Assembly (NCBI RefSeq): GCF_044704955.1
Contig: NC_091999.1
Span: forward strand, 10,664,001-10,728,000
Source: Pristiophorus japonicus
Taxonomy: Eukaryota
Direction: 5' to 3'
Length of the DNA: 64,000 nucleotides
In this document: positions 1 through 64,000 of the stretch, one piece after another
How the letters are laid out: every line of letters starts with the position of its first letter
Numbering within the stretch: the first letter of the stretch is position 1
Position numbers and translations under genes: made by a program
The notes under the pieces: generated by a model
What the model was told of the DNA's origin: nothing
Database searches by the model: none
The model's input: the letters and a program-made list of their open reading frames with translations, nothing else

Positions 1-223
1 GCACCAGCGGCAGTGAGCGCATCATATGGTACAGGCAACTCGAGAAACATGCCCTGAAATGTATCATATCTGCTATCCAGGGCAACACCACTGACGGACG
101 ATTCAGACACTTCGTTGCCCCAACAATAAGTCACATCATTCTCGGTATGCACAGACCACGGTATCAGACGCTGGAGCAGTTAGGCACCGTGAGACAAAGA
201 CTGAGCGCTCCAGTACAATACCT
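1..223 (+). pseudogene. TCR alpha/delta V pseudogene (5' part outside window) with 23-RSS
   Basis: Frame from base 3 reads TSGSERIIWYRQLEKHALKCIISAIQGNTTDGRF, then frameshifts and lacks YYC. Heptamer CACCGTG 185-191, 23-bp spacer, nonamer ACAATACCT 215-223. Confidence 0.85.
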
Positions 224-737
224 CCTGCTGGTTTCTATTCGATAATGGCTACATCGCTGATCTCCTCTGCTGCTGGTTTTGACTGCTCTGTGAGCTACAT
301 TTCCACAGTCTCAAATCCTCCTGTAAGGAAAGTTTTAATCAGACTGCACTGAATGTGTTGACTCCTCTGTGTGGTACAGTGACACAGGCTACAATCTGCA
401 AGGTACGAGTGATATAGAGATTAACTTGGTTACAAATACCCAGCACCAGGAATGTTCCGTTAGGGAGTCACTCTCACAAAGTGTTGACGTTTACCTCAGT
501 GCCCTTCATAATGAGGAGACGTACTTGCTGGTCCTTCGACCACTGACTTGTCCGGATATCAACTGGAGATGAAAAATACACATTTCCAGTCAATCCAAGA
601 ACAGCAAATCCACGTGACAGAGACTTTAACAGGGAGGCGCTGACTTTACACAGCCGCCTGTTCATTGTCTTTACTCGGTTTGGGGTCTTGTGATGCGAGC
701 CGTGTGCCGCTTTCTTCTTGACATTGTAATTGCCAGG

Positions 738-1202
738 ATGTATTATTCGGTAGAAATGAATCTATTGCCCGTTATTCTGCTGCTGCTAACACGTAGGTAC
801 GGGAGTTGAGCTCAAAAACCCGCAGTGTGTTTTTAGTCAAGTTGCTCTAGTGTTTTATTATCTCAATGTTTTCACAGGTCGGTGTCTCAGACCAAGTGCT
901 GCAGTCTCCCGCTGTGGTAAGAGTCTGGATTGGTGATTTTCTGCAGACTAATTGCAGCTTTGACACTCCCAGCTTTTACGCCAAGCACTGGTACAAACAG
1001 AAATCCAGTCAGGCGATCGAGTGGGTATTAAGGCGGGTATTGGCTGGCAGGGAGAGCAGGGATCGATTTGAATTGGATCTTTATACTGCAAACAAACGCG
1101 GCCAATTGATCATTACAAGCACGGTGTGCTCGGATACCGCTCTGTATTACTGTGTGATAGACCCACACTGATAGAAATTGCTGCAGTCTCTGTACAAATA
1201 CC
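738..1202 (+). pseudogene. V segment with VH-like motifs; V exon open but out of frame with its leader
   Basis: Leader 738-792 (MYYSVEMNLLPVILLLLT, GTAGGT donor); acceptor TTCACAG ends 877; V reads QVLQSP..NCS..HWYKQKSSQAIEWV..DTALYYCVID. RSS CACACTG 1164-1170 / 23 / ACAAATACC 1194-1202. A 2-nt deletion relative to the 45.6 kb paralogue breaks the phase-1 splice frame. Confidence 0.8.
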
Positions 1203-2394
1203 TTCCTCTTGTTTCCAGTCCCGCAACAGCGGCAGCAGTCTCTCTAATGATGCAGGGCAGGCAAAGTGGGTCAGAGGGAGAGCAGCAGATGGAAGCTGTG
1301 GAAGGGACTGCCGAATGCAATGTGTCTGCAAAGGTTGTCTCTATAATTTCCATTTAACAGCGCGTTTCATCAGAGATAGTGACAGTCAAAATATAAAGTA
1401 TCTATAGGTGGAGCCAGTAACACAATGGGTGCAGTCTATGGTGTGAGGAATGTTTCAGCATTGCCTAATAGTTGGATGATACTCAACGGGCTGGAATCCC
1501 TCACAATGATTGTTTTTCATTTTGTGCCGGTTTTTGACGATGCATCGAGAACATTAGGTTCATTCTCCTGTAACATGCATGTTCACACTGACCTTTCCGC
1601 TCTGTGCAGTCGATTTGCTGTTTTCGATATTTCTAATGAAACAGTGAACGCATTCTAAAAGATTGTGACTGTGATTAGAAAAAACAAATTTCAGCGAACA
1701 TTTATACAGAGAGACCAGGGTAAACGTTCCCCCTGTGTGTCCCCAGCAGAAGGTTAGTGGAACCTGAACCCGCGTCAAGCATGCCAGTCTGATTGATGAC
1801 TGTGAGTGAAATAAACTGAACATCTACCTTTATATTCAAGCCGATATATTGCCAGTTCGAGATAATATCACAACGCCATCATCCGATTGTGTTAGTAATT
1901 TTTCACAGGGGAACATGACCACTTCTGCAAATGCCTGCTGAAACGGTTCTACCTCTGCCTGAAATTAACAGCAGGCGCTACTCTGCTGTGGTGATATCAA
2001 TGACATGGGATGAAATATGGTGGTTATTGACATGGGACAAACTCCTTATTCGGGTTTCACTACTGTTTCTAGGCCTGTGTCCTTCATTCAAGCTTTCAAT
2101 ATTAAACACATTTTTTCAAATGGCAGCTTTACAACACGACCAACTCCTTCCATCTTATTTGCTTTAATATTTTCACATCCACAAATAATTCTAAAGCGTG
2201 GTATGGAGAGATTGTGACGATGATTTGCAGACAATACAAGACGCGGGCTGGGGCGGGGGGTGGTGGGGGGGTATTGGTTGGGTGGGGGCCAGGCACGTCT
2301 TTGCTGAACTCCACTAACGTCAATACAGATATGAACAAAGTCCAAATGTTGAATGATTTAAAGGAATTAAAGTGTCAAATGAAGAAAATTGGAC

Positions 2395-2446
2395 CGCGCC
2401 ATGAGGGCGCAGCGAGATATATATGAGCACGGCGCCCTCTCGTGGA
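2395..2446. promoter_or_regulatory. Convergent pair of CTCF-like motifs
   Basis: CGCCATGAGGGCGCAG (+, about 2397-2412) and CCACGAGAGGGCGCC (-, 2431-2445) resemble the CCASYAGRKGGCRS consensus. Confidence 0.55.
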
Positions 2447-2513
2447 TATGATGAGAACTGTCACACTGTTTGGATACTGGGTGAAAACAGTAAGTGTGTC
2501 AATTTTGCAATTT

Positions 2514-5267
2514 AGAACATAAGAACATAAGAATTAGGAACAGGAGTAGGCCATCTAGCCCCTCGAGCCTGCACCGCCATTCAATAAGATCATGCCTGAT
2601 CCGTCTGTGGACTCTGCTCCACTAACCCGCCCTCTCCCCATAACCCTTACTTCCCCTGTTGGTTAAAAATCTCTCTATCTGTGACCTGAACACATTCAAT
2701 GAGCTAGCCTCAACTGCTTCCTTGGGCAGAGAATTCCACAGATTCACAACCCTCTGGGAGAAGAAATTTCTTCTCAACTCGGTTTTAAATTGGCTCCCCC
2801 GTATTTTGAGGCTGTGCCCCCTCGTTCTAGTCTCCCCTACCAATGGAAACAACCTCTCTGCCTCTATCTTGTCTATCCCTTTCATGATTTTAAATGTTTC
2901 TATAAGATCACCCCTCATCGTTCTGAATTCCAACGAGTAAAGTCCCAGTCTACTCAATCTATCATCATAAGGTAACCCCCTCATCTCCAGATTCAGCCGA
3001 GTGAATCGTCTCTGTGCCCCCTCAAAAGCCAGAATATCCTTCCTTAAGGTGACCAAAACTGCACGCAGTACTCCAGGTGCGGCCTTACCAATAACCTATA
3101 ATGTTGCAGCAAGACCTCCCTGCTTTTTTACTCCATCCCTCTCGCAATGAAGGCCAACATTCCATTTGCCTTCCTGATTACCTGCTGTACCTGCAAACTA
3201 ACCTTTTGGGATTCATGGACAAAGACCCCCAGGTCCCTCTGCACCTCAGCATGTTGTAATTTCTCCCCATTCGAATAATATTCCCCTTTACTGTTTTCTT
3301 TCCCAAGGTGGATGACCTGACACTTTCCAACATTGTATTCCATCTGCCAAACCTCAGCCCATTCGCTTAAACTATCGAAATCTCTTTGCAGCCTCTCTGA
3401 GTCCTCTACACAACCCGCTTTCCCACTAAGCTTTTTGTCATCTGCAAATTATGTTACACTACACTCTGTCCCCTCTTCTAGTTCATCTATGTATTTTGTA
3501 AACAGTTGTGGTCCCAGCACCTGTCCCTGTGACACACCACTAACCACCGATTTCCAACCCGAAAACGACCCATTTATCCCGACTCTCTGCTTTCTGTTCG
3601 CCAGCCAATTCTCTATCCATGCTAATACATTTCTTTTGACGCCGCGTACCTCTAGCTTCTGCAGTAACCTTTTGTGTGGCATCTTATCGAATGCCTTTTG
3701 GAAATCTAAATACACCACATCCATCGGTACACTCTATCCACCATGCTCGTTATATCCACAAATAATTCCAATAAATTCGTTAAAGATGATTTCCCCTTCA
3801 TGAATCCATGCTGCGTCTGCTTGATTGCACTATTCCTATCGAGAGGTCCCGCTATTTCTTCCATAATGATAGTTTCAGGCATTTACCCCACTACAGATGT
3901 TAAACTAACTGGGCTATAGTTACCTGCCTTTTGTCTGCCCCCTTTTTTAAACCGAGGCATTACATTTGCTGCTTTCCAATCCGCTGGTACCTCCCCAGAG
4001 TCCAGAGAATTTTGGTAGATTATAACGAATGCATCTGCTATAACTTCTGCCATCGCTTTTAATACCCTGGGATGCATTTCATCAGGACTAGGGGACTTGT
4101 CTACCTTGAGTCCCATTAGCCTGTCCAGCACTACCCCCCTAGTGATAGTGATTGTCTCAAGATCCTCCCCGCCCACATTCCTGTGAACAGCAATTTTTGG
4201 CATGGTTCTTGTGTCTTCGACTGTGAAGACCGAAGCAAAATAATTGTTTAAGGTCTCAGCCATTTCCACATTTCCCATTATTAAATCCCCCTTCTCATCT
4301 TCTAAGGGACCAACATTGACTTTAGTCACTCTTTTCCTTTTTATATATCTGTAAAAGCTTTTACTATCTGTTTTATTTTTTGCGCAAGTTTACCTTCGTA
4401 ATCTGTCTTTCCTTTCTTTATGCTTTTTTAGTCATTCTTTGCTGTTGCTTAAAATTTTCCCAATCCTCTAGTTTCCCACTAATCTTGGCCACCTTATACG
4501 CATTGGTCTTTGATTGGATACTCTTCTTTATTTCCTTGGTTATCCATGGCTGGTTATCCCTTCTCTTGTCGCCCTTCTTTTTCACTGGAATATATTTTTG
4601 TTGCGCAATATGAAAGAGCTCCTTCAAAGTCCTCCACTGTTCCTCAATTGTGCTACCGTTTAATCCTTGTTTATAGTCTACTTTAGCCAACTCTGACCTC
4701 ATCCCGCTGTAGTCCCCTTTGGTTAAGCATAGTACGCTCGTTTCTGACACAACTTCATCACCCTCAATCTGTATTACAAATTCAACCATATTGTGATCAC
4801 TCATTCCGAGAGGATTTTTTACTAGGAGACCATTGATTTTTCCTGTCTCATTAAACAGGACCAGATCTGAGATGGCTTGCTCCCTTGTAGGTTCTGTTAC
4901 ATACTGTTCTAAGAAACATTCCCGTATGTATCCAATGAATTCCTCCTCCAGGCTACACTGTGCTATTTGATTTGACCAATCGATATGTAGGTTAAAATCC
5001 CCCATGACTACTGCCGTTCCTTTTTCACATACCTCCATTATTCCTTGATTATTGCCCGCCCCACCGTGAAGTTATTATTTGGGGGCCTTTAAACTATGCC
5101 GACCAGTGACTTTTTGCCCTTACTATCTCGAATCTCCACCCACAATGATGCAACATTTTTCTCATTGGAGCCAATATCGTCCGTCACAACTGCCTTGATA
5201 TTATCCTTTATTAACAGAGCTACCCCACCTCCTTCCCCTTCTTGTCTATCTTTCCGAATCGTCAGAT
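2514..5267 (-). mobile_element. CR1-clade LINE, 5'-truncated (ORF2 endonuclease + RT), disrupted
   Basis: ORFs with MGDFN, SDHN, YLDFQKAFDK, RTRGHSLKI; 3' tail (TTCTTATG)n at about 2514-2533. Confidence 0.95.
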
Positions 5268-6279
5268 TTGCAACGCCCATTTTTGGGGAGATGTGTAGCG
5301 CTGATGGTGATGGTGAATGTCAAGCCTTGTACATCAACAATTATGTGGACAGAAATATTAATCAAACGAAATGGAGCTTGGAAATTCAAAGTTTCCACTG
5401 GAAAATTTGATCCATTCTGATCTGCACGATAAACAACAACCCCAAACCCGAATTCACTACAATTGTCATCCATTTCCTTTCAGTTCAACTTGTGCCGAAT
5501 GCATGTGATCTTTGAGCACAAGCTCTGGAGAGTCAGTATGTTTTTCCTCTCGCATTTTCCGATTCTAGCACAAATTAGGTATATGCCAGCCCTGCCACAA
5601 CAAGCCTCAAACCCTTCCCCGTATTCTCAAGTCCTTCCCATCCAAAACCAAAAGTTGCCTTTACTCATTTTATGGTCTCTATTTGAACGGGGGAGAAATA
5701 CCAGCGTTAAGCCAACTGATCTTCACAGTAAACATAAGACACAGTCGAAATCCATCCTTTCTATCCCCACTCCATTCCAAAAGCACTCCCAGAGCGTGAA
5801 TTGTCTGTGTCTGAAAAACTTACCCACCCAGTCACTCATCAGATGTAGCAGAGACTTTCATCCCCCTCTGCCTGCGCTAAATTAGAACCCTGATCCCAGA
5901 GAATGAAAGGTCAATATCTGACCCACCAGTACTGCACGAAGTTAACTGTAACCTTAACTGCTTTTGCTCAGGAGGATAAATGAGTAATGTCAGTACGAAT
6001 AAAGCGTTAGCACTTGCATTGCGCTCTGACCTTCAGTGAAGATATAAAATATATGTGGCATCATACCGCATAGATAAGTACAAAATCGATTGCACGTTAG
6101 AATAACGCAGAATAATTCGATTTTCCAGTAATTATCTTGATCCATCGTGCGCTGAAATCAGGAAAACACAAAGAATTAAATTTAAACTTTCACTTTCTTG
6201 GTTTTTGTAAGTGTTTTTTGCAGAAAAGTATTATTCGTTAAAACATATTTCTTCTCTCTAATTTTCCGTCTCTTTTGTA

Positions 6280-6541
6280 TTGTTAGTTATGGGCGGCGAG
6301 GCTGTGATCCATCAACCGCAGCAGATAGTTGCACGAGGGAGAATCGATTGACATCCAATGCAATGCGAGCAACAGCGGCTCTGATGGCAACGCCACTGAC
6401 GGACGATTCAAACTCTTCATTGACACAACAAGGAGTTCCAACATTTTCGGTATGGACAGCACCGTGGTCTCAGACGATGGAGTGTATTACTGAGCATTGA
6501 GGCACCGTGAAACTATAGCTGGGGGCTCCAGTACATTATCT
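6280..6541 (+). pseudogene. TCR V pseudogene (same family as 1-223), internal deletion
   Basis: EAVIHQPQQIVA start, WYRQ region deleted, YYC changed to TAT TAC TGA. RSS CACCGTG 6503-6509 / 23 / ACATTATCT 6533-6541. Confidence 0.85.
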
Positions 6542-7294
6542 CCTGCAGGTTCCTATCAGACAATCTTAATAACCTTTCTCCGCTTCCCAGAATGTGTTGA
6601 CAGCTTTGTGGTGTACAGTTCCATTCATCCGAGAAGGAAAGGACTGACCAGATTTTCCTTCAAGATGTTGATTATTTTGTGCTGTACATTTCCACAGGCT
6701 CTATTCATATTGCAAAGGGATGGTTACTCAGACTGACCTGAATCCTGTTACTTTTATTTTGCTACTGATTTCTGATCATGTTGTAATTCATTAAATTCAC
6801 ATAATTGATGGCTTTTATCGAATTTACCACATCCTTGTGTTCAAATCCCTCAAGACCCGCTGGCTTTCTATATCCCCTTATCTATTGCTTGTCAGTATTT
6901 CTCACAGTAAGTGAGCAGATGTTTTAATGGAAGACACCTGGAATGATAAAAAAGTAAATTATTTATCTCCCTTCACTGCTACTCCCTCACCTGCTAAAGT
7001 GCCAACATTGAGTTTAATTACCATCCAGTTCCATGTTGTGAGGAGAACAACTTCACTCCGTTCCGCGATGCTCGATGTGATGTATTGCGTTGGAGAAGAA
7101 AGGACCTGGGAGCTGATTCGTTGAATTCGAAAGCAAAGGACACGTGAGCTCATTGGATATCACCTGCTGACTCTGCCAGAAATGAACCAATCAGCAAAGA
7201 CACCGGAAATGAATCAACATCTTCGTAACTCTTGACGAAAATAATTTCAGGTTCAACCCGTTCTGTTCAAATCTGCTATGTACTATCTGTAAAC

Positions 7295-7850
7295 ATGTTT
7301 GGTGTGACTTTTTACTCAGCCGTCACAGCTGCAGCTCTCTTAACTGGTAAAATTTAAAGCAACAGAATCTTCCTCTTCCAGGTGTCAGTGACAACCTTTT
7401 AACTGTGTTTTATCATTATTTGCAATGTATTTCGTCGCATGTTAGTTTAGTTACAATTAAATTATGATAATTAGTTAAAATTTTGTATTTATACATGTCT
7501 GCAGGGGGTAGTGGTGCAGACTCCGTCTCACAGCCGCCGGTTAGAGCGATGCAGTTTGAAGGAGATTCGGTGACAATTATTTATAGCTATTCTACCAATG
7601 CTGGTTCGAATTCCATACAACTGTACCGTCAGGACCGGGACAAAGGTCCCCAAATCCTAATCTGCAGTCCTTCCTATGGGGATGTTGTCAGAGCAGTGGG
7701 CACTGGGGCTCGATTTTCTGTATCTCTGGACAGATCGAAAAGTGAGGGGAACTTCACCATCGGCGGCCTGCGGCTGACTGATAGTGCGCTGTATTACTGC
7801 ACGCTGAAAGACACAGTGATAGGCACCAGAGGGTGCCTCGTGCAACAACC
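7295..7850 (+). CDS. TCR alpha/delta V ORF, non-canonical (no Cys23, no Trp41)
   Basis: Leader 7295-7346 MFGVTFYSAVTAAALLT splices in frame to exon 7505-7811 GGSGADSVSQPP..VTIIYSY..IQLYRQ..LTDSALYYCTLK. RSS CACAGTG 7812-7818 / 23 / GCAACAACC 7842-7850. Confidence 0.8.
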
Positions 7851-8279
7851 GTGCTGCAATCTGACATGGACAATGGAATAGTGGGCAAAGTGGGGAGATT
7901 GGGGGGATGTCAGAATTATCGCAGGAGAGTGTCGATGTAAACCAAACAAATAATTAGCTACCCATCTAACAATACAGAACTGCCATGAAGTTTATTATTT
8001 TAATCATAATAATCTTGCAGTTAATATCATAATAAATTGTCTGATTACACAATGCTTCCAATCTCTGTTCATGTCATTGACACATCAACTTTCAATCTTA
8101 GTGAAATGTATATAAAGCAAGATCTCAGTCAGTGTCAGAATCGCACTCAGATCTGCCACTCCAGTCGGCAGGAGATGAAATAAACAGAGGGGAATATTCC
8201 GTAACGATTTAAGAGACTACAGATGCGTCAAAAATCTTCAGAACAACGAGGTCTCTCCTGAAATGTGACCCCGTGAGAC

Positions 8280-8607
8280 TCAGTTTCCAACCTTAGCGGA
8301 TGGCCAGGGTGCTGATTGTACCAGAACGTATAATCTGCAGCACCACTGCTGGTTTTTAAGCTACAGATTAGTATGACATTACTTTCCTTTTCAACCATCA
8401 TTTCAGGAACGTGCTGTTGCACTTTGTATTGGTGGCTGCATACTGACATAAAATAATAGTAGTAGTAATCATCCTCATCATCATCACTTGACCAATAATA
8501 ACATCTGGGTTACAGCATTGAAGGGGAGACTGGAGTTTTAGCGGAAAATCTATAGTTACTGAGATGTGATTATAAATGAAGAGAAGAGTGCGAGACGGTT
8601 CCACATG
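8280..8607 (-). pseudogene. 3'-truncated V pseudogene (family B, as 41.2 kb)
   Basis: Leader ATGTGGAACCGT..; exon KVQQHVPEMMVEKESNVILICSLKTSS..FWYNQHPG then diverges; no RSS. Confidence 0.85.
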
Positions 8608-9112
8608 ATGATCATTGAGTCTGTAACTGCACAGTCCGGGAAATCCTCTGTCCGAGCAGATATATAGACAGGGCCGTACTGCACACCTGATCCAAACAAA
8701 GCCAAACAGGGAACAGTGGAAGCAATCTCTCCAATAGCACAGGCCTACAAAAGAGTGTCAGAAGGAGAGCAACAAATGGATTCTTGCGTGCAGCTGCCAC
8801 AGATAAAAAACTGAGTGAATTCAAGGCTTTGATTATCCACACAAACTGCGTGGCGCCACTCAGCTGCACTCGGAGTGCATGGGGCGGAAAGGGCGATGGT
8901 TGGCTCTGGAGGTCTGTGGTCTAACTGCTTCTGCTTACTGAGCAAGTGACAGGGAATAAAGAGAGTTGGGGGAAAGGAAGTACATTGTACAGCTTCAGCA
9001 ATAATGAGCAGCTTCAGTCTGTTCTAATTTGAAACACAATATCTGGCACATGTGTTTTATATATAATCAACAAACCCAAAATCCCCACAATGAGATTATT
9101 CTGAATAAATTA

Positions 9113-9205
9113 CGCCAACAGAAGGCGCCAATATCAAATATGGTCATTAGAGAGTCACGTGATGTAAACAACAATGGCAACAGCGATCCAATCTGAGTGA
9201 TGTCA
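9113..9205 (+). promoter_or_regulatory. V promoter: CTCF-like site, E-box, TCR decamer/CRE
   Basis: GCCAACAGAAGGCGCC at about 9114-9129; GTCACGTGA at about 9154; AGTGATGTCA 9196-9205 matches the TCR-V decamer AGTGAYRTCA, about 110 bp upstream of the ATG at 9314. Confidence 0.55.
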
Positions 9206-9313
9206 TAATGGGGTTGCCCGTGCAGTGCGCAGGTTGAACATTGGAACAGGCCCTGCCCGATTTACTTTTCACCTTCTCAATCTCTGCCTCGTTCAATTCA
9301 AAGTAAATGCGAC

Positions 9314-9862
9314 ATGTTGCTAATAATCCTGGTGAGTGTGTTGGACCGTAGGTATCGAATTATATTAAACAACATAGGTTAACAGATTGATGGAAAAAGC
9401 TTGTGCAGGGTCTCGGTGCAATTAGTAATCATAAATATTAACATGATGGTCAGCTGTGTAGATGGGAGAATAAACACACTGACTCAGATAGGCGCAAGTT
9501 TAGATCACTGCTGGTGAACTTCATGTTCTTTTACTGCCCAATCTTCAAAGACGGATTTTGTACAGATCCAGTACTTCAGACAATTCTCGTGTTAGCAGGG
9601 GCTTCGGTGAGGTTAGATTGTGAACGTATAACCCCGGATATTTACTACATGGAATTGTATTGGCAGATTCCGGAACAGCCTGGAAGCTGAATAATTAGCA
9701 AAGTAGCTGCTCTGAAGGGTGTTGAAGTCGCTGGTGAATGCTAACATCTCCAGAAAGTATGGTTAACTCAAGATGAGTGGTCTGAGTTGGGTGGACGGGG
9801 CGGCCCATTACTGTGCCGTGCGGCACTGCTTCTGATTAAAGCAAAGTCTTTGTACAAAAACC
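9314..9862 (+). pseudogene. TCR V pseudogene
   Basis: Leader ATGTTGCTAATAATC..; frameshifted exon ending CATTACTGTGCCGTGCGG. RSS CACTGCT 9824-9830 / 23 / ACAAAAACC 9854-9862. Confidence 0.8.
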
Positions 9863-9939
9863 TCAGCGAGTTTTAGCAGCTCCATTAATTCATCATTGTT
9901 GCGTTTACCTGTGGATTTAATTTGATCCCAAAGTCACGG

Positions 9940-10312
9940 AGACGAAGACTGTCAGGTTGCTCGATCATAGAGTTGTTCTCGTGTCCTTCTCTTTGTCCAA
10001 ATTAGCAGAAAAGCGATGTTGGAAATCTGGAGAATTTTCTCGATGCTTACCAGCGATATCGAAGTACCAATAGAGAGAGGAAAACGATCGGATCTCGAGA
10101 AATTGCAGTTCAGTATAGGTCTAATCTTCCAGAACCGTTAATTCAGGCAAATCAAGGGCCACGAGGTCTGCGCTACTCGTTCCTGAATCAAAATATAGAA
10201 TGTCTTAAAAGTCTGGGACTAAATATAATGGATGAAGCACATGCTGATCCTTTTATCAAAATTCATCGGGCAGGACGACCATTACCAACAGTAATTAACA
10301 TGGGGAACACAT
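9940..10312 (-). pseudogene. Degraded V pseudogene (family A, as 12 and 49 kb)
   Basis: Leader ATGTGTTCCCCATG..CTGCCC and exon CAGGAACGAGT..CCTGAATTAACGGTT..CTGAACTGC homologous to 12.3 and 49.5 kb; many lesions, no clear RSS. Confidence 0.7.
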
Positions 10313-10789
10313 GGCGTCCGGTTTAGTGTTCGACAGAATAAAGCAACATGGTGATGCTATGTTGATCCTTCTCGTTTGGTATTAAAGGGTACTCTGAGAA
10401 CAGGGGCAGGCATCACGTAATTGCAGACTGAGGGGCGCTTTCCAGGGACAGTGTTATAAATCACCCAGCACTCTGATAACCGCAGAGGTTATGAGCGATT
10501 AGCCCCGCCCCAACCCCGACCGCCATCTTGGGCCGGGCAGGTTTCTCGACGGTCTCTGCTAATCTTTGCGGCACAGTTTCACCGGACGACATGGGCTCTA
10601 TTCTATCTTCACCAACAACCCTTTTAAATAAAATTATATTTCCGATTCCCTAAGTTGCATTGAAAAAATAAGCAACTTTTCGATAGGAATATCTAACCGA
10701 TGGTGAGGGAGTATCCCGCGCAATTGTGCTGCTGGTAAATGGGATCTAATGAATTAATTGACTAACAGAATATTAACTCCGCCCCTACT

Positions 10790-11100
10790 TCAGCTCATAG
10801 TCGGGTGAAACCCTCATCCATGCCTTTGATACCTCTAAGCTCGACTATTCCATGCTCCACTGACCGGCCTCACAACGTGCACCCACGGAAAACATTAGCT
10901 CATCCAAAGCTCTGCTGCCTGTATACGAACTCGTGCCAAGTTCTGTTGACCCATCACGTCCGTGCTCGCTGACCTACATTGGCTCCCATTCCGACAACGC
11001 CTCGTGTTTAAAATGTACCTTCTTTTTCGAAAATCTTCACATTGTCTCGCTCATCTCTGTCTCTGGGCTCACTCCAGTCCGACAACCCTCAAACTCTTTG
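10790..11100 (+). mobile_element. L2-clade LINE ORF2 fragment
   Basis: Encodes an ETLIHAF.TSKLDYS-like motif typical of the L2 RT C-terminus. Confidence 0.7.
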
Positions 11101-12017
11101 TACTGTGGAAGAGAGAAAAAAGATGAAATATGTTTGGTCTACAATTACCTATCAGAAAATCTCCACATAAGCCCGATGCTGAGTAGCCAAATTGACGTTA
11201 TATACTCTCTAAAAGGGGGCTTGGATGCTTGGAGACATACGTTCTAATCCCCACCCACAATAATCATCTGTCATGTCTCAGGATGCTCTCACCGCACTTC
11301 CTTGTTTCCTCAGTCGTGCTGTGAGACCGATAGGTAAGGAGCTGCCTACCAGTGAATGGAAACACGCTCAACTGAGCCACAGTCAGTGTCCTAAGAAGGC
11401 AATGGTTAAAATGTTTGAGACAGGGAGTGGGAATGAGCCCCTTGTCTCTTTGTTGCAAACCGGAAGCTGTGGAGAGCCCCTTGTCTGTTTGTTGCCAACC
11501 GGAAGCTGCGGGATTGTTATTGATGACAGAAAACATTCCAGAATTAAGGAGACTTTCTGAAGGGCGGTGGAGATTGGAGGAACTCTGTGCTTGGGGCTTG
11601 TTTGCAAGAGCGCAGTTATGACCTTGTGATATCTGATGATTTTGTATAAACAGACTGCGACTCAGTAACATACTCTGATCAGATAAAGTCTGTGTACAGG
11701 CCACGATCACTGGGTCCTGGAAACTAACAGAGGGGATGTTGAAACAGATGCACAATGCTGGAGACAGGTACCGAAAGAGCATCAAAGGATAAAGTGTAAA
11801 AACAGAAGTGGATTATAAGCTGATTTTTAGTATGAATACGAGTTTAAATCACTGAATAAAATTTTACAAGTGGACCTCACCTCTTCCTGTTCAGCGTTGT
11901 GCTTTGTCACTCTTTTAAGAAGGTCCCTGTGACTCTCACTGTGGAAGTTAAATTTTCGCTTCTGTTTATCCGTGTGAGGGCGCCCTCTGTTGAGCACTGA
12001 TTGGAATTCTTAGTATG

Positions 12018-12490
12018 AGTTTTTGTACGAGGTCCTCTATATCTCTGCAGCACTGTGGGCTCCATGGCACAGAAATAAACGGCGGCATCAGAGACAAGCG
12101 TCCCAGCGATATTTAAAGGAACTGTTTTATTCGTTTTGTTTATGTCAGCAGAGAACCTGTCTGGTAAACCTGGAGACTTGTCTCCGTCTCCTGAGCTATA
12201 TTTCTTCAGTAAATATTTCGGAGCTTCTCCGGGATATTGGATGTACCAGAACAGAGTTGAACCAGCTCTCGAGTAACTGCAGCTCAGGATTGTGTTCTGT
12301 CCTTCCTGAACCGTTAATTCAGGCGGATCCTGGAGCACCTTATCTTCGCCATTGATTCCTGTAACAAATGAGAGAATGTATCAAAACCTCTGCGCGTAAA
12401 TATAACCCATGGAACTAAAACTTGCCATTTAAACGTAGACTCACCAGGCAGCACAAACATTATTATTAGGAAGAAACATGAGGAACACAT
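12018..12490 (-). CDS. Apparently functional TCR alpha/delta V gene (family A body, family B 3' end)
   Basis: Leader 12490-12445 MCSSCFFLIIMFVLP, GTGAGT donor, in frame with exon 12358-12058 GINGEDKVLQDPPELTVQEGQNTILSC..LFWYIQYPGEAPKYLL..DAAVYFCAME. RSS CACAGTG (12057-12051) / 24 / ACAAAAACT (12026-12018). Confidence 0.9.
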
Positions 12491-12729
12491 GGTGAATTTT
12501 ATAAAGTTCGTCAGAAAATAGCAGAATGTTCTCAATATTCGAGTCGTCTATTTAGGATTAAACGTCGATCAGGCACAGACTTCACTGATTGGGTGACTGA
12601 GGGGCGTTTTCCATGGAGAGGATTGGCTATTCATTCAGAACCGACAATTGTGTGAACCAATCAGTTGCAGACCAATTACTTTCGCTGCCGATTTCTTTTT
12701 CTGTCTCTGTCTTGGTCGGTGTCTCCATC

Positions 12730-15030
12730 TCTCTCTTTGTTTCGGCGATGTTAACGGAAGGCCGTGTTTGACTAACTCGATTGACATTTTTGAGAAAGTA
12801 ACAAGGATTGTCGATGAACCAGTGTGCATGAATTTTAGCAAGGATTTTGACAAGGTCCCACGTGGCAGGCTGAACAACGAAGTAAAAGCCCATGGGATCG
12901 AAGGGAGAGTGGCAAATTGGATCAAAAATTGGCTCAGTGGCAGGAAGAAAAGTGTAATAGTTGGCGAGTGCTTTTGCGATTGGAAGGTTGTTTGTAGTGA
13001 GGTTCCACCGGGCTCAGTGCTCGTTAACTTGCTGCCTGTAATATATATTAAAACTTAATGCTTAAATGTATGGTGCATGATAAAGAGGTTTGCAGATAAT
13101 ACACATATTGGCCTTGTGGTTGACAGTGAGGAGGAAAGCTTTGACTATTGGAATATATCCATCAACTGGTCATTGGAACAGAAAAAGGGATAATGGAATG
13201 CAATCAGGAGAACTGAGAGTTCATGCTATTGGGGAAATGCAACAAGAAAATGGATCGCATAACAAATAGAGGGTACTGAGAGGTGTGGAGGTACTGAGGG
13301 ACATAACAACATAAGAAAATAAGAAATAGGAACAGGAGTAGGCCATATGGCCCCTCGAGTCTGCTCCCCCATTCAATAAGATCACGGCTGATCTGATCAT
13401 GGACTCAGCCCCACTTCCCCACCCGCTCCCCATAACCCGTTTTCTGCTTATCGTTTAAGAAACTATTTCTGTCTAAAATGTATTCAATGTCCCAGCTTCC
13501 ACAGCTCTCTGAGGCAGCGAATTCCACAGATTTACAACTCTCTGAGAGAAGAATTTCTTTTCATCTCTGTTTTAATTGGGTGGCCCCTTATTATAAGATC
13601 ATACCCTCTAGTTCTGATCTACACAATCTCTGCATCCACCTTGACAAGCCCCCTCATAAACTTATATGTTTCGATAATATCACCTCTCATTCTTCTGAAT
13701 TCCAATGAGTAGAGGCCCAAATGACTCAAACTTTCCTCGCAAGTCAACGCCCTCATCCGCTGAATCAACCTCGTGAGCCTCCTCTGAACTACCTCCAGAG
13801 CAAGTATATCCTTTCTTAAATATGGAAAACAAAACTCCACGCAGTATTCCAGGTGTGACCTCAGCAATACCTTCTATAGCTGTAGTAAGACTTCCCTGCT
13901 TTTAGACTCCATCTCCTTTGCAATAAAGGTCAGGATAACATTGGCCCTTCTATTCATTTGCTGTACCTGCAAAAGATCCATTTGTCCTTCACGCACAAGT
14001 ACCCCCAGGTTCCGCTGTACTGCAGAACTTTGCAATCTTTCCTCATTTAAATAATAACTTGCATTTTCATTTTCTTTCTGCAAAAGTGCATGACCTCACA
14101 CTTTCTAACATTATACTCAATCTTCCACATCTTTGCCCACTAACGTATCCTGTCTATGTCCTTTTGCAGATTTTTTGGGCCCACCTCACACATTGCTTTT
14201 CCTTCCATCTTTGTATCGTCAGCAAACTTGGCTACGTTACACTCAGTCCCTTCTTCCAAGTCATAAATGTAGAATGTCAATAGTTGGGGTCCCAATACTA
14301 ATTCCTGTGGCGCCCCAGTAGTTACTGGAGTGTTTGTCCACAGATCCCTAAATGTTGCAGGATATGCCGATAAGGTACTTAAAAGGCCTAAGGAATGCTT
14401 TCCTTTATTAGCCTTGGCATAGAATAAAAGAGCATGAAGCTATGCAAGAACGGTATACAAAAATAGTTAGCCCACAGCTTGAGTACTGCATACAGATCCG
14501 GTCACCACATTACAGGAAATATGTAACTTCATTCGAGAGCGTACAGAGGATAATTACAAGGATGTTGCCAGGACTGGAAATGTTTTAGCTATGATGAAAT
14601 ATTGGAGAGGCTGGAGTTGTTATCTATCGACCAGAAGAGGCTGAGGCAATACTTTATTAAGGTGCATAGAATTATGAGGAGCCTAGATACAGTAGATAGG
14701 AATGACCTACTCCCTTAGCAGAGGGTCAATAACCAGGGGTGGGGGGGATAGGATCAATGTCATTGGTAAAAGGATTAGAGGCGAGATGAGAAAAAGTAAA
14801 TTCACCGAGAGGGTGGTGGGGGTCTGGAACTCACTACCAGAAAGGGTGATGGAGGCAGAAACCCTCATCACTTTTGAAAACTACTTGCATGTTCACTGAA
14901 AGAGCCGTGACCTACAGGGTTGTGTACATGATGCCGGAAATTGGGAATAGGCAGTTTCGCTATTTGTCAACACAATGGGTCGAATGGCTACCCTTGTATG
15001 TTGTAATTTATGATTCTATGATTCTACCGT
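12730..15030 (+). mobile_element. Old CR1 LINE (+) interrupted by a second CR1 (-) at about 13300-14328
   Basis: RT motifs NFSKDFDKVP (+); nested minus copy with HLEYCVEF and an (ACATAAGA) tail at 13300; plus copy resumes to an (ATTCTATG) tail at about 15012-15027. Confidence 0.9.
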
Positions 15031-15528
15031 ATCTGTTTGTGTCAGTCTCGTCCTTTCGCTCTCCCTGCTGTGTTACAATTTGTCTTTATCTTCAGCTTCG
15101 ACACAACAAGGTGCTCCATTGACAGTATCAGTTATAATATATTAAACACAACTAAAGCTCAGTAACATATTTAAAATGGCAGCAGTCACAGCAAGATCCA
15201 AACGTTTATTCATTAAGCAGGAATCATGAGACGTTTCTACAATCTCTGGATTTGCCCCAGGTTCCTCAGAGTTGGAATCTGTGTGTTTTCATGTTGTTTT
15301 GACCGAGCTTCATTCATCAGTTGTGTCTTGGATATTAAAAATAAACAAAGGGAATCACCAACATTTAAGCTGAAGTTGCCACTAACGCCGGGTATTTCTC
15401 TTTCTGCACTAAAGTGTATAATAATAATAGTAAAAAAAAACAAGAAAATTTGTCATAGTCATTCAACAACATCCACCTGCAGTTCGAGAATTCCGTGCTT
15501 CCTTGGGCAGATGGCTGTTTACCTCACT

Positions 15529-15547
15529 TGGCCACCAGAGGGAGCTT
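15529..15547 (+). promoter_or_regulatory. Strong CTCF-like motif
   Basis: TGGCCACCAGAGGGAGCT. Confidence 0.6.
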
Positions 15548-15639
15548 CGGCATGTGCCTGCGGTTTCACTGCAGCAAATCAATCGCAAGTTTCTGGAGGA
15601 TGAGGAACGCCATAGTCCGATCATAATTTAATCAACCAG

Positions 15640-16945
15640 AAACTCGACACCCTAAAATAGGCTGTATCTGTTAAAAGGTACTTATGAATCTTGATATTCA
15701 ATGTCAATTGCACACGGATCACAGAAATTTAACATGCAGTTACAGCAAGGTTTGGAAGGCAAATGGTATGTTAATCTTTATTGCAAGGCATTAGAGGAAA
15801 AGAGTTAGGAAATCTTGCTGCAAATACATTGAGTCGTGGTGAGACCATACTGGGGAGTACTGTGTTCAGTTTTGTTCTCCTTATCGGAGGAAGGAAGTAC
15901 TTGCCATATAGTCAACGAAGGTTCCCGAGATTTAATTCCTGTAAAGAAAAGGCTCTTCTATGAGGAGCGGTTTCATGGAATTAGTTTATATTCGCTGCCG
16001 TTTAGAAGAATGAGAGGTGATCTCATTGAAATGTATGAGCATTTTAGTGGTCTTGATTTGATAGATGCTGAGAGATTGTTTCCCTTGCTTGGAGAATGCA
16101 GAACAAGGTTCATAAGAACCAAAGAACATGAAAAATATGAGCACGAGTAGGCCACTTGGCCCCTCAAACCTGCTCTACCATTCAATAAGATCATTGCTGA
16201 ACTGATCATCTGCCCAGCTCTAATTCCCTGCCCGCTCCCCTTAACCCTTCACTCCCTTATCGCGCAAAAATATGTCTATCTCCATCTTAAATATATTCAA
16301 TGGCCCAGCTTCCACAGATCTCTTGGGCAGAGAATTCCACAGAGTTACAAACATTTCGGAGAACAAATTCCTCCTCATCTCAGTTTTAAATGGGCGACGC
16401 CTTATTATGAAACTATGGAACCTAGTTTGAAATTTCCCCTGAGTGGAAACATCCTTTCTGCGTCTACATTGTCGAGACCCCTCAATATCTTATATATCTC
16501 AAAAAGATCACGTCTCATTATTTTGAACTCCAATGAGTATTGGCCCAACCTGCTCAACCTTTCTTCATAAGTTAACCCCTTCATCTCAGGAATCAATCTC
16601 GTGAACATAGTCTGAAATTCCTCCAATGTAAATATAACCCTCCTGAAATAAGGTGACCAACATTGGACGCAGTACTCTAGGTGTGGCCTCACCAGAAATC
16701 TGTACAGTGGTCGGAGGAATTCTCTGATTTTATACTCGACCCAATTGCAATAAAGGACAACATGCAATTTGATTTCCAGCTTATTTGCTGTACCTGCATA
16801 CTAACTTTTTATGCTTCATGCACAAGGACGCCCAGATCCCTCTGTACTGCAGCATTTTGCAATTTCCTCCATTGAAATAAGAATTTCCTTGTTATTATTT
16901 ATATCAAATTGGATAACCTCACACTTTTCCACATTACACTCCATA
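15640..16945. mobile_element. Two tail-to-tail CR1 3' fragments (+ 15640-16110; - 16110-16945)
   Basis: RRMRGDLIE (+) and LVRPHLEYCVQCWSP (-); minus-strand 3' UTR at 16110-16260. Confidence 0.9.
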
Positions 16946-16949
16946 GTCT

Positions 16950-19900
16950 CAGAATCCTCGCGGAACCGGGAACAATATCCTCGCACGGATGGTGGGGGTG
17001 CTAGTGCTGATGGGGAGGGTATGAATAAGCTTGGCTGGGGGGTGGGAACCCGAGAGTAAATTCAGAAGCGAGATAAATAGCGCTGCAATTGGATAGCAGC
17101 AAATGTGAAAATGAAATTTTAGGCAGGGTAAACAAAGGTTGGAAAATATACAGAGTTTCACACTGCTAAAGGGTGTATACTCAAAGGAAGAGTGTACGGA
17201 ATAATGCAGATGAAATGAGAGCACAGATAGACACTTGGGAGTATGATATTATAGATATTACTGACACATGGTTGAAAGCTCAACACTCCTGGTTACTGGG
17301 TTTTCAGATGTGACAGTGAGGGAGATAAAACGAGGAGGGGTTGCAGCATTGATTTAAAAATCAATTACAGCTATGAGGAGGGAAGATATGTAGAAGGATC
17401 ATCAAATAAGACCATATAGGTTGAATTTAAGAACGAAAAAGGGGCAATTACAATGCTGGGCGTGCACTGTAGAGCCTCAAATATTCAGACAGAAACAGAA
17501 CAGCAAATGTGTAGGCACATTTCTGAGAACTGCAAAAACTACTCGACAGTAATCTTAGGGGATTTCTACTATCCTAATTTTAACTGGGATAGAATAAGTG
17601 TGAAAGATATAGAGTTTGCAGTTTTCCAAAAATGCATTCAGGAGAGTTTTCTTCGCCAGTATGTAGCAAGCCGAGGAAGGGAGGGTTCTGCACTTAATTT
17701 TATCGAACGAAGCTCGGCAGGTGGAAGAGATATCTTTGGAAGAGCATGTTGCTGCTAGTGATCAAAATTCAGTTAGATTAGGGTCGTTAAAGCAAAGGAC
17801 AAAGATAGACAAGGAATAACAATTCTCAATTGGGGGAAAGCCAAAGTGGATTGGAAATACCTGCTTGAAGGTAAATCATTTTCAGAGCTGTGAGAGGCAT
17901 TCAAGGTGGAGATCCTGAGAGCAAGATTGTTGCTTCAACGAAAAAGAGTGCGACTAACAAATCTCGAGCACCCAAGATTCCGAGCAGCAGACAGAGTAAG
18001 ATAAAGAAAAAAAGGGACCTTTATAACAGATACCATGGGCTCAAAACGGCAGAAGACCGAGAGGAGTATAGAAAGTGCAAGGGTGAAATTAAAAGTGAAA
18101 TTAGGAAAGCAATGAGATGAAAAATGAATGGCAGGTCAATCTAGGAAAAACCACAGATGTTTTATAAATACATTAAGAAGGAGGAACTGAGGGAAATCAT
18201 TATTAGTTGGGAAATTGTGTTGGGGAAATTGATGTGATTGAAGGCCGACAATTCCCCAGGGCCTGATGGACTGCATCCCAGAGTACTTAAGGAGGTGGCC
18301 TTGGCAATAGAGGATGCATTGACAGTCATTTTCCAACACTCCTTAGACTCTGGATTAGTATCTATCGAGCGGAAGGCAGCCAATGTAACCCTACTTTTTA
18401 AAAAAGGAGGGAGAGAGAAAACAGGGAATTATAGACCGGACAGCCTGACGTCAGTAGTGGTTAAAATGATGGAATCAATTATTAAGGATGGCATAGCAGC
18501 GCATTTGGAAAGAGGTGACATGATAGGTCCAAAACAGCATGGATTTGTGAAAGGGAAATCATGCTTGACAAATCTTCTGCAATTAATGAGGATGTTTCCA
18601 GTAGAGTGGACAAGGGAGAACCATTTGATGTGCTATATTTGGACTTTCAGAAGGCTTTCGACAAGGTCCCACACAAGAGATTAATGTGCAAAGTTAAAGC
18701 ACATGGGATTGGGGGTAGTGTGCTGACATGGATTGAGAACAGATTGTCAGACAGGAAGCAAAGAGTAGAAGTAAATGGGTACTTTTCAGAATGACAGGCA
18801 GTGACTAGTGGGGTACCACAAGGTTATGTGCTGGGGCCCCAGCTGTTTACATTGTACATTAATGATTTAGACGAGGGGAATAAACGTAGTGCCTCCAAAT
18901 TTGCGGATGACACTAAGTTGTGTGGCAGTGTGAGCAGCGAGGAGGATGCTATGAGGCTGCAGACTGACTTGGATAGGTTAGGTGAGTGGGCAAATGCATG
19001 GCAGATGAAGCATAATGTGGATAAATTTGAGGTTATCCACTTTGGTGGTAAAAACAGAGAGACAGACTGGTGACAGATTAGGAAAAGTGGATGTGCAACG
19101 AGACCTGGGTGTCATGGTACATCAGTCATTGAAGGTTGGCATGCAGCTACAGCAGGTGGTTAAGAAAGCAAATGGCATGTTGGCCTTCATAGCGAGGATA
19201 TTGGAGTACAGGGGCAGGGAGGTGTTGCTACAGTTGTGCAGGGCCTTGGTGAGGCCACATCTGGAGTATTGTGTACAGTTTTGGTCTCCTAACTTGAGGA
19301 AGGACATTCTTGCTATTGAGGGAGTGCAGCGAAGGTTCACCAGACTGATTCCCGGGATGGCAGGACTGACATATCATGAAAGACTGGGTCAACTGTTCCT
19401 GTATTCACTGGAGTTCAGAAGAATGAGAGAGGATCTCATAGAAAGGTTTAAAATTCTGATGGGTTTAGACAGGTTAGATGCAGGAAGAATGTTCCCAATG
19501 TTGGGGAAGTCCAGAACCAGGGGTCACAGTCTAAGGATAAGGCGTAAGCCATTTAGGAACGAGATGAGGAGAAACTTCTTCACCCAGAGAATGGTGAACC
19601 TGTGAAATTATCTACCACAGAAAGTTGTTGAGGCCAATTTACTAAATATATTCAAAAAGGAGTTAAATGAAGTCCTAACTACTAGGGGGATCAAGGGTAT
19701 GGCGAGAAATCAGGAATGGGATACTGAACTCATTGAATGGCGGTGCAGGCTAGAAGGGCCGAATGGCCTACTCCTGCACCTATTTACTATGTTTCTATGT
19801 TTCTATGTTACGAGTATGAAAAAAAGAGTAGGGCGTATTAGAGACCATAGAAGTAATCTGTATGTTGAGACGGATGCCGTGGGTGTGATTCTTAATTAAT

Positions 19901-21860
19901 ACTTTGCGTCTTTTTTCAGAACATAGAGGGGTGAAACAGACATTACAATCAGGGAGGAGGAGTGTGAAATCTTAAATAAACTTAAATAATCACACCGAGA
20001 GAGGAATTGTTAACATGTTTAGCAGCTTTGAGAGTGTATCAATATCCAGGCTCGGGTGAAATGTATCCCAACTGTAACGAAAAGCACATGTGGAATTAAC
20101 AGAGGCCCTGACCATCATTTTCCTAACGTATTTGGCTACAGGGAGGACTGGAGGACTGCTCATGGTGTATCTTTGTTTCAAAGTGGAGAAAGGGACAGAC
20201 AGAATAATTACATTCCAATAAGCCTAATCTCGGTGGTGAAAAAAATATTGGATGAAACTTTGAGGGACAAGACACATCTTCATTGAGAAAGACACGGATT
20301 AGTTAGGATAGTCAGCATGGATTTGTTAAGGGAATTTCATGTCTGACTAACTTGATACAATTTTTTGAAGAGATAAGAAGAAATTTCAATCATGGTAGTA
20401 GTTTTGATGTCGTGCATATGGACTGAAGCAAGGCTTTTGATCAGGTCCCACATGGAAGATATTCACGAAAGTAAACTCCCATATGATTCAAACCAAAGTG
20501 GCAAGTTGGATCCAAGTTTCGCTCAGAGGCAGAAAGCAAACGGTAATGCTCGTTGGGTGTTTTTTCTGACCGAAAGGCTGTTTCCAGTGCGGTACCACAG
20601 GGGTAAGTAGGAGGTCCCTTGATTTTTGTGAGAGAATCGATGATTTAGATTTTAATGTCGGGGCTATGATTAAGAAGGTTGCAGGTGATACAAAAAGTGT
20701 TCGTGTGGTTGAGAATGAGGAATAAATATCTAACCTACAGGAATATATCAATGAACTGGTCAGGTGGAAACGACATTGCCAAATGGAATTCAATCCTGAA
20801 AAGCGTGACGTAATGCATTTGGCGAGGTCTAACAAGGTAAGGTAATACACATTAAATGTGAGGAGACAGAGAAATGTAGACGAACACAGGGACTTTCGGG
20901 TACATTTCCACGGATCTCTGAAGGTAGCAGCCCATGTATATAACATGGTTAAGAAGGCATACAGAATACTTGCCGGATTAGAAGGGACACAGGTGCTTGA
21001 CTTTTGCGTGAACTGTATAAAACACTAGTTACGCCACAGCCAGCATACTACCTACAGTTCAGGTCACCACATTACATGAACGTGATTGCACTCGAGAGCG
21101 TACAGAGCAGATTTGTGAGGATGCTGCCTGGACTGAAGAGTTTTCGCCATGAGGAAAGATTGGATAGGCTGGTTTTGATTTCTTTGGTGAAAGGAAGTTG
21201 AGGGGAGACCTTATTGTGGTGTATAAAATGAAGGGGGCCTCGATAATGTAAATATGCGCACCTATTTTGCTGAGTGGAGGGGTCAACAACTAGCGGACAT
21301 AGATTTATATTAATTGGCAGACGGTTTACAGGGGATTTGAAGGGAAATGTTTTCACCCTGTTGGGGTGGTTTTGAACTCACTGCCTGAAAGGTGGTCGGG
21401 GCAGAAACACTCAAAGCATTTAAAAAGTATTTGGACGTGCTTTTAAATTTTCGAAACATAACAGTCTATGGACCAAGTGCTGGAATGTGGGTTAAGGCTG
21501 GATAGCTCTTTGTCAGTAAATGCGGAAACAATGGGCCAAAATGGCCTCTTTCCATGGTTTAAGTTTCTATGATTCTATGATCCTATGATAAGGGTTCAGA
21601 CATTTAGGTCTGCAGTGAGGAGCAATTGCTTCACTCAGAAGGTTGTGAAAATGTAGTTTCTCTACCCCAGAGGCCTGTGGATGTTGAATGGTGCAGTATT
21701 TTCAAGACTGAGATCTATAGATTATTGGGACTAATGGAATCAAGGAATATGTATTTAGGCGGGAATGTGGATGTGATGTGCAAGTTCAGCCATGATCTTA
21801 TTGAATGCAGGAGCTGGCTAGATGGGATGTGTACTCTACCTCTGCTCCTGTTTCTTATAT
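16950..21860 (+). mobile_element. Degraded long CR1 containing a younger CR1 (about 18175-19808), plus a further 3' fragment
   Basis: EN motif LGDFYYP; inner copy SPGPDGLHPRVLKE, YLDFQKAFDKVPH, FADDTK, tail (TTTCTATG)n at about 19790-19808; outer copy resumes to a tail at about 21565-21590. Confidence 0.92.
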
Positions 21861-22084
21861 TATTACTAAAGCAATTCCATGCATGTGGATTCTTCTAACT
21901 GTTCCCAGAGCCCTTTCCAACTGTTAATCTCGCGGTCTCTCTCTGAATTTCTCTCCCAGTATCTCTATCTGTGTTTCTCACCCTATTTCTCCCTCAATCA
22001 TTTTCACTGTATCTATAACTATTTTTCTCTCTCTGTCTCTTCGTTAATGACAGATTTGAAAAGCAATTAGGAAGATGTCAGCTC

Positions 22085-22200
22085 AAGTACGGCACCCTTT
22101 CAAGAAGGCAGCTCATCACCAACTTCTGAAGGGCAATTAGGAATCAGCAACAAATGCTGGCCTTACCATCGACGCCCCTCTCCCATGAAATAATAAAAAA
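22085..22200 (+). repeat. Shark LINE/SINE 3' end
   Basis: AAGGGCAATTAGG..AAATGCTGGCCTT..CCCATGAAATAATAAAAAA; a similar piece lies at 30775-30850. Confidence 0.55.
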
Positions 22201-22939
22201 GACAAATGGGCCACCAGGTAGTGCTCTTTTACGTCAATAGTTTTTATGCAGTGAAAATATCCAATTGTTGTTTTTTTGCATTTTTTCCTGGGAGATTACA
22301 TTCGATTAGCTGACGATTACTGTTGTAGAAGGCCATTGTAGTCAATACTGTGTTGCCATTGCAAACAGCGCATGAAACCTATATCCCGCCCTTGCTGCAA
22401 CAACATATCTCGACAAATTCCCCATTCATTTCAAGCCCTTCCCATCCAAAAATCACTTTATCGGCTCTATTTAAATGGTGGATAAGCACTAGCGTTAACA
22501 CAGCTAACCTGTGCAGTCTCATCAGATATAATAGATCTCTGTCTTTTCTGCCCCCTCTGTTTTCGAAACCGAATCCGAGAGGGAGATAGGTCAGTGTTTA
22601 CACCACTGCCCAATCATACAGAGGAGACCTCTGCTCTCAGCTTGGGTGGAGTTACTTTAGTTACCCGCCGGTTCAGCATGAGTTAATGTTAAATTTAGCG
22701 GCTTTTATTCAAGAGGATAAATGATAAACTGTGCAACCAGAGGGCGTGTTAGTTAGAATAAAGCGTCAGCACTAGCATTCCTCGCTGGTTCTCATCGAGG
22801 ACATAAAAGATACTTACCATCATACCTGAAAATCACAACGTCGACTACACATCAGAATAACCCCGAAATAATCGTGTTTCCAATAATCTTCTTACTCCAT
22901 TAGGATTAAATAGGAACTTTCATAAACTAGGGAAACGCC

Positions 22940-23383
22940 ATGAATGGAATGATAATTTTCACTTATTGATTTTAGGTGAGTGTCGGTGTGCTGAAAAGCA
23001 TTCGCTGTTACATTTATTTATTGTGTCTAATTTTCCACCTCCTTTGTATCTGCAGTTTTCGGTGGCGAAGCTGTGATTCACCGACCACAGCAGCTGTTTG
23101 CACAAGAGGGGGGATCGATTGAAATCCCGTGCAATGCAAGGACCAGCGGTTCTGATGATATATTATGGGAAAGCCAACTGCAGAACCGTAACCTGAATTG
23201 TATCATATCTACTATCCTGGCCAACTCCACTGATGTATGATTCAAATTCTTCATTGACGCAATAAGAAGTTAAGAAGTTATAATATTCTCGTTATGGACA
23301 GCAATGCGGTCTCATAGGCTGGAGTATATTAATGTGCAGTGAGGCACCGTGAGACAAAGGCTGGGCGCTCCAGTACAATATCT
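22940..23383 (+). pseudogene. TCR V pseudogene (paralogue of 6.3 kb and 1-223)
   Basis: Leader with GTGAGT donor at about 22976; exon with several stops. RSS CACCGTG 23345-23351 / 23 / ACAATATCT 23375-23383. Confidence 0.85.
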
Positions 23384-24166
23384 CCTGCAATTTCCTATCA
23401 GACAATCTTAGCGCGCTTCCATAGCTCTCCTTAATGTGTAGTCTCCTGTGTTGTGTACAGTTCCATTTATCTGGTAAGGAAAGGGTTAATCAGAACTTCT
23501 TGCAAGATGTTGACTCCTTCTTTCTGTACAGTTTGACAAGCTCTATTCATTCTGTAAGGGAAGGATTCATCACACTGACCTGAAGTCTATTAAATTTCGA
23601 CTGCTACTGATTTATGTGCATATTGTAATTAATTTCTCTCATATTATAGGTGACTGTTGTCGGATTTACCACATCCTTGTTTTCAAATCCCTCAGGACTG
23701 CAAGGCATTATATATCCCGCTGTCTATTGGCTATGGGTAGTTCTAATATTCAGTGAGCAATTTTTAATGGGTGTCGCCTACACTGATACCAGAAGAGCAT
23801 TAATTATTTCGCTTCACTGCCTATATCTCACCAGTTACAGGGCCGACATTGGGTTTAATTCCCGTCCAGTAGTCTGTTGTGAGAACAATTTCATTCCGTT
23901 TAGCGCTGCTCGCAGTCATGTACTTAAATGTAGAACAGGGGAACTGTGAGCCAATTGGATCAATTGGAGAACAAAGAAGCTGTGAACTGATTCGAGGAAT
24001 TGCAGAAAAAAGACCCGTACTCTGATTCGATATCACCTGCTGACACGGTCAGAATGAACCAATCGGCAAAGACACCTGATGTTAATCAACATCTTCCCAA
24101 CACTTGACTAAAACATTTTCAGGTTCAAACCGTTCTGTTCCAATGCGCAATCAACTCTCAGTAAAT

Positions 24167-24708
24167 ATGTTGGGTGTAACATGTTTATTCAATCGTCACA
24201 GCTGCAGCTCTCTTAATTGGTAAAGTTAACAAGTTACAAAATCTTCTTCCAGGTATGATTAAAATAATTATAACGTTGTTTACTCTCTATTTGCAATATA
24301 TTCCATCACGTAATGATTTAGTTACAACAAAGTGATGAAAAATGGTTGAAGTTCTGTATTACTAACTTTCTGCCGCTGTTAGTGGCACAGACACGATCTC
24401 GCAGTGGCTGGTGACAGTGACGCACTTTGAAGGAGATGCGGTGACAATTAATTACAGCTTTTCTTCCCATTCCTTACAGCTGTACAGCCAGGGCGGTGGA
24501 AAAGGAACCACAATCCTAATCTACCTCCCATCGGTCGGGGATGTTTTCAGAGCAGAAGGCGTGGCTGCTCGATTTTCACATCTCTCGATACTTCGCAACG
24601 TGAGGGGAATTTCACCATCAGCGACTTGGCTATTTGATAGCGTGGTGTATTACTGCGGATGGAAACTGACACAGGGGAAGGAACCAAAGGGAGCCTCATA
24701 TAAAACCG
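24167..24708 (+). pseudogene. V pseudogene, paralogue of the 7.3 kb V
   Basis: FEGDAVTINYSFS..LQLYSQ..DSVVYYCG with FR3 frameshifts and a mutated acceptor. RSS CACAGGG 24670-24676 / 23 / ATAAAACCG. Confidence 0.85.
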
Positions 24709-25139
24709 CTGCCGCAATGTGACAAGGTCAAGGGGACAGTGGGAAAAGTGGCGAGAAACCGGGACTGTCAGTACTTATCGCAGGAGAGTGTCCGTTCAAA
24801 TCAAACAAATGAGTAGCTATCCAGCTTTCAATACTAAACTGGAATAATGTTTATTATTAATAATAATCTTGCTATTACCATCATAATAAGTTGTTTGATA
24901 GACAATGCTTCCAATCCATGTTCATATCATGGGCACCTCAACTTTCAATCTTCGTGAAACAGATATAAAACCAGTTCTCATTCAGTGTCACAATCGCAAG
25001 TAGACCTCACGCTCCAATCGGCAGGAAAATAACTTAATGGTAAGGGGCAATTCAGGAATTAATTTAGAAATCATTTGAGGGATTCAAAAACATCAGAACA
25101 ACGCGGCCTCCCCTGAAATGTGACCCACAACCCAAATCC

Positions 25140-25442
25140 TGGCGGCTGCACGAGGTGCTGACGGTACCAGCACACATAACGTATCGCAGCACTTGCTTTC
25201 AAGGTTCGTGTTACATCACATTGCCTCTTCAACCGTCATTTCCAGAACTGGCGGTTCCACTGTGTCTTGGTGGTCTACTTCTGACATAAAATAATAGTAA
25301 TAGTGATTATCATCACTGTCTTCACTTGGTCAATATAACATCTAGGTTGCAGCAGTCTGGGGAGAATGGGTTTTTACTGGGAAGGAAATGATTACTGAGA
25401 AGTGATATAATGATGAGGAGTGGCGCGGGATGGTTCCGCATG
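25140..25442 (-). pseudogene. Truncated family-B V pseudogene (paralogue of 8.3 kb)
   Basis: Leader ATGCGGAACCAT..CTTCTCA|GTAAT; exon with GTGGAAC..GAAATGACGGTTGAAGAG..TGGTACCGTCAGCAC; same truncation flank as 8.25 kb. Confidence 0.8.
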
Positions 25443-26149
25443 ATCTTCCCTGAGTCTGATACACTGCAGTCTGGAAAATCCTCTTTCGGGACGGAAATAC
25501 AGAACCCCACTCCACTGTACTTCTGATCCAAACAATGGCGAAGAGGGAGCAGTGGTTAAATCACTCCAATAACATAAGGCGGATTGGAGCAAGAGCAGCA
25601 AACGGAAGCTGTGGGTGGGGCAGCCGGAGACACATAATTGAGTGAATTCAACTCTCTGTGTAACCGCAGAGAATACGCAGTGCCAATCAACTGAAATCGA
25701 GGCTGATGTAATGGAAAGGGTGTTGGCGTCGTGGAGAAGTCTGTGGCCAAACTGGTCCTGCTCACTGAGCAATTGACTGGAAATAAATAGAGTGGGAGGG
25801 ACAAGAAATGTTTGCACAGCTTCAGATATATTCCTGGTTGAACCAGCTCAAATCTTGAGTTTGGAGACGCAACATCTGGCATAGGTCTTTTATATATGAT
25901 CCATAAAACATAAATCCCCTCAACGGCGTTATTTTAAATCTAATTGAACAAAATCCGCCAGCAGACGGTGCCAAACTCAAGTGTGGGAATTGGAAAGTCA
26001 CGTGATGCAAACATCAAAGCCAACAATGACCGCAGGCAAAGGAAGTCACAAATGAGTCGCCCCCTGCAGCGTGTGGGTGGAACGGTGAGCTGGACAGGCC
26101 GCGGGTTACCTCTGTCCCTCTCAAACTCTGCCTGATTCAATTCCAAGTT

Positions 26150-26690
26150 ACTGCGAGTGATTCAATCAGACTTATTTCTCATAATACAGGCGGCTGTACA
26201 GTAAGTACTGAATTATTTGAAAAACCCATGTTAGCAGACTGATGCAAAGAATTTGGGCAGGCAATCTGAACTCTCCATACAATGAATAGCTGGGTTTATG
26301 GGAGGTTACATACACACAGATAGACACAAGTTGTAATCGATACTGTGTAAGCTCATGTTCTACTGTTCTCCTGTCTTCACAGGCGATTATGTGCGAATCC
26401 AGTAGCTAAGTCTCCGGTGACAATAGAGATGTTAGCATGGTGTTCGCTGCAGTAAGATTGCGAATATACAACACCGGATATTAACATCGTGCAATGTGTC
26501 GTCAGAAACCGGTAGAGGCTCAAAGCTCAATAATTAGAAAATATCCACACTAATGGGAGGCGAAATATCAGGACAATATTAGGTGGCTGCAAGCAAGTGT
26601 AGAAAGAACATTTACCTAAGTGTGCAAGACGGGCGGTCAATCACTGTGCAGTGAAGTACAGCGTCAAAAGGCCCCGGACATAAATTTCAG
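26150..26690 (+). pseudogene. Degraded V pseudogene (paralogue of 9.3 kb)
   Basis: Intron and exon homologous to 9.3-9.85 kb; ends CACTGTGCAGTGAAG plus a degenerate RSS (TACAGCG..ACATAAATT). Confidence 0.7.
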
Positions 26691-26707
26691 CATGTATTTA
26701 TAGTTGC

Positions 26708-27215
26708 ACAAGAACATAACAACAGAAGACATAGGAGCATTAGTAGGCCCTAAGGCCGCTAGAATCACTCTGTCATTCAATAAGATCATGGCTGATCTGA
26801 CCATGGACTCAGCTCCACTTCCCCGCCCGCTCCCAATAACCCTTTTATCCCCTTATCGTTGAAGAAACTGTCTACATCTGCCTCAAATTTATTCAATGTC
26901 CCGGGTTCCACAGCTCTCTGAGGCAGCCAATTCCACAGATTTACAACCCTCTGAGAGAAGAAATGTCTCTGTTTTAAATGGGCGTCCACTTATTCTAAGA
27001 TCATGCCCTCTAGTTGTACCCTCCCTCATCAGTGGAAACATCCTCTCTGTATTCCCCTTGTCAAGCCCCCACATAATCTTATGTTTCGATAAGATCACCT
27101 CTCATTCATCTGAATTCCAATGAGTAGAGGCCCAACCTAATCCACATTTCCACATAAGTCAATCCCGTCAGCCGCCGGAATTAACCTAGTGAACATTCTC
27201 TGAACTGCCTCCAAA
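26708..27215 (-). mobile_element. CR1 3' fragment
   Basis: FFSQRVVNLWN, RGHDLRI and CR1 3' UTR. Confidence 0.9.
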
Positions 27216-27259
27216 CATGAGACCTTTCATGCTTTTCTGTCTGGGGTTAGTTTGATCAG

Positions 27260-27680
27260 AAAGTGACGAAGACCAAATTCTGTCAGTTTGCGAGATGAAA
27301 TACGTGCTTGCATTCGTGTCCTGATCCTTGTCCAAATCTGCAGAAAAGTGATCTGGGAAATATAGAGAATTATCAACCTGCCCGGAGTGATAACTCCTCT
27401 GGAAGTATCTCAGAGCTTACCAGGGGTGCTGATATAGCAGCAGAGGAAGGACAAACTATCGGATCTGGAGAACCTACTTATGAGTATTATGGGCTGTTCA
27501 TCTAACCTTAATTCAGATGGATACTAGCATACTGCGCCTGCACCTCTGGTACCTGCAACAAAACACAAAATGTGTGAAAGTTCATGGATTGTACATAACC
27601 CATGAACACATACTGAGCATTTATACATATACTCACCGGGCAGCATGACAATTATCAGCAAGGCACATGGGTAGTACATG
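27260..27680 (-). pseudogene. Degraded family-A V pseudogene (paralogue of 10 kb)
   Basis: Leader ..TCATGCTGCCCG|GTGAGT; acceptor TTGCAG at about 27552; remnant homologous to 9.94-10.3 kb. Confidence 0.65.
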
Positions 27681-27881
27681 GGGAGCCTTTCTTAGAGTGC
27701 GACAGAAAAAAACAAATTTTTAATAAAATGTTGAATTTTCTCGTCTGATATTAAAGAATAAACTGAGATCCGGAGCAGGTTTCCCTTATTGGGAGACTGA
27801 AGGGGCGTTCACAGGGACAGTGTTGTAAATCATCCAGCGCTATGAAAGCGGCAGAGGAGAGAAGTCCTGAGGCCCACGGCA

Positions 27882-28576
27882 GGTTTTTGTACTCTATCTG
27901 CTGATCTTTCCAGCACTGTGTCTTCACCGCACAGAAAAGGTGGTGGCGTCTATTGCTCAAGCGTCACCAACAATTAGAGCACTGCGCTTCTCTGTTGAAC
28001 TGAACCGAGCAGCGATCCTGCTCTGATCGCTGGTACCAGTTGCCTTGTGCTGCATGATTCTCCTCGGGTATTGTCTGTAACATTGCAGGATCGGTCCTGC
28101 GACTGTGGTGATGCAGGTCAATGATATAGTATCCCCTCGTTTAAAACTACTTGTTGGAAAACTGCGATATGTCTTCACTGCCCATGGCACCTAAGACGGG
28201 TATGTAGGTATTAATATGAGATAAAATAATATCATATGACATAATATATCATATGAGTAATAGATATAATATTATAGAATACACAATAAATTATTATATC
28301 ATATAATTAATATAATGGAAACAATATAGTATAATTTTATAACGTAATAAAGTAGAATATAACATAATATAACCTCATGCAATATAACACAATACAACTT
28401 AATATAATACAATGTAATTAAAATACAAATAAAATAACATAAAAAATAATATATAAACAATAAAAAATACATTTAAGATGTAAAATATTTCCAACAGACG
28501 GTTTGTGACCACACTCACAGGAAGGGGAAAGTAAGAAATTCAGGGAGATAATCACTAAAGTAAAGTCCAGCCTCAT
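27882..28576 (-). pseudogene. V pseudogene with a perfect consensus 23-RSS
   Basis: Leader 28576-28519 MRLDFTLVIISLNFLLSPS|GTGAGT; AT-rich intron; exon from 28190 hits an early stop, W41 is Cys. RSS CACAGTG (27920-27914) / 23 / ACAAAAACC (27890-27882). Confidence 0.88.
28210..28480. repeat. AT-rich low-complexity repeat (leader intron)
   Basis: Repeated AATAT/AATAA units. Confidence 0.8.
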
Positions 28577-28875
28577 GTCGGATCCTTTTGACTTTTGTAA
28601 AGGAACCGCCAGCGGATCAAGGCTGAGATAATTCGTGGAGAAGGCAGCGCTGTTGTGCATCAACCTGAGGCCAATACCCCACTGTGCCCGGCACAAACGG
28701 GCCTCTGGGACTCAAGAGGTGAACCTGTGAGGGCGGCTCGGGGCTCAGCATTGATGGGGGTTGGGGGACGGGTACCGCGCATGTGTCGGGACATCCGCGC
28801 GTGATTCTGAATGAAATAGGCAGAGCGAGAGCACAAATAGTGAACAATGTCTGCGACTTCAGCTCAAAGTGGATC

Positions 28876-28893
28876 CGGCCACCAGATGGCGCT
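28876..28893 (+). promoter_or_regulatory. Strong CTCF-like motif
   Basis: CGGCCACCAGATGGCGCT. Confidence 0.65.
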
Positions 28894-30209
28894 GACTGAT
28901 CATTTTTTCCCACGTGGGTCACGTTTCATCAAAACATGCAGACTGATTTGTTTTTGATAAAAATTAATGGGGAATTCCTCCTCCCATCTCAGATTTATGG
29001 TCACTTATATTATATTTTCCATTACAGTTGAACAGTTGCACACATTACTTGACTGTAAATGAGCTTGTCAACTTAAGTTGATAGTTTCTATCAATAAATT
29101 TCTCATTATTAATTACAATTCAGAATGCATTGGTCTTGTGTTATATTATCCAACATCTGATTTCACCCACAAAATAGAAACCCAACTCAGAGATGAAGTT
29201 GTTTGTAGCTAAAATAATAACTCTGGAAATCCTTGCTCGAGCCTGGAAATAACACAGTTCTTTTCGAGAAGTGGAGTTATGTTGATCCTAAAGGGTACAG
29301 TATTATTGAAGTAATTTACTTACAAATATATTGTCTGTGTTGTACAGCTGAATGCTGCAATTAAACAAATGGCGTGAACAGACATTAAATCAGTTTGACC
29401 CTGTCAATGTGAACATCCCTTGTAGTGTGAATCTAGAGACTGGCGAATATCCCACCGGTTCTCCGCTGCATTCCTTGTGCATGTGGGGCATTTTTCCGCT
29501 CTCTTTTAAATTCACCGCCAGCTATTTAAACACCATGCATTAAGTATTCATGTTCTTCATTGTCCCTTCTCATGTACAATACTTTACACTTTTCTTGATT
29601 AAGTTACATCTGCCATAATTGTCTTTATTTTTCCTGTCTCGCATGGGTGAGCCCATTCATCGGGACCGCTAATGTTAATTTCTCTCCATGTATTCCGCAG
29701 CCCCCGCTGCCTGATCAGCGAATCTGTCTGACACACGGACCACCCCAGTCACCACCAGAAATGGAGACGCTTCGATCCCTTCTGTCTGGGCCGGTTTGAA
29801 CACAGAATACCACAGCATGATCGGATTGCTCTGGACCCATTGCCAGGACACACCATAGTGAACAGACACCAATCGCTTCTGACATTTACAAAGTTACACC
29901 AGACTAAATATCGGGTGCGTCGGTGAGAAACACATCAGCCATTTAGTTATTGGATACAGAAGAGCCACGCTATAAGCAGCAGACACGTTTGCCAGTCGCT
30001 GGCAAAAATATAACATCGGTTATCGATCTTACCAAACATACAGACAGATTTTCAGACAATCGATAGCGCTGGAATTTTCAGAACCAATATCTTGCAATAC
30101 AATACGTCCAATCGGGACATTCAGATTATTATTTCCTTGTAAGTATTCTGACTTAAGAAGACTGGATTGGAAAATAAACCTGTTGAACTTGCTGCGTGTT
30201 TGTCTATAT

Positions 30210-30540
30210 TAGCAAGGGCCTGTGGTGAGGACGTAATTTCCCAAACCGAGCAGGTAACGGCTGCGGAGGGACAGTCAGTTCAAATCTAGTGCAATGTGAC
30301 CATCAGCCGCAGTGATAGGGTTTTGCAGCACCGGAAATTACCAGGCCGGACACCGGAATTTACAGTCTCCGCCTATCAGACTAATACAACTAACGAGAGT
30401 GGACGGTGCGATTTCTTTGTTGACAAACAGAGTGGTTATAATATTTTCGGTGTGCTGGAAGCCGCCGCTTCCGTCTCCGGGCTGTTGACTGTGCGAAGAT
30501 GCAGACTGAAGCAAACGGTGACACATCCAGCACAATAAGT
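30210..30540 (+). pseudogene. TCR V pseudogene
   Basis: EDVISQTEQVTAAEGQSVQI*CNVT..; degenerate heptamer CAGACTG 30502-30508 / 23 / ACAATAAGT 30532-30540. Confidence 0.75.
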
Positions 30541-31769
30541 TTCATTCCTCTCAATCATCGAGATCAGGATATTTATTCTCATTATCTTGTGTCTCGCTTT
30601 GGAAAACAAAGATTCAGAATTATATTACTGTCTTTTAGTGTCAGCTGACAAAGATATACAGGATGACAGTAATGGTGAATGAGTTAGCCACTTTAAAGGA
30701 CCGGATTTAGTCAGTAACCGTGATTTCACTGGGGTACATCAAATATAGTGGCGTCATATTATTAAATAATCATTTAGGAAGCTATCAGGGATGGCCAATA
30801 AATTCCGGCCTTGTAAGCTTCGAAGGCATCCAGCGAATGAATTAAAAATAACTTTGTATAACATTATATGGCGTTTTCAGTTTTATTATATAATATTACT
30901 TCAAATGAAATAAATTAAAATGGAAGTTACGACAATATCTAGATCCGCGGGGGTTTAATTTCTCCCTGCAGTAAACATCCTCTTCTCATAAAAATAAATA
31001 GGAAAGCAATCCAAATAATTCTGGGAGAGAATACTTCGTATGATAAATTCTACAAATACACATTTATTCAAAACCACCACCAGGTGGAGCGCCTGTCAAT
31101 CAGGAGTTTCACGTTGATACAGAACTTAAAGCACAATCAAAAAATTGCCGGTTTTCTTTGCCTGAGACAACGAGACCAGAGACCATATGAACTTACGGTA
31201 ACGAGATAAATATTCATTTAAAGGAGTAAAATTTAGGGGTTCAAATTCAGAAAGCTTGGAACAAGGTGTAAAATTCTATGATTTGAAGATCGCGATGACT
31301 ATTTCAGATTGAAATGCGACACAAATCAAATCTTTCTGAACAATTTAATCTGTTATTATACATAGCTGTCCGAGGCATTCCAGGTTCAAGAGTTCGTTGT
31401 TTTGAGAGACAGTCAATCCGCACCTGGGACTGGGAATGACGTTAGATGACAACATCCCATAATACGCCAATTGATGAGAATGTCGCCCATAAGTGGCACA
31501 CTGTATGAGGCGAATGTAAAGCTACCCCTCACATCCCTGTCATCGTCATTAAAATTCTGGGATTCGGCAGCACAGTCCAGTGTGGAAATCAGACCCGAAT
31601 TGATCCGCTTTTGTCTATCTTCATTGTCATCAACAGGAACCTCCGCAAGGACCAATTTCCAGCTGGAGCAATGGTGCTGTTGTGTGAGTTTATTTATCCG
31701 ATCAGACGCCTTGACTTTAGCAATTTCTTATTATCTTGTGTTTGGTCAGTGACTTTGCTTTTTTCACAG

Positions 31770-32089
31770 CCTTCGGTGCGAGGATCGGAGCTCACACCCT
31801 CAGCATGTGGCGTCACGGGAAGGACAACGGGCTGAACTGGACTGCCGGCTCTCCTTTGGTGCTACGGATACCGCAGCTTGGTACAAACAAGTACTGTCAG
31901 GGCCGGCCAAATCTATCGGCTCCATACACCAGGCGAATGAGACCACAGGGTGCTACAAACTGTCCTTTGACCGAGCGAAGAAATCCAACTCCATCTCGAT
32001 AGATGGCACCACGGCCAGAGACGCCGGAGTGTATCACTGTGTGGTGCAGACAGGGTGAGGGGAAGAGCGGCTCCAGCTGCACAATATCT
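31770..32089 (+). pseudogene. V exon with open frame but defective heptamer and no intact leader
   Basis: HVASREGQRAELDCRL..AAWYKQVLSGP..DAGVYHCVVQ. CAGGGTG 32051-32057 / 23 / ACAATATCT 32081-32089. Confidence 0.8.
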
Positions 32090-32279
32090 TGTTTGTTGTC
32101 GTCATTCTGCTGCACCATCACTCTTTCCCCGAATCAAGTCCATTAGAAATGCCGGTGTTGTTCAGAAATGGTACTTTCACATGTTTAATCATCCACCTGG
32201 TAAAATTACGAATATAAGAGCTGTAATTACCAACATAGTGCATCGAACCATATTACTAAGGTTTTTTATGTTTGGTTCT

Positions 32280-33191
32280 NNNNNNNNNNNNNNNNNNNNN
32301 NNNNNNNNNNNNNNNNNNNNNNNNNNNNNNNNNNNNNNNNNNNNNNNNNNNNNNNNNNNNNNNNNNNNNNNNNNNNNNNNNNNNNNNNNNNNNNNNNNNN
32401 NNNNNNNNNNNNNNNNNNNNNNNNNNNNNNNNNNNNNNNNNNNNNNNNNNNNNNNNNNNNNNNNNNNNNNNNNNNNNNNNNNNNNNNNNNNNNNNNNNNN
32501 NNNNNNNNNNNNNNNNNNNNNNNNNNNNNNNNNNNNNNNNNNNNNNNNNNNNNNNNNNNNNNNNNNNNNNNNNNNNNNNNNNNNNNNNNNNNNNNNNNNN
32601 NNNNNNNNNNNNNNNNNNNNNNNNNNNNNNNNNNNNNNNNNNNNNNNNNNNNNNNNNNNNNNNNNNNNNNNNNNNNNNNNNNNNNNNNNNNNNNNNNNNN
32701 NNNNNNNNNNNNNNNNNNNNNNNNNNNNNNNNNNNNNNNNNNNNNNNNNNNNNNNNNNNNNNNNNNNNNNNNNNNNNNNNNNNNNNNNNNNNNNNNNNNN
32801 NNNNNNNNNNNNNNNNNNNNNNNNNNNNNNNNNNNNNNNNNNNNNNNNNNNNNNNNNNNNNNNNNNNNNNNNNNNNNNNNNNNNNNNNNNNNNNNNNNNN
32901 NNNNNNNNNNNNNNNNNNNNNNNNNNNNNNNNNNNNNNNNNNNNNNNNNNNNNNNNNNNNNNNNNNNNNNNNNNNNNNNNNNNNNNNNNNNNNNNNNNNN
33001 NNNNNNNNNNNNNNNNNNNNNNNNNNNNNNNNNNNNNNNNNNNNNNNNNNNNNNNNNNNNNNNNNNNNNNNNNNNNNNNNNNNNNNNNNNNNNNNNNNNN
33101 NNNNNNNNNNNNNNNNNNNNNNNNNNNNNNNNNNNNNNNNNNNNNNNNNNNNNNNNNNNNNNNNNNNNNNNNNNNNNNNNNNNNNNNNNNN
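32280..33191. other. Assembly gap
   Basis: Run of N. Confidence 1.
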
Positions 33192-33249
33192 GCCAAGCAT
33201 TTTATTACATTCTCCTTGGATGTATCTTCAGTTTAAATCTTATTTCTGC

Positions 33250-33540
33250 TTTGGCAGCAGCTCCATGTCACTCGGTGAGATTTGAAATATCGGTGTATCG
33301 GGAAACCGAAAGACATATTGCTTCATCACAAAACACTGACAATTCACCAATCAGTCTCCTTAGTATGCCAGCTCCATCTTCAGAAAGGAAAGAGTTGAGC
33401 TCAGGTTTCAATTGTCTAATACCGTCAGAAATTCTGCACCACTCTCACCATGAATGCGGCGGGACTATCAAATGTCGCGGTGTATTGCACTGCAGTGAGA
33501 CATGGTAAAATAAAGAGGTGAGGATCCGATATCAGAACTC
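33250..33540 (+). pseudogene. Highly eroded V remnant
   Basis: FR3-like TTLTMNAAGLSNVAVYCTAVR followed by CATGGTA / 23 / ATCAGAACT. Confidence 0.45.
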
Positions 33541-33759
33541 ACTCATCGCAGGGACTGAGGGGACCACGGCTGTCAGAATCCAGTGTGATACAATTAAAAT
33601 CAGCAAGAGGTTACTTCAGATAAGTAAAGCACGTCATCAGTGCTATTAGTTTTAAAAGATTAAAAATAAGATTCATTGTTTAGTTGGAAATGCAAGTTTT
33701 GTTTTCACAATTTCACCAAAGTTACATCCTGATCCAGGCAGAAGCTTAACTTTCCCAGT

Positions 33760-34280
33760 GCTGTGCTTGCCCTGGGAGTCTTTATTTGGATAGTACAGGG
33801 GTTGGTGGCGGGTGGTAGGGGTGGGGATGTCGTTACTGTGTATCGAGTCCGTGCTGTAGTTGCCCTCGCAATGTTTGATGGGACAGTTTAGCGGCAGGTT
33901 TGCCCTGTATCTAACACGGGCTGTAACTGCCGTGTGGGTGTTTGAAGGGACAGTGTTAAGGGAGATTTCTCTGAATCAAAAGCTTGCTGTACCTGCCCTG
34001 CGACTGTTTGATGAGAGAATGTGGAGGGAACTTTACCCGACCTCCAACTCGTGCTTTACCTGTTCCGGGATTGTTTGATGGGACAGTGCACAGAGAGCTC
34101 TACTCTGTACATAACCTGTGCTTCACCTGCCCTGGGAGTGTTTGACGGGCCAATGAAGTGGGAGCTTGATTCTATATCTTACCCGTGCTGTACCTGTCCT
34201 GGAAGCTTTTGGTGGGACAGTGTAAAGTGAGCTTTACTCTCTATCTAACCCATGTTGTTCCTGTGTGGGATTGTTTTATA
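33760..34280 (+). repeat. Degenerate ~59-bp tandem minisatellite
   Basis: Recurrent GTTTGATGGGACAGTG..AGCTTTACTCTGTATCTAACCCGTGCTGTACCTGCCCTGGGA. Confidence 0.85.
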
Positions 34281-35039
34281 TGAAATATTGATGAGGAACT
34301 TATGTTGATAGTGTTTTGATTCAACATTCAGTTGAATCGTCAAGAGCTAAACGGTAATCCCCTTTGATTCATGGAGTTACTCTGCTTGGTCTCCATATTG
34401 GCTGATTAGGAATGTCGAATGACTTCCATTTTTACGAAATTAATATTCCATAGTTATGAATGTTGCTATTATTTACGTGAAGTCCATCTAGTTCTCGCAG
34501 TTGAATGCATACTTCTGTTGGTGACCTGGACATAATAAAAAACTTAAACTTGAAATTTCCGAATTAATGTAAATAGCGAGAAAGCAAAATAAGTACAATG
34601 AAACGGCAGAAGTTGCAGTCATAATTCTTAACAAAATAATAACAGCAATAACCTGGCATAATAATAATGCAGAATAATCACGCAGCAGTGTTATTTATAA
34701 ATTGATAATTAACGTTTCACAGAGCGGATTCACTCTACGTCCTGTCACCAAGAATGGTGCTCCAAAATCTCATATTTCTCCAAAACTTACAGATCCGACA
34801 GTTTAACGGGTGACAGCTGGGGATTCCCGGAAACACTTTTGTGTCTTATCACCGCACATAGTTTTGTATTCAGGGCAATAGTCTATGCACAAACAATAGG
34901 TCTTACGGAGTGGGACAAGAGAATGACAGTGAACCCGCGATATTTCTCTATCACATGGTCCAATGTCACTGCGAGGTTCGATTGGGGAGGGTAACAATTC
35001 ATCAATCCAAAATTATACTTCATTGTGTCATAAACAGAC

Positions 35040-35610
35040 AGTTGTATCGATCTTACATTAGGCCCTGCATCAGCTTTTATTGCACAAGGGCATGTATCGC
35101 TTTACATTACACAAAGCCCGATCACAGTTTTTACTCTACTAGACCATGTCTCTATTTATATGACATTAGATCCTGTCGCTCTTTATATTACACAAGACCA
35201 TGTCTCTGATTATATTCCACTGACTGTGTCTCAGTTATTACTATAATCAACCACGCCTCTCTTTATATTACATTGGATCCTGTCGCTATTTCTCTTACGC
35301 CAGACCCTATATCTGTATATATCACACTAGACCAAGTCTCTATTTATATTACATGAGGCACTATCTCTGATTATATTAAATTAGGTCCTATCTCAGTTAT
35401 TATTGCATTCGACCGTGTCTCTGTTTACATTATGCCATGCCCTGTCACTCTTTTTATTACACTAGACCACGTCTCTGCTTATGTTGCTTCGGCCCTGCTC
35501 AGTTATTGCTGCACCAGATCCTGTCTTTGTTTATATTACACAAGATGCAGTCTCAGTTATGAATGCACTCGACCATGTCACTGCTGTATTACACTAGACG
35601 CTGTCTCTGT
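35040..35610 (+). repeat. Degenerate ~24-bp tandem repeat
   Basis: Unit about TCTCTTTATATTACACTAGACCATG. Confidence 0.85.
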
Positions 35611-37059
35611 TTTTCAACCATTGTCCTTCAGAAATTTGACTGCACGTCCTTTCCCACCTCATCGGATTCCTTCAGCACTTCCTGGCGAGGGGGACATCTC
35701 CAGATGTTTCTAATCAGACCCGAGTACTGCCCAGCATTTTTTTGCTGGTGCTGCGCTCTTTTTCCTGTAAACACCTGGAGTTCACGCATCATGTCTCCTG
35801 TGGTTTAATAGGACAGTTGGTTAAGGGAAGGAAGAAGTAACGACTGTTAGGAAGGGGGTGGATGGACTTGTTTGGGAATAGGTGCAGATGATGATTAAAT
35901 TATTTCCCTGCCCCAATCCCTCTTCCCAGATACACCCTATCCGGAACCACCCTGCACTCTAATCCCATCTTATTTTGCTGTCGTGTTCCCGCTCGGTAAG
36001 GTTCAGGGAGTGATTAAGCCCATCAGGTCTGTAATTCACTTATCACTCCTCACACCCTTTAAAATACTCTTTAGAGACTCATATCCAATTTAGCTATTGA
36101 TATAACTCATGCAGTTATTCCACAGTGTCAGCTGCTTCTGTGAAAAAATGTATTTTCTCATCACAAAAATGTATCTTTTGCCGGAATCACTCGGTTGACA
36201 TCCGGGACATGGAGGGCTGCGGCTCCCACAATTCAATTCGGCAGAGAAAATCCGCTATCTGTGACACGGGTCCCGCTGCACTCTAGCAGAAATGTTCACA
36301 CATGCGCACCTCACCAACCTTTCGAGCAACAACTGTATATTTCTCTCTTTTTTTTTATCGATTAAGATACCGAAGTTATTTTCGTGTAAATTGACTTTTT
36401 TCAACCGAGCCATTTTATGTAAATGAACGGAAGCCATTCACAACGTGTTACGTCACACAAATATGGTGGACTGTACGTCACAAAATATTGGCCGCCAGTG
36501 TGCCTGTCCTTGGATGACGATACAATTCTTTTCCACGTTACAGCGCCATGATTGACTGTTTCTCACATTGATTCAAGGTCAGGGGTCACGGGCCGTTTGC
36601 TGCAGAGTACAAGAATCCCATTTGGTGCGGTCTGTGACTCCTGACTCAGGGCTGTGACTATGGGATATCAGCTCTTGAAAGGGCCTAGCACAGCCCGAGT
36701 TTTTACTGTTAGTTTTGATACTTGATGGGACTTTGAATAAGAATAAGAATGGGAATAAAATTAAATTTAACTCTTTAACTGTTCCTTCATTCAGTAGGTT
36801 GTTGAACAGCAAATAATTATAGTGGCTAATAATCGACATCGTGAAGTCGGATCAGTTATCCTCAAGTCGAACATATTATTATATAATATAATTTTGAAAA
36901 TGGAGACGATATTGATTGTATTTATTTCTGAATCCCAACATAATAAAGCAGTAGGAATATAGCAGTAATAATTGATCCGGTCAAGCCTTTCCATCATTCT
37001 AAAAATCTACTGCCAATCTCTGGCAGCAAACAGAAATAAATGCCATTGCCTCTTACAGC

Positions 37060-39910
37060 AAACTAATGGGACTAAATGTGGATAGGTCCCCTTCACCCCA
37101 ATGCTCTGCATCCTACGTTCTAAAGGGGGTGGCTGCAAAGATACTGGATCCAAGGCTTGTAATCTACCAAAATTCCCTGGATTCTGGCGAGGCCCAAATG
37201 CCCTTGAAAACCGCAAATGTGATGTCCCTATTTAAGAAAGGAGAGACACAGAAAGCAAGATACTATATCCCAGTTGCCTAATATCTGTCATTGGGAAAAT
37301 GCTGCAGTCCATCATTGAGGACCGAGTAGCAGGTCCTTTCGAAAATCAGAATGCAGACAAGCAGAGGCAGCATGGTTTCATGAAAGGGAAATCATGTTTG
37401 ACAAATTTGATTCAGTTCTTTGAGGAAGTAACGGGCAGGGTGGATATAGTGGATCTAGTCGATGTTGTGTTTTTGGATTTCCAGAAGTCATTCAATAAGA
37501 TGCCACATAAAGATTATTGTACAAGATAAGACCTCACGAGTTTGGGGGTAATATATTAGCGTTCATAGTGGATTGGATGACTAACAGAAAGTAGAGATTC
37601 AAGATAAACGGGTCATTTTCAGTTTGGCAAACATTAACAAGTGGGGTGCCAAATGGATCAGTGTTGGGACCTCATCTATTTACAATTTGTATTAATTACT
37701 TGGATGAAGGGACCGAGTGTCATACAACCAAATTTACTAATGATATAAACATATGTTTGAAAGCAAGATGTGTGGAGGATGCAAATAATCTACAAATGAA
37801 TAGAGATAGGCTAATTAAGGTGACAACAATTTGACTAATTGAGTATATTTTGCAAAAATGTGAAGTTATCGAATTTGGTAGGAAAAATAAAAAGCTAATT
37901 ATTATTTTAAATTTGGAGAGATTACAAAATGCAATGCTACAGAGGTATCTGGGAGTCCTGGTACAGGAAACTCAAAAACGTTAGCATGCAGGTACAGCAT
38001 GTAATTAGGAAGGTAAGTGGAATGTTAGCCTTTATTGTAAGGGGGATAGAATATAAAAGCAGAGAACTCCTGCTACAAATGTACAGTGTATTGGGGAGAC
38101 CACACCTGGTGCATTGCGAACAGTTTGGTCACCTTATTTAAGGAAAGGTACACTGGCATTGGAGACAGTACAGAGATGTTACAGGAGATTGATTCCTGAG
38201 ATGAAGAGGTTGTCTTATGAAGAAAAATTGAGCAGGTTGGGCATGTACTTATTGGAGTTGCGAAGACAGAGATGGTCCGTGGAAACGTATACGACTATGA
38301 GGGGGCTTATCACGGGACATGAAGGGTGGATATTTCCCCTAGTGCCGGTATCTAGAACTCGGGAGCATAGTTTCAGAATAAGGGGTCGCCCATTTAAACA
38401 TAGAAACATAGAAACATAGACAATAGGCGCAGGATTAAGCCATTAGGCCCTTCGAGCCTGCACCACCATTCAATATGATCATGGCTGATCATGCAACTTT
38501 ACTACCCCATTCCTGCTTTCTCTCCATACCATTGTTCCCTTTGGCCTCAAGGGCCACATCTAAAACCCTTTTGAATATATACAACGTACTGGCCTCAACA
38601 ACATTCTGTGGTAGAGAATTCCACTGGTTCAGAATTCTCTGAGTGAAGAAGTTTCTCCTCATCTCGGTCCTAATTGGCTTACCCCTTATCCTGAGACTTT
38701 GACCCCTGGTTCTGGACTTCTCCCACATCGCAACATTCTTCTTGCATCTAACCTGTCCAATCCCGTCAGAATTTTAAATGTTTCTATGAGATCCCCTCCC
38801 ATTCTTCTCAATTCCAGTGAATATAAGCCTCGTCGATGCAGTCTTTCTTCAAATGTCAGTCCTGCCATCCGGGCATCAGTCTCGTGAACATTCGCTGCAC
38901 TCCCTCAATAGCAAGAATGTCCTTCCTCAGATGATAATAACATAGCTGTGCACAATATTCAAGGTGTGGCCTCACCAAGGCCCTGTACAACTGCAGTCAA
39001 ACCCCCCTTCTCCGATACTCAAATCCTCTCGTATGAAGGGCAACATGCCATTTGCCTTCTTCACCGCCTACTGTACCTGCATGCCAAATTTCAATGAATG
39101 ATATACCATGACACCCAGGTCTCATTGCACCTCCCTTTTTCCTAATCTGTCACCATTCGGATAATATTCTGCCTTCCTGTTTTTGCCACCCAAGTGGATA
39201 ACCTCACATTTATCTACATTATACTGCATCTGCCATGCATTTGCCCACTCACCTAAACTGTCCAAGTCACCTTGCAGCCTCTGAGCATGCTCCTCACAAC
39301 TCACACTACCACTCAGATTAGTGTCATCTGCAAACTTGTAGATATTACATTCAATTCCTTCCACTAAATCATTAATGCATATTGGGAATAGCTGGGGTCC
39401 CAGCACTGAAACTTGCGGCACCCCACTAGTCACTGCCTGCCATTCTGAAAAGGACCCATTTATTCCTACCCTTTGCTTCCTTTCTGCCAACAAGCACTCT
39501 ATTCACGTCAATACATTACCCCCAATACCATGTGCTTTCATTTAGCAAACTAACCTCTTGTAATGGACCTTGAAAAAGCCTTTTGAAAGTCCAAATACAC
39601 GACCTCCACCGATTCTCCCTTGTCCACTCTACTAGTTAAATCGAAAATAAGGAGTAATTTCTCCTCTCAGATGGTCTTGAATCTTTGGGTTTCTCTTCCT
39701 CAGAGAGCTGTGAAGTCTCGTTCATTGGATATAATTAAGGTGGAATATACAGATTTCTGAACGATCAGGGAGTCAAAGATTATGGGGACCGGGCGAGGAA
39801 CTGGGGTTGAGGACAGAATCAGATCAGCCATGATCTTTTTGAATGGCGAAGCAGGCTCGAGAAGCCAAATGGACTACTCCTGCTCCTATTTCTTATTTTC
39901 TTATGTTTTA
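37060..39910 (+). mobile_element. CR1 (+) interrupted by a younger CR1 (-) at about 38398-39634
   Basis: QHGFMKGKSCLTNL, FLDFQKSF (+); inner copy YKFADDT, GVPQVSVLGP (-) with an (ACATAGAA)n tail at 38398; outer 3' UTR resumes 39640-39910. Confidence 0.92.
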
Positions 39911-40489
39911 TGTTTTCCTTTCTTATTAATTCTCGTGAGGTCGCTGAGGATCCCAGAATTTATTGGCCATTCCCCAGGTTCCCCTTGATAAGCTGATGGC
40001 CGTCATTTTTCTTGGACTGCTGTATTTCTGCTCTTTGCACCCGTTTGATACCATTGACTGGCTTACTGGGCCACTTCACCGAACAGTCAAGAGGCAACCA
40101 TGTTGTGTATGGCACCGGAGTCCCAGAAGGGACAGAGCCGGATAAGGTAGCAGTTTTCCTTCCCAATTAAGGAGATTAGTCATGCAGTTGCGGTTTTACC
40201 ACAATCCGAGTATCACGACCATATTTACCAATAACTACTTCTTATTTATTTGTAAAATATCTGAATTCAAATTTATAAACTAGCAGAGTCGAAGTTGAAC
40301 AATCGCACTCTAGATTATTAGCTCACACCTCGGGATTATTTGTTGAGTTACAGAACCAACATACAACTACACGCCTTAAAACGTCATTTTCTCTGCATCA
40401 ATCAGTCGATATGACAGTGTCAAGAGTATTATAAACAGAGAGTTGGTTTATTGCAGTCATAACTCAGACCGGTACTAATATAATGTAAA

Positions 40490-40850
40490 ACGAGATATTT
40501 AAGGAGAGACAGATGGAGAGGCATATATAGATTATCAGATTGAAATAAACAGAGGGGAAGAGAGTGAGAGATAATGAGAGAGTGAAAGAATGCGAGATTG
40601 AGACAGAGAGAGAGACAGAGCGAAGGACAGAGAGAGAGAGAGCGAGAGAGATACAGAAAAAGGGACATTGTGAGATACAGAGAGACAGACAGAGAGGGAA
40701 ATCGGCAGACACAGACACGGAGCCAATGAGATACATACAGTGAGAATCAGATGGAGACGAGAGACACAGAGATAGTGAAAGAGATAGACAGCGAAATATA
40801 GTGACAGGGAAAGGATCACAGCGAGAGAAACAGAGTGATCAGCTGAGGCA
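40490..40850 (+). repeat. AG-rich low-complexity tract (inverted copy at 56150-56490)
   Basis: GAGA/GACA-rich sequence. Confidence 0.85.
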
Positions 40851-41190
40851 AAGGTTTTACATCGTTAAACTAAAAAAAGGAAGAAGAAATATCAAATAAT
40901 TATGGATAACGACTGGAGATAAGGCATGAGATGGGACAGGCATGCATGGAAACGGCATTGAAAGAAAATTTGTAACAGATGCCTTTGAACAGTGTCTTTC
41001 TATTTTAAATGTTCTTTAAAATCACCAGCTCATATAATTACACCGGTGAACGTCACCGGTTCTTGTTAGCATTTTGCTTTATTTGAGTTTTAAGAAAGCC
41101 CCTGTGAATCTCACTGTGGGGGCTGATATATCGCTTCTGTTTAGCAGTTTGAGAGCGCCCTCTGGTGAGCACTGTGGAACTCCCAGTGTG

Positions 41191-41677
41191 GGTTTTTGTA
41201 CGGGATCCGCTATATCTCTGCACCAGTGTGGGGCTCATGGCACAGAAATACACGGCGGTGTCTGAGATCAAGGCCTTGCTGATCGTTAGCTCAGTAATCT
41301 TAGTCGTTTTATGAAACGCAGAAGAGAATCGGTCACTGAAGTTGGGGTTTCGCTTTACTGCCGTTCCAATAAGGTAAAACACGTACTGTGGGGGCTGCCC
41401 CGGGTGCTGACTGTACCAGAACACAGAAGGGCTAGGTTCGCTGGTTTTCAAGGTGCAGTTTAGTGTTACATTACTTGCCTCTTCAACCATCATTTCGAAA
41501 ACCGACTGTTGCACTGTGCCTTGTTGGCTCCATTCTAAAATAAAATAAGAGCAATTGTAATCATCGCATTATCACTTTACCAATAATAACATCAGGGGCA
41601 GAATTATTATTTTTACAACGTAAATACTTACTGAGAAGTGTTATAATGATGAGGAGCAGTGCGTGACGGTTCCACAT
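41191..41677 (-). CDS. Apparently functional TCR alpha/delta V gene (family B)
   Basis: Leader 41677-41632 MWNRHALLLIIITLL|GTAAGT, in frame with exon 41534-41231 KWSQQGTVQQSVFEM..VTLNC..VFWYSQHPGQPPQYV..DTAVYFCAMSP. RSS CACACTG (41230-41224) / 24 / ACAAAAACC (41199-41191). Confidence 0.9.
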
Positions 41678-42290
41678 GATGCTCCCTGAGTCTCTAACTC
41701 TGCAGTCCTGGAAAGTCTCTGTCGGAACAGCAACACAGATCCCTGCTGCACTGCACTGCTGGTCCAACCAATGTGAAGCGGGAACAGCGACAGCGATCTC
41801 TACAATTACACAGGGCAGGCAAGGCGGGGCAGAGCGAGAGCAGCAAACGGAAGCAGTGGGCGTCGCTGTCACCATCAGTGTTTTCATACGTGGGATTCAT
41901 CTGTGAGAACAGAATTCAGAACAATGTTTCCTTGGTAAATTATACAACTCTTCCTCTCGAGAAGAGCTGCGTTAATTTCACATTTATTACAAACTCGGGG
42001 CAAGAAGATTGACAACACGAATTGCAAAATGATTACATTATTCGACAGTTACCGAAATTTTCATCAGTGAAGTAGGTTAAAACTAGGTGCTGAAATAAGC
42101 GATGGGAAAGAGAACAAAACTGTAAGGAAAAATATAACATTAATGAGCTGAAATGTGAAATCAAAAGGAATTTCATCCAATTTATATTGAATAATAGAAT
42201 TGCGGATTGACCACTGCCCTTTGACTGAACTGGCCGTTTTCGGAATCGATTTGACTATTACCCAATCTATTCAGACTTTGATCAGTGAGG

Positions 42291-42610
42291 AGAAGTTGTA
42301 CGAGAGAGGGTTTTCCCCCAAACTGTGGCCCCTAGCACAGCAATAGGTTTCGGTATCCACAAACTCTGCCTGGCCGAAGCCCAGTGTGCTCAGACTTTGA
42401 TCCCGGTTGGTACAGAACTTAAATCGGATTGGTGGCATTCTGCTTTAAATCCACAATGGATGTATCTCGGGGCCGCACTCACCAGTCGGCTATACCAACA
42501 GATGTTGTCGGTCGTGCGGAACCCGCCCAGGATTCTGACAGGATTTCCTTCCGCTGCGAAGTCTCAGGCAGGTAGAGAAATCTGGACCAAACTCGGTGCA
42601 ACTTTCGACA
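42291..42610 (-). pseudogene. V pseudogene (inverted copy of 54.4 kb)
   Basis: EGNPVRILGGFRTTDNICWYSR..YCCAR with frameshift. CACAGTT / 21 / ACAACTTCT. Confidence 0.78.
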
Positions 42611-42769
42611 AAATTTAAGAATTACATGGAATGTACAGCACAGAAACAGCTCATAGAGTCAGTGGATAATTGGGAAATAGAGAAGAGAAAGATTTAAAGA
42701 AAGTGAGTAGGAGCAGATTTCGAAACATAAGGTAGAGGAATAGAAAGTGAAAGTGCGAAAGAAAGAATG

Positions 42770-43836
42770 CGGGCCATGTTTGCCACACACAGCTTTCCCG
42801 ATGTCCTGGTGAGCGACAACGGGCCATGTTTTACAGTGCAAATTTCAAAGAATTCATGCCCATAACAGAATTAAACATGTCACATCTGCCTCGTTTAAAC
42901 CAGCGTCCAATGGTCAGGCAGAGAGAGCAGTGCAAACCATCAAGCAAGGCTTGAAGAGGGTAACTGAATGTTCACTGCAGACTTGCCTATTCAGCGTCCT
43001 GCTTAGCTACCACACGAAACCCCACTCACTCACTTGGAACCCCCTGCTGAACTGCTCATGAAAAGAGCAATTGAGACAAGGCTCTCGTTAGTTCACCCTG
43101 ATGTACATGAACAGGCAGAAAGCAGGCTACTTCAGCAAGATGCATACCATAATAGTGCAATTGTGTAACGTGAGATTGAAATCAATGATCCTGTATTTGT
43201 TTTAAATTATGGACAAGGTCCCAAGTGGCTTCCCGGTACTGTCATGACCAGAGAGGAGAGCAGGGTGATTCCGGTCAAACTTTCAAATGGACCCATTCAC
43301 CGGAAATACTTGGACCAAATCAAAGTCAGATTCGTGTACCACCCTGAGCAACCCACCTTAGAACCTACGTTTTTTGATCTCCCAACACATGCACCAGTGG
43401 CAATCGACACCACGGTTGACCACGAAGCAGAACCCATCATCCACAGCAGCCCTGCAGGGCCCAACAATCCAGGCAGCCCAGCAAGGCCAGTTGCACAGCG
43501 GCACAGGGCCCAACAAATGATTCAACAACACCAGCTTTCATACCGAAATGATCAACCAGGGCAAGAAAGGCCGCAGATCGACTCACATTCTAAATAGTTG
43601 CACGATTGACTTTGGGGGGAATGTTGTAATATATGTGGACTTGTATTTACTCTGTACAGCCACCAGAGGGCTCCTTCCACGGATTCCCAAGAGATCCCAT
43701 AACCCCTTGGGAGCACAGGTATTTAAGAAGTCTTCACAGGTTGGAGAGGCACTCTGGAGACCTGCAATGAAAGACTAAGGTCACACGTTACTTTGAGCTC
43801 ACGGTATTCAGTCTGACTCTTTCTCCATACACAACA
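42770..43836 (+). mobile_element. Ty3/Gypsy LTR retrotransposon 3' part: integrase remnant, PPT, 3' LTR
   Basis: PDVLVSDNGPCF..PASNGQAERAVQTIK integrase core; GGGGGGAA purine tract just before the LTR 43622-43836, which is bounded by TGTTGT..ACAACA. Confidence 0.9.
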
Positions 43837-44178
43837 CTAACCTCTCCCTATCTCGGTAATCTTCTCCAGCCCCACAACCCGCCAAGATGTCTGCGCTCTT
43901 CTAATTCTGCCTCCTTGAGCATCTCTGATTATAATCGCTCCACCATTGGTGGCCGTTCCTTCTGCTCTCGAATTCCCTGCTTAAACTCACTGCCTCTCTA
44001 CCTCTCCTTCAAAACGTTCTTTAATACCGACCTATTTGAGCAAGCTTTTGGTCACCTGCCCTAATTTCTGCTTATGAGGATCTGCGTCAAATGTTTTATC
44101 TCACAATACTAATATGATGCATCTTGTGATGATTTACTACGTTAAGGGCGCTATATAGATACAAGTTGTTGTTGTTTG
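43837..44178 (+). mobile_element. L2-type LINE 3' end
   Basis: CCACCATTGGTGGCCG..GCGCTATATAGATACAAGTTGTTGTTGT tail. Confidence 0.65.
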
Positions 44179-44364
44179 TTCAGTAATAGCAAATTTCATC
44201 GATCTAATATCAGGGATTAATAAACCACTTCCATAAAATTCGGTATCATTGTTAGTTCACCAGTGAACTGACCCGTTAGTGAAAGTTCACTGGAGTCACG
44301 GTTAACTACAGACTCTGGTAAAATCAACAGAATTATAGAGAATTAAATGACCCCTAAATAAATC

Positions 44365-44780
44365 TACACACTCTGGAGTTTAAAAGAATGAGAGATGATC
44401 TCAATGAAACATATACGATTCTTAAGGGAATTGACAAGGTATGTGCTGAGAGGTTGTTTCCCCTGGCTGTAGAGTCCAGAACGAGGGGGCATCATCTCAG
44501 GATAAGGAGTCGTCCATTTAATACCGAGATGAAGAGGAATATCTTTACTCGGAGGGTAGTGATTCTTGACAATTCTCTGCACAAATAGCCAGTGGAAGCT
44601 GAGTCGTTGAATATATTCAAGGCTGAGGTAGATCGAGTTTTGGACTTGAGGTGAATCAAGGGGGCCAGGTGGGAAAGTGGAGTTGAGGTCGAAGCTTAGC
44701 CATGATCTTATTGAATGGTGGAGAAGGCTCAAATGGTTGTATGGCCTACTCCTGCTCTTAATTCTTTTGTGCTTATGTAA
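44365..44780 (+). mobile_element. CR1 3' fragment
   Basis: MRDDLNETY..SRTRGHHLRI and 3' UTR. Confidence 0.9.
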
Positions 44781-45457
44781 ACTAAACTTTTTAATAATCC
44801 TGTGCTTCAGAAACTAGGAATGGGTTTCATTCCTGCTCCGGACTCTAAATGTGGAACCATTCTCCTATAAGAACGTAGACTACAGCCCAGCTTGGATTTT
44901 CAGAAATGCTGGATTTATGCTGTTAATGTTGTGAGGCGCAGTTCCAGAGCCTCCATACATTCTTTAAAATAAGAGTTAATCAGACTGCACTGAATCGGAT
45001 GACTTCTCTGTGGGCTGCAGATACAGAGGTTCCATTAATTCTGAAAGGAAAGGGTCAGTCAGAGCATCCTGAATGGGTTGAATCCTCGGTAGGGTAAAGA
45101 TCCAGAAGCTCCACCCATTCTATTTGGAAAGGTTTATCTAGATATTAACTTGGTTATAAACACCCAACGCCAGGAATGTCGCTTCCGAAATTCACTGTCA
45201 CAAAGGAATGGTGTTCACCTCATTTCCCTCCACAAGGAGAGAAACTTCCTGGCCATGAGGTCACAGGCATTTCCGGATGTGAACCGCGGGTGGACAAAGT
45301 CCATTTCCAGCCAATCCAAGAGCAGCAAACACACGTGACTGAGATTTAATAGCGCGTCGCTGACCTCAATCAGCTGCCTGTTCAATATTTTCACTCGGTT
45401 CGGGGTCTTCTGATGCGAGCTTTGTGCCGTTTTCCTCTTGACATTATAATTGCCAAG

Positions 45458-45925
45458 ATGTATTACTTGGTATAAATAAATTTATTGCCCGTTATTCAGC
45501 TGCTGCTCACATGTAGGTACAGGGGCTGAGCTCAATAGCCCGCAGTGTTTTTTATTCGCGTTGTTCCAGTTTTTTATTATCTGAAAGTTTTTACTGGTCA
45601 ACGTCTCTCGGAACGAGTATTGCAATCTCCGGCTGCGATAACATTTGGGAACAGAGATTTGGTGCAGATAACTTGCAGCTATGTCACGTCCATCATTTAC
45701 TCCATGCACTGGTACAAACAGAAATCTAGTCAGGGACTCGAGTGGGTAATAATGCAAGCATCGGATGGCAAAGGGAGCAGGGCCCAGTTTTTAGTGGATC
45801 GTTCTGCAGTGCACACATGCGGCCAATTGGACTTTGAGAACTCGGAGAGTGGGGATACCGCTGTGTATTACTGTGCGATAGGGTCACAAACTGAGAGGAA
45901 ATGCAGCAGTCATTGTACAAAAACC
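45458..45925 (+). pseudogene. VH-like V pseudogene (paralogue of 738-1202); V exon open
   Basis: Leader has TAA, acceptor is ACTG, heptamer CAAACTG 45887-45893 / 23 / ACAAAAACC 45917-45925. Exon ERVLQSP..ITC..YSMHWYKQKSSQGLEWV..DTAVYYCAIG. Confidence 0.85.
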
Positions 45926-46471
45926 TCCATCCTGTTTACAGTCCCATAACAGCTGCAGCAATCTCTTCAGTAACATGGCGCAGGTAAAGTGGGTCAGAGC
46001 GAGAGCAGCAAACGGAAGCTGAGGGCGGGGCTACCGCAGGCGGTGTTGCCACAAGGCTTGTCTCTATAATTTCCAGTTGATTTCGGGTTTGATCAGAGAT
46101 ACTGACAGTCACAGCATAAAATATTGGTCTGTGGCAGCAGTCACTCAGTGAGTGCAGTCTTTGGTGTGAGGAAAGTTTTAGCATTGCTTAATTTTGGGAT
46201 TATATTCAGCAGTCAATCACTTTACTGAGTGTTGGTTTAGTTTATTCTGGTGTGTGACGACTCATCGAGAGCATTAGTTTCATTCTCCTGTGACATTCAT
46301 GTTTACACTTAAATATCCTCCTGCATTTCCCAACTCCAGTGATTCCTTTCTGTGTGCAGTTGCATTCACACAAACTGGTCCCCTTGCTCAGTGATAGAAA
46401 CCGAGGCCCGTACAGGCCGTTTTACATCTGCGTATCAGTCATCAGCCAGGTTCCCTCTATATTATCATTTC

Positions 46472-46906
46472 NNNNNNNNNNNNNNNNNNNNNNNNNNNNN
46501 NNNNNNNNNNNNNNNNNNNNNNNNNNNNNNNNNNNNNNNNNNNNNNNNNNNNNNNNNNNNNNNNNNNNNNNNNNNNNNNNNNNNNNNNNNNNNNNNNNNN
46601 NNNNNNNNNNNNNNNNNNNNNNNNNNNNNNNNNNNNNNNNNNNNNNNNNNNNNNNNNNNNNNNNNNNNNNNNNNNNNNNNNNNNNNNNNNNNNNNNNNNN
46701 NNNNNNNNNNNNNNNNNNNNNNNNNNNNNNNNNNNNNNNNNNNNNNNNNNNNNNNNNNNNNNNNNNNNNNNNNNNNNNNNNNNNNNNNNNNNNNNNNNNN
46801 NNNNNNNNNNNNNNNNNNNNNNNNNNNNNNNNNNNNNNNNNNNNNNNNNNNNNNNNNNNNNNNNNNNNNNNNNNNNNNNNNNNNNNNNNNNNNNNNNNNN
46901 NNNNNN
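46472..46906. other. Assembly gap
   Basis: Run of N. Confidence 1.
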
Positions 46907-46959
46907 TGCTCAAGTGAAAAGAACAAGGTCGAATCTACAAGGATTAGGTGTCAGCTGTT

Positions 46960-47350
46960 GAGGATTCACACGTCAGTCCAGAGACTTGAGCACATTATCA
47001 AGGCTGATACTTCAGTGCAGTAGTCAGGTTATGTTGAATTATTGGAGATGGGTTCTTTTGCATGAGATGTTGCTTCCGTCTACTCTCTCAGGTGTTTATA
47101 AAATATCCCAATATTTCGAAAAAGAGCATATCAGTAATCTGCGGTGTCCTGGCCAATATTTATCCCTCAATCAATTACACTAATAACAGGTTATCATAAG
47201 AATATTGCTCGCTGTGTGATCTTGCTGTGCATAGATTGCCTGTCGCGTTTCCTACATTACAACAGTGACAACATTAGTGTTACCATTGTAAAAGTCTTTG
47301 TGATGTCCTGAGGTCGGGAAAGACGATATATAAATGCAATGTCTTCTTGC
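46960..47350 (+). mobile_element. Deu-domain SINE (SacSINE1/AmnSINE-like)
   Basis: CCAGAGACTTGAGCACA..GTGTCCTGGCCAATATTTATCCCTCAA core and TATATAAATGCAA tail, recognised from memory of DeuSINE consensus. Confidence 0.6.
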
Positions 47351-47522
47351 TTTCGTTCTTCTCATTTCGCTTGTGTGCCAGCAACATATATTTTTATGAG
47401 TGAAGGTAAATACTTCTGATAATTAACAGTAAAATGTCAGACCATAAATACAGGGACAGCTCAGATTTTCCCCTGATCACAATTTTCCCCTGACGCTCTG
47501 ATATGTTGGCCGACGCTCTGAC

Positions 47523-47983
47523 AGTTTTTGTACAGGTCCAGCCCAGCTCCGTGTCTCTGTGGGTCTCAGTGCGCAGTAATAAACCGCGGAGTCTGTCAGT
47601 TGTGTCTCAGACACAATCAGCGGGACGGTTCGACTCAAATCATTGAGCTTCGCTGAAAAACGGTCCCCTGGAAATCTCTCCTTTTGCTCGCTGTATTTGC
47701 TTCTCTGCAGCAGATATTCTATGGATCCGCTGGGTTTCTGACGATACCAGAATAGATAAAACGTGCTTGCACTTGTAGCTGTATAATTACAATGCAACTG
47801 GACTTCGTCTCCTTCATTTACCATGGTTGCAGCCGGTGTCTGTGAAACGGAGTCTCCTCGACAATATCCTGCAAGAGGCCAGAGTGATATTAGATTAATC
47901 AATATCACTTCACTGTGTCTATCGAACCGTCACCCCCAACACTTACCTGAGAAGTAACATCTGGCAATAAAACATAAATACAT
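47523..47983 (-). CDS. Apparently functional TCR alpha/delta V gene
   Basis: Short leader 47983-47947 MYLCFIARCYFS|GTAAGT, in frame with exon 47868-47562 GYCRGDSVSQTP..LHCNY..YLFWYRQKPSGSIEYLL..LTDSAVYYCALR. RSS CACAGAG (47561-47555) / 23 / ACAAAAACT (47531-47523). Confidence 0.88.
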
Positions 47984-48379
47984 TTCCCCACAGCTGCAAC
48001 GGGTAGGTGCTTGGAACGACTGAATAAAACTTCGTTTAATGAACCTTCAGCGGGATCAATACCTCAACTTCAACTCTTGTGATATGAAGGGAACACACCA
48101 AACGGTCTATGGCTTTAAGACCTGTGTCTGTCAACGTCCGTCATTAGTACAGGCGGGCCTGGCGAGTCTGTCTGTCATTTACCTGAACTCAACCGCTTTC
48201 ATTCACTGGGGGATTTTGGCGTGTTTCCCCAAGCAGTGTTCAGTGTGAGTCAAGGTGCATGCTGATGGTCTTCACTTAGTTTCAATCTGTTGATATTCTT
48301 GGTGTTCAGGGTAGAAATCTATTAATTATAATGTATGATGCATATGTGCAACACAGTGTTGTGCAACTTGTGAACTTAC

Positions 48380-48431
48380 CAGTTAAAAGAGCTGCAGCTG
48401 TGATGAACAAATAAAATGTAACATCCAACAT
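48380..48431 (-). other. Orphan intact leader exon (7.3/24.2 kb family)
   Basis: MLDVTFYLFITAAALLT G|GTAAGT, phase 1; upstream flank homologous to 7.0-7.3 kb; its own V exon is absent. Confidence 0.8.
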
Positions 48432-49182
48432 GTTTGATGGTGAATTTCAACAGAAAGGGTTGAACCTGAAAAAGTTTCTCGTCAAGATTCGGGAGATGCT
48501 GATTAATATCCCGCCTCTCTGCTGAATGGATCGTTCTTGACAGAGACAGCGGGTGATATACAATCAACTCACGTGTCCTGAGTTCGACAATTCATCCAGT
48601 CAGTTGACAGTTCTGTTTTTCGCCATTTCATCCAATCAGTTCCTTTCTTTTCCAACTCGTCCAATCACCTTACAGCCCTTTGTTCTCCAAGTCAACCAAT
48701 CTTTACACTGCGCATTGTTCTCCAATTCATCCAATTAGCTCACAGCTCGTTTGTTCTGCAATTCACGCCATCAGAGCGGGCAGCAAATAAAGGACTGAAA
48801 TGATTTTCGCAACAGAGAACGATCTGGGGATTAAACCCAACGTTGGACCTTTAACAGGGGATTAAACACAATGCTGGTCCTTTAACAGGGGATTAAACCC
48901 AATATTAACCCTTAACAGGGTCAGTATATGCGATGGAGGCAGTGAAGGGCTAGAGTTAACGTTGTTCTGTTATCAGTGCCAGCGACTCCCTTTAAAAGAG
49001 CTGCTCTGTGACTATTAGAAGCAGCTGATATAAACGTGATATTATATAGAATTTGTCAGAGACTACAGCTGAGAAATTGGTAATTAGGCTAAATCAGTAT
49101 TTTACTTTGGTTGATGTTCCATTACCATTTCCTAATCCAGGTCACAGATCTGATTCAGTGAGAGGAGATGAGAGTTTTTGCT

Positions 49183-49660
49183 GGTTTTTGTACGGGCTGA
49201 CTCCACCCCTGTAACAGTGTGAGGCGGAAGCGCACAGTAATAGACGGCAGAGTCAGAGACAAGAGCCCCGGAGACATTTAAAGGAACAGATTTCTTGTCT
49301 TGGTCCAAATCAGCAGAGATCCGGTCTGGGAGGTCTGGAGACTGATCCCCTTTCCTCTTGCCATATCTCCTCAGTAAATATCTCGGAGCTGCTCCGGGAT
49401 ACTGGATATACCAGAAGAGGTAGGGAAAGCTTTCGGAAGTCGAGTAACTGCAGTTCAGTATTATGGTCTGTCCCTCCTGAACTGTTAATTCTGACGGATC
49501 CTGGGACACTGAATCTTTGCCACTCGTTCCTGTTACAAAATACAGAATTGGTCAAAAGTCTGGGAGTGAATTTAAAACATGAAACACACACTTACCATTT
49601 AAACATAGACTCACCGGGCAGCCCGACTATTATCATCAATAAGGCGTATAGGGAATACAT
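49183..49660 (-). CDS. Apparently functional TCR alpha/delta V gene (family A)
   Basis: Leader 49660-49615 MYSLYALLMIIVGLP|GTGAGT, in frame with exon 49529-49222 GTSGKDSVSQDPSELTVQEGQTIILNC..YLFWYIQYPGAAPRYLL..DSAVYYCALP. RSS CACACTG (49221-49215) / 23 / ACAAAAACC (49191-49183). Confidence 0.92.
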
Positions 49661-50284
49661 AGTGTCTGGATTAGAGTCTGACAGAAAAAAACAGAATGAT
49701 CAAAATATGTGCGATATTAAATGTTGAACGCGAATCAGGGGCAGGCTTCACTTATTTGGAAACTGAGGGGCGTTTCCCAGAGACAGGATTAGCTGGTCTC
49801 TCAGAACTTTCTTTAGCTTTGCACCAATGTGTGTTAGTTGTGCCCAATTGCTGCAGCATCTCTCCAAACACTGTCCTTGACTGATTGTGTGTGTCTTTGT
49901 CTCTCTTGGTATATGTCTATTTAACTCGGTACCTCTACCCGTGTCATGGGATCTCTCTCTCTCCCTCTCTTTTGCAATCTCTCAGTCTACTTCTCTCTGT
50001 CTATCCCTCTCATTCTTTCTCTACCTCTCTCTCTCATTGAGGTGAAATAAGGCGTAGAAATTCCTGCAGTGAATGCATCCCGTTAATAGGTGCAGTCTTA
50101 CAATGATAGGTTACACACACACCAAACTTAACAAAAATACACACAATGTTTGATATCTTTGGGGGTTATTGATGTATATTTAGTTGTACTTTGCTTGAGA
50201 TGCAAAGCACTTTAATAAGTACAGAGAGCGCACCCTTGTGTGCAATACAAGCCTCAAATAGTGCATTGGAAACAAGCACATCAC

Positions 50285-50700
50285 CACTGACACATGCACG
50301 CAGACACCACAGACTTACACACACACTCAAACACATAAACTTAAACACACGCACACACAGACACACACACATACACAGTCTCACACACACACACACAAAC
50401 TCACACACACGCATATACTCGCACACACAGAAATACACACACACTCAAATACATACAGGAGCACATACACACACATTCACACAATCAGACACACTCAAAC
50501 ACAAACGTACACTCTCTCACTCATATTCAAGCATATGCTCCCACATTCATATACAGACTGATACACACACACACTCACACACAGCCACACTCGGACACAC
50601 ACACACACTCAGACACATGCACACAAACATACAAACACAGAGAGACACATACTCAAACAAACACAGAGACGCATATCAGAATAAACATAGACGGGCACAC
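50285..50700 (+). repeat. Degenerate (CA)n microsatellite
   Basis: CA-rich tract. Confidence 0.9.
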
Positions 50701-52009
50701 AATGATTGATATCTTGAAGAGGAAATTGATATGTTCATCTCTCAATATTTTGAAATGAATGAGGAACAGACTCAATGAAAACTAATCCAGAATTGGATTC
50801 GTTAGTTCTCAGCAATGTCCCAAAACATTAACAACCAGTCAGACAATTCCTGAGGAATATCTGGCAAGCTGCACGCTCTCATACCTGAGTCACAGGTTGC
50901 GTAATTGTCATATCTTGCTTCTCTTTCTGGACACAATCAGACCAGCAGCGTTCCCTCGGTTTGATCTGCTTGCTGCTTACTTTAACTGATGACTTTTTGT
51001 CCCTGATCGGATAAAAACATAAATTTCACGTTGATTTGGGCAGAAAATTGTCCACTGTTTTCAGATGCAACGGGGTCTCAGTTCTCTCAACAGGTGCAGT
51101 CTATAAAGTAGGGGAAGTAAAGGGAAACAGTTAATGTTATAGAGGTATCAGTAGAGGCTCCCAGTACAGGAGCTGCTCACTTACCATTAGATCTACCCAC
51201 TGCTGATGTAAAGGTTATTACTGACAGCCAGCGGGTTCAGGGGCATTTGAACACAAAGATACGGTAAATTATACAAACGCCACCTGTTGTATGAATGAAA
51301 TTGGGAATGACTGACAAGTTTCAGCAGAATGGGAGGATGCAAGCACAGGATCACATGCTACCACTAAAATACATACTGCATGTCATTAATAATACTTGAA
51401 CAATTTTAATATTAAATATGAAATCTAGTAACTGAACGATGTTGTCAATCTGCAACTCGACCTCACTCTGATCCGCCTTCTGCCCACTTCCCTCTGGTGG
51501 TGACTACTTGCAACTACAAGTTACAAATTCTCGCCGAATTGCAGTTCATGAGGTCGAAGAACGAGGGAGGCCAATCGGGTGGTCTTGTCTGATCTATCCA
51601 GAGAGATCCTAACACCGACCCGTCATTGAAGCTTCAAGCGTTTCCTTTAACTATGCTAGTATATTTCGCTCCACCACTCTATATTGCACACATTAATCAC
51701 TCTGTGTGCACGCGAAGTACTTCATGATACCAGTCCTAAAATGAATTTTTATACATTGAATCCGTGCCCCAAGGTTCAACATCCACAGTTCAATTGAGGT
51801 TTTAATGCGGATACTCCTCTTGGGGTCATTGCAGTCAGGTACTGGGATACAGTGCTATTTAAATCCTCTGCGCAACTACTTCGTCATTCAACTTCAGAGG
51901 ATGGGGTCAATGCGATAGAAAGTGAGCAGCAGCCGGCTGTTTCATTCTTCTCCCTTCCACTTTATCAGCACCGCCCACAGCTTCCATTTGCTTCTCTCAC
52001 TCTGACCCG

Positions 52010-52510
52010 CCATGCCTGCCCCCAGCATTGAAGCACTGACCACACTTGATCAGCTCCATTGGGCAGGCCAAATCGTCTCCATGCCTCCAAAACAAGCGCT
52101 CCGTCACGACAAGTGAGCCTCAGGTGGACAGAGGAAATGCTTCAAGGGAACCATCAAAGCCGCCATTAAATTTGCAACACCCCCATCGACACCTGTCCCA
52201 AGACCGCCCAATGTGGTGGAAAGCATCCCGGAAGGTGCTGAAAATGAATACAAAAGCAAAATACGACGGATGCTGGAATCTGAACAACTCCAGTTTCTTC
52301 GCCGAAAGCAAGCTGAAGCCAAGGTCGACATTGGAAGGAGCACGTCGCAACCCGGGCACCCCGACCCCCTGGTCCTCCAACTACCGTCTGCCACACCTGT
52401 GACAGAGACTGTAGGTCATGCATTGGTCTCATCAGGCACCTGAGAACTCATTTTTAGCGTTGAAGCATTTGTTCTTTGTCTCCGAGGGTTTTCAAAGAGA
52501 CAAAGAAGAT
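52010..52510 (+). mobile_element. RTE-clade LINE 3' end
   Basis: QLHWAGQI remnant and terminal CHTCDRDCRSCIGLIRHLRT zinc knuckle. Confidence 0.75.
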
Positions 52511-52623
52511 TGGAGCGATTTCAGCTGCTGTTCCTCGTTTGACAGTGCAGCCGGGCGGACATCTGTATTTCTGCTCAGTCAGAGGTGTTCCCGCACTGCA
52601 AAGTTGAAGACTGAGTGAGTATC

Positions 52624-52935
52624 ATGTGGAATCGTCTCGGACCGCTCTTCATCATTATATCACATCCCAGTAAATATTAGCTTCCGAGCAAAAATCCTTT
52701 CTCCCCCTCACTGCTGTAACCCAGGCGTTATTATTGTTCAATTTTTGGTGGTTATGATGGTGGATCAAATACATTTTCTCTTTTCTCTAATTTGCAACAT
52801 GCTGAGGATCTGATTTGCAAACACTGACACTCTGTCCTTTACCTGTTTGAACATCTGTTTTCAGACCAGAATCACGGAGATTCTGTCACCCAGACGCTGT
52901 CTTCAAGAGTGATGTCACAAGCAGAAGGGGAGACT
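52624..52935 (+). pseudogene. Family-B-type leader plus truncated V exon start
   Basis: ATGTGGAATCGTCTCGGACCGCTC..CCCA|GTAAAT; acceptor TTTCAG ends 52864; QNHGDSVTQTLSSRVMSQAEG then breaks off. Confidence 0.7.
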
Positions 52936-53061
52936 TGATGTTGATTTTGTTTTCTCTTCCTTTTATGAATCTCCCTGTGAATCTGAGGGTGGAGAATTCT
53001 TGTTTCTGATTATCGGTCTGAGAGCGCCCTGTGGTGCGCAGCAACTCGAACTCTCAGTTTG

Positions 53062-53601
53062 TTTTCTTGTAGGGCTCCACGAAAATTCTGTAGCAGTGTG
53101 GGGCTCATGGCACAGAAATGCACGGCGGTGTCAGAGATCAGGGCTTTGACGATCATTAGCTCGGTATTCTTGGCAATTTTATTAAATGTAGAAGAGAATC
53201 GATCAGTGAAGGCAGGGTTCAGGTCTACATTCACTCCGATAAAATGAAGCACATACTGTGGAGGCTTCCCGGGGTGCTGAATGTACCAGAACACATAAGT
53301 TGCAGTATCGCTGGTTTTCAAAGTGCAAGTTAGTGCAATTACTTTCCTCATCAACCATCATTTTAGGGACCGGCTGTTCCACTTTGTCTTGTTGGCTCCA
53401 TTCTAACAGAAAAGAATAGAATGAATCATCATGATCATCATCATCTTCATCTCAATCAACATAATCATAATCGTCAATATCATTTTACCAATAATAATAC
53501 CTGAGTTACAGCAGTTAGAGGGAGAAATGATTTTTAATAGGTAGGAAATAATTACTTCGAAGTAATAAAACAATGAGCAGCGGAACAAGATGGTTCTGCA
53601 T
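53062..53601 (-). pseudogene. Family-B V pseudogene
   Basis: 2-nt deletion in FR1 before LTCTLKTS; VFWYIQHPGKPPQYV..DTAVHFCAMSP. CACACTG (53100-53094) / 23 / ACAAGAAAA. Confidence 0.88.
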
Positions 53602-53861
53602 GATTTTCCCTGAGTGTCTAACTCTGCAGTCCGTGATATACTCTGTTCGAGCAGAATTACAGATCCCCGCGCCACAGCACTGTTGATCCCACCATGGCAA
53701 CATGGAGCAGCGGCAGCAATCTCTCCATTAACACAGAGCTGGCAAGGCGGGTCTGAGCGAGAGCGGCAAACGGAAGCTGTGGGCGGGGCTGCCGTTGTCG
53801 GTGTTACTGCAAAATTTTTCTCTACAATTTCCGGTTGATAACGGGATAAACATGTAACCAC

Positions 53862-53878
53862 GGCGCCCTCTGATGGTG
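53862..53878 (-). promoter_or_regulatory. Strong CTCF-like motif
   Basis: Minus strand CACCATCAGAGGGCGCC. Confidence 0.6.
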
Positions 53879-54369
53879 ATTCTGAGGACTTCACACAAGT
53901 CACGATAATGGGCAGAGTAAAGTGTGAGTTCATCGAAGGTGCGGTTTCCAGCGACCTATTATTTGAGACATTGTATATTGTTTCAGACAATTCAAATGTC
54001 TAAACAGGCAGAAGGGAAATGTGGGTGAATGTAAAGGTAAGGATATTTTACTTTATCTGAACATGTTTATGGCTTTCTCTTACGTATTAGCTTTGTCATT
54101 CTCTCATTACTTATCACCTTCCTTCATTTCTCTTTCCCCCTTTTTTCATTTGCTGTCCTCTGCACTCTCATTATTGCACAGCTTTGTCTCTTTGTCTTTA
54201 TCATTCTTTCTTTTGTACTTTCAATTTCTTTTCCTCTATCTATGTTTCCAACTCTTTTCATTGCTCACTTTATTTAAATCTTTATGTTCTCTATTTCCCG
54301 ATTGTTCTCTGATTCTATCAGCAGTTTCTGTGCTGCACATTCCATGTAATTATTAAATTTTGTCGAAAG

Positions 54370-54682
54370 ATGCACCGAGATTCGCCCTGATTTCTCTCCC
54401 TGCCTGAGATTTCGCAGTGGAAGGAAATCCTGTCACAATCCAGGGCAGATTCAGCACGACCGACAACATCTGTTGGTACAGCTGGCTGGTGAGCGCGGCC
54501 CCGAGATACATCCATTGTGGATTCAAAGCAGAACGCCACCAAGTCCGGTTTGAGATCCACACCCACTGGGATCAAAGTCTGGGCACTTTCGGCTTCGGCC
54601 AGGCAGAGTTTGTGAATAGCGGAACCTATTGCTATGCTGCTGCACACAGCGCGGGGAAAAGCCCTGCTCTTGTACAATTTCT
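54370..54682 (+). pseudogene. V pseudogene
   Basis: VEGNPVTIQGRFSTTDNICWYSW..SGTYCYAAA, Cys23 is Gly, stop at the exon start. CACAGCG 54645-54651 / 22 / ACAATTTCT 54674-54682. Confidence 0.8.
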
Positions 54683-55295
54683 CCTCTCTGAGCAAAGCCT
54701 GGTTAGATTGGGTAACAGTCAAATCGGTTCCGAAAACGGCCTGTTCAGTCAAAGGGCGGTGGTCAATCCGCAATTGTATTATTCAATATAAATTAGGATG
54801 AAATTCCCTATGATTTCGCATTTCAGCTGATTAATGTTATATATTTCCAAACAGTTTTGTTCTCTTTCCCATCGGTTATTTCAGCACCTGGTTTTATCCC
54901 ACTTAACTTTTGAAGATTTCGGTAACTGTTCAATAATGTATAATTTTGCAATTGCTGTCGCCAATCTGTCGACACGAATTTGTAATAAATGTGAAATTAA
55001 CGCAGCTCTTATCCAGAGGAAGCGTTGTATAATTTGCGAAGGGGACATTATTCTTAATTCTGTTCTCACAAATGGATCCTCCGTTTGACAACACTGCCCG
55101 TGACAGCCACGCCCACAGTTTCCGTTTGCTGCTGTTGCTCTGCCCCGCCTTGCCTGCCCTGTGTAATTAGAGAGAGCGATGCCGCTGTTCTCTGCTTTAC
55201 GTTGGTTAGAGCAGCAGTGCAGTGGAGCAGTTGTCTCTATTGCTGCTCCGACAGAGGATTTCCCGGACTGCAGAGGTGCAGACTCAGGGAGCATC

Positions 55296-55794
55296 ATGTG
55301 GAACCGTCTCGCACCGCTCCTCGTCATTATATTAGTTCTCAGTAAGCAGTTCCTTCGCAAAAATAATAATTCTGCCACTGATGTTATTTTTGTTTAAGTG
55401 ATAATGAACATGATAATGCGATGATGACAATTTCTATTATTTTATTTTCGAATGGAGCCAACAAGACACAGTGGAGCAGTCGGTTATCGAAATGATGGTT
55501 GAAGAGGAAAGTAATGTCACCTTAAATTGCACCTTGAAAACCAACAATCGAAGTCCTTCTGTGTTCTGGTACAGTCAGCACACCGGGCAGCCCTCACAGT
55601 CCGTGTCTTACCTTATTGGAGCGACAGTAAACCGAAACATCGACTTCACTGACCGATTCCATTCTGCGTTTCATAAAATGAGTAAGATTACCGAGCTAAC
55701 GATCAGCAAGGCCTTGATCTCAGACAACGCCTTTTATTTCTGTGCCATGAGCCACACACTTGTGCAGAGATGTTGCGGATCCCGTAAAAAACCC
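55296..55794 (+). pseudogene. Family-B V, open frame but dead splice acceptor and damaged RSS (inverted copy of 41.2 kb)
   Basis: Leader 55296-55341 intact; acceptor AG to CG at 55449-55450; exon ..TLNC..VFWYSQHTGQ..DNAFYFCAMSH. CACACTT 55755-55761 / 24 / AAAAAACCC. Confidence 0.85.
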
Positions 55795-57049
55795 ACACTG
55801 GGAGTTCCAGTCAGTGCTGACAATAGGGCGCTCTCACGCTGATAAACAGAAGTGATAATTCAGCCTCCACAGTGAGATTCAGAGGGACATTATTAAAAGT
55901 CAAATAAAACACAATTCTTACTAAGAACCGGTGAAGTTCACCGGTGGAATTATATTAGCTGATGACTTTAAAGCACATTTAAAATAGAAATGCACTGCGC
56001 AAAGGCATCTGTGGCACATTTTCTTTCAATCCCCTTTCCTTGCATGCCTGTCTCATGTCACCTCTTGTCTCCAGCCTTTATCCATAATTATTTGATATCT
56101 CTACTTCCTTTTTTTAGTTTAACGATGAAAAACCTTTGCTTCAGCTCATCTCTCTGTTTCAATTGCTGCTGTTATTTCTCTCTCACTCTATTTCACTGTC
56201 AAACTTTTTCACTGTTTCTGTGTCTCTCGTCTCCATCTAATTCTCGCTGTATGCATCTCATTGGCTCCGTGTCTGTGTCTACCGACCTCCCTCTCTGTCT
56301 GTCTCTGTGTCTCTCATCATGTCCCTTTTTCTGCATCTCTCTCGCTCCCTCTCATTGTTCTTCACTCTGTCTCTCTCTCTGTCTCAATCTCTCATTTTTT
56401 CACTCTCTGATTATCTCTCACTCTATTCCCCTCTGTTTATTTCAATCTGTTTCACTATCTATTTCTCTCCATCTGTCTCTCCCTAAATATCTCGTTTACA
56501 TTACATTAGTACCTTTCTGAGTTATGACTGCACTAAACCAAATCTCTGGTTATATTACTCTTGCCACTGTCATATCGTTTGTTTGAGGCAGATAAAATGA
56601 CGTTTTAAGGCTTGTAGTAGTGTTCTGGTTCTGCTAGTCAACAAATAATCTAGAGTGCACTAGTTCAACTTCTCCTATGGTAATTTAGAAATTTGAATTC
56701 AGATGTTTAACAAATAAACAAAAGCGGTTATCAGTAAAAGTGACCGTGAAACTCGGATTGTGATAAAACCCCAACTACGTTACTAACTACCTTAATTGGC
56801 AAGGAAAATGGCTGCCTTTTCTGGCTCTGTCCCTTATGGGACTCCGGTGCCATAGACAACGTGGTTGTCTCTTGAATGTTCGATGATCTGGCCCAGTAAC
56901 CCACTCAATTGTATCAAACGTGTGCAAAGAGCAGAAATGCAGTAGTCCAAGAAAAAGAACCACGATCAACTTAACAAGGGAAATCTGGGGAATGGGCAAT
57001 AAATCTTGTGCTCCTTAGCGACCGCACGAGAATTAATAAGAAAGGGAAA

Positions 57050-57611
57050 CATAAGAACATAAGAAAATAAGAAATAGGAACAGGAATAGGCCATTTGGCT
57101 TCTCGAGCCTGCTCCATTCAAAAAGATCATGGCTGATCTGATCCTGGCCTCAACCCCACTTCCCCGCCAGATTCCCCTAACCCTTGACTCCTTTAGCAAT
57201 CGAAAATCTGTATATCTCCACCTTAAATAAATCCAATGAACCGGACTTTACAGCTCTCTGAGGTAGAGAATCCCAAAGATTCACGACCCCTGAGAGAAGA
57301 AATTCCTCCTCATTTTCGATTTAACTAGTAGAGTGGACAAGGGAGAACCAGTGGATGTGGTGTATTTGGACATTCAAAAAGATTTCGACAAGGTCCCACA
57401 CAAGAGATTAGTTTGCTAAATTAAAGCACATGGTATTGGGGGTAAAGTATTGACGTTGATAGGTAATTGGTTGGCAGACAGGAAGCAAAGAGTAGGAAGA
57501 AACGAATCCTTTTCAGAATGGCAGGCAGTGACGAGTGGGGCACGGCATGGTTCAGTGCTGGTACCCCAGCTATTCACAACAAATATTAATGCTTTAGAGG
57601 AAGGAATTGAA
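57050..57611. mobile_element. CR1 3' end (-, 57050-57320) and start of a nested CR1 (+, 57325-57611)
   Basis: Reverse complement of 39350-39910. Confidence 0.88.
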
Positions 57612-60600
57612 CAGTTTTAAAAGAGGCAGCTCGTGCAGAGCACGGAATGCAACAGCATAGAGTGGCATTTGTGAGTTTGGTAAGTGGGTGAGTATTAAGG
57701 GTTATTCTCTTTAAACCATTTGGAGGCTGGAGTAAATTGTTAGTGGCAATTGTCAGTCGCTTCTAAGTAAGTAGCAGTTTAATTTAAAGCGGAAAAGTTA
57801 AATAGTTGGGAATCTTTCAGGTTTCGGCAGAGAAACAACAAGGTAACCCTCCAGTAGGAGGCAATTAGCAGCTAGTTAAAACCAGTTCTGCAAACGACTG
57901 ACCAGTAGTGAGTCATCTGACCTAGATCCAGTTTAAAAAGAGGCAGCTCGTGCAGAGCACAGAGTGCACCAGCATGGAGTGGCATTTGTGAGTTTGGTAA
58001 TTGGGTGAGTTTTGGCAAGTGGGGGTGGCAGGTGGAGTTTTGTCTTGTTTTTCCGACCAGTGCTGACACTAGAGCAGCTGATAAGGAGTGTGAGAGTAGG
58101 AGACGAAGGGCCAGAGACCAGCCCAACCAGTTGCAGGCAAAGATAGAGGGGTGCGAAATCGAGAGGTGACGTCAAAGCCAAACTTGTAAGTGGTTGGCTG
58201 TTCGACTGGTAAGTATAAGTCTCTTTTAGACTGACTTTTAGATTGGTTTAATTGACTGCGAACTACTAAGTAGCTGTTTGGTGTTTAAGTACATTTTTTT
58301 AAGTAAATTAATTTAAGGGTTAAGTCATGGCAGTCGGGCTCGGACCCATGTCATGCTCCTCCTGTGCGATGTGGGAAGTCAGGGACGCTTCCATTGTCCC
58401 TGACTACTATGTGTGTGGGAAGTGTGTCCAGCTGTCGCTCCTGACAGACTGCATGACGGCACTGGAGCTGCGGATGGACTCACTCTGGAGCATGCGCAAT
58501 GCTGAAATTGTTGTGGATAGCACATTTAGTGAGTTGGTCACACCTCAGGTAAGGATTAGGACAGATAGTGAATGTGTGACCAAGAGGCAAGGCAAGAGCA
58601 GAAATGTAGTGCAGGAGTCCCCTGCGGATATCTCCCTCCAAAGCAAATATACCGTTTTGGATAATGTTGGGGGAGATGAGTTTCCAAGGGAAGGCACCAG
58701 CAGCCAGGTTCACGGCACCGTGGGTGGCTCTGCTGCACAGAAGGGTAGGAAAAAGAGTGGGAGAGCTATAGTGATAGGGGAATCTATTGTAAGGGGAATA
58801 GATAGGATTTTCTGCAGCCGCAACTGAGTCTCCAGGATGGTATGTTGCCTCCATGGTGCAAGGGTCAAGGATGTCTCGGAGCGGCTGCAGAGCATTCTGG
58901 AGAGAGAGGGTGAACAGCCTGTTCTCGTGGTACATGTAGGTACCAATAATATAGGTAAGAAGCGCGAAGAGGTACTACAAGCTGAATTTAGGGGGCTAGG
59001 AGTTAAATTAAAAAGTAGCACCACAAAGGTAGTAATCTCTGGATTGGTACCAGTGCCACGTGCTAATCAAAGTAGAGGGAGCAGGATAGTTAGAATAGTG
59101 AGCAGTGGTGCAAGACGGAGGGATTCAAATTCCTGGGACATTGGGACCAGTTCTGGGGGAAGTGGGACCTGTACAAAAGGGACGATCTGCACTTGGGCAG
59201 GACTGGAACTGATGTCCTAGGGGTAACATTTGCTAATGCAGTTCGGGAGTATTTAAACTAATATGGCAGGGGGATGGGAATCTATGCAGCGAGATAGGGC
59301 GAAGTAATATGGAGTCAGAAACAGATGGTAGAAAGGTAAAAAGCAATATTGGAAGGCCGAGTAAAAAAAGGCAAGAAACAAAAAGGGCCACACTACATCA
59401 TAATTCTAAAAGGACAAAGGGTGTTAAAAAAACAAGCCTGAAGGCTTTGTGTCTTAATGCAAGGAGTATCCTTAATAAGGTGGATGAATTAACTATGCAA
59501 ATAGATGTTAACAGATATGATGTGATTGGGATTACAGAGACGTGGCTCTAGGTTGATCAGGGCTGGGAACTCAACATCCATGGGTATTCAACATTCAGGA
59601 AGGATAGAATAAAAGGAAAAGGAGGTGGGTAACATTGCTGGTTAAAGAGGAGATTAATGCAACAGTTCGGAATGACATTAGCTTGGATGATATGGAATCT
59701 ATATGGGTAGAGCTGCAGAACACCAAAGGGCCGAAAATGTTAGTGGGAATTGTGTACAGACCTCCAAACAGTAATACTGATGTTGGGGAGGGCATCAAAC
59801 AGTAAATTAGGGGTACATGCAATCAAGGTGCAGCAGTTATCATGGGAGACTTTAATATGCATATAGATTTGGCAAACCAAACTGGAAGCAATACGGCGGA
59901 GGAGGACTTCCTGGAGTGCATGAGGGATGGTTTTCGAGACAAATATGTTGAGGAACCAACTAGCGGGAGGCCATTTTAGACTGGGTGTTGTGTAATGAGA
60001 GAGGATTAATTGGCAATCTCGTTGTGCGAGTCCCCTTGGGAAAGAGTGACCATAATATGGTGGAATTCTACATTAGGATGGAGAATGAAACAGTTAATTC
60101 AGAGACCATGATCCAGAACATAACGAAGGGTAACTTTGAAGGTATGAGGCGCCAATTGGCTAGGGTAGATTGGCGAATGATACTTAAGGGGTTGATTGTG
60201 GATGGGCAATGGCAGCCATTTAGAGACCGCATGGATGAACTACAACAATTGTACATCCCTGTCTGGCGTAAAAATAAATAAGGGAAGGTGGCTCAACCGT
60301 GGCTATCAAGGGAAATCAGGGATAGTATAAAAGCCAAGGAGGTGGCTTACAAATTGGCCAGAAATAGCAGCGAACCCAGGGACTGGGAGAAATTTGGAAC
60401 TCGGCAGAGGAGGACAAAGGGTTTGATTTGGGCAGGGAAAATAGAGTACGAGAGGAAGCTTGCAGGGAACATTAAGACGGATTGTAAACGTTTCTATCGA
60501 TATGTAAAGAGAAAAAGGTTAGTAAAGACAAACGTAGGTCCTCTGCAGTCAGAATCAGGGGAAGTCATAACGGGGAACAAAGAAATGGCAAACCAATTGA

Positions 60601-62328
60601 ACAACTACTTTCGTTCGGTATTCATTAAGGAGGACACAAACAACCTTCTGGATATTAAAGGGACCAGAGGGTCGAGTAAGAAGAAGGAACTGAGGGAAAT
60701 CCTTATTAGTCGGGAAACTGTGTTGGGGAAATTGACGAGATTGAAGGCCGATATATCCCCAGGGCCTGATGGACTGCATTCAGAATACTTAAGGAGGTGG
60801 CCTTGGAAATAGCGGATGCATTGACAGTCATTTTCCAACATTCCATAGACTCTGGATCAGTTCCTGTGGAGTGGAGGGTAGCCAATGTAACCCCACTTTT
60901 TAAAAAAGGAGGGAGAGAGAAAACAGGGAATTATAGACGGGTCAGCCTGACATCGGTAGTGGGTAAAATTAAGAACTCAATTATTAAGGATTTCATAGCA
61001 GCGCATTTGGAAAGAGGTGGCATGATAGGTCCAAGTCAGCATGGATATGTGAAAGGGAAATCATGCTTGACAAACCTTCTGCAATTTTTTTAGGATGTTT
61101 CCAGTAGAGTGGACAAGGGAGAACCAGTTGATGTGGTGCATTTGAACTTTCAGAAGGCTTTCGACGATGTCCCACACAAGAGATTAATGTGCAAAGTTAA
61201 AGCACATTGGATTGGAAGTCGTGTGCTGGCGTGGATTGAGAACTGGTTGGCAGACAGGAAGCAAAGAGTAGGAGTAAATGGGTACTTTTAAGAATGGCAG
61301 GCAGTGACTTGTGATGTGCCGCTAGGTTCTGTGCTGGGGCCCCAGCTGTTTACAGTGTACATTAATGATTTAGATGAAGGGATTAAATGTAGTATCTCCA
61401 AATTAATGAATGACACTAAGTTGACTGGCAGTGTGATCTGCGAGGAGGATGCTATGAGCCTGCAGAGTGATTCGATTGGTTAGGTGAGTGGGAAAATGCA
61501 TGGCAGATGAAGTATTATGTGGATAAATGTGAGGTTATCCACTTTGGTGGTAAAAACAGAGAAACAGACTATTATCTGAATGGTGACAGATTAGGAAAAG
61601 GGGAGGCGCAACGACACCTGTGTGTCATGGTACATCAGTCATTAAAGGTTGGCATGCAGGTACAGCAGGCGGTTAAGAAAGCAAATGGCATGTTGGCCTT
61701 CATAGCTAGGGGATTTGAGTACAGGGGCAGCGAGGTGTTACTCCAGTTGTAAGGGCCTTGTTGAGGCCACACCTGGAGTATTGTGTACAGTTCTGGTCTC
61801 CTAACTTGAGGAAGGACATTCTTGCTAAAGAGGAAGTGCAGCGAAGTTTCACCAGACTGATTCCCGGGATGGCGGGACTGACATATCAAGAAAGACTGGA
61901 TCAACTGGGCTTGTAGTCACTGGAGTTCAGCAGAATGAGAGGGGATCTCATAGAAACGTTTAAAATTTTGATGGGTTCTGACAGGTTAGATGCAGGAAGA
62001 ATGTTCCCAATGTTGGGGTAGTCCAAAATCAGGGATCACATCTAACGATAAGGGGTAAACCATATCTGACCGAGATGAGGATAAACGTCTTCACCCAGAG
62101 AGTGGTGAACCTGTGGAGTTCGCTACCACACGAAATTGTTGAGGCCAATTCACTAAATATATTCAAAAAGGAGTTAGATGTAGTTCTTACTACTCGGTGG
62201 ATCAAGGGGTATGGCGAGAAAGCAGGAATGGGGTACTGAAGTTGCATGTTCAGCCATGAACTCATTGAATGGTGGTGCTGGCTCGAAGGTACGAATGACC
62301 TACTCATGCACCAGTTTTCTACGTTTCT
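57612..62328 (+). mobile_element. Full-length but inactivated CR1 LINE: 5' UTR, ORF1 (zinc finger/leucine zipper + SGNH esterase), ORF2 (APE endonuclease + RT)
   Basis: ORF1 from 58327: CSSC..CGKC, VIGESIVR, VHVGTNN. ORF2: LCLNARSI, GITETWL, SDHN, QHGYVKGKSCLTNL. Multiple stops and frameshifts; 3' tail TTTCTACGTTTCT. Confidence 0.95.
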
Positions 62329-64000
62329 GATATCCCAAATTTGCAGATGACACTAAGCTGGGTGGCAGTGTGAGCTCTGAGGAGGATGCTAAAATGCTGC
62401 AGCTTGATTTGGACAGGTTCGCTGAGTGGAAAAATGCAGGGCAGATGCAGTATAATGTGGATAAATATGATGTTATCCACTTTGGTGGCAAAAACAGCAA
62501 GGCAGAATATTATCTCAATGGTGACAGATAAGGGAAATGGGAGGCGCAACGAAACTTGGGTGCTGTGGTACATCAGTCATTGAAAGTTGACATTTTGGCC
62601 TTCATAGCGAGAGGATTTGTGTAAAGGAGCAGGGAGGTCTTGCTATAGTTGTACAGGGTCTTGGTGAGACCAAACCTTGAATATTGTGTACAGTTTTGGT
62701 CTCCTAATCTGAGGAAGTACATTCTTGCTATTGAGGGAGTGCAGCGAAGATTCACCAGACTGATTCCCGGGATGGCGTGACAGACATATGAAGAAAGACT
62801 TGATCGAGAAGGCTTATATTCACTGGGCTTTAGAAGAATGAGAGTGGATCTCAGAAACATGTAAAATTATGACGGGATTGGACAAATAAATGCAGAAAAA
62901 TGTTCCTGATGTTGGGGAAGTCCAGAATCAGGGGTCACTCTCTAAGGATAAGGGGTAAGCCATTTAGGACTGAGATGAGAAGAAATATCTTCACTCAGAG
63001 AATTATGAACCTCTGGAATTCTCTACCACATAAAGTTGTTGAGGCCAATATCTTAGATATGTTGAGAAGGGAGTTCGATGTGGCCCTTGCAGCAAAAGGG
63101 ATCAAGCGGTATGGAATGAAAGCAGGAATGGGGTAGTAAAGTTGCATGATCAGACATGATCATATGGAATGGTGGCGCAGGCTCGAGGGGCCGAATGGCG
63201 TACTCCTGCAGGAATTTTCTATGATTCTATGTTTCTATGTTTAAATGGGCGACCACTTATTCTGAAACTATGCTCCAGAGTTCGAGATTCCCGAACTGGG
63301 GAAAAAATCCGCTCTGCATGTACATTGTTAAGCCCCCTCAGAATCGTATATGTTTCAATGGACCACCTCTAAGCCTTCGAAACTCTAATGAGTATATGCC
63401 CAACATGCTCAATCTTTGTTTATAAGACAACCTCTTGATCTCAGGAATCAATCTCATGAAATATCTCTGAACTGCCTTCAATGCAAGTAGATCCTTCGTG
63501 AAATACAGTGGCCAAACTGTACACAGTGCTCCAGGTGTGATCTCACCAATAACCAGTTCAGTTGTAGCATGAGTTGTCTGCTGTTATATTCTATCCCCCT
63601 CACAATAAAGGTCAACATTCCATTTGCCTTCATAATTACTTGCTGTACCTGTATGCTTGCGTTTTTGAGCTTCCTGTACAAAGACCGCCAGAACCCTCTG
63701 TACCACTGCAGTTTGTAATTTCTCCAAATTTAAGATAATAATTAGCTTTTTATTGTTCCGACCAAAGACGATAATCTCACATGTTCGCAAAATATACTCA
63801 ATTGGTCAAATGTTGCCTACTTAATTAGCCTATCTATGTCCCTTTGTAGATTATTTGCTTCCTCCACACAACGTGCACTCCCACTTATTTTTGTATCATT
63901 AGCAAATCCGGTTATATGACACTCGGTCCCTTCATCCAAGTAATTAATACAAATTGAAAATAGTTGAGGCCCCAGCAATGATCCCTTTGTCACCCCACTA
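62329..64000. mobile_element. Continuation of nested CR1 (+, to about 63240) and host CR1 (-, 63241-64000)
   Basis: Resumes at KFADDTKL; reverse complement of 37640-39345. Confidence 0.9.

Follow-up and report, generated by a model that had tools for sequence, protein, structure and literature searches.

The window, by which we mean the whole 64-kb stretch of Pristiophorus japonicus DNA analysed here, holds an array of 18 V exons or relics, eight on the plus strand and ten on the minus strand, that sits between repeats which are probably LINE-like. The V segments are elasmobranch TCR alpha/delta V genes: they show a leader, an intron, a V-set exon and a 23-type RSS, and their relatives are annotated as TCR alpha. 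All nine exons scanned match Pfam V-set, and the solved-structure matches of one of them, V12k, include TCR alpha chains. The closest named relatives are Heterodontus francisci (horn shark) P0004 (76%, to V41k) and Chiloscyllium punctatum (bamboo shark) P0012 (63%), with a Scyliorhinus torazame protein named TCR alpha-like (55% identity) also among the closest. A homologue search with V12k gave no near-length match and one snake protein at longer length. Use as alpha or as delta is indistinguishable from genomic sequence (PMC10322711), and no J or C segments were seen within the 64-kb window. The array also contains old block duplications (70-74%) of multi-V cassettes (6388-9702 versus 23222-26541, and 280-1589 versus 45000-46309) and two assembly gaps (32280-33191 and 46472-46906, 1347 N in total), the first of which lies just behind V32k.

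Four V segments, belonging to two exon families, A and B, carry a CTCF-like motif behind the RSS. Their features are listed below in gene order; all CTCF scores refer to a reconstruction of the JASPAR MA0139.1 count matrix, not to the database file.

12058..12490, minus strand: V12k, intact TCR alpha/delta V gene with a family A exon (leader 12445-12490, V exon 12058-12358; spliced frame open; Pfam V-set)
12018..12057, minus strand: V12k RSS, with a consensus heptamer, a 24-bp spacer and a nonamer with one mismatch
11997..12017, minus strand: V12k linker, 21 bp, partly matching the upstream (ZF9-11) motif of CTCF sites
11978..11996, minus strand: CTCF-like core motif of V12k, gene-sense, 21 bp past the nonamer (14.2 bits, p 4.4e-6)
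11858..11977, minus strand: homologous 3' flank of the V12k cassette, with the heptamer-like word CACAGTG about 35 bp past the motif
41231..41677, minus strand: V41k, intact TCR alpha/delta V gene with a family B exon (leader 41632-41677, V exon 41231-41534)
41191..41230, minus strand: V41k RSS, with a heptamer with one mismatch, a 24-bp spacer and a consensus nonamer
41153..41171, minus strand: CTCF-like core motif of V41k, the best copy, 19 bp past the nonamer (18.2 bits, p 3.9e-7)
53062..53601, minus strand: V53k, family B pseudogene with an early V-exon frameshift, a 23-bp spacer and a decayed nonamer
53022..53040, minus strand: decayed motif of V53k, 21 bp past the nonamer (4.5 bits; near-invariant G10 gone)
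55296..55793, plus strand: V55k, family B pseudogene, an inverted duplicate of V41k with the splice acceptor AG lost and the RSS decayed
55815..55833, plus strand: decayed motif of V55k, 21 bp past the nonamer (-6.2 bits; near-invariant C5 and G10 gone)

V12k and V41k both have an ATG, a splice donor and acceptor, an open V frame and an RSS. V55k was derived from V41k by a 3.4-kb inverted duplication (39350-42769 versus 57611-54202, 85%), and in this single case acceptor, RSS quality and motif are all gone. Immediately behind both V1k and V45.7k is a remnant of a family B promoter in head-on orientation.

The original prediction was that four CTCF-like motifs lie about 20 bp 3' of the nonamer and that the best of them flank the intact genes. 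All four strings are in place, and a good score is found at both intact cassette genes and at neither of the two pseudogenes, although these numbers are small; the matches of V12k and V41k reach p<=4.4e-6 with the reconstructed matrix, and they differ by one or two mismatches from the consensus quoted in PMC6746451. Counted from the nonamer to the motif start in the frame of the 19-bp matrix, the gaps are 21 bp in V12k, V53k and V55k and 19 bp in V41k, where the linker has a 2-bp deletion. Every copy is in gene-sense orientation, both intact copies lying on the minus strand. At position 4, where C makes up 88% of the matrix, V53k has G and the other three copies have T, a point against the CTCF reading.

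The four motifs are copies of one 3' cassette, composed of the V end, the RSS, a linker of 19-21 bp, the motif and its flank, which is homologous between the copies over about 250 bp at 73-78% identity, and they therefore count as one event and not as independent occurrences. The exons to which the cassette is joined are of two kinds. V12k, which shares 64% identity with V49k and 42% with V41k, combines a family A exon with a family B-like 3' end, being V49k-like above about 12090 and V41k-like below. The proposal that one shark TCR V family carries an IgH-style module stands, at the level of sequence, for the RSS-associated element itself, and has to be amended from one V family to two. Family A exons with the cassette also occur in skate, in Mustelus, in one further record and on several contigs of P. 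japonicus, whose unaligned ends show the motif as well. Contigs of run X6 do not cover V12k and those of run X7 cover just its flank, which carries no information on expression. The combination is therefore old, and the idea that V12k is a recent one-off chimera is weakened. Likely, 3' ends have been exchanged between V families. A recent conversion between V12k and V41k is not demonstrable from flank differences, which amount to 10 of 41 positions between these two and 15 of 43 between V12k and the horn shark. The exon tree supports the family B clade (94/98) and does not resolve family A, so that an old transfer and ancestral presence with losses are both plausible. A transposon-borne origin was considered and rejected: the cassette occurs only behind V exons in the window, and contig depth, a rough guide, is no greater on it than on the V exon.

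The window as a whole is rich in CTCF motifs, with 13 sites at p<=1e-5 (eight on the plus strand, five on the minus) versus 2.1 in 40 shuffles. With 18 V segments, at least one such site no more than 60 bp from a nonamer would be expected by chance with a probability of about 0.2, and a single RSS-side placement is thus not significant by itself. Five to six of the strong sites are placed upstream of V exons or relics, at distances of 470-860 bp (9112, 22208, 25955, 28876, 31074 and 53861), and it is on this V-upstream side that the best site of the window is found (25.6 bits, 28876-28894); another two strong sites precede V45.7k and V49.4k by about 1.9-2.0 kb. A good site close to the best RSS (within 60 bp) is present on two of the 18 V segments or relics and on two of about five intact ones, and the 14 segments outside the cassette family reach a top RSS-side score of 1.3 bits, with the reservation that the RSS guesses for several relics are unreliable. 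V47k, V49k and probably V1k likewise look intact, yet have no RSS-side site.

This setting makes it conceivable, though we lean against it, that the motif is a real CTCF site but only one member of a larger set folding or insulating the V array, found on the RSS side for reasons of history and without favouring the adjacent V gene. The number of strong sites in both orientations, the upstream placement of several of them, which resembles mouse Tcra/d, and the lack of an RSS-side site on most V segments would all be expected of such general anchors. They need not, however, hold the gap at 21-22 bp between sharks and skate, as happens here despite a drifting linker sequence, nor need they decay along with their gene, as the site does in both pseudogenes. 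These last two features agree better with an element tied to its own RSS, the reading that we prefer.

Conservation was assessed among paralogues on contigs of one P. japonicus sample (31 in run X1 and 63 in run X3), aligned to 11925-12100 at 80% likeness, a filter that favours conserved copies. In 40 of the 50 aligned rows, variable positions number 2/19 in the motif, 10/21 in the linker, 9/23 downstream, 10/24 in the RSS spacer, 1/9 in the nonamer and 1/7 in the heptamer, which makes the motif about as constrained as the RSS itself. The difference between motif and flank (2/19 versus 29/68) has a Fisher p of 0.008 in these 40 rows, which would become 0.07 if two of the other ten rows varied at new motif positions. 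One of the two variable motif positions shows a change toward the consensus and the other is a degenerate end position. Linker insertions of 2 and 15 bp in two contigs indicate that the spacing is not absolute. Among the four window copies alone, motif conservation exceeds that of the flank modestly, with invariant columns at 13/19 positions in the motif, 11/21 in the linker and 21/40 and 24/40 downstream.

Other species can be compared because gene models often continue through the RSS, so that their translations cover the 3' flank. The 166 proteins fetched include 59 such read-throughs, from which six of elasmobranch type (P0004, P0012, P0022, P0155, P0030 and P0041), related to each other, were picked by eye for their likeness to the cassette; P0152 from Mustelus (linker present, motif absent), P0017 from bamboo shark (a family A model lacking the cassette) and four whose flank is not readable were left out. 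With scores taken as upper bounds, which is all that a peptide allows, horn shark P0004 (best case 18.7), P0155 (23.3) and bamboo shark P0012 (14.1) have their best compatible offset at 21, and P0030 has it at 22; a score of 14 at a fixed offset is reached by 0.1% of null peptides. In P0041 the homologous site is degraded and the best offset (12) lies elsewhere. Little skate P0022 matches the linker and the first motif codons and then ends, as a tolerated C-to-T change in the motif would explain. In other sharks, where the prediction had suggested checking orthologues, the cassette recurs with a 21-bp gap in the horn shark and bamboo shark read-throughs, and little skate shows it at the same gap as far as linker and motif start can be read.

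Differences from V12k that these peptides force are found at 3/34 high-information motif positions, 15/46 low-information positions and 73/172 flank positions (high-information versus flank, p 8e-5; versus low-information, p 0.01). With V41k/V55k as reference the corresponding counts are 3/34, 12/46 and 60/172 (p 0.001 and 0.045 for the same two contrasts), and without position 7, which is specific to V12k, the contrast between high- and low-information positions has p 0.07. Of the three changes from V12k at high-information positions, two remove G13 (in P0030 and P0041) and the third improves the match. A motif no more conserved than its surroundings would have spoken against the prediction; among paralogues (2/19 versus 29/68) as across species (3/34 versus 73/172), it is the more conserved part.

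These comparisons bear on whether the motif is a neutral passenger, that is, a string that resembles a CTCF site by chance, sits in a slowly evolving flank and has been copied along with V genes. The flank as a whole can indeed still be recognised in other sharks (forced differences of 28-35% from horn shark over 54 bp), one placement could arise by chance at the p of about 0.2 given above, and a key base is lost in two of the six foreign copies. A passenger of this kind is nevertheless unlikely in our view, as variation avoids the motif in paralogues and its high-information positions across species, and compatible stretches recur in other read-throughs more often than expected. When the 41 read-throughs with at least 28 offsets were scored (eight that were too short and ten with fewer offsets being dropped), eight reached a best case of 18, versus 0.4 expected from translated window DNA. 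The eight comprise the horn shark, four notothenioids and one Scortum with a gap of 31, Danionella (27) and Xiphophorus (15). The teleost TCR V models with a CTCF-compatible stretch, mostly 31 bp past the nonamer, are P0125, P0049, P0104, P0108, P0047, P0006 and P0142. This result is at peptide level, partly paralogous and measured against a shark null, which makes it a lead.

A conserved block might also be kept for another zinc-finger factor or for recombinase-related signals. In V41k the start of the motif falls within a perfect heptamer, and another heptamer-like word follows 35 bp further along; this downstream word (about 11937-11943, and behind V41k and V55k) is kept in three of the four copies and is compatible with the horn shark peptide, and the non-consensus T at position 4 is shared. 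The changes that do occur follow the CTCF matrix, with positions 3, 4, 7 and 8 moving to allowed or better bases, and no good nonamer lies 12 or 23 bp from either heptamer; we consider this explanation very improbable. A second functional RSS in the flank was rejected, the heptamer-like word being without a good nonamer. Judged by its sequence, the motif is a CTCF-like element associated with the RSS and conserved on some elasmobranch TCR alpha/delta V genes, and one that probably binds CTCF. Lamprey CTCF binds the mammalian motif (PMC5504073), and it is on these lamprey data that the expected specificity of shark CTCF rests; in Hox clusters, motif scans failed to predict real CTCF sites (PMC5504073).

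The closest counterpart is found in mouse Igh, where the distance from the nonamer to the RSS-proximal CTCF sites is 17-19 bp (PMC6746451). In this locus the RSS of several dozen proximal VH genes is followed immediately by a CTCF element, which promotes the use of these genes in cohesin-driven RAG scanning (bioRxiv 2020.01.01.891473). Mutation of the VH81X element lowers VH81X use, and repair of an element makes a pseudogene dominant (PMC7930373). VH genes beside CTCF sites are active in 31 of 34 cases, and their state follows clans 2 and 3 (PMC4914699). The shark elements resemble those of mouse proximal VH genes (7183 and Q52 families; VH81X-CBE) and of human IGHV clans II/III in having a single core motif at a fixed short gap 3' of the nonamer (PMC6746451, PMC4914699, PMC7930373). 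In both, the motif is conserved over the linker, as reported for mouse Igh (PMC6746451), is restricted to certain families, is intact on functional genes and decayed on pseudogenes, and is removed by recombination. The gap is 20-22 bp in shark, compared with 17-19 bp in mouse in the same 14-mer frame (PMC6746451) and 19 or 48 bp in human. In contrast to the VH elements, those in shark belong to TCR alpha/delta V genes, have T at position 4 and A at position 11, are known here from sequence, often follow an RSS with a 24-bp spacer, and lie in an array with V genes and sites on both strands.

A second relevant system is that of the mouse TCR loci. The prediction had contrasted the IgH layout with promoter-linked Tcra V sites, and this holds in the main, the mouse Tcra/d sites being mostly promoter-upstream or intergenic and in both orientations; the layout is not strictly IgH-only, since two mouse Tcrb sites are reported near the RSS (PMC5859386). 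The window is of the same locus type and likewise has many sites, in both orientations and often upstream of V genes, whereas the mouse Tcra/d sites are upstream or intergenic and not RSS-side, with only the two in Tcrb near an RSS (PMC5859386, Table 2). The linker may also hold a trace of the upstream half of two-part CTCF sites, as it partially matches the ZF9-11 motif at an allowed distance, 2-7 bp before the core (PMC12885311, PMC10484683, PMC5504073). With the upstream 10-mer taken from PMC12885311, V41k and V55k match at 7/10 positions and V12k at 5/10, with a background of 3% for 7/10. Unlike in two-part sites, only the 3' half of the upstream motif matches, and its positions vary among paralogues like the rest of the linker. 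A literature search on CTCF in cartilaginous and teleost fishes, at the level of titles and abstract starts, found no paper on RSS-side CTCF sites in fish TCR genes, and subscription papers and supplements with shark locus annotation may bear on this; no mention of CTCF was found in the available portions of PMC12227049 and PMC10322711.

In the model that we favour, the motif would be the conserved core of an old 3' cassette carried by a subset of elasmobranch TCR alpha/delta V genes. CTCF bound there would stall cohesin loop extrusion and open the chromatin beside the RSS, and RAG would likely pick cassette-bearing V genes more often, as with VH81X in mouse Igh. We put the probability that the element works in this way, favouring the adjacent V gene, at roughly 0.5; an effect on the adjacent RSS, and not on general locus folding, is what we infer. 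As it lies on the signal-end side, the element is removed from the V gene by recombination and could thus act only beforehand. Against a VH81X-like mode of action are the intact V47k and V49k, which do without a site, and the presence of V genes and strong sites on both strands, unlike the one-way Igh array that linear scanning needs. Since the V genes are oriented in both directions, the array as a whole cannot be explained by pure one-way scanning, and a stall that raises contact time, or local accessibility, would fit it better.

The RSS of the cassette might give the element an added role. A 24-bp spacer is common to V12k, V41k, V55k, horn shark P0004 and P0030, whereas V53k, bamboo shark, skate, P0155 and P0041 have 23 bp (as read from reading frames), as do the other clear V RSSs in the window, and the distribution of the two lengths cuts across the exon tree. 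No spacer indel is listed among the paralogue contigs in 40 of 50 rows, so that the 24-bp spacer seems general in the family in this species. As an exact phrase, a 24-bp spacer was not found in the literature search. The CTCF element could possibly offset this spacer, which is one base above the usual 23. A wider proposal, which we regard as rather doubtful, is that RSS-side CTCF elements were an ancestral jawed-vertebrate device for V choice, placed at 21 bp in shark and skate and at 31 bp in percomorph fish, in which a compatible motif lies one helical turn further out; mammalian VH clans II/III would have kept the device and mammalian Tcra lost it, and in sharks the cassette of RSS and CTCF element would have become portable between V families and would license RSSs with a 24-bp spacer.

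To our knowledge, mouse Igh is almost the only locus for which CTCF-guided RAG scanning has been established. If the shark sites work, local CTCF control of V choice would be at least as old as the split between sharks and skates and would apply to T-cell receptors. The paralogues with good, weak and dead sites form a natural series in which motif strength could be related to V usage, and the teleost read-throughs suggest small fish species as candidates for mutating the site. There is a hint that the V41k family rearranges: a contig of run X6, a different sample of unspecified library type, has 95-99% likeness to V41k up to the coding end, where it terminates in 12 non-germline letters.

Two further CTCF-like matches lie elsewhere in the window. 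A weak CTCF match at 10518-10536 (minus strand), upstream of the relic V10k, presumably resembles a YY1-type promoter motif more. The RSS spacer (23 bp) of V7.7k, a segment without the first cysteine, contains a CTCF-like site at 7820-7838 (plus strand; 13.6 bits, p 6e-6), and CTCF bound at this position would overlap the RAG footprint.

Follow-up and report, generated by a model that had tools for sequence, protein, structure and literature searches.

In the mouse IgH locus, the RSS-associated CTCF sites described in PMC6746451 follow the nonamer at a distance of 17-19 bp and are predictable from the V-gene tree, and PMC4914699 reports that CTCF and RAD21 at such RSS-side sites mark the actively recombining IgH genes of clans 2 and 3. 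In the mouse TCR alpha/delta locus, the bound CTCF sites tabulated in PMC5859386 (Table 2) lie mostly upstream of the V promoters. Within V families, germline conversion and unequal exchange between genes have long been on record, as in the T15 VH family (PMC2187977).

The window analysed here (the whole stretch of 64,000 nt) contains, at 12.1 kb, a V gene (the 12 kb gene) that is a mosaic of two V families, termed A and B. It resembles the mouse and human VH genes of clans 2 and 3, as described in PMC6746451 and PMC4914699, in the short and fixed distance from the nonamer to a predicted CTCF site (20-22 bp in this window, against 17-19 bp in the mouse and 19 or 48 bp in humans). As with the RSS-side sites reported for IgH, the predicted sites have the same strand sense, accompany some V families only and would be lost on recombination. 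Unlike IgH, these are TCR V genes of a cartilaginous fish, and the predicted site crosses family lines, whereas the IgH site follows the tree of the V bodies. Germline recombination between V paralogs that gives rise to mosaics is a trait in common with T15 VH (PMC2187977) and human IGK (PMC11327106); however, the T15 exchanges described took place within one family (>88% alike), whereas the shark bodies are <50% alike and break at the FR3 end, and the DNA transferred consists almost entirely of non-coding sequence for recombination control and was subsequently amplified as a subfamily. The gene organization (leader, short intron, V exon, 23-class RSS and many near-copies) is that given for the TCR alpha/delta V genes of the nurse shark in the accessible passages of PMC5931798, in which the alpha V5 primer peptides resemble the 49 kb type of family A described below, a likeness treated as a lead only. 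In those passages, RSS and flanks are not covered and mosaic V families do not appear, and text searches of the supplementary material returned nothing. A search by title and start of abstract, with subscription journals and much of the shark TCR work mostly outside its range, yielded no paper on a between-family swap of RSS and CTCF site or on mosaic shark TCR V families. Germline exchange between V genes is known, the between-family swap of a tail is apparently new, and no new mechanism is needed for it.

The window holds a cluster of antigen-receptor V genes with repeats between them. Nine V-like exons were recognized by motif and additional broken ones by tblastn; their signals are of the 23 class. 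V genes occur on the plus strand (1.1, 7.8, 24.6, 32.0, 45.9 and 55.7 kb) and on the minus strand (12.1, 27.9, 41.2, 47.6, 49.2 and 53.1 kb), so that some would require inversional joining. The 12 kb gene has the parts of a TCR V segment, i.e., a leader exon, a GT-AG intron and an open V-set exon with the Cys, Trp and Cys residues. Its protein falls in V-set clusters at 0.97 (Atlas), its top single-domain PDB structure matches are TCR alpha V domains, and the nearest proteins are V-set proteins of Leucoraja, Chiloscyllium, Mustelus, Heterodontus, Scyliorhinus and Callorhinchus; a family-B homolog (P0173) carries the name T cell receptor alpha chain-like. By structure matches and named homologs, the gene is closer to TCR alpha/delta V than to Ig V. 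Single-sequence protein searches with a threshold of E 0.001 gave no match (1 and 43 candidates), and no J or C segments were seen within the 64-kb window, which we read as a putative elasmobranch TCR alpha/delta V array.

Several other structures were observed in the window. Numerous repeat copies of 0.3-1.7 kb, probably LINE fragments, lie between the V genes. An inverted duplicate (39350-42769 vs 57611-54202; 84.8% identity over 3.4 kb) carries the B genes at 41.2 and 55.7 kb. In an older duplicated block (6388-10450 vs 23222-27820; about 70% alike), each copy holds a B fragment truncated at an identical FR2 point, and an A pseudogene truncated at an identical FR3 point and followed by common foreign sequence. 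A near-perfect 23-RSS of a broken V gene (27882-27920, minus strand) ends just tens of bases short of the promoter region of the 27 kb A pseudogene, on its upstream side, and a V-like exon at 31762-32060, for which the scan found no RSS, stands shortly before an N gap (32280-33191).

The 12 kb gene is encoded on the minus strand, and its parts are given in the direction of transcription. The promoter and 5' untranslated region (12491..12641) are of family-A type, aligning with the 49 kb gene and scoring at chance level against B genes. They are followed by a 46-nt leader exon (12445..12490) with its ATG at 12490, and by an 86-nt GT..AG intron (12359..12444), also of family-A type; the spliced frame is open to the coding end at 12058. 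The V exon from FR1 to most of FR3 (12091..12358) is a family-A body, sharing 75.2% identity with the 49 kb gene and 45-51% with B genes; in the alignment its CDR1 is 2 residues shorter than that of the 49 kb gene. The breakpoint interval (12084..12090) falls within the D-x-A-V-Y motif, with about 30 nt remaining to the coding end, and the rest of the V exon (12058..12083; ..VYFCAME) is B-type. The RSS (12018..12057), located by the RSS scan, comprises a consensus heptamer (12057-12051), a 24-bp spacer and a nonamer with one mismatch (12026-12018), and belongs to the 23 class (23+1 spacer). It is followed by a CTCF-like motif (predicted site; 11980..11995), a B-type 3' flank (11856..11979) defined by self-BLAST and non-coding alignment, and a distal flank (11560..11855) common to the paralogs of the 12 kb subfamily, with 4-16 differing contigs per listed site.

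Four genes of the window are central to the comparison: (i) a family-B V gene on the minus strand (41032..41680; self-BLAST, motif and RSS scans), with an open V exon and the same cassette of V exon end, RSS and flank; (ii) a family-B pseudogene on the minus strand (52944..53791; RSS scan, alignment), with a frameshift in FR1 and a cassette with a 23-bp spacer; (iii) a family-B gene on the plus strand (55104..55956; self-BLAST), in the inverted duplicate of the 41 kb block, whose heptamer and nonamer are damaged; and (iv) a family-A V gene on the minus strand (49182..49807) with a 23-bp RSS and what is likely the ancestral A-type end. At 49222-49228, the 49 kb gene has one extra base before the heptamer in comparison with several paralog contigs, so that "CALP" is peculiar to this copy and the underlying end is probably CAL-x-P. 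The A pseudogenes at 10 kb and 27 kb end in FR3 before the disputed end and are uninformative on direction.

Self-BLAST placed the change of homology within the V exon: 12067-12641 matches 49232-49807 (72.7% over 583), while 11856-12098 matches 41032-41272 (77.9% over 244) and 55956-55713 (75.6%), and 11912-12094 matches 52960-53137 at 72.7%. A triplet scan of the 12 kb gene, with the 49 kb and 41 kb genes as the two parents, had 239 informative sites. Up to 12090, 97 A-type and 24 B-type sites were counted, and 17 and 101, respectively, from 12084 on (chi 103.6; reached in 0/2000 permutations, maximum 17.9). With the 53 kb or the 55.7 kb gene as B parent, chi was 56.1 and 98.2, and the break again ended at 12084. 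Only 5 coding informative sites lie past the break (5/5 B-type against the 41 kb gene), and the scan is partly trivial because the 49 kb flank is unrelated and the weight past the break is in the RSS and flank; non-coding DNA was therefore also compared alone. The upstream region and the intron scored 74 and 61 against the 49 kb gene (shuffle maxima 27 and 20), and 22 and 13 against the 41 kb gene, which is chance. The flank after the nonamer scored 117, 61 and 116 against the three B genes (shuffle maxima 25-28), 22 against the 49 kb gene (chance) and at chance level against five other V flanks; among nine V flanks, it aligns solely with those of the three B genes. The 5' exon of the 12 kb gene is 75.2% identical to the 49 kb gene vs 47.7% to the 41 kb gene, and the 3' part 45.8% vs 78.6%.

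The preliminary description had matched the promoter, leader and FR1-FR3 of the 12 kb gene to the 49.2 kb gene, whose own 3' end it considered unrelated, and both statements are borne out by these values. It had also assigned the 3' end, with about 140 bp of flank, to the 41.2 kb gene; the end is indeed B-type from 12084, but it matches the whole B family and not that gene in particular, and the B-like flank is longer, reaching about 11856, some 160 bp past the nonamer. The spacer that it regarded as common to the two genes is so, with its length corrected to 24 bp.

The partition trees are discordant, in agreement with the capture first proposed. The 5' partition pairs the 12 kb and 49 kb genes (support 94/98) and the 3' partition pairs the 12 kb gene with family B (96/98). 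In an AU test on six rows, the pairing of the 12 kb and 49 kb genes was rejected in the 3' part (p 0.031), and the alternative pairing with B in the 5' part fell short of formal rejection (p 0.061). Recombination within the FR3 D-x-A-V-Y codons, already placed in conserved FR3 by the preliminary description, is the only fitting reading, since the non-coding homology changes sides there. The likeness of the flank to B wanes beyond 11855 (p 0.025 and 0.075), and the stretch separating the 12 kb gene from the 10 kb gene, compared in order to tell crossover from conversion, revealed no homology to DNA downstream of B or A genes. That no return to an A-type flank is seen fits one crossover, and decay would hide a second break.

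The spacer is 24 bp long in the 12 kb, 41 kb and 55.7 kb genes, and 23 bp long in the 53 kb and 49 kb genes. The predicted CTCF-like motif lies 22 bp past the nonamer in the 12 kb gene and 20 bp in the 41 kb gene, is also present behind the 53 kb gene, and was not found by the scan behind the 49 kb gene. Against the 13-letter scan consensus, the 12 kb copy has two mismatches and the 41 kb copy one; the motif alone is not rare, with 33 matches of up to 2 mismatches in the whole window. At 11990, most contigs carry a better-matching base (13 contigs, depth 355/393 in run X3), A-type and B-type contigs being inseparable at this position. A second consensus heptamer (11937-11943, minus strand), for which the RSS scan found no nonamer at 12 or 23 bp, is present in the cassette flank and conserved in the copies at 41 kb and 55.7 kb.

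Contigs of DNA runs were matched to the 12 kb gene at 80% likeness (347 pieces in X1 and 282 in X3, two runs of one sample, which may be that of the window itself; 72% of X3 was read). Along the whole stretch of the 12 kb gene, including the distal flank in which the likeness to B has waned, each listed site is covered by several to about 20 differing contigs, the summed depth of which does not equal copy number. The junction is bridged by 6 of the 16 DNA pieces listed (X1 and X3), with 19-47 differences and at least 31 letters on either side. Among the pieces listed, those that bridge represent at least three distinct paralogs besides the window copy, and none is identical to the window across the junction. 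At the loose ends of contigs, B-type sequence departs at 12084 and the A body with the other end at 12088. In the corresponding test of the 49 kb gene (320 pieces in X1, 285 in X4), the 49 kb-type end also proved multi-copy (each listed flank site in X1 has 5-12 differing contigs), and at least four of the X1 pieces listed bridge its flank and body. Family A has two established ends. A 225-nt contig of X5, a run from another study, skips exactly the 86-nt intron and differs at 8/223 letters (96% identical), which shows that a close relative or allele of the 12 kb gene was spliced; this contig ends before the V end. V-J joints were not detected in the contigs of the runs examined, X7 giving no match and X6 one piece.

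Thus, of the claim that a single V gene had captured the cassette, the capture stands, although the gene is not alone: an old event would have founded a subfamily, the paralogs of which bridge the junction. That the gene stayed functional is consistent with the intact frame and RSS and with the spliced relative, V-J joining itself being putative. The end of the 49.2 kb gene is not an isolated derived condition, as it is multi-copy and its flank occurs in P0039 and in Chiloscyllium P0052.

Counterparts of these genes were found among predicted proteins of other species. Family-A bodies ending in CAMEP occur in Leucoraja erinacea (P0002), Mustelus asterias (P0154), P0086 and P0028; family-B bodies ending in CAM in Heterodontus (P0102, P0163), Chiloscyllium (P0170), Scyliorhinus (P0173) and P0167; and A-like bodies ending in CAL in P0039, in P0052 and P0006 of Chiloscyllium, and in P0098 (CALEP) and P0136 of Callorhinchus. 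Some predicted proteins read through the RSS (P0163, P0086, P0028 and P0052) and keep the flank as peptide, which permits flank typing without DNA. Of 12 tails, that of P0098 was too short, and the other 11 were compared with nine window flanks (99 comparisons, 200 shuffles, floor 0.005), the cross-species flank evidence consisting only of such read-through peptide of predicted proteins. Among the B proteins, the tail of P0163 matches each of the four cassette flanks, for as many as 40 residues (0/200 shuffles); that of P0167 also matches all four (p 0.005-0.01), and that of P0170 fits the cassette more weakly (p 0.015-0.045). Among the A-CAM proteins, P0086 and P0028 have tails that match the 12 kb flank (0/200 shuffles), and the tail of P0002, of 9 residues only, fits the 55.7 kb and 53 kb flanks (0/200 shuffles). 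The tails of P0039 and P0052 fit the 49 kb flank (0/200), P0052 that flank alone. P0154 and P0006 gave no match to the expected flanks in this test, and six off-target pairs reached p 0.015-0.045, none of them the floor of 0.005. No DNA of other species was recovered by a pattern scan of metagenome and viral contigs or by a scan with P0086 (407 stretches, none confirmed). Judged from the nine-residue tail and CAMEP end of P0002, the mosaic type appears to extend at least to a skate. Sharks and skates separated roughly 270-300 million years ago.

The reading that we favour, with a probability of about 0.6, is that this TCR alpha/delta-type V gene, of family A as far as late FR3 and of family B thereafter, arose by an old germline unequal crossover within the conserved D-x-A-V-Y-x-C codons, before or near the shark-skate split. 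The crossover point would have been provided by the short common stretch at the FR3 end, the best-conserved DNA between families that are less than 50% alike elsewhere. A family-B gene was the likely donor, and the product would later have been duplicated into a subfamily. Frame and Ig fold would have been kept because just about nine codons were exchanged, and, as the captured DNA is nearly all removed at V-J joining, recombination control would have been altered and antigen binding would not. The predicted CTCF-like site 22 bp behind the RSS may, if the analogy to the VH genes of mouse and human holds, stall cohesin loop extrusion and raise RAG access to this RSS. Concerning age, the 12 kb cassette is at a distance of 0.23-0.34 from B genes, comparable to the depth of the splits within family B (0.29-0.31, measured to the 53 kb gene) and close to the upstream distance between the 12 kb and 49 kb genes (0.38), which argues for an old event.

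Repeated transfer from B to A, or later re-conversion, with the 12 kb subfamily acquiring the 24-bp version of the cassette separately, is a considerably less probable course. A first, wider protein tree was mostly without resolution. In the best tree of the later analysis, the five A-CAM genes form no single clade (3 changes; a clade in 2% of 200 bootstrap trees), although one such clade is compatible with the AU test (p 0.31). The 12 kb body shares 63% identity with the 49 kb gene and 60-62% with P0086 or P0154, and the distance to the 41 kb cassette is 0.225 for the 12 kb gene and 0.288 for the 53 kb B gene. The nesting of the 12 kb cassette with respect to family B, however, is found in only 86% of bootstraps (B alone, 73/82), and a clock fails to place the cassette inside B. 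Spacers read from protein frames are 24 bp in P0163 and P0167, 23 bp in P0170, P0086, P0028 and P0002, and 22 bp in P0154. A 24-bp spacer common to the 12 kb gene and B genes (41 kb, 55.7 kb, P0163 and P0167) and lacking in the other A-CAM records hints at later re-conversion, but the difference between 24 and 23 bp amounts to a single base next to a run of C, and the B genes are themselves variable (23 bp in the 53 kb gene and P0170). Moreover, all five A-CAM genes end in MEP, whereas the B genes end in MSP, MSH, MQP, MDP, MKP or MSL.

The reverse direction, in which this A lineage owned the cassette from the start, its capture gave rise to family B, and the 49 kb lineage has another end, is somewhat less likely still. 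It would be in keeping with the extension of A-CAMEP genes at least to a skate, with the near-trichotomy of the 12 kb, 53 kb and 41/55.7 kb genes in the cassette tree, and with the matches listed, in which no skate or chimaera B-type protein occurs (the searches were seeded mostly with A). The CALEP end of Callorhinchus P0098, together with a weak fit of the P0136 tail to the cassette (p 0.015-0.035), indicates that parts of the CAM-type end may predate the proposed event. However, the 12 kb and 49 kb genes have a common promoter and intron and unlike flanks, so that the reverse course needs two events, a second replacement included, and B as donor needs one. P0052 is 51-52% identical to both A genes, which are 63% identical to each other, and this more distant gene bears the 49 kb flank, which makes the 49 kb end look ancestral for A. 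As the position of P0052 in the protein tree is open, this rooting rests on identity and parsimony. Finally, a B gene without CAM was never seen: the end is present in 8/8 B genes (5 proteins from other records and 3 full-length window genes). The direction from B to A is moderately supported.

A common end without recombination, ancestral to A and B or convergent under selection on the RSS and CTCF site, is very improbable: RSS and CTCF motifs are constrained, and CAM ends do arise in unrelated V lineages (15/151 proteins), but about 160 bp of flank are 78.6% alike, well past both motifs, between genes whose bodies are 45-51% alike and whose introns and promoters cannot be aligned, and convergence was rejected on this ground. 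Least credible of all are an assembly mis-join, which the lack of a window-identical junction contig among those listed might suggest but which was rejected because paralog contigs in X1 and X3 bridge the same junction in genomic DNA and the cassette, 68-79% like the window B genes, is too distant for a join of near-copies, and a RAG-made germline hybrid joint that swapped the signals, rejected, although germline RAG joining is known in sharks, because the break lies about 30 nt inside the exon and not at the heptamer edge, and both signals are of the 23 class, with no 12/23 pairing.

Trees of V families use the coding body, and the subfamily arising, in the favoured reading, from a single old crossover shows that a control tail can pass from one family to another. 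The types represented by the 12 kb and 49 kb genes, which combine a common ancestry of promoter, leader and body with a different RSS and predicted CTCF tail, form a natural comparison, and the usage of both types in thymocyte repertoires would test whether an RSS-side CTCF site boosts recombination at a TCR locus in the oldest lineage of jawed vertebrates. Antigen binding would be changed little by the capture of such a tail. It is doubtful, though conceivable, that in sharks and rays the RSS and predicted CTCF site constitute a portable module swapped repeatedly between unrelated TCR V families via the FR3 end. If this were true, V usage could evolve apart from V specificity, unlike in mammalian IgH, in which the site follows the V clans.
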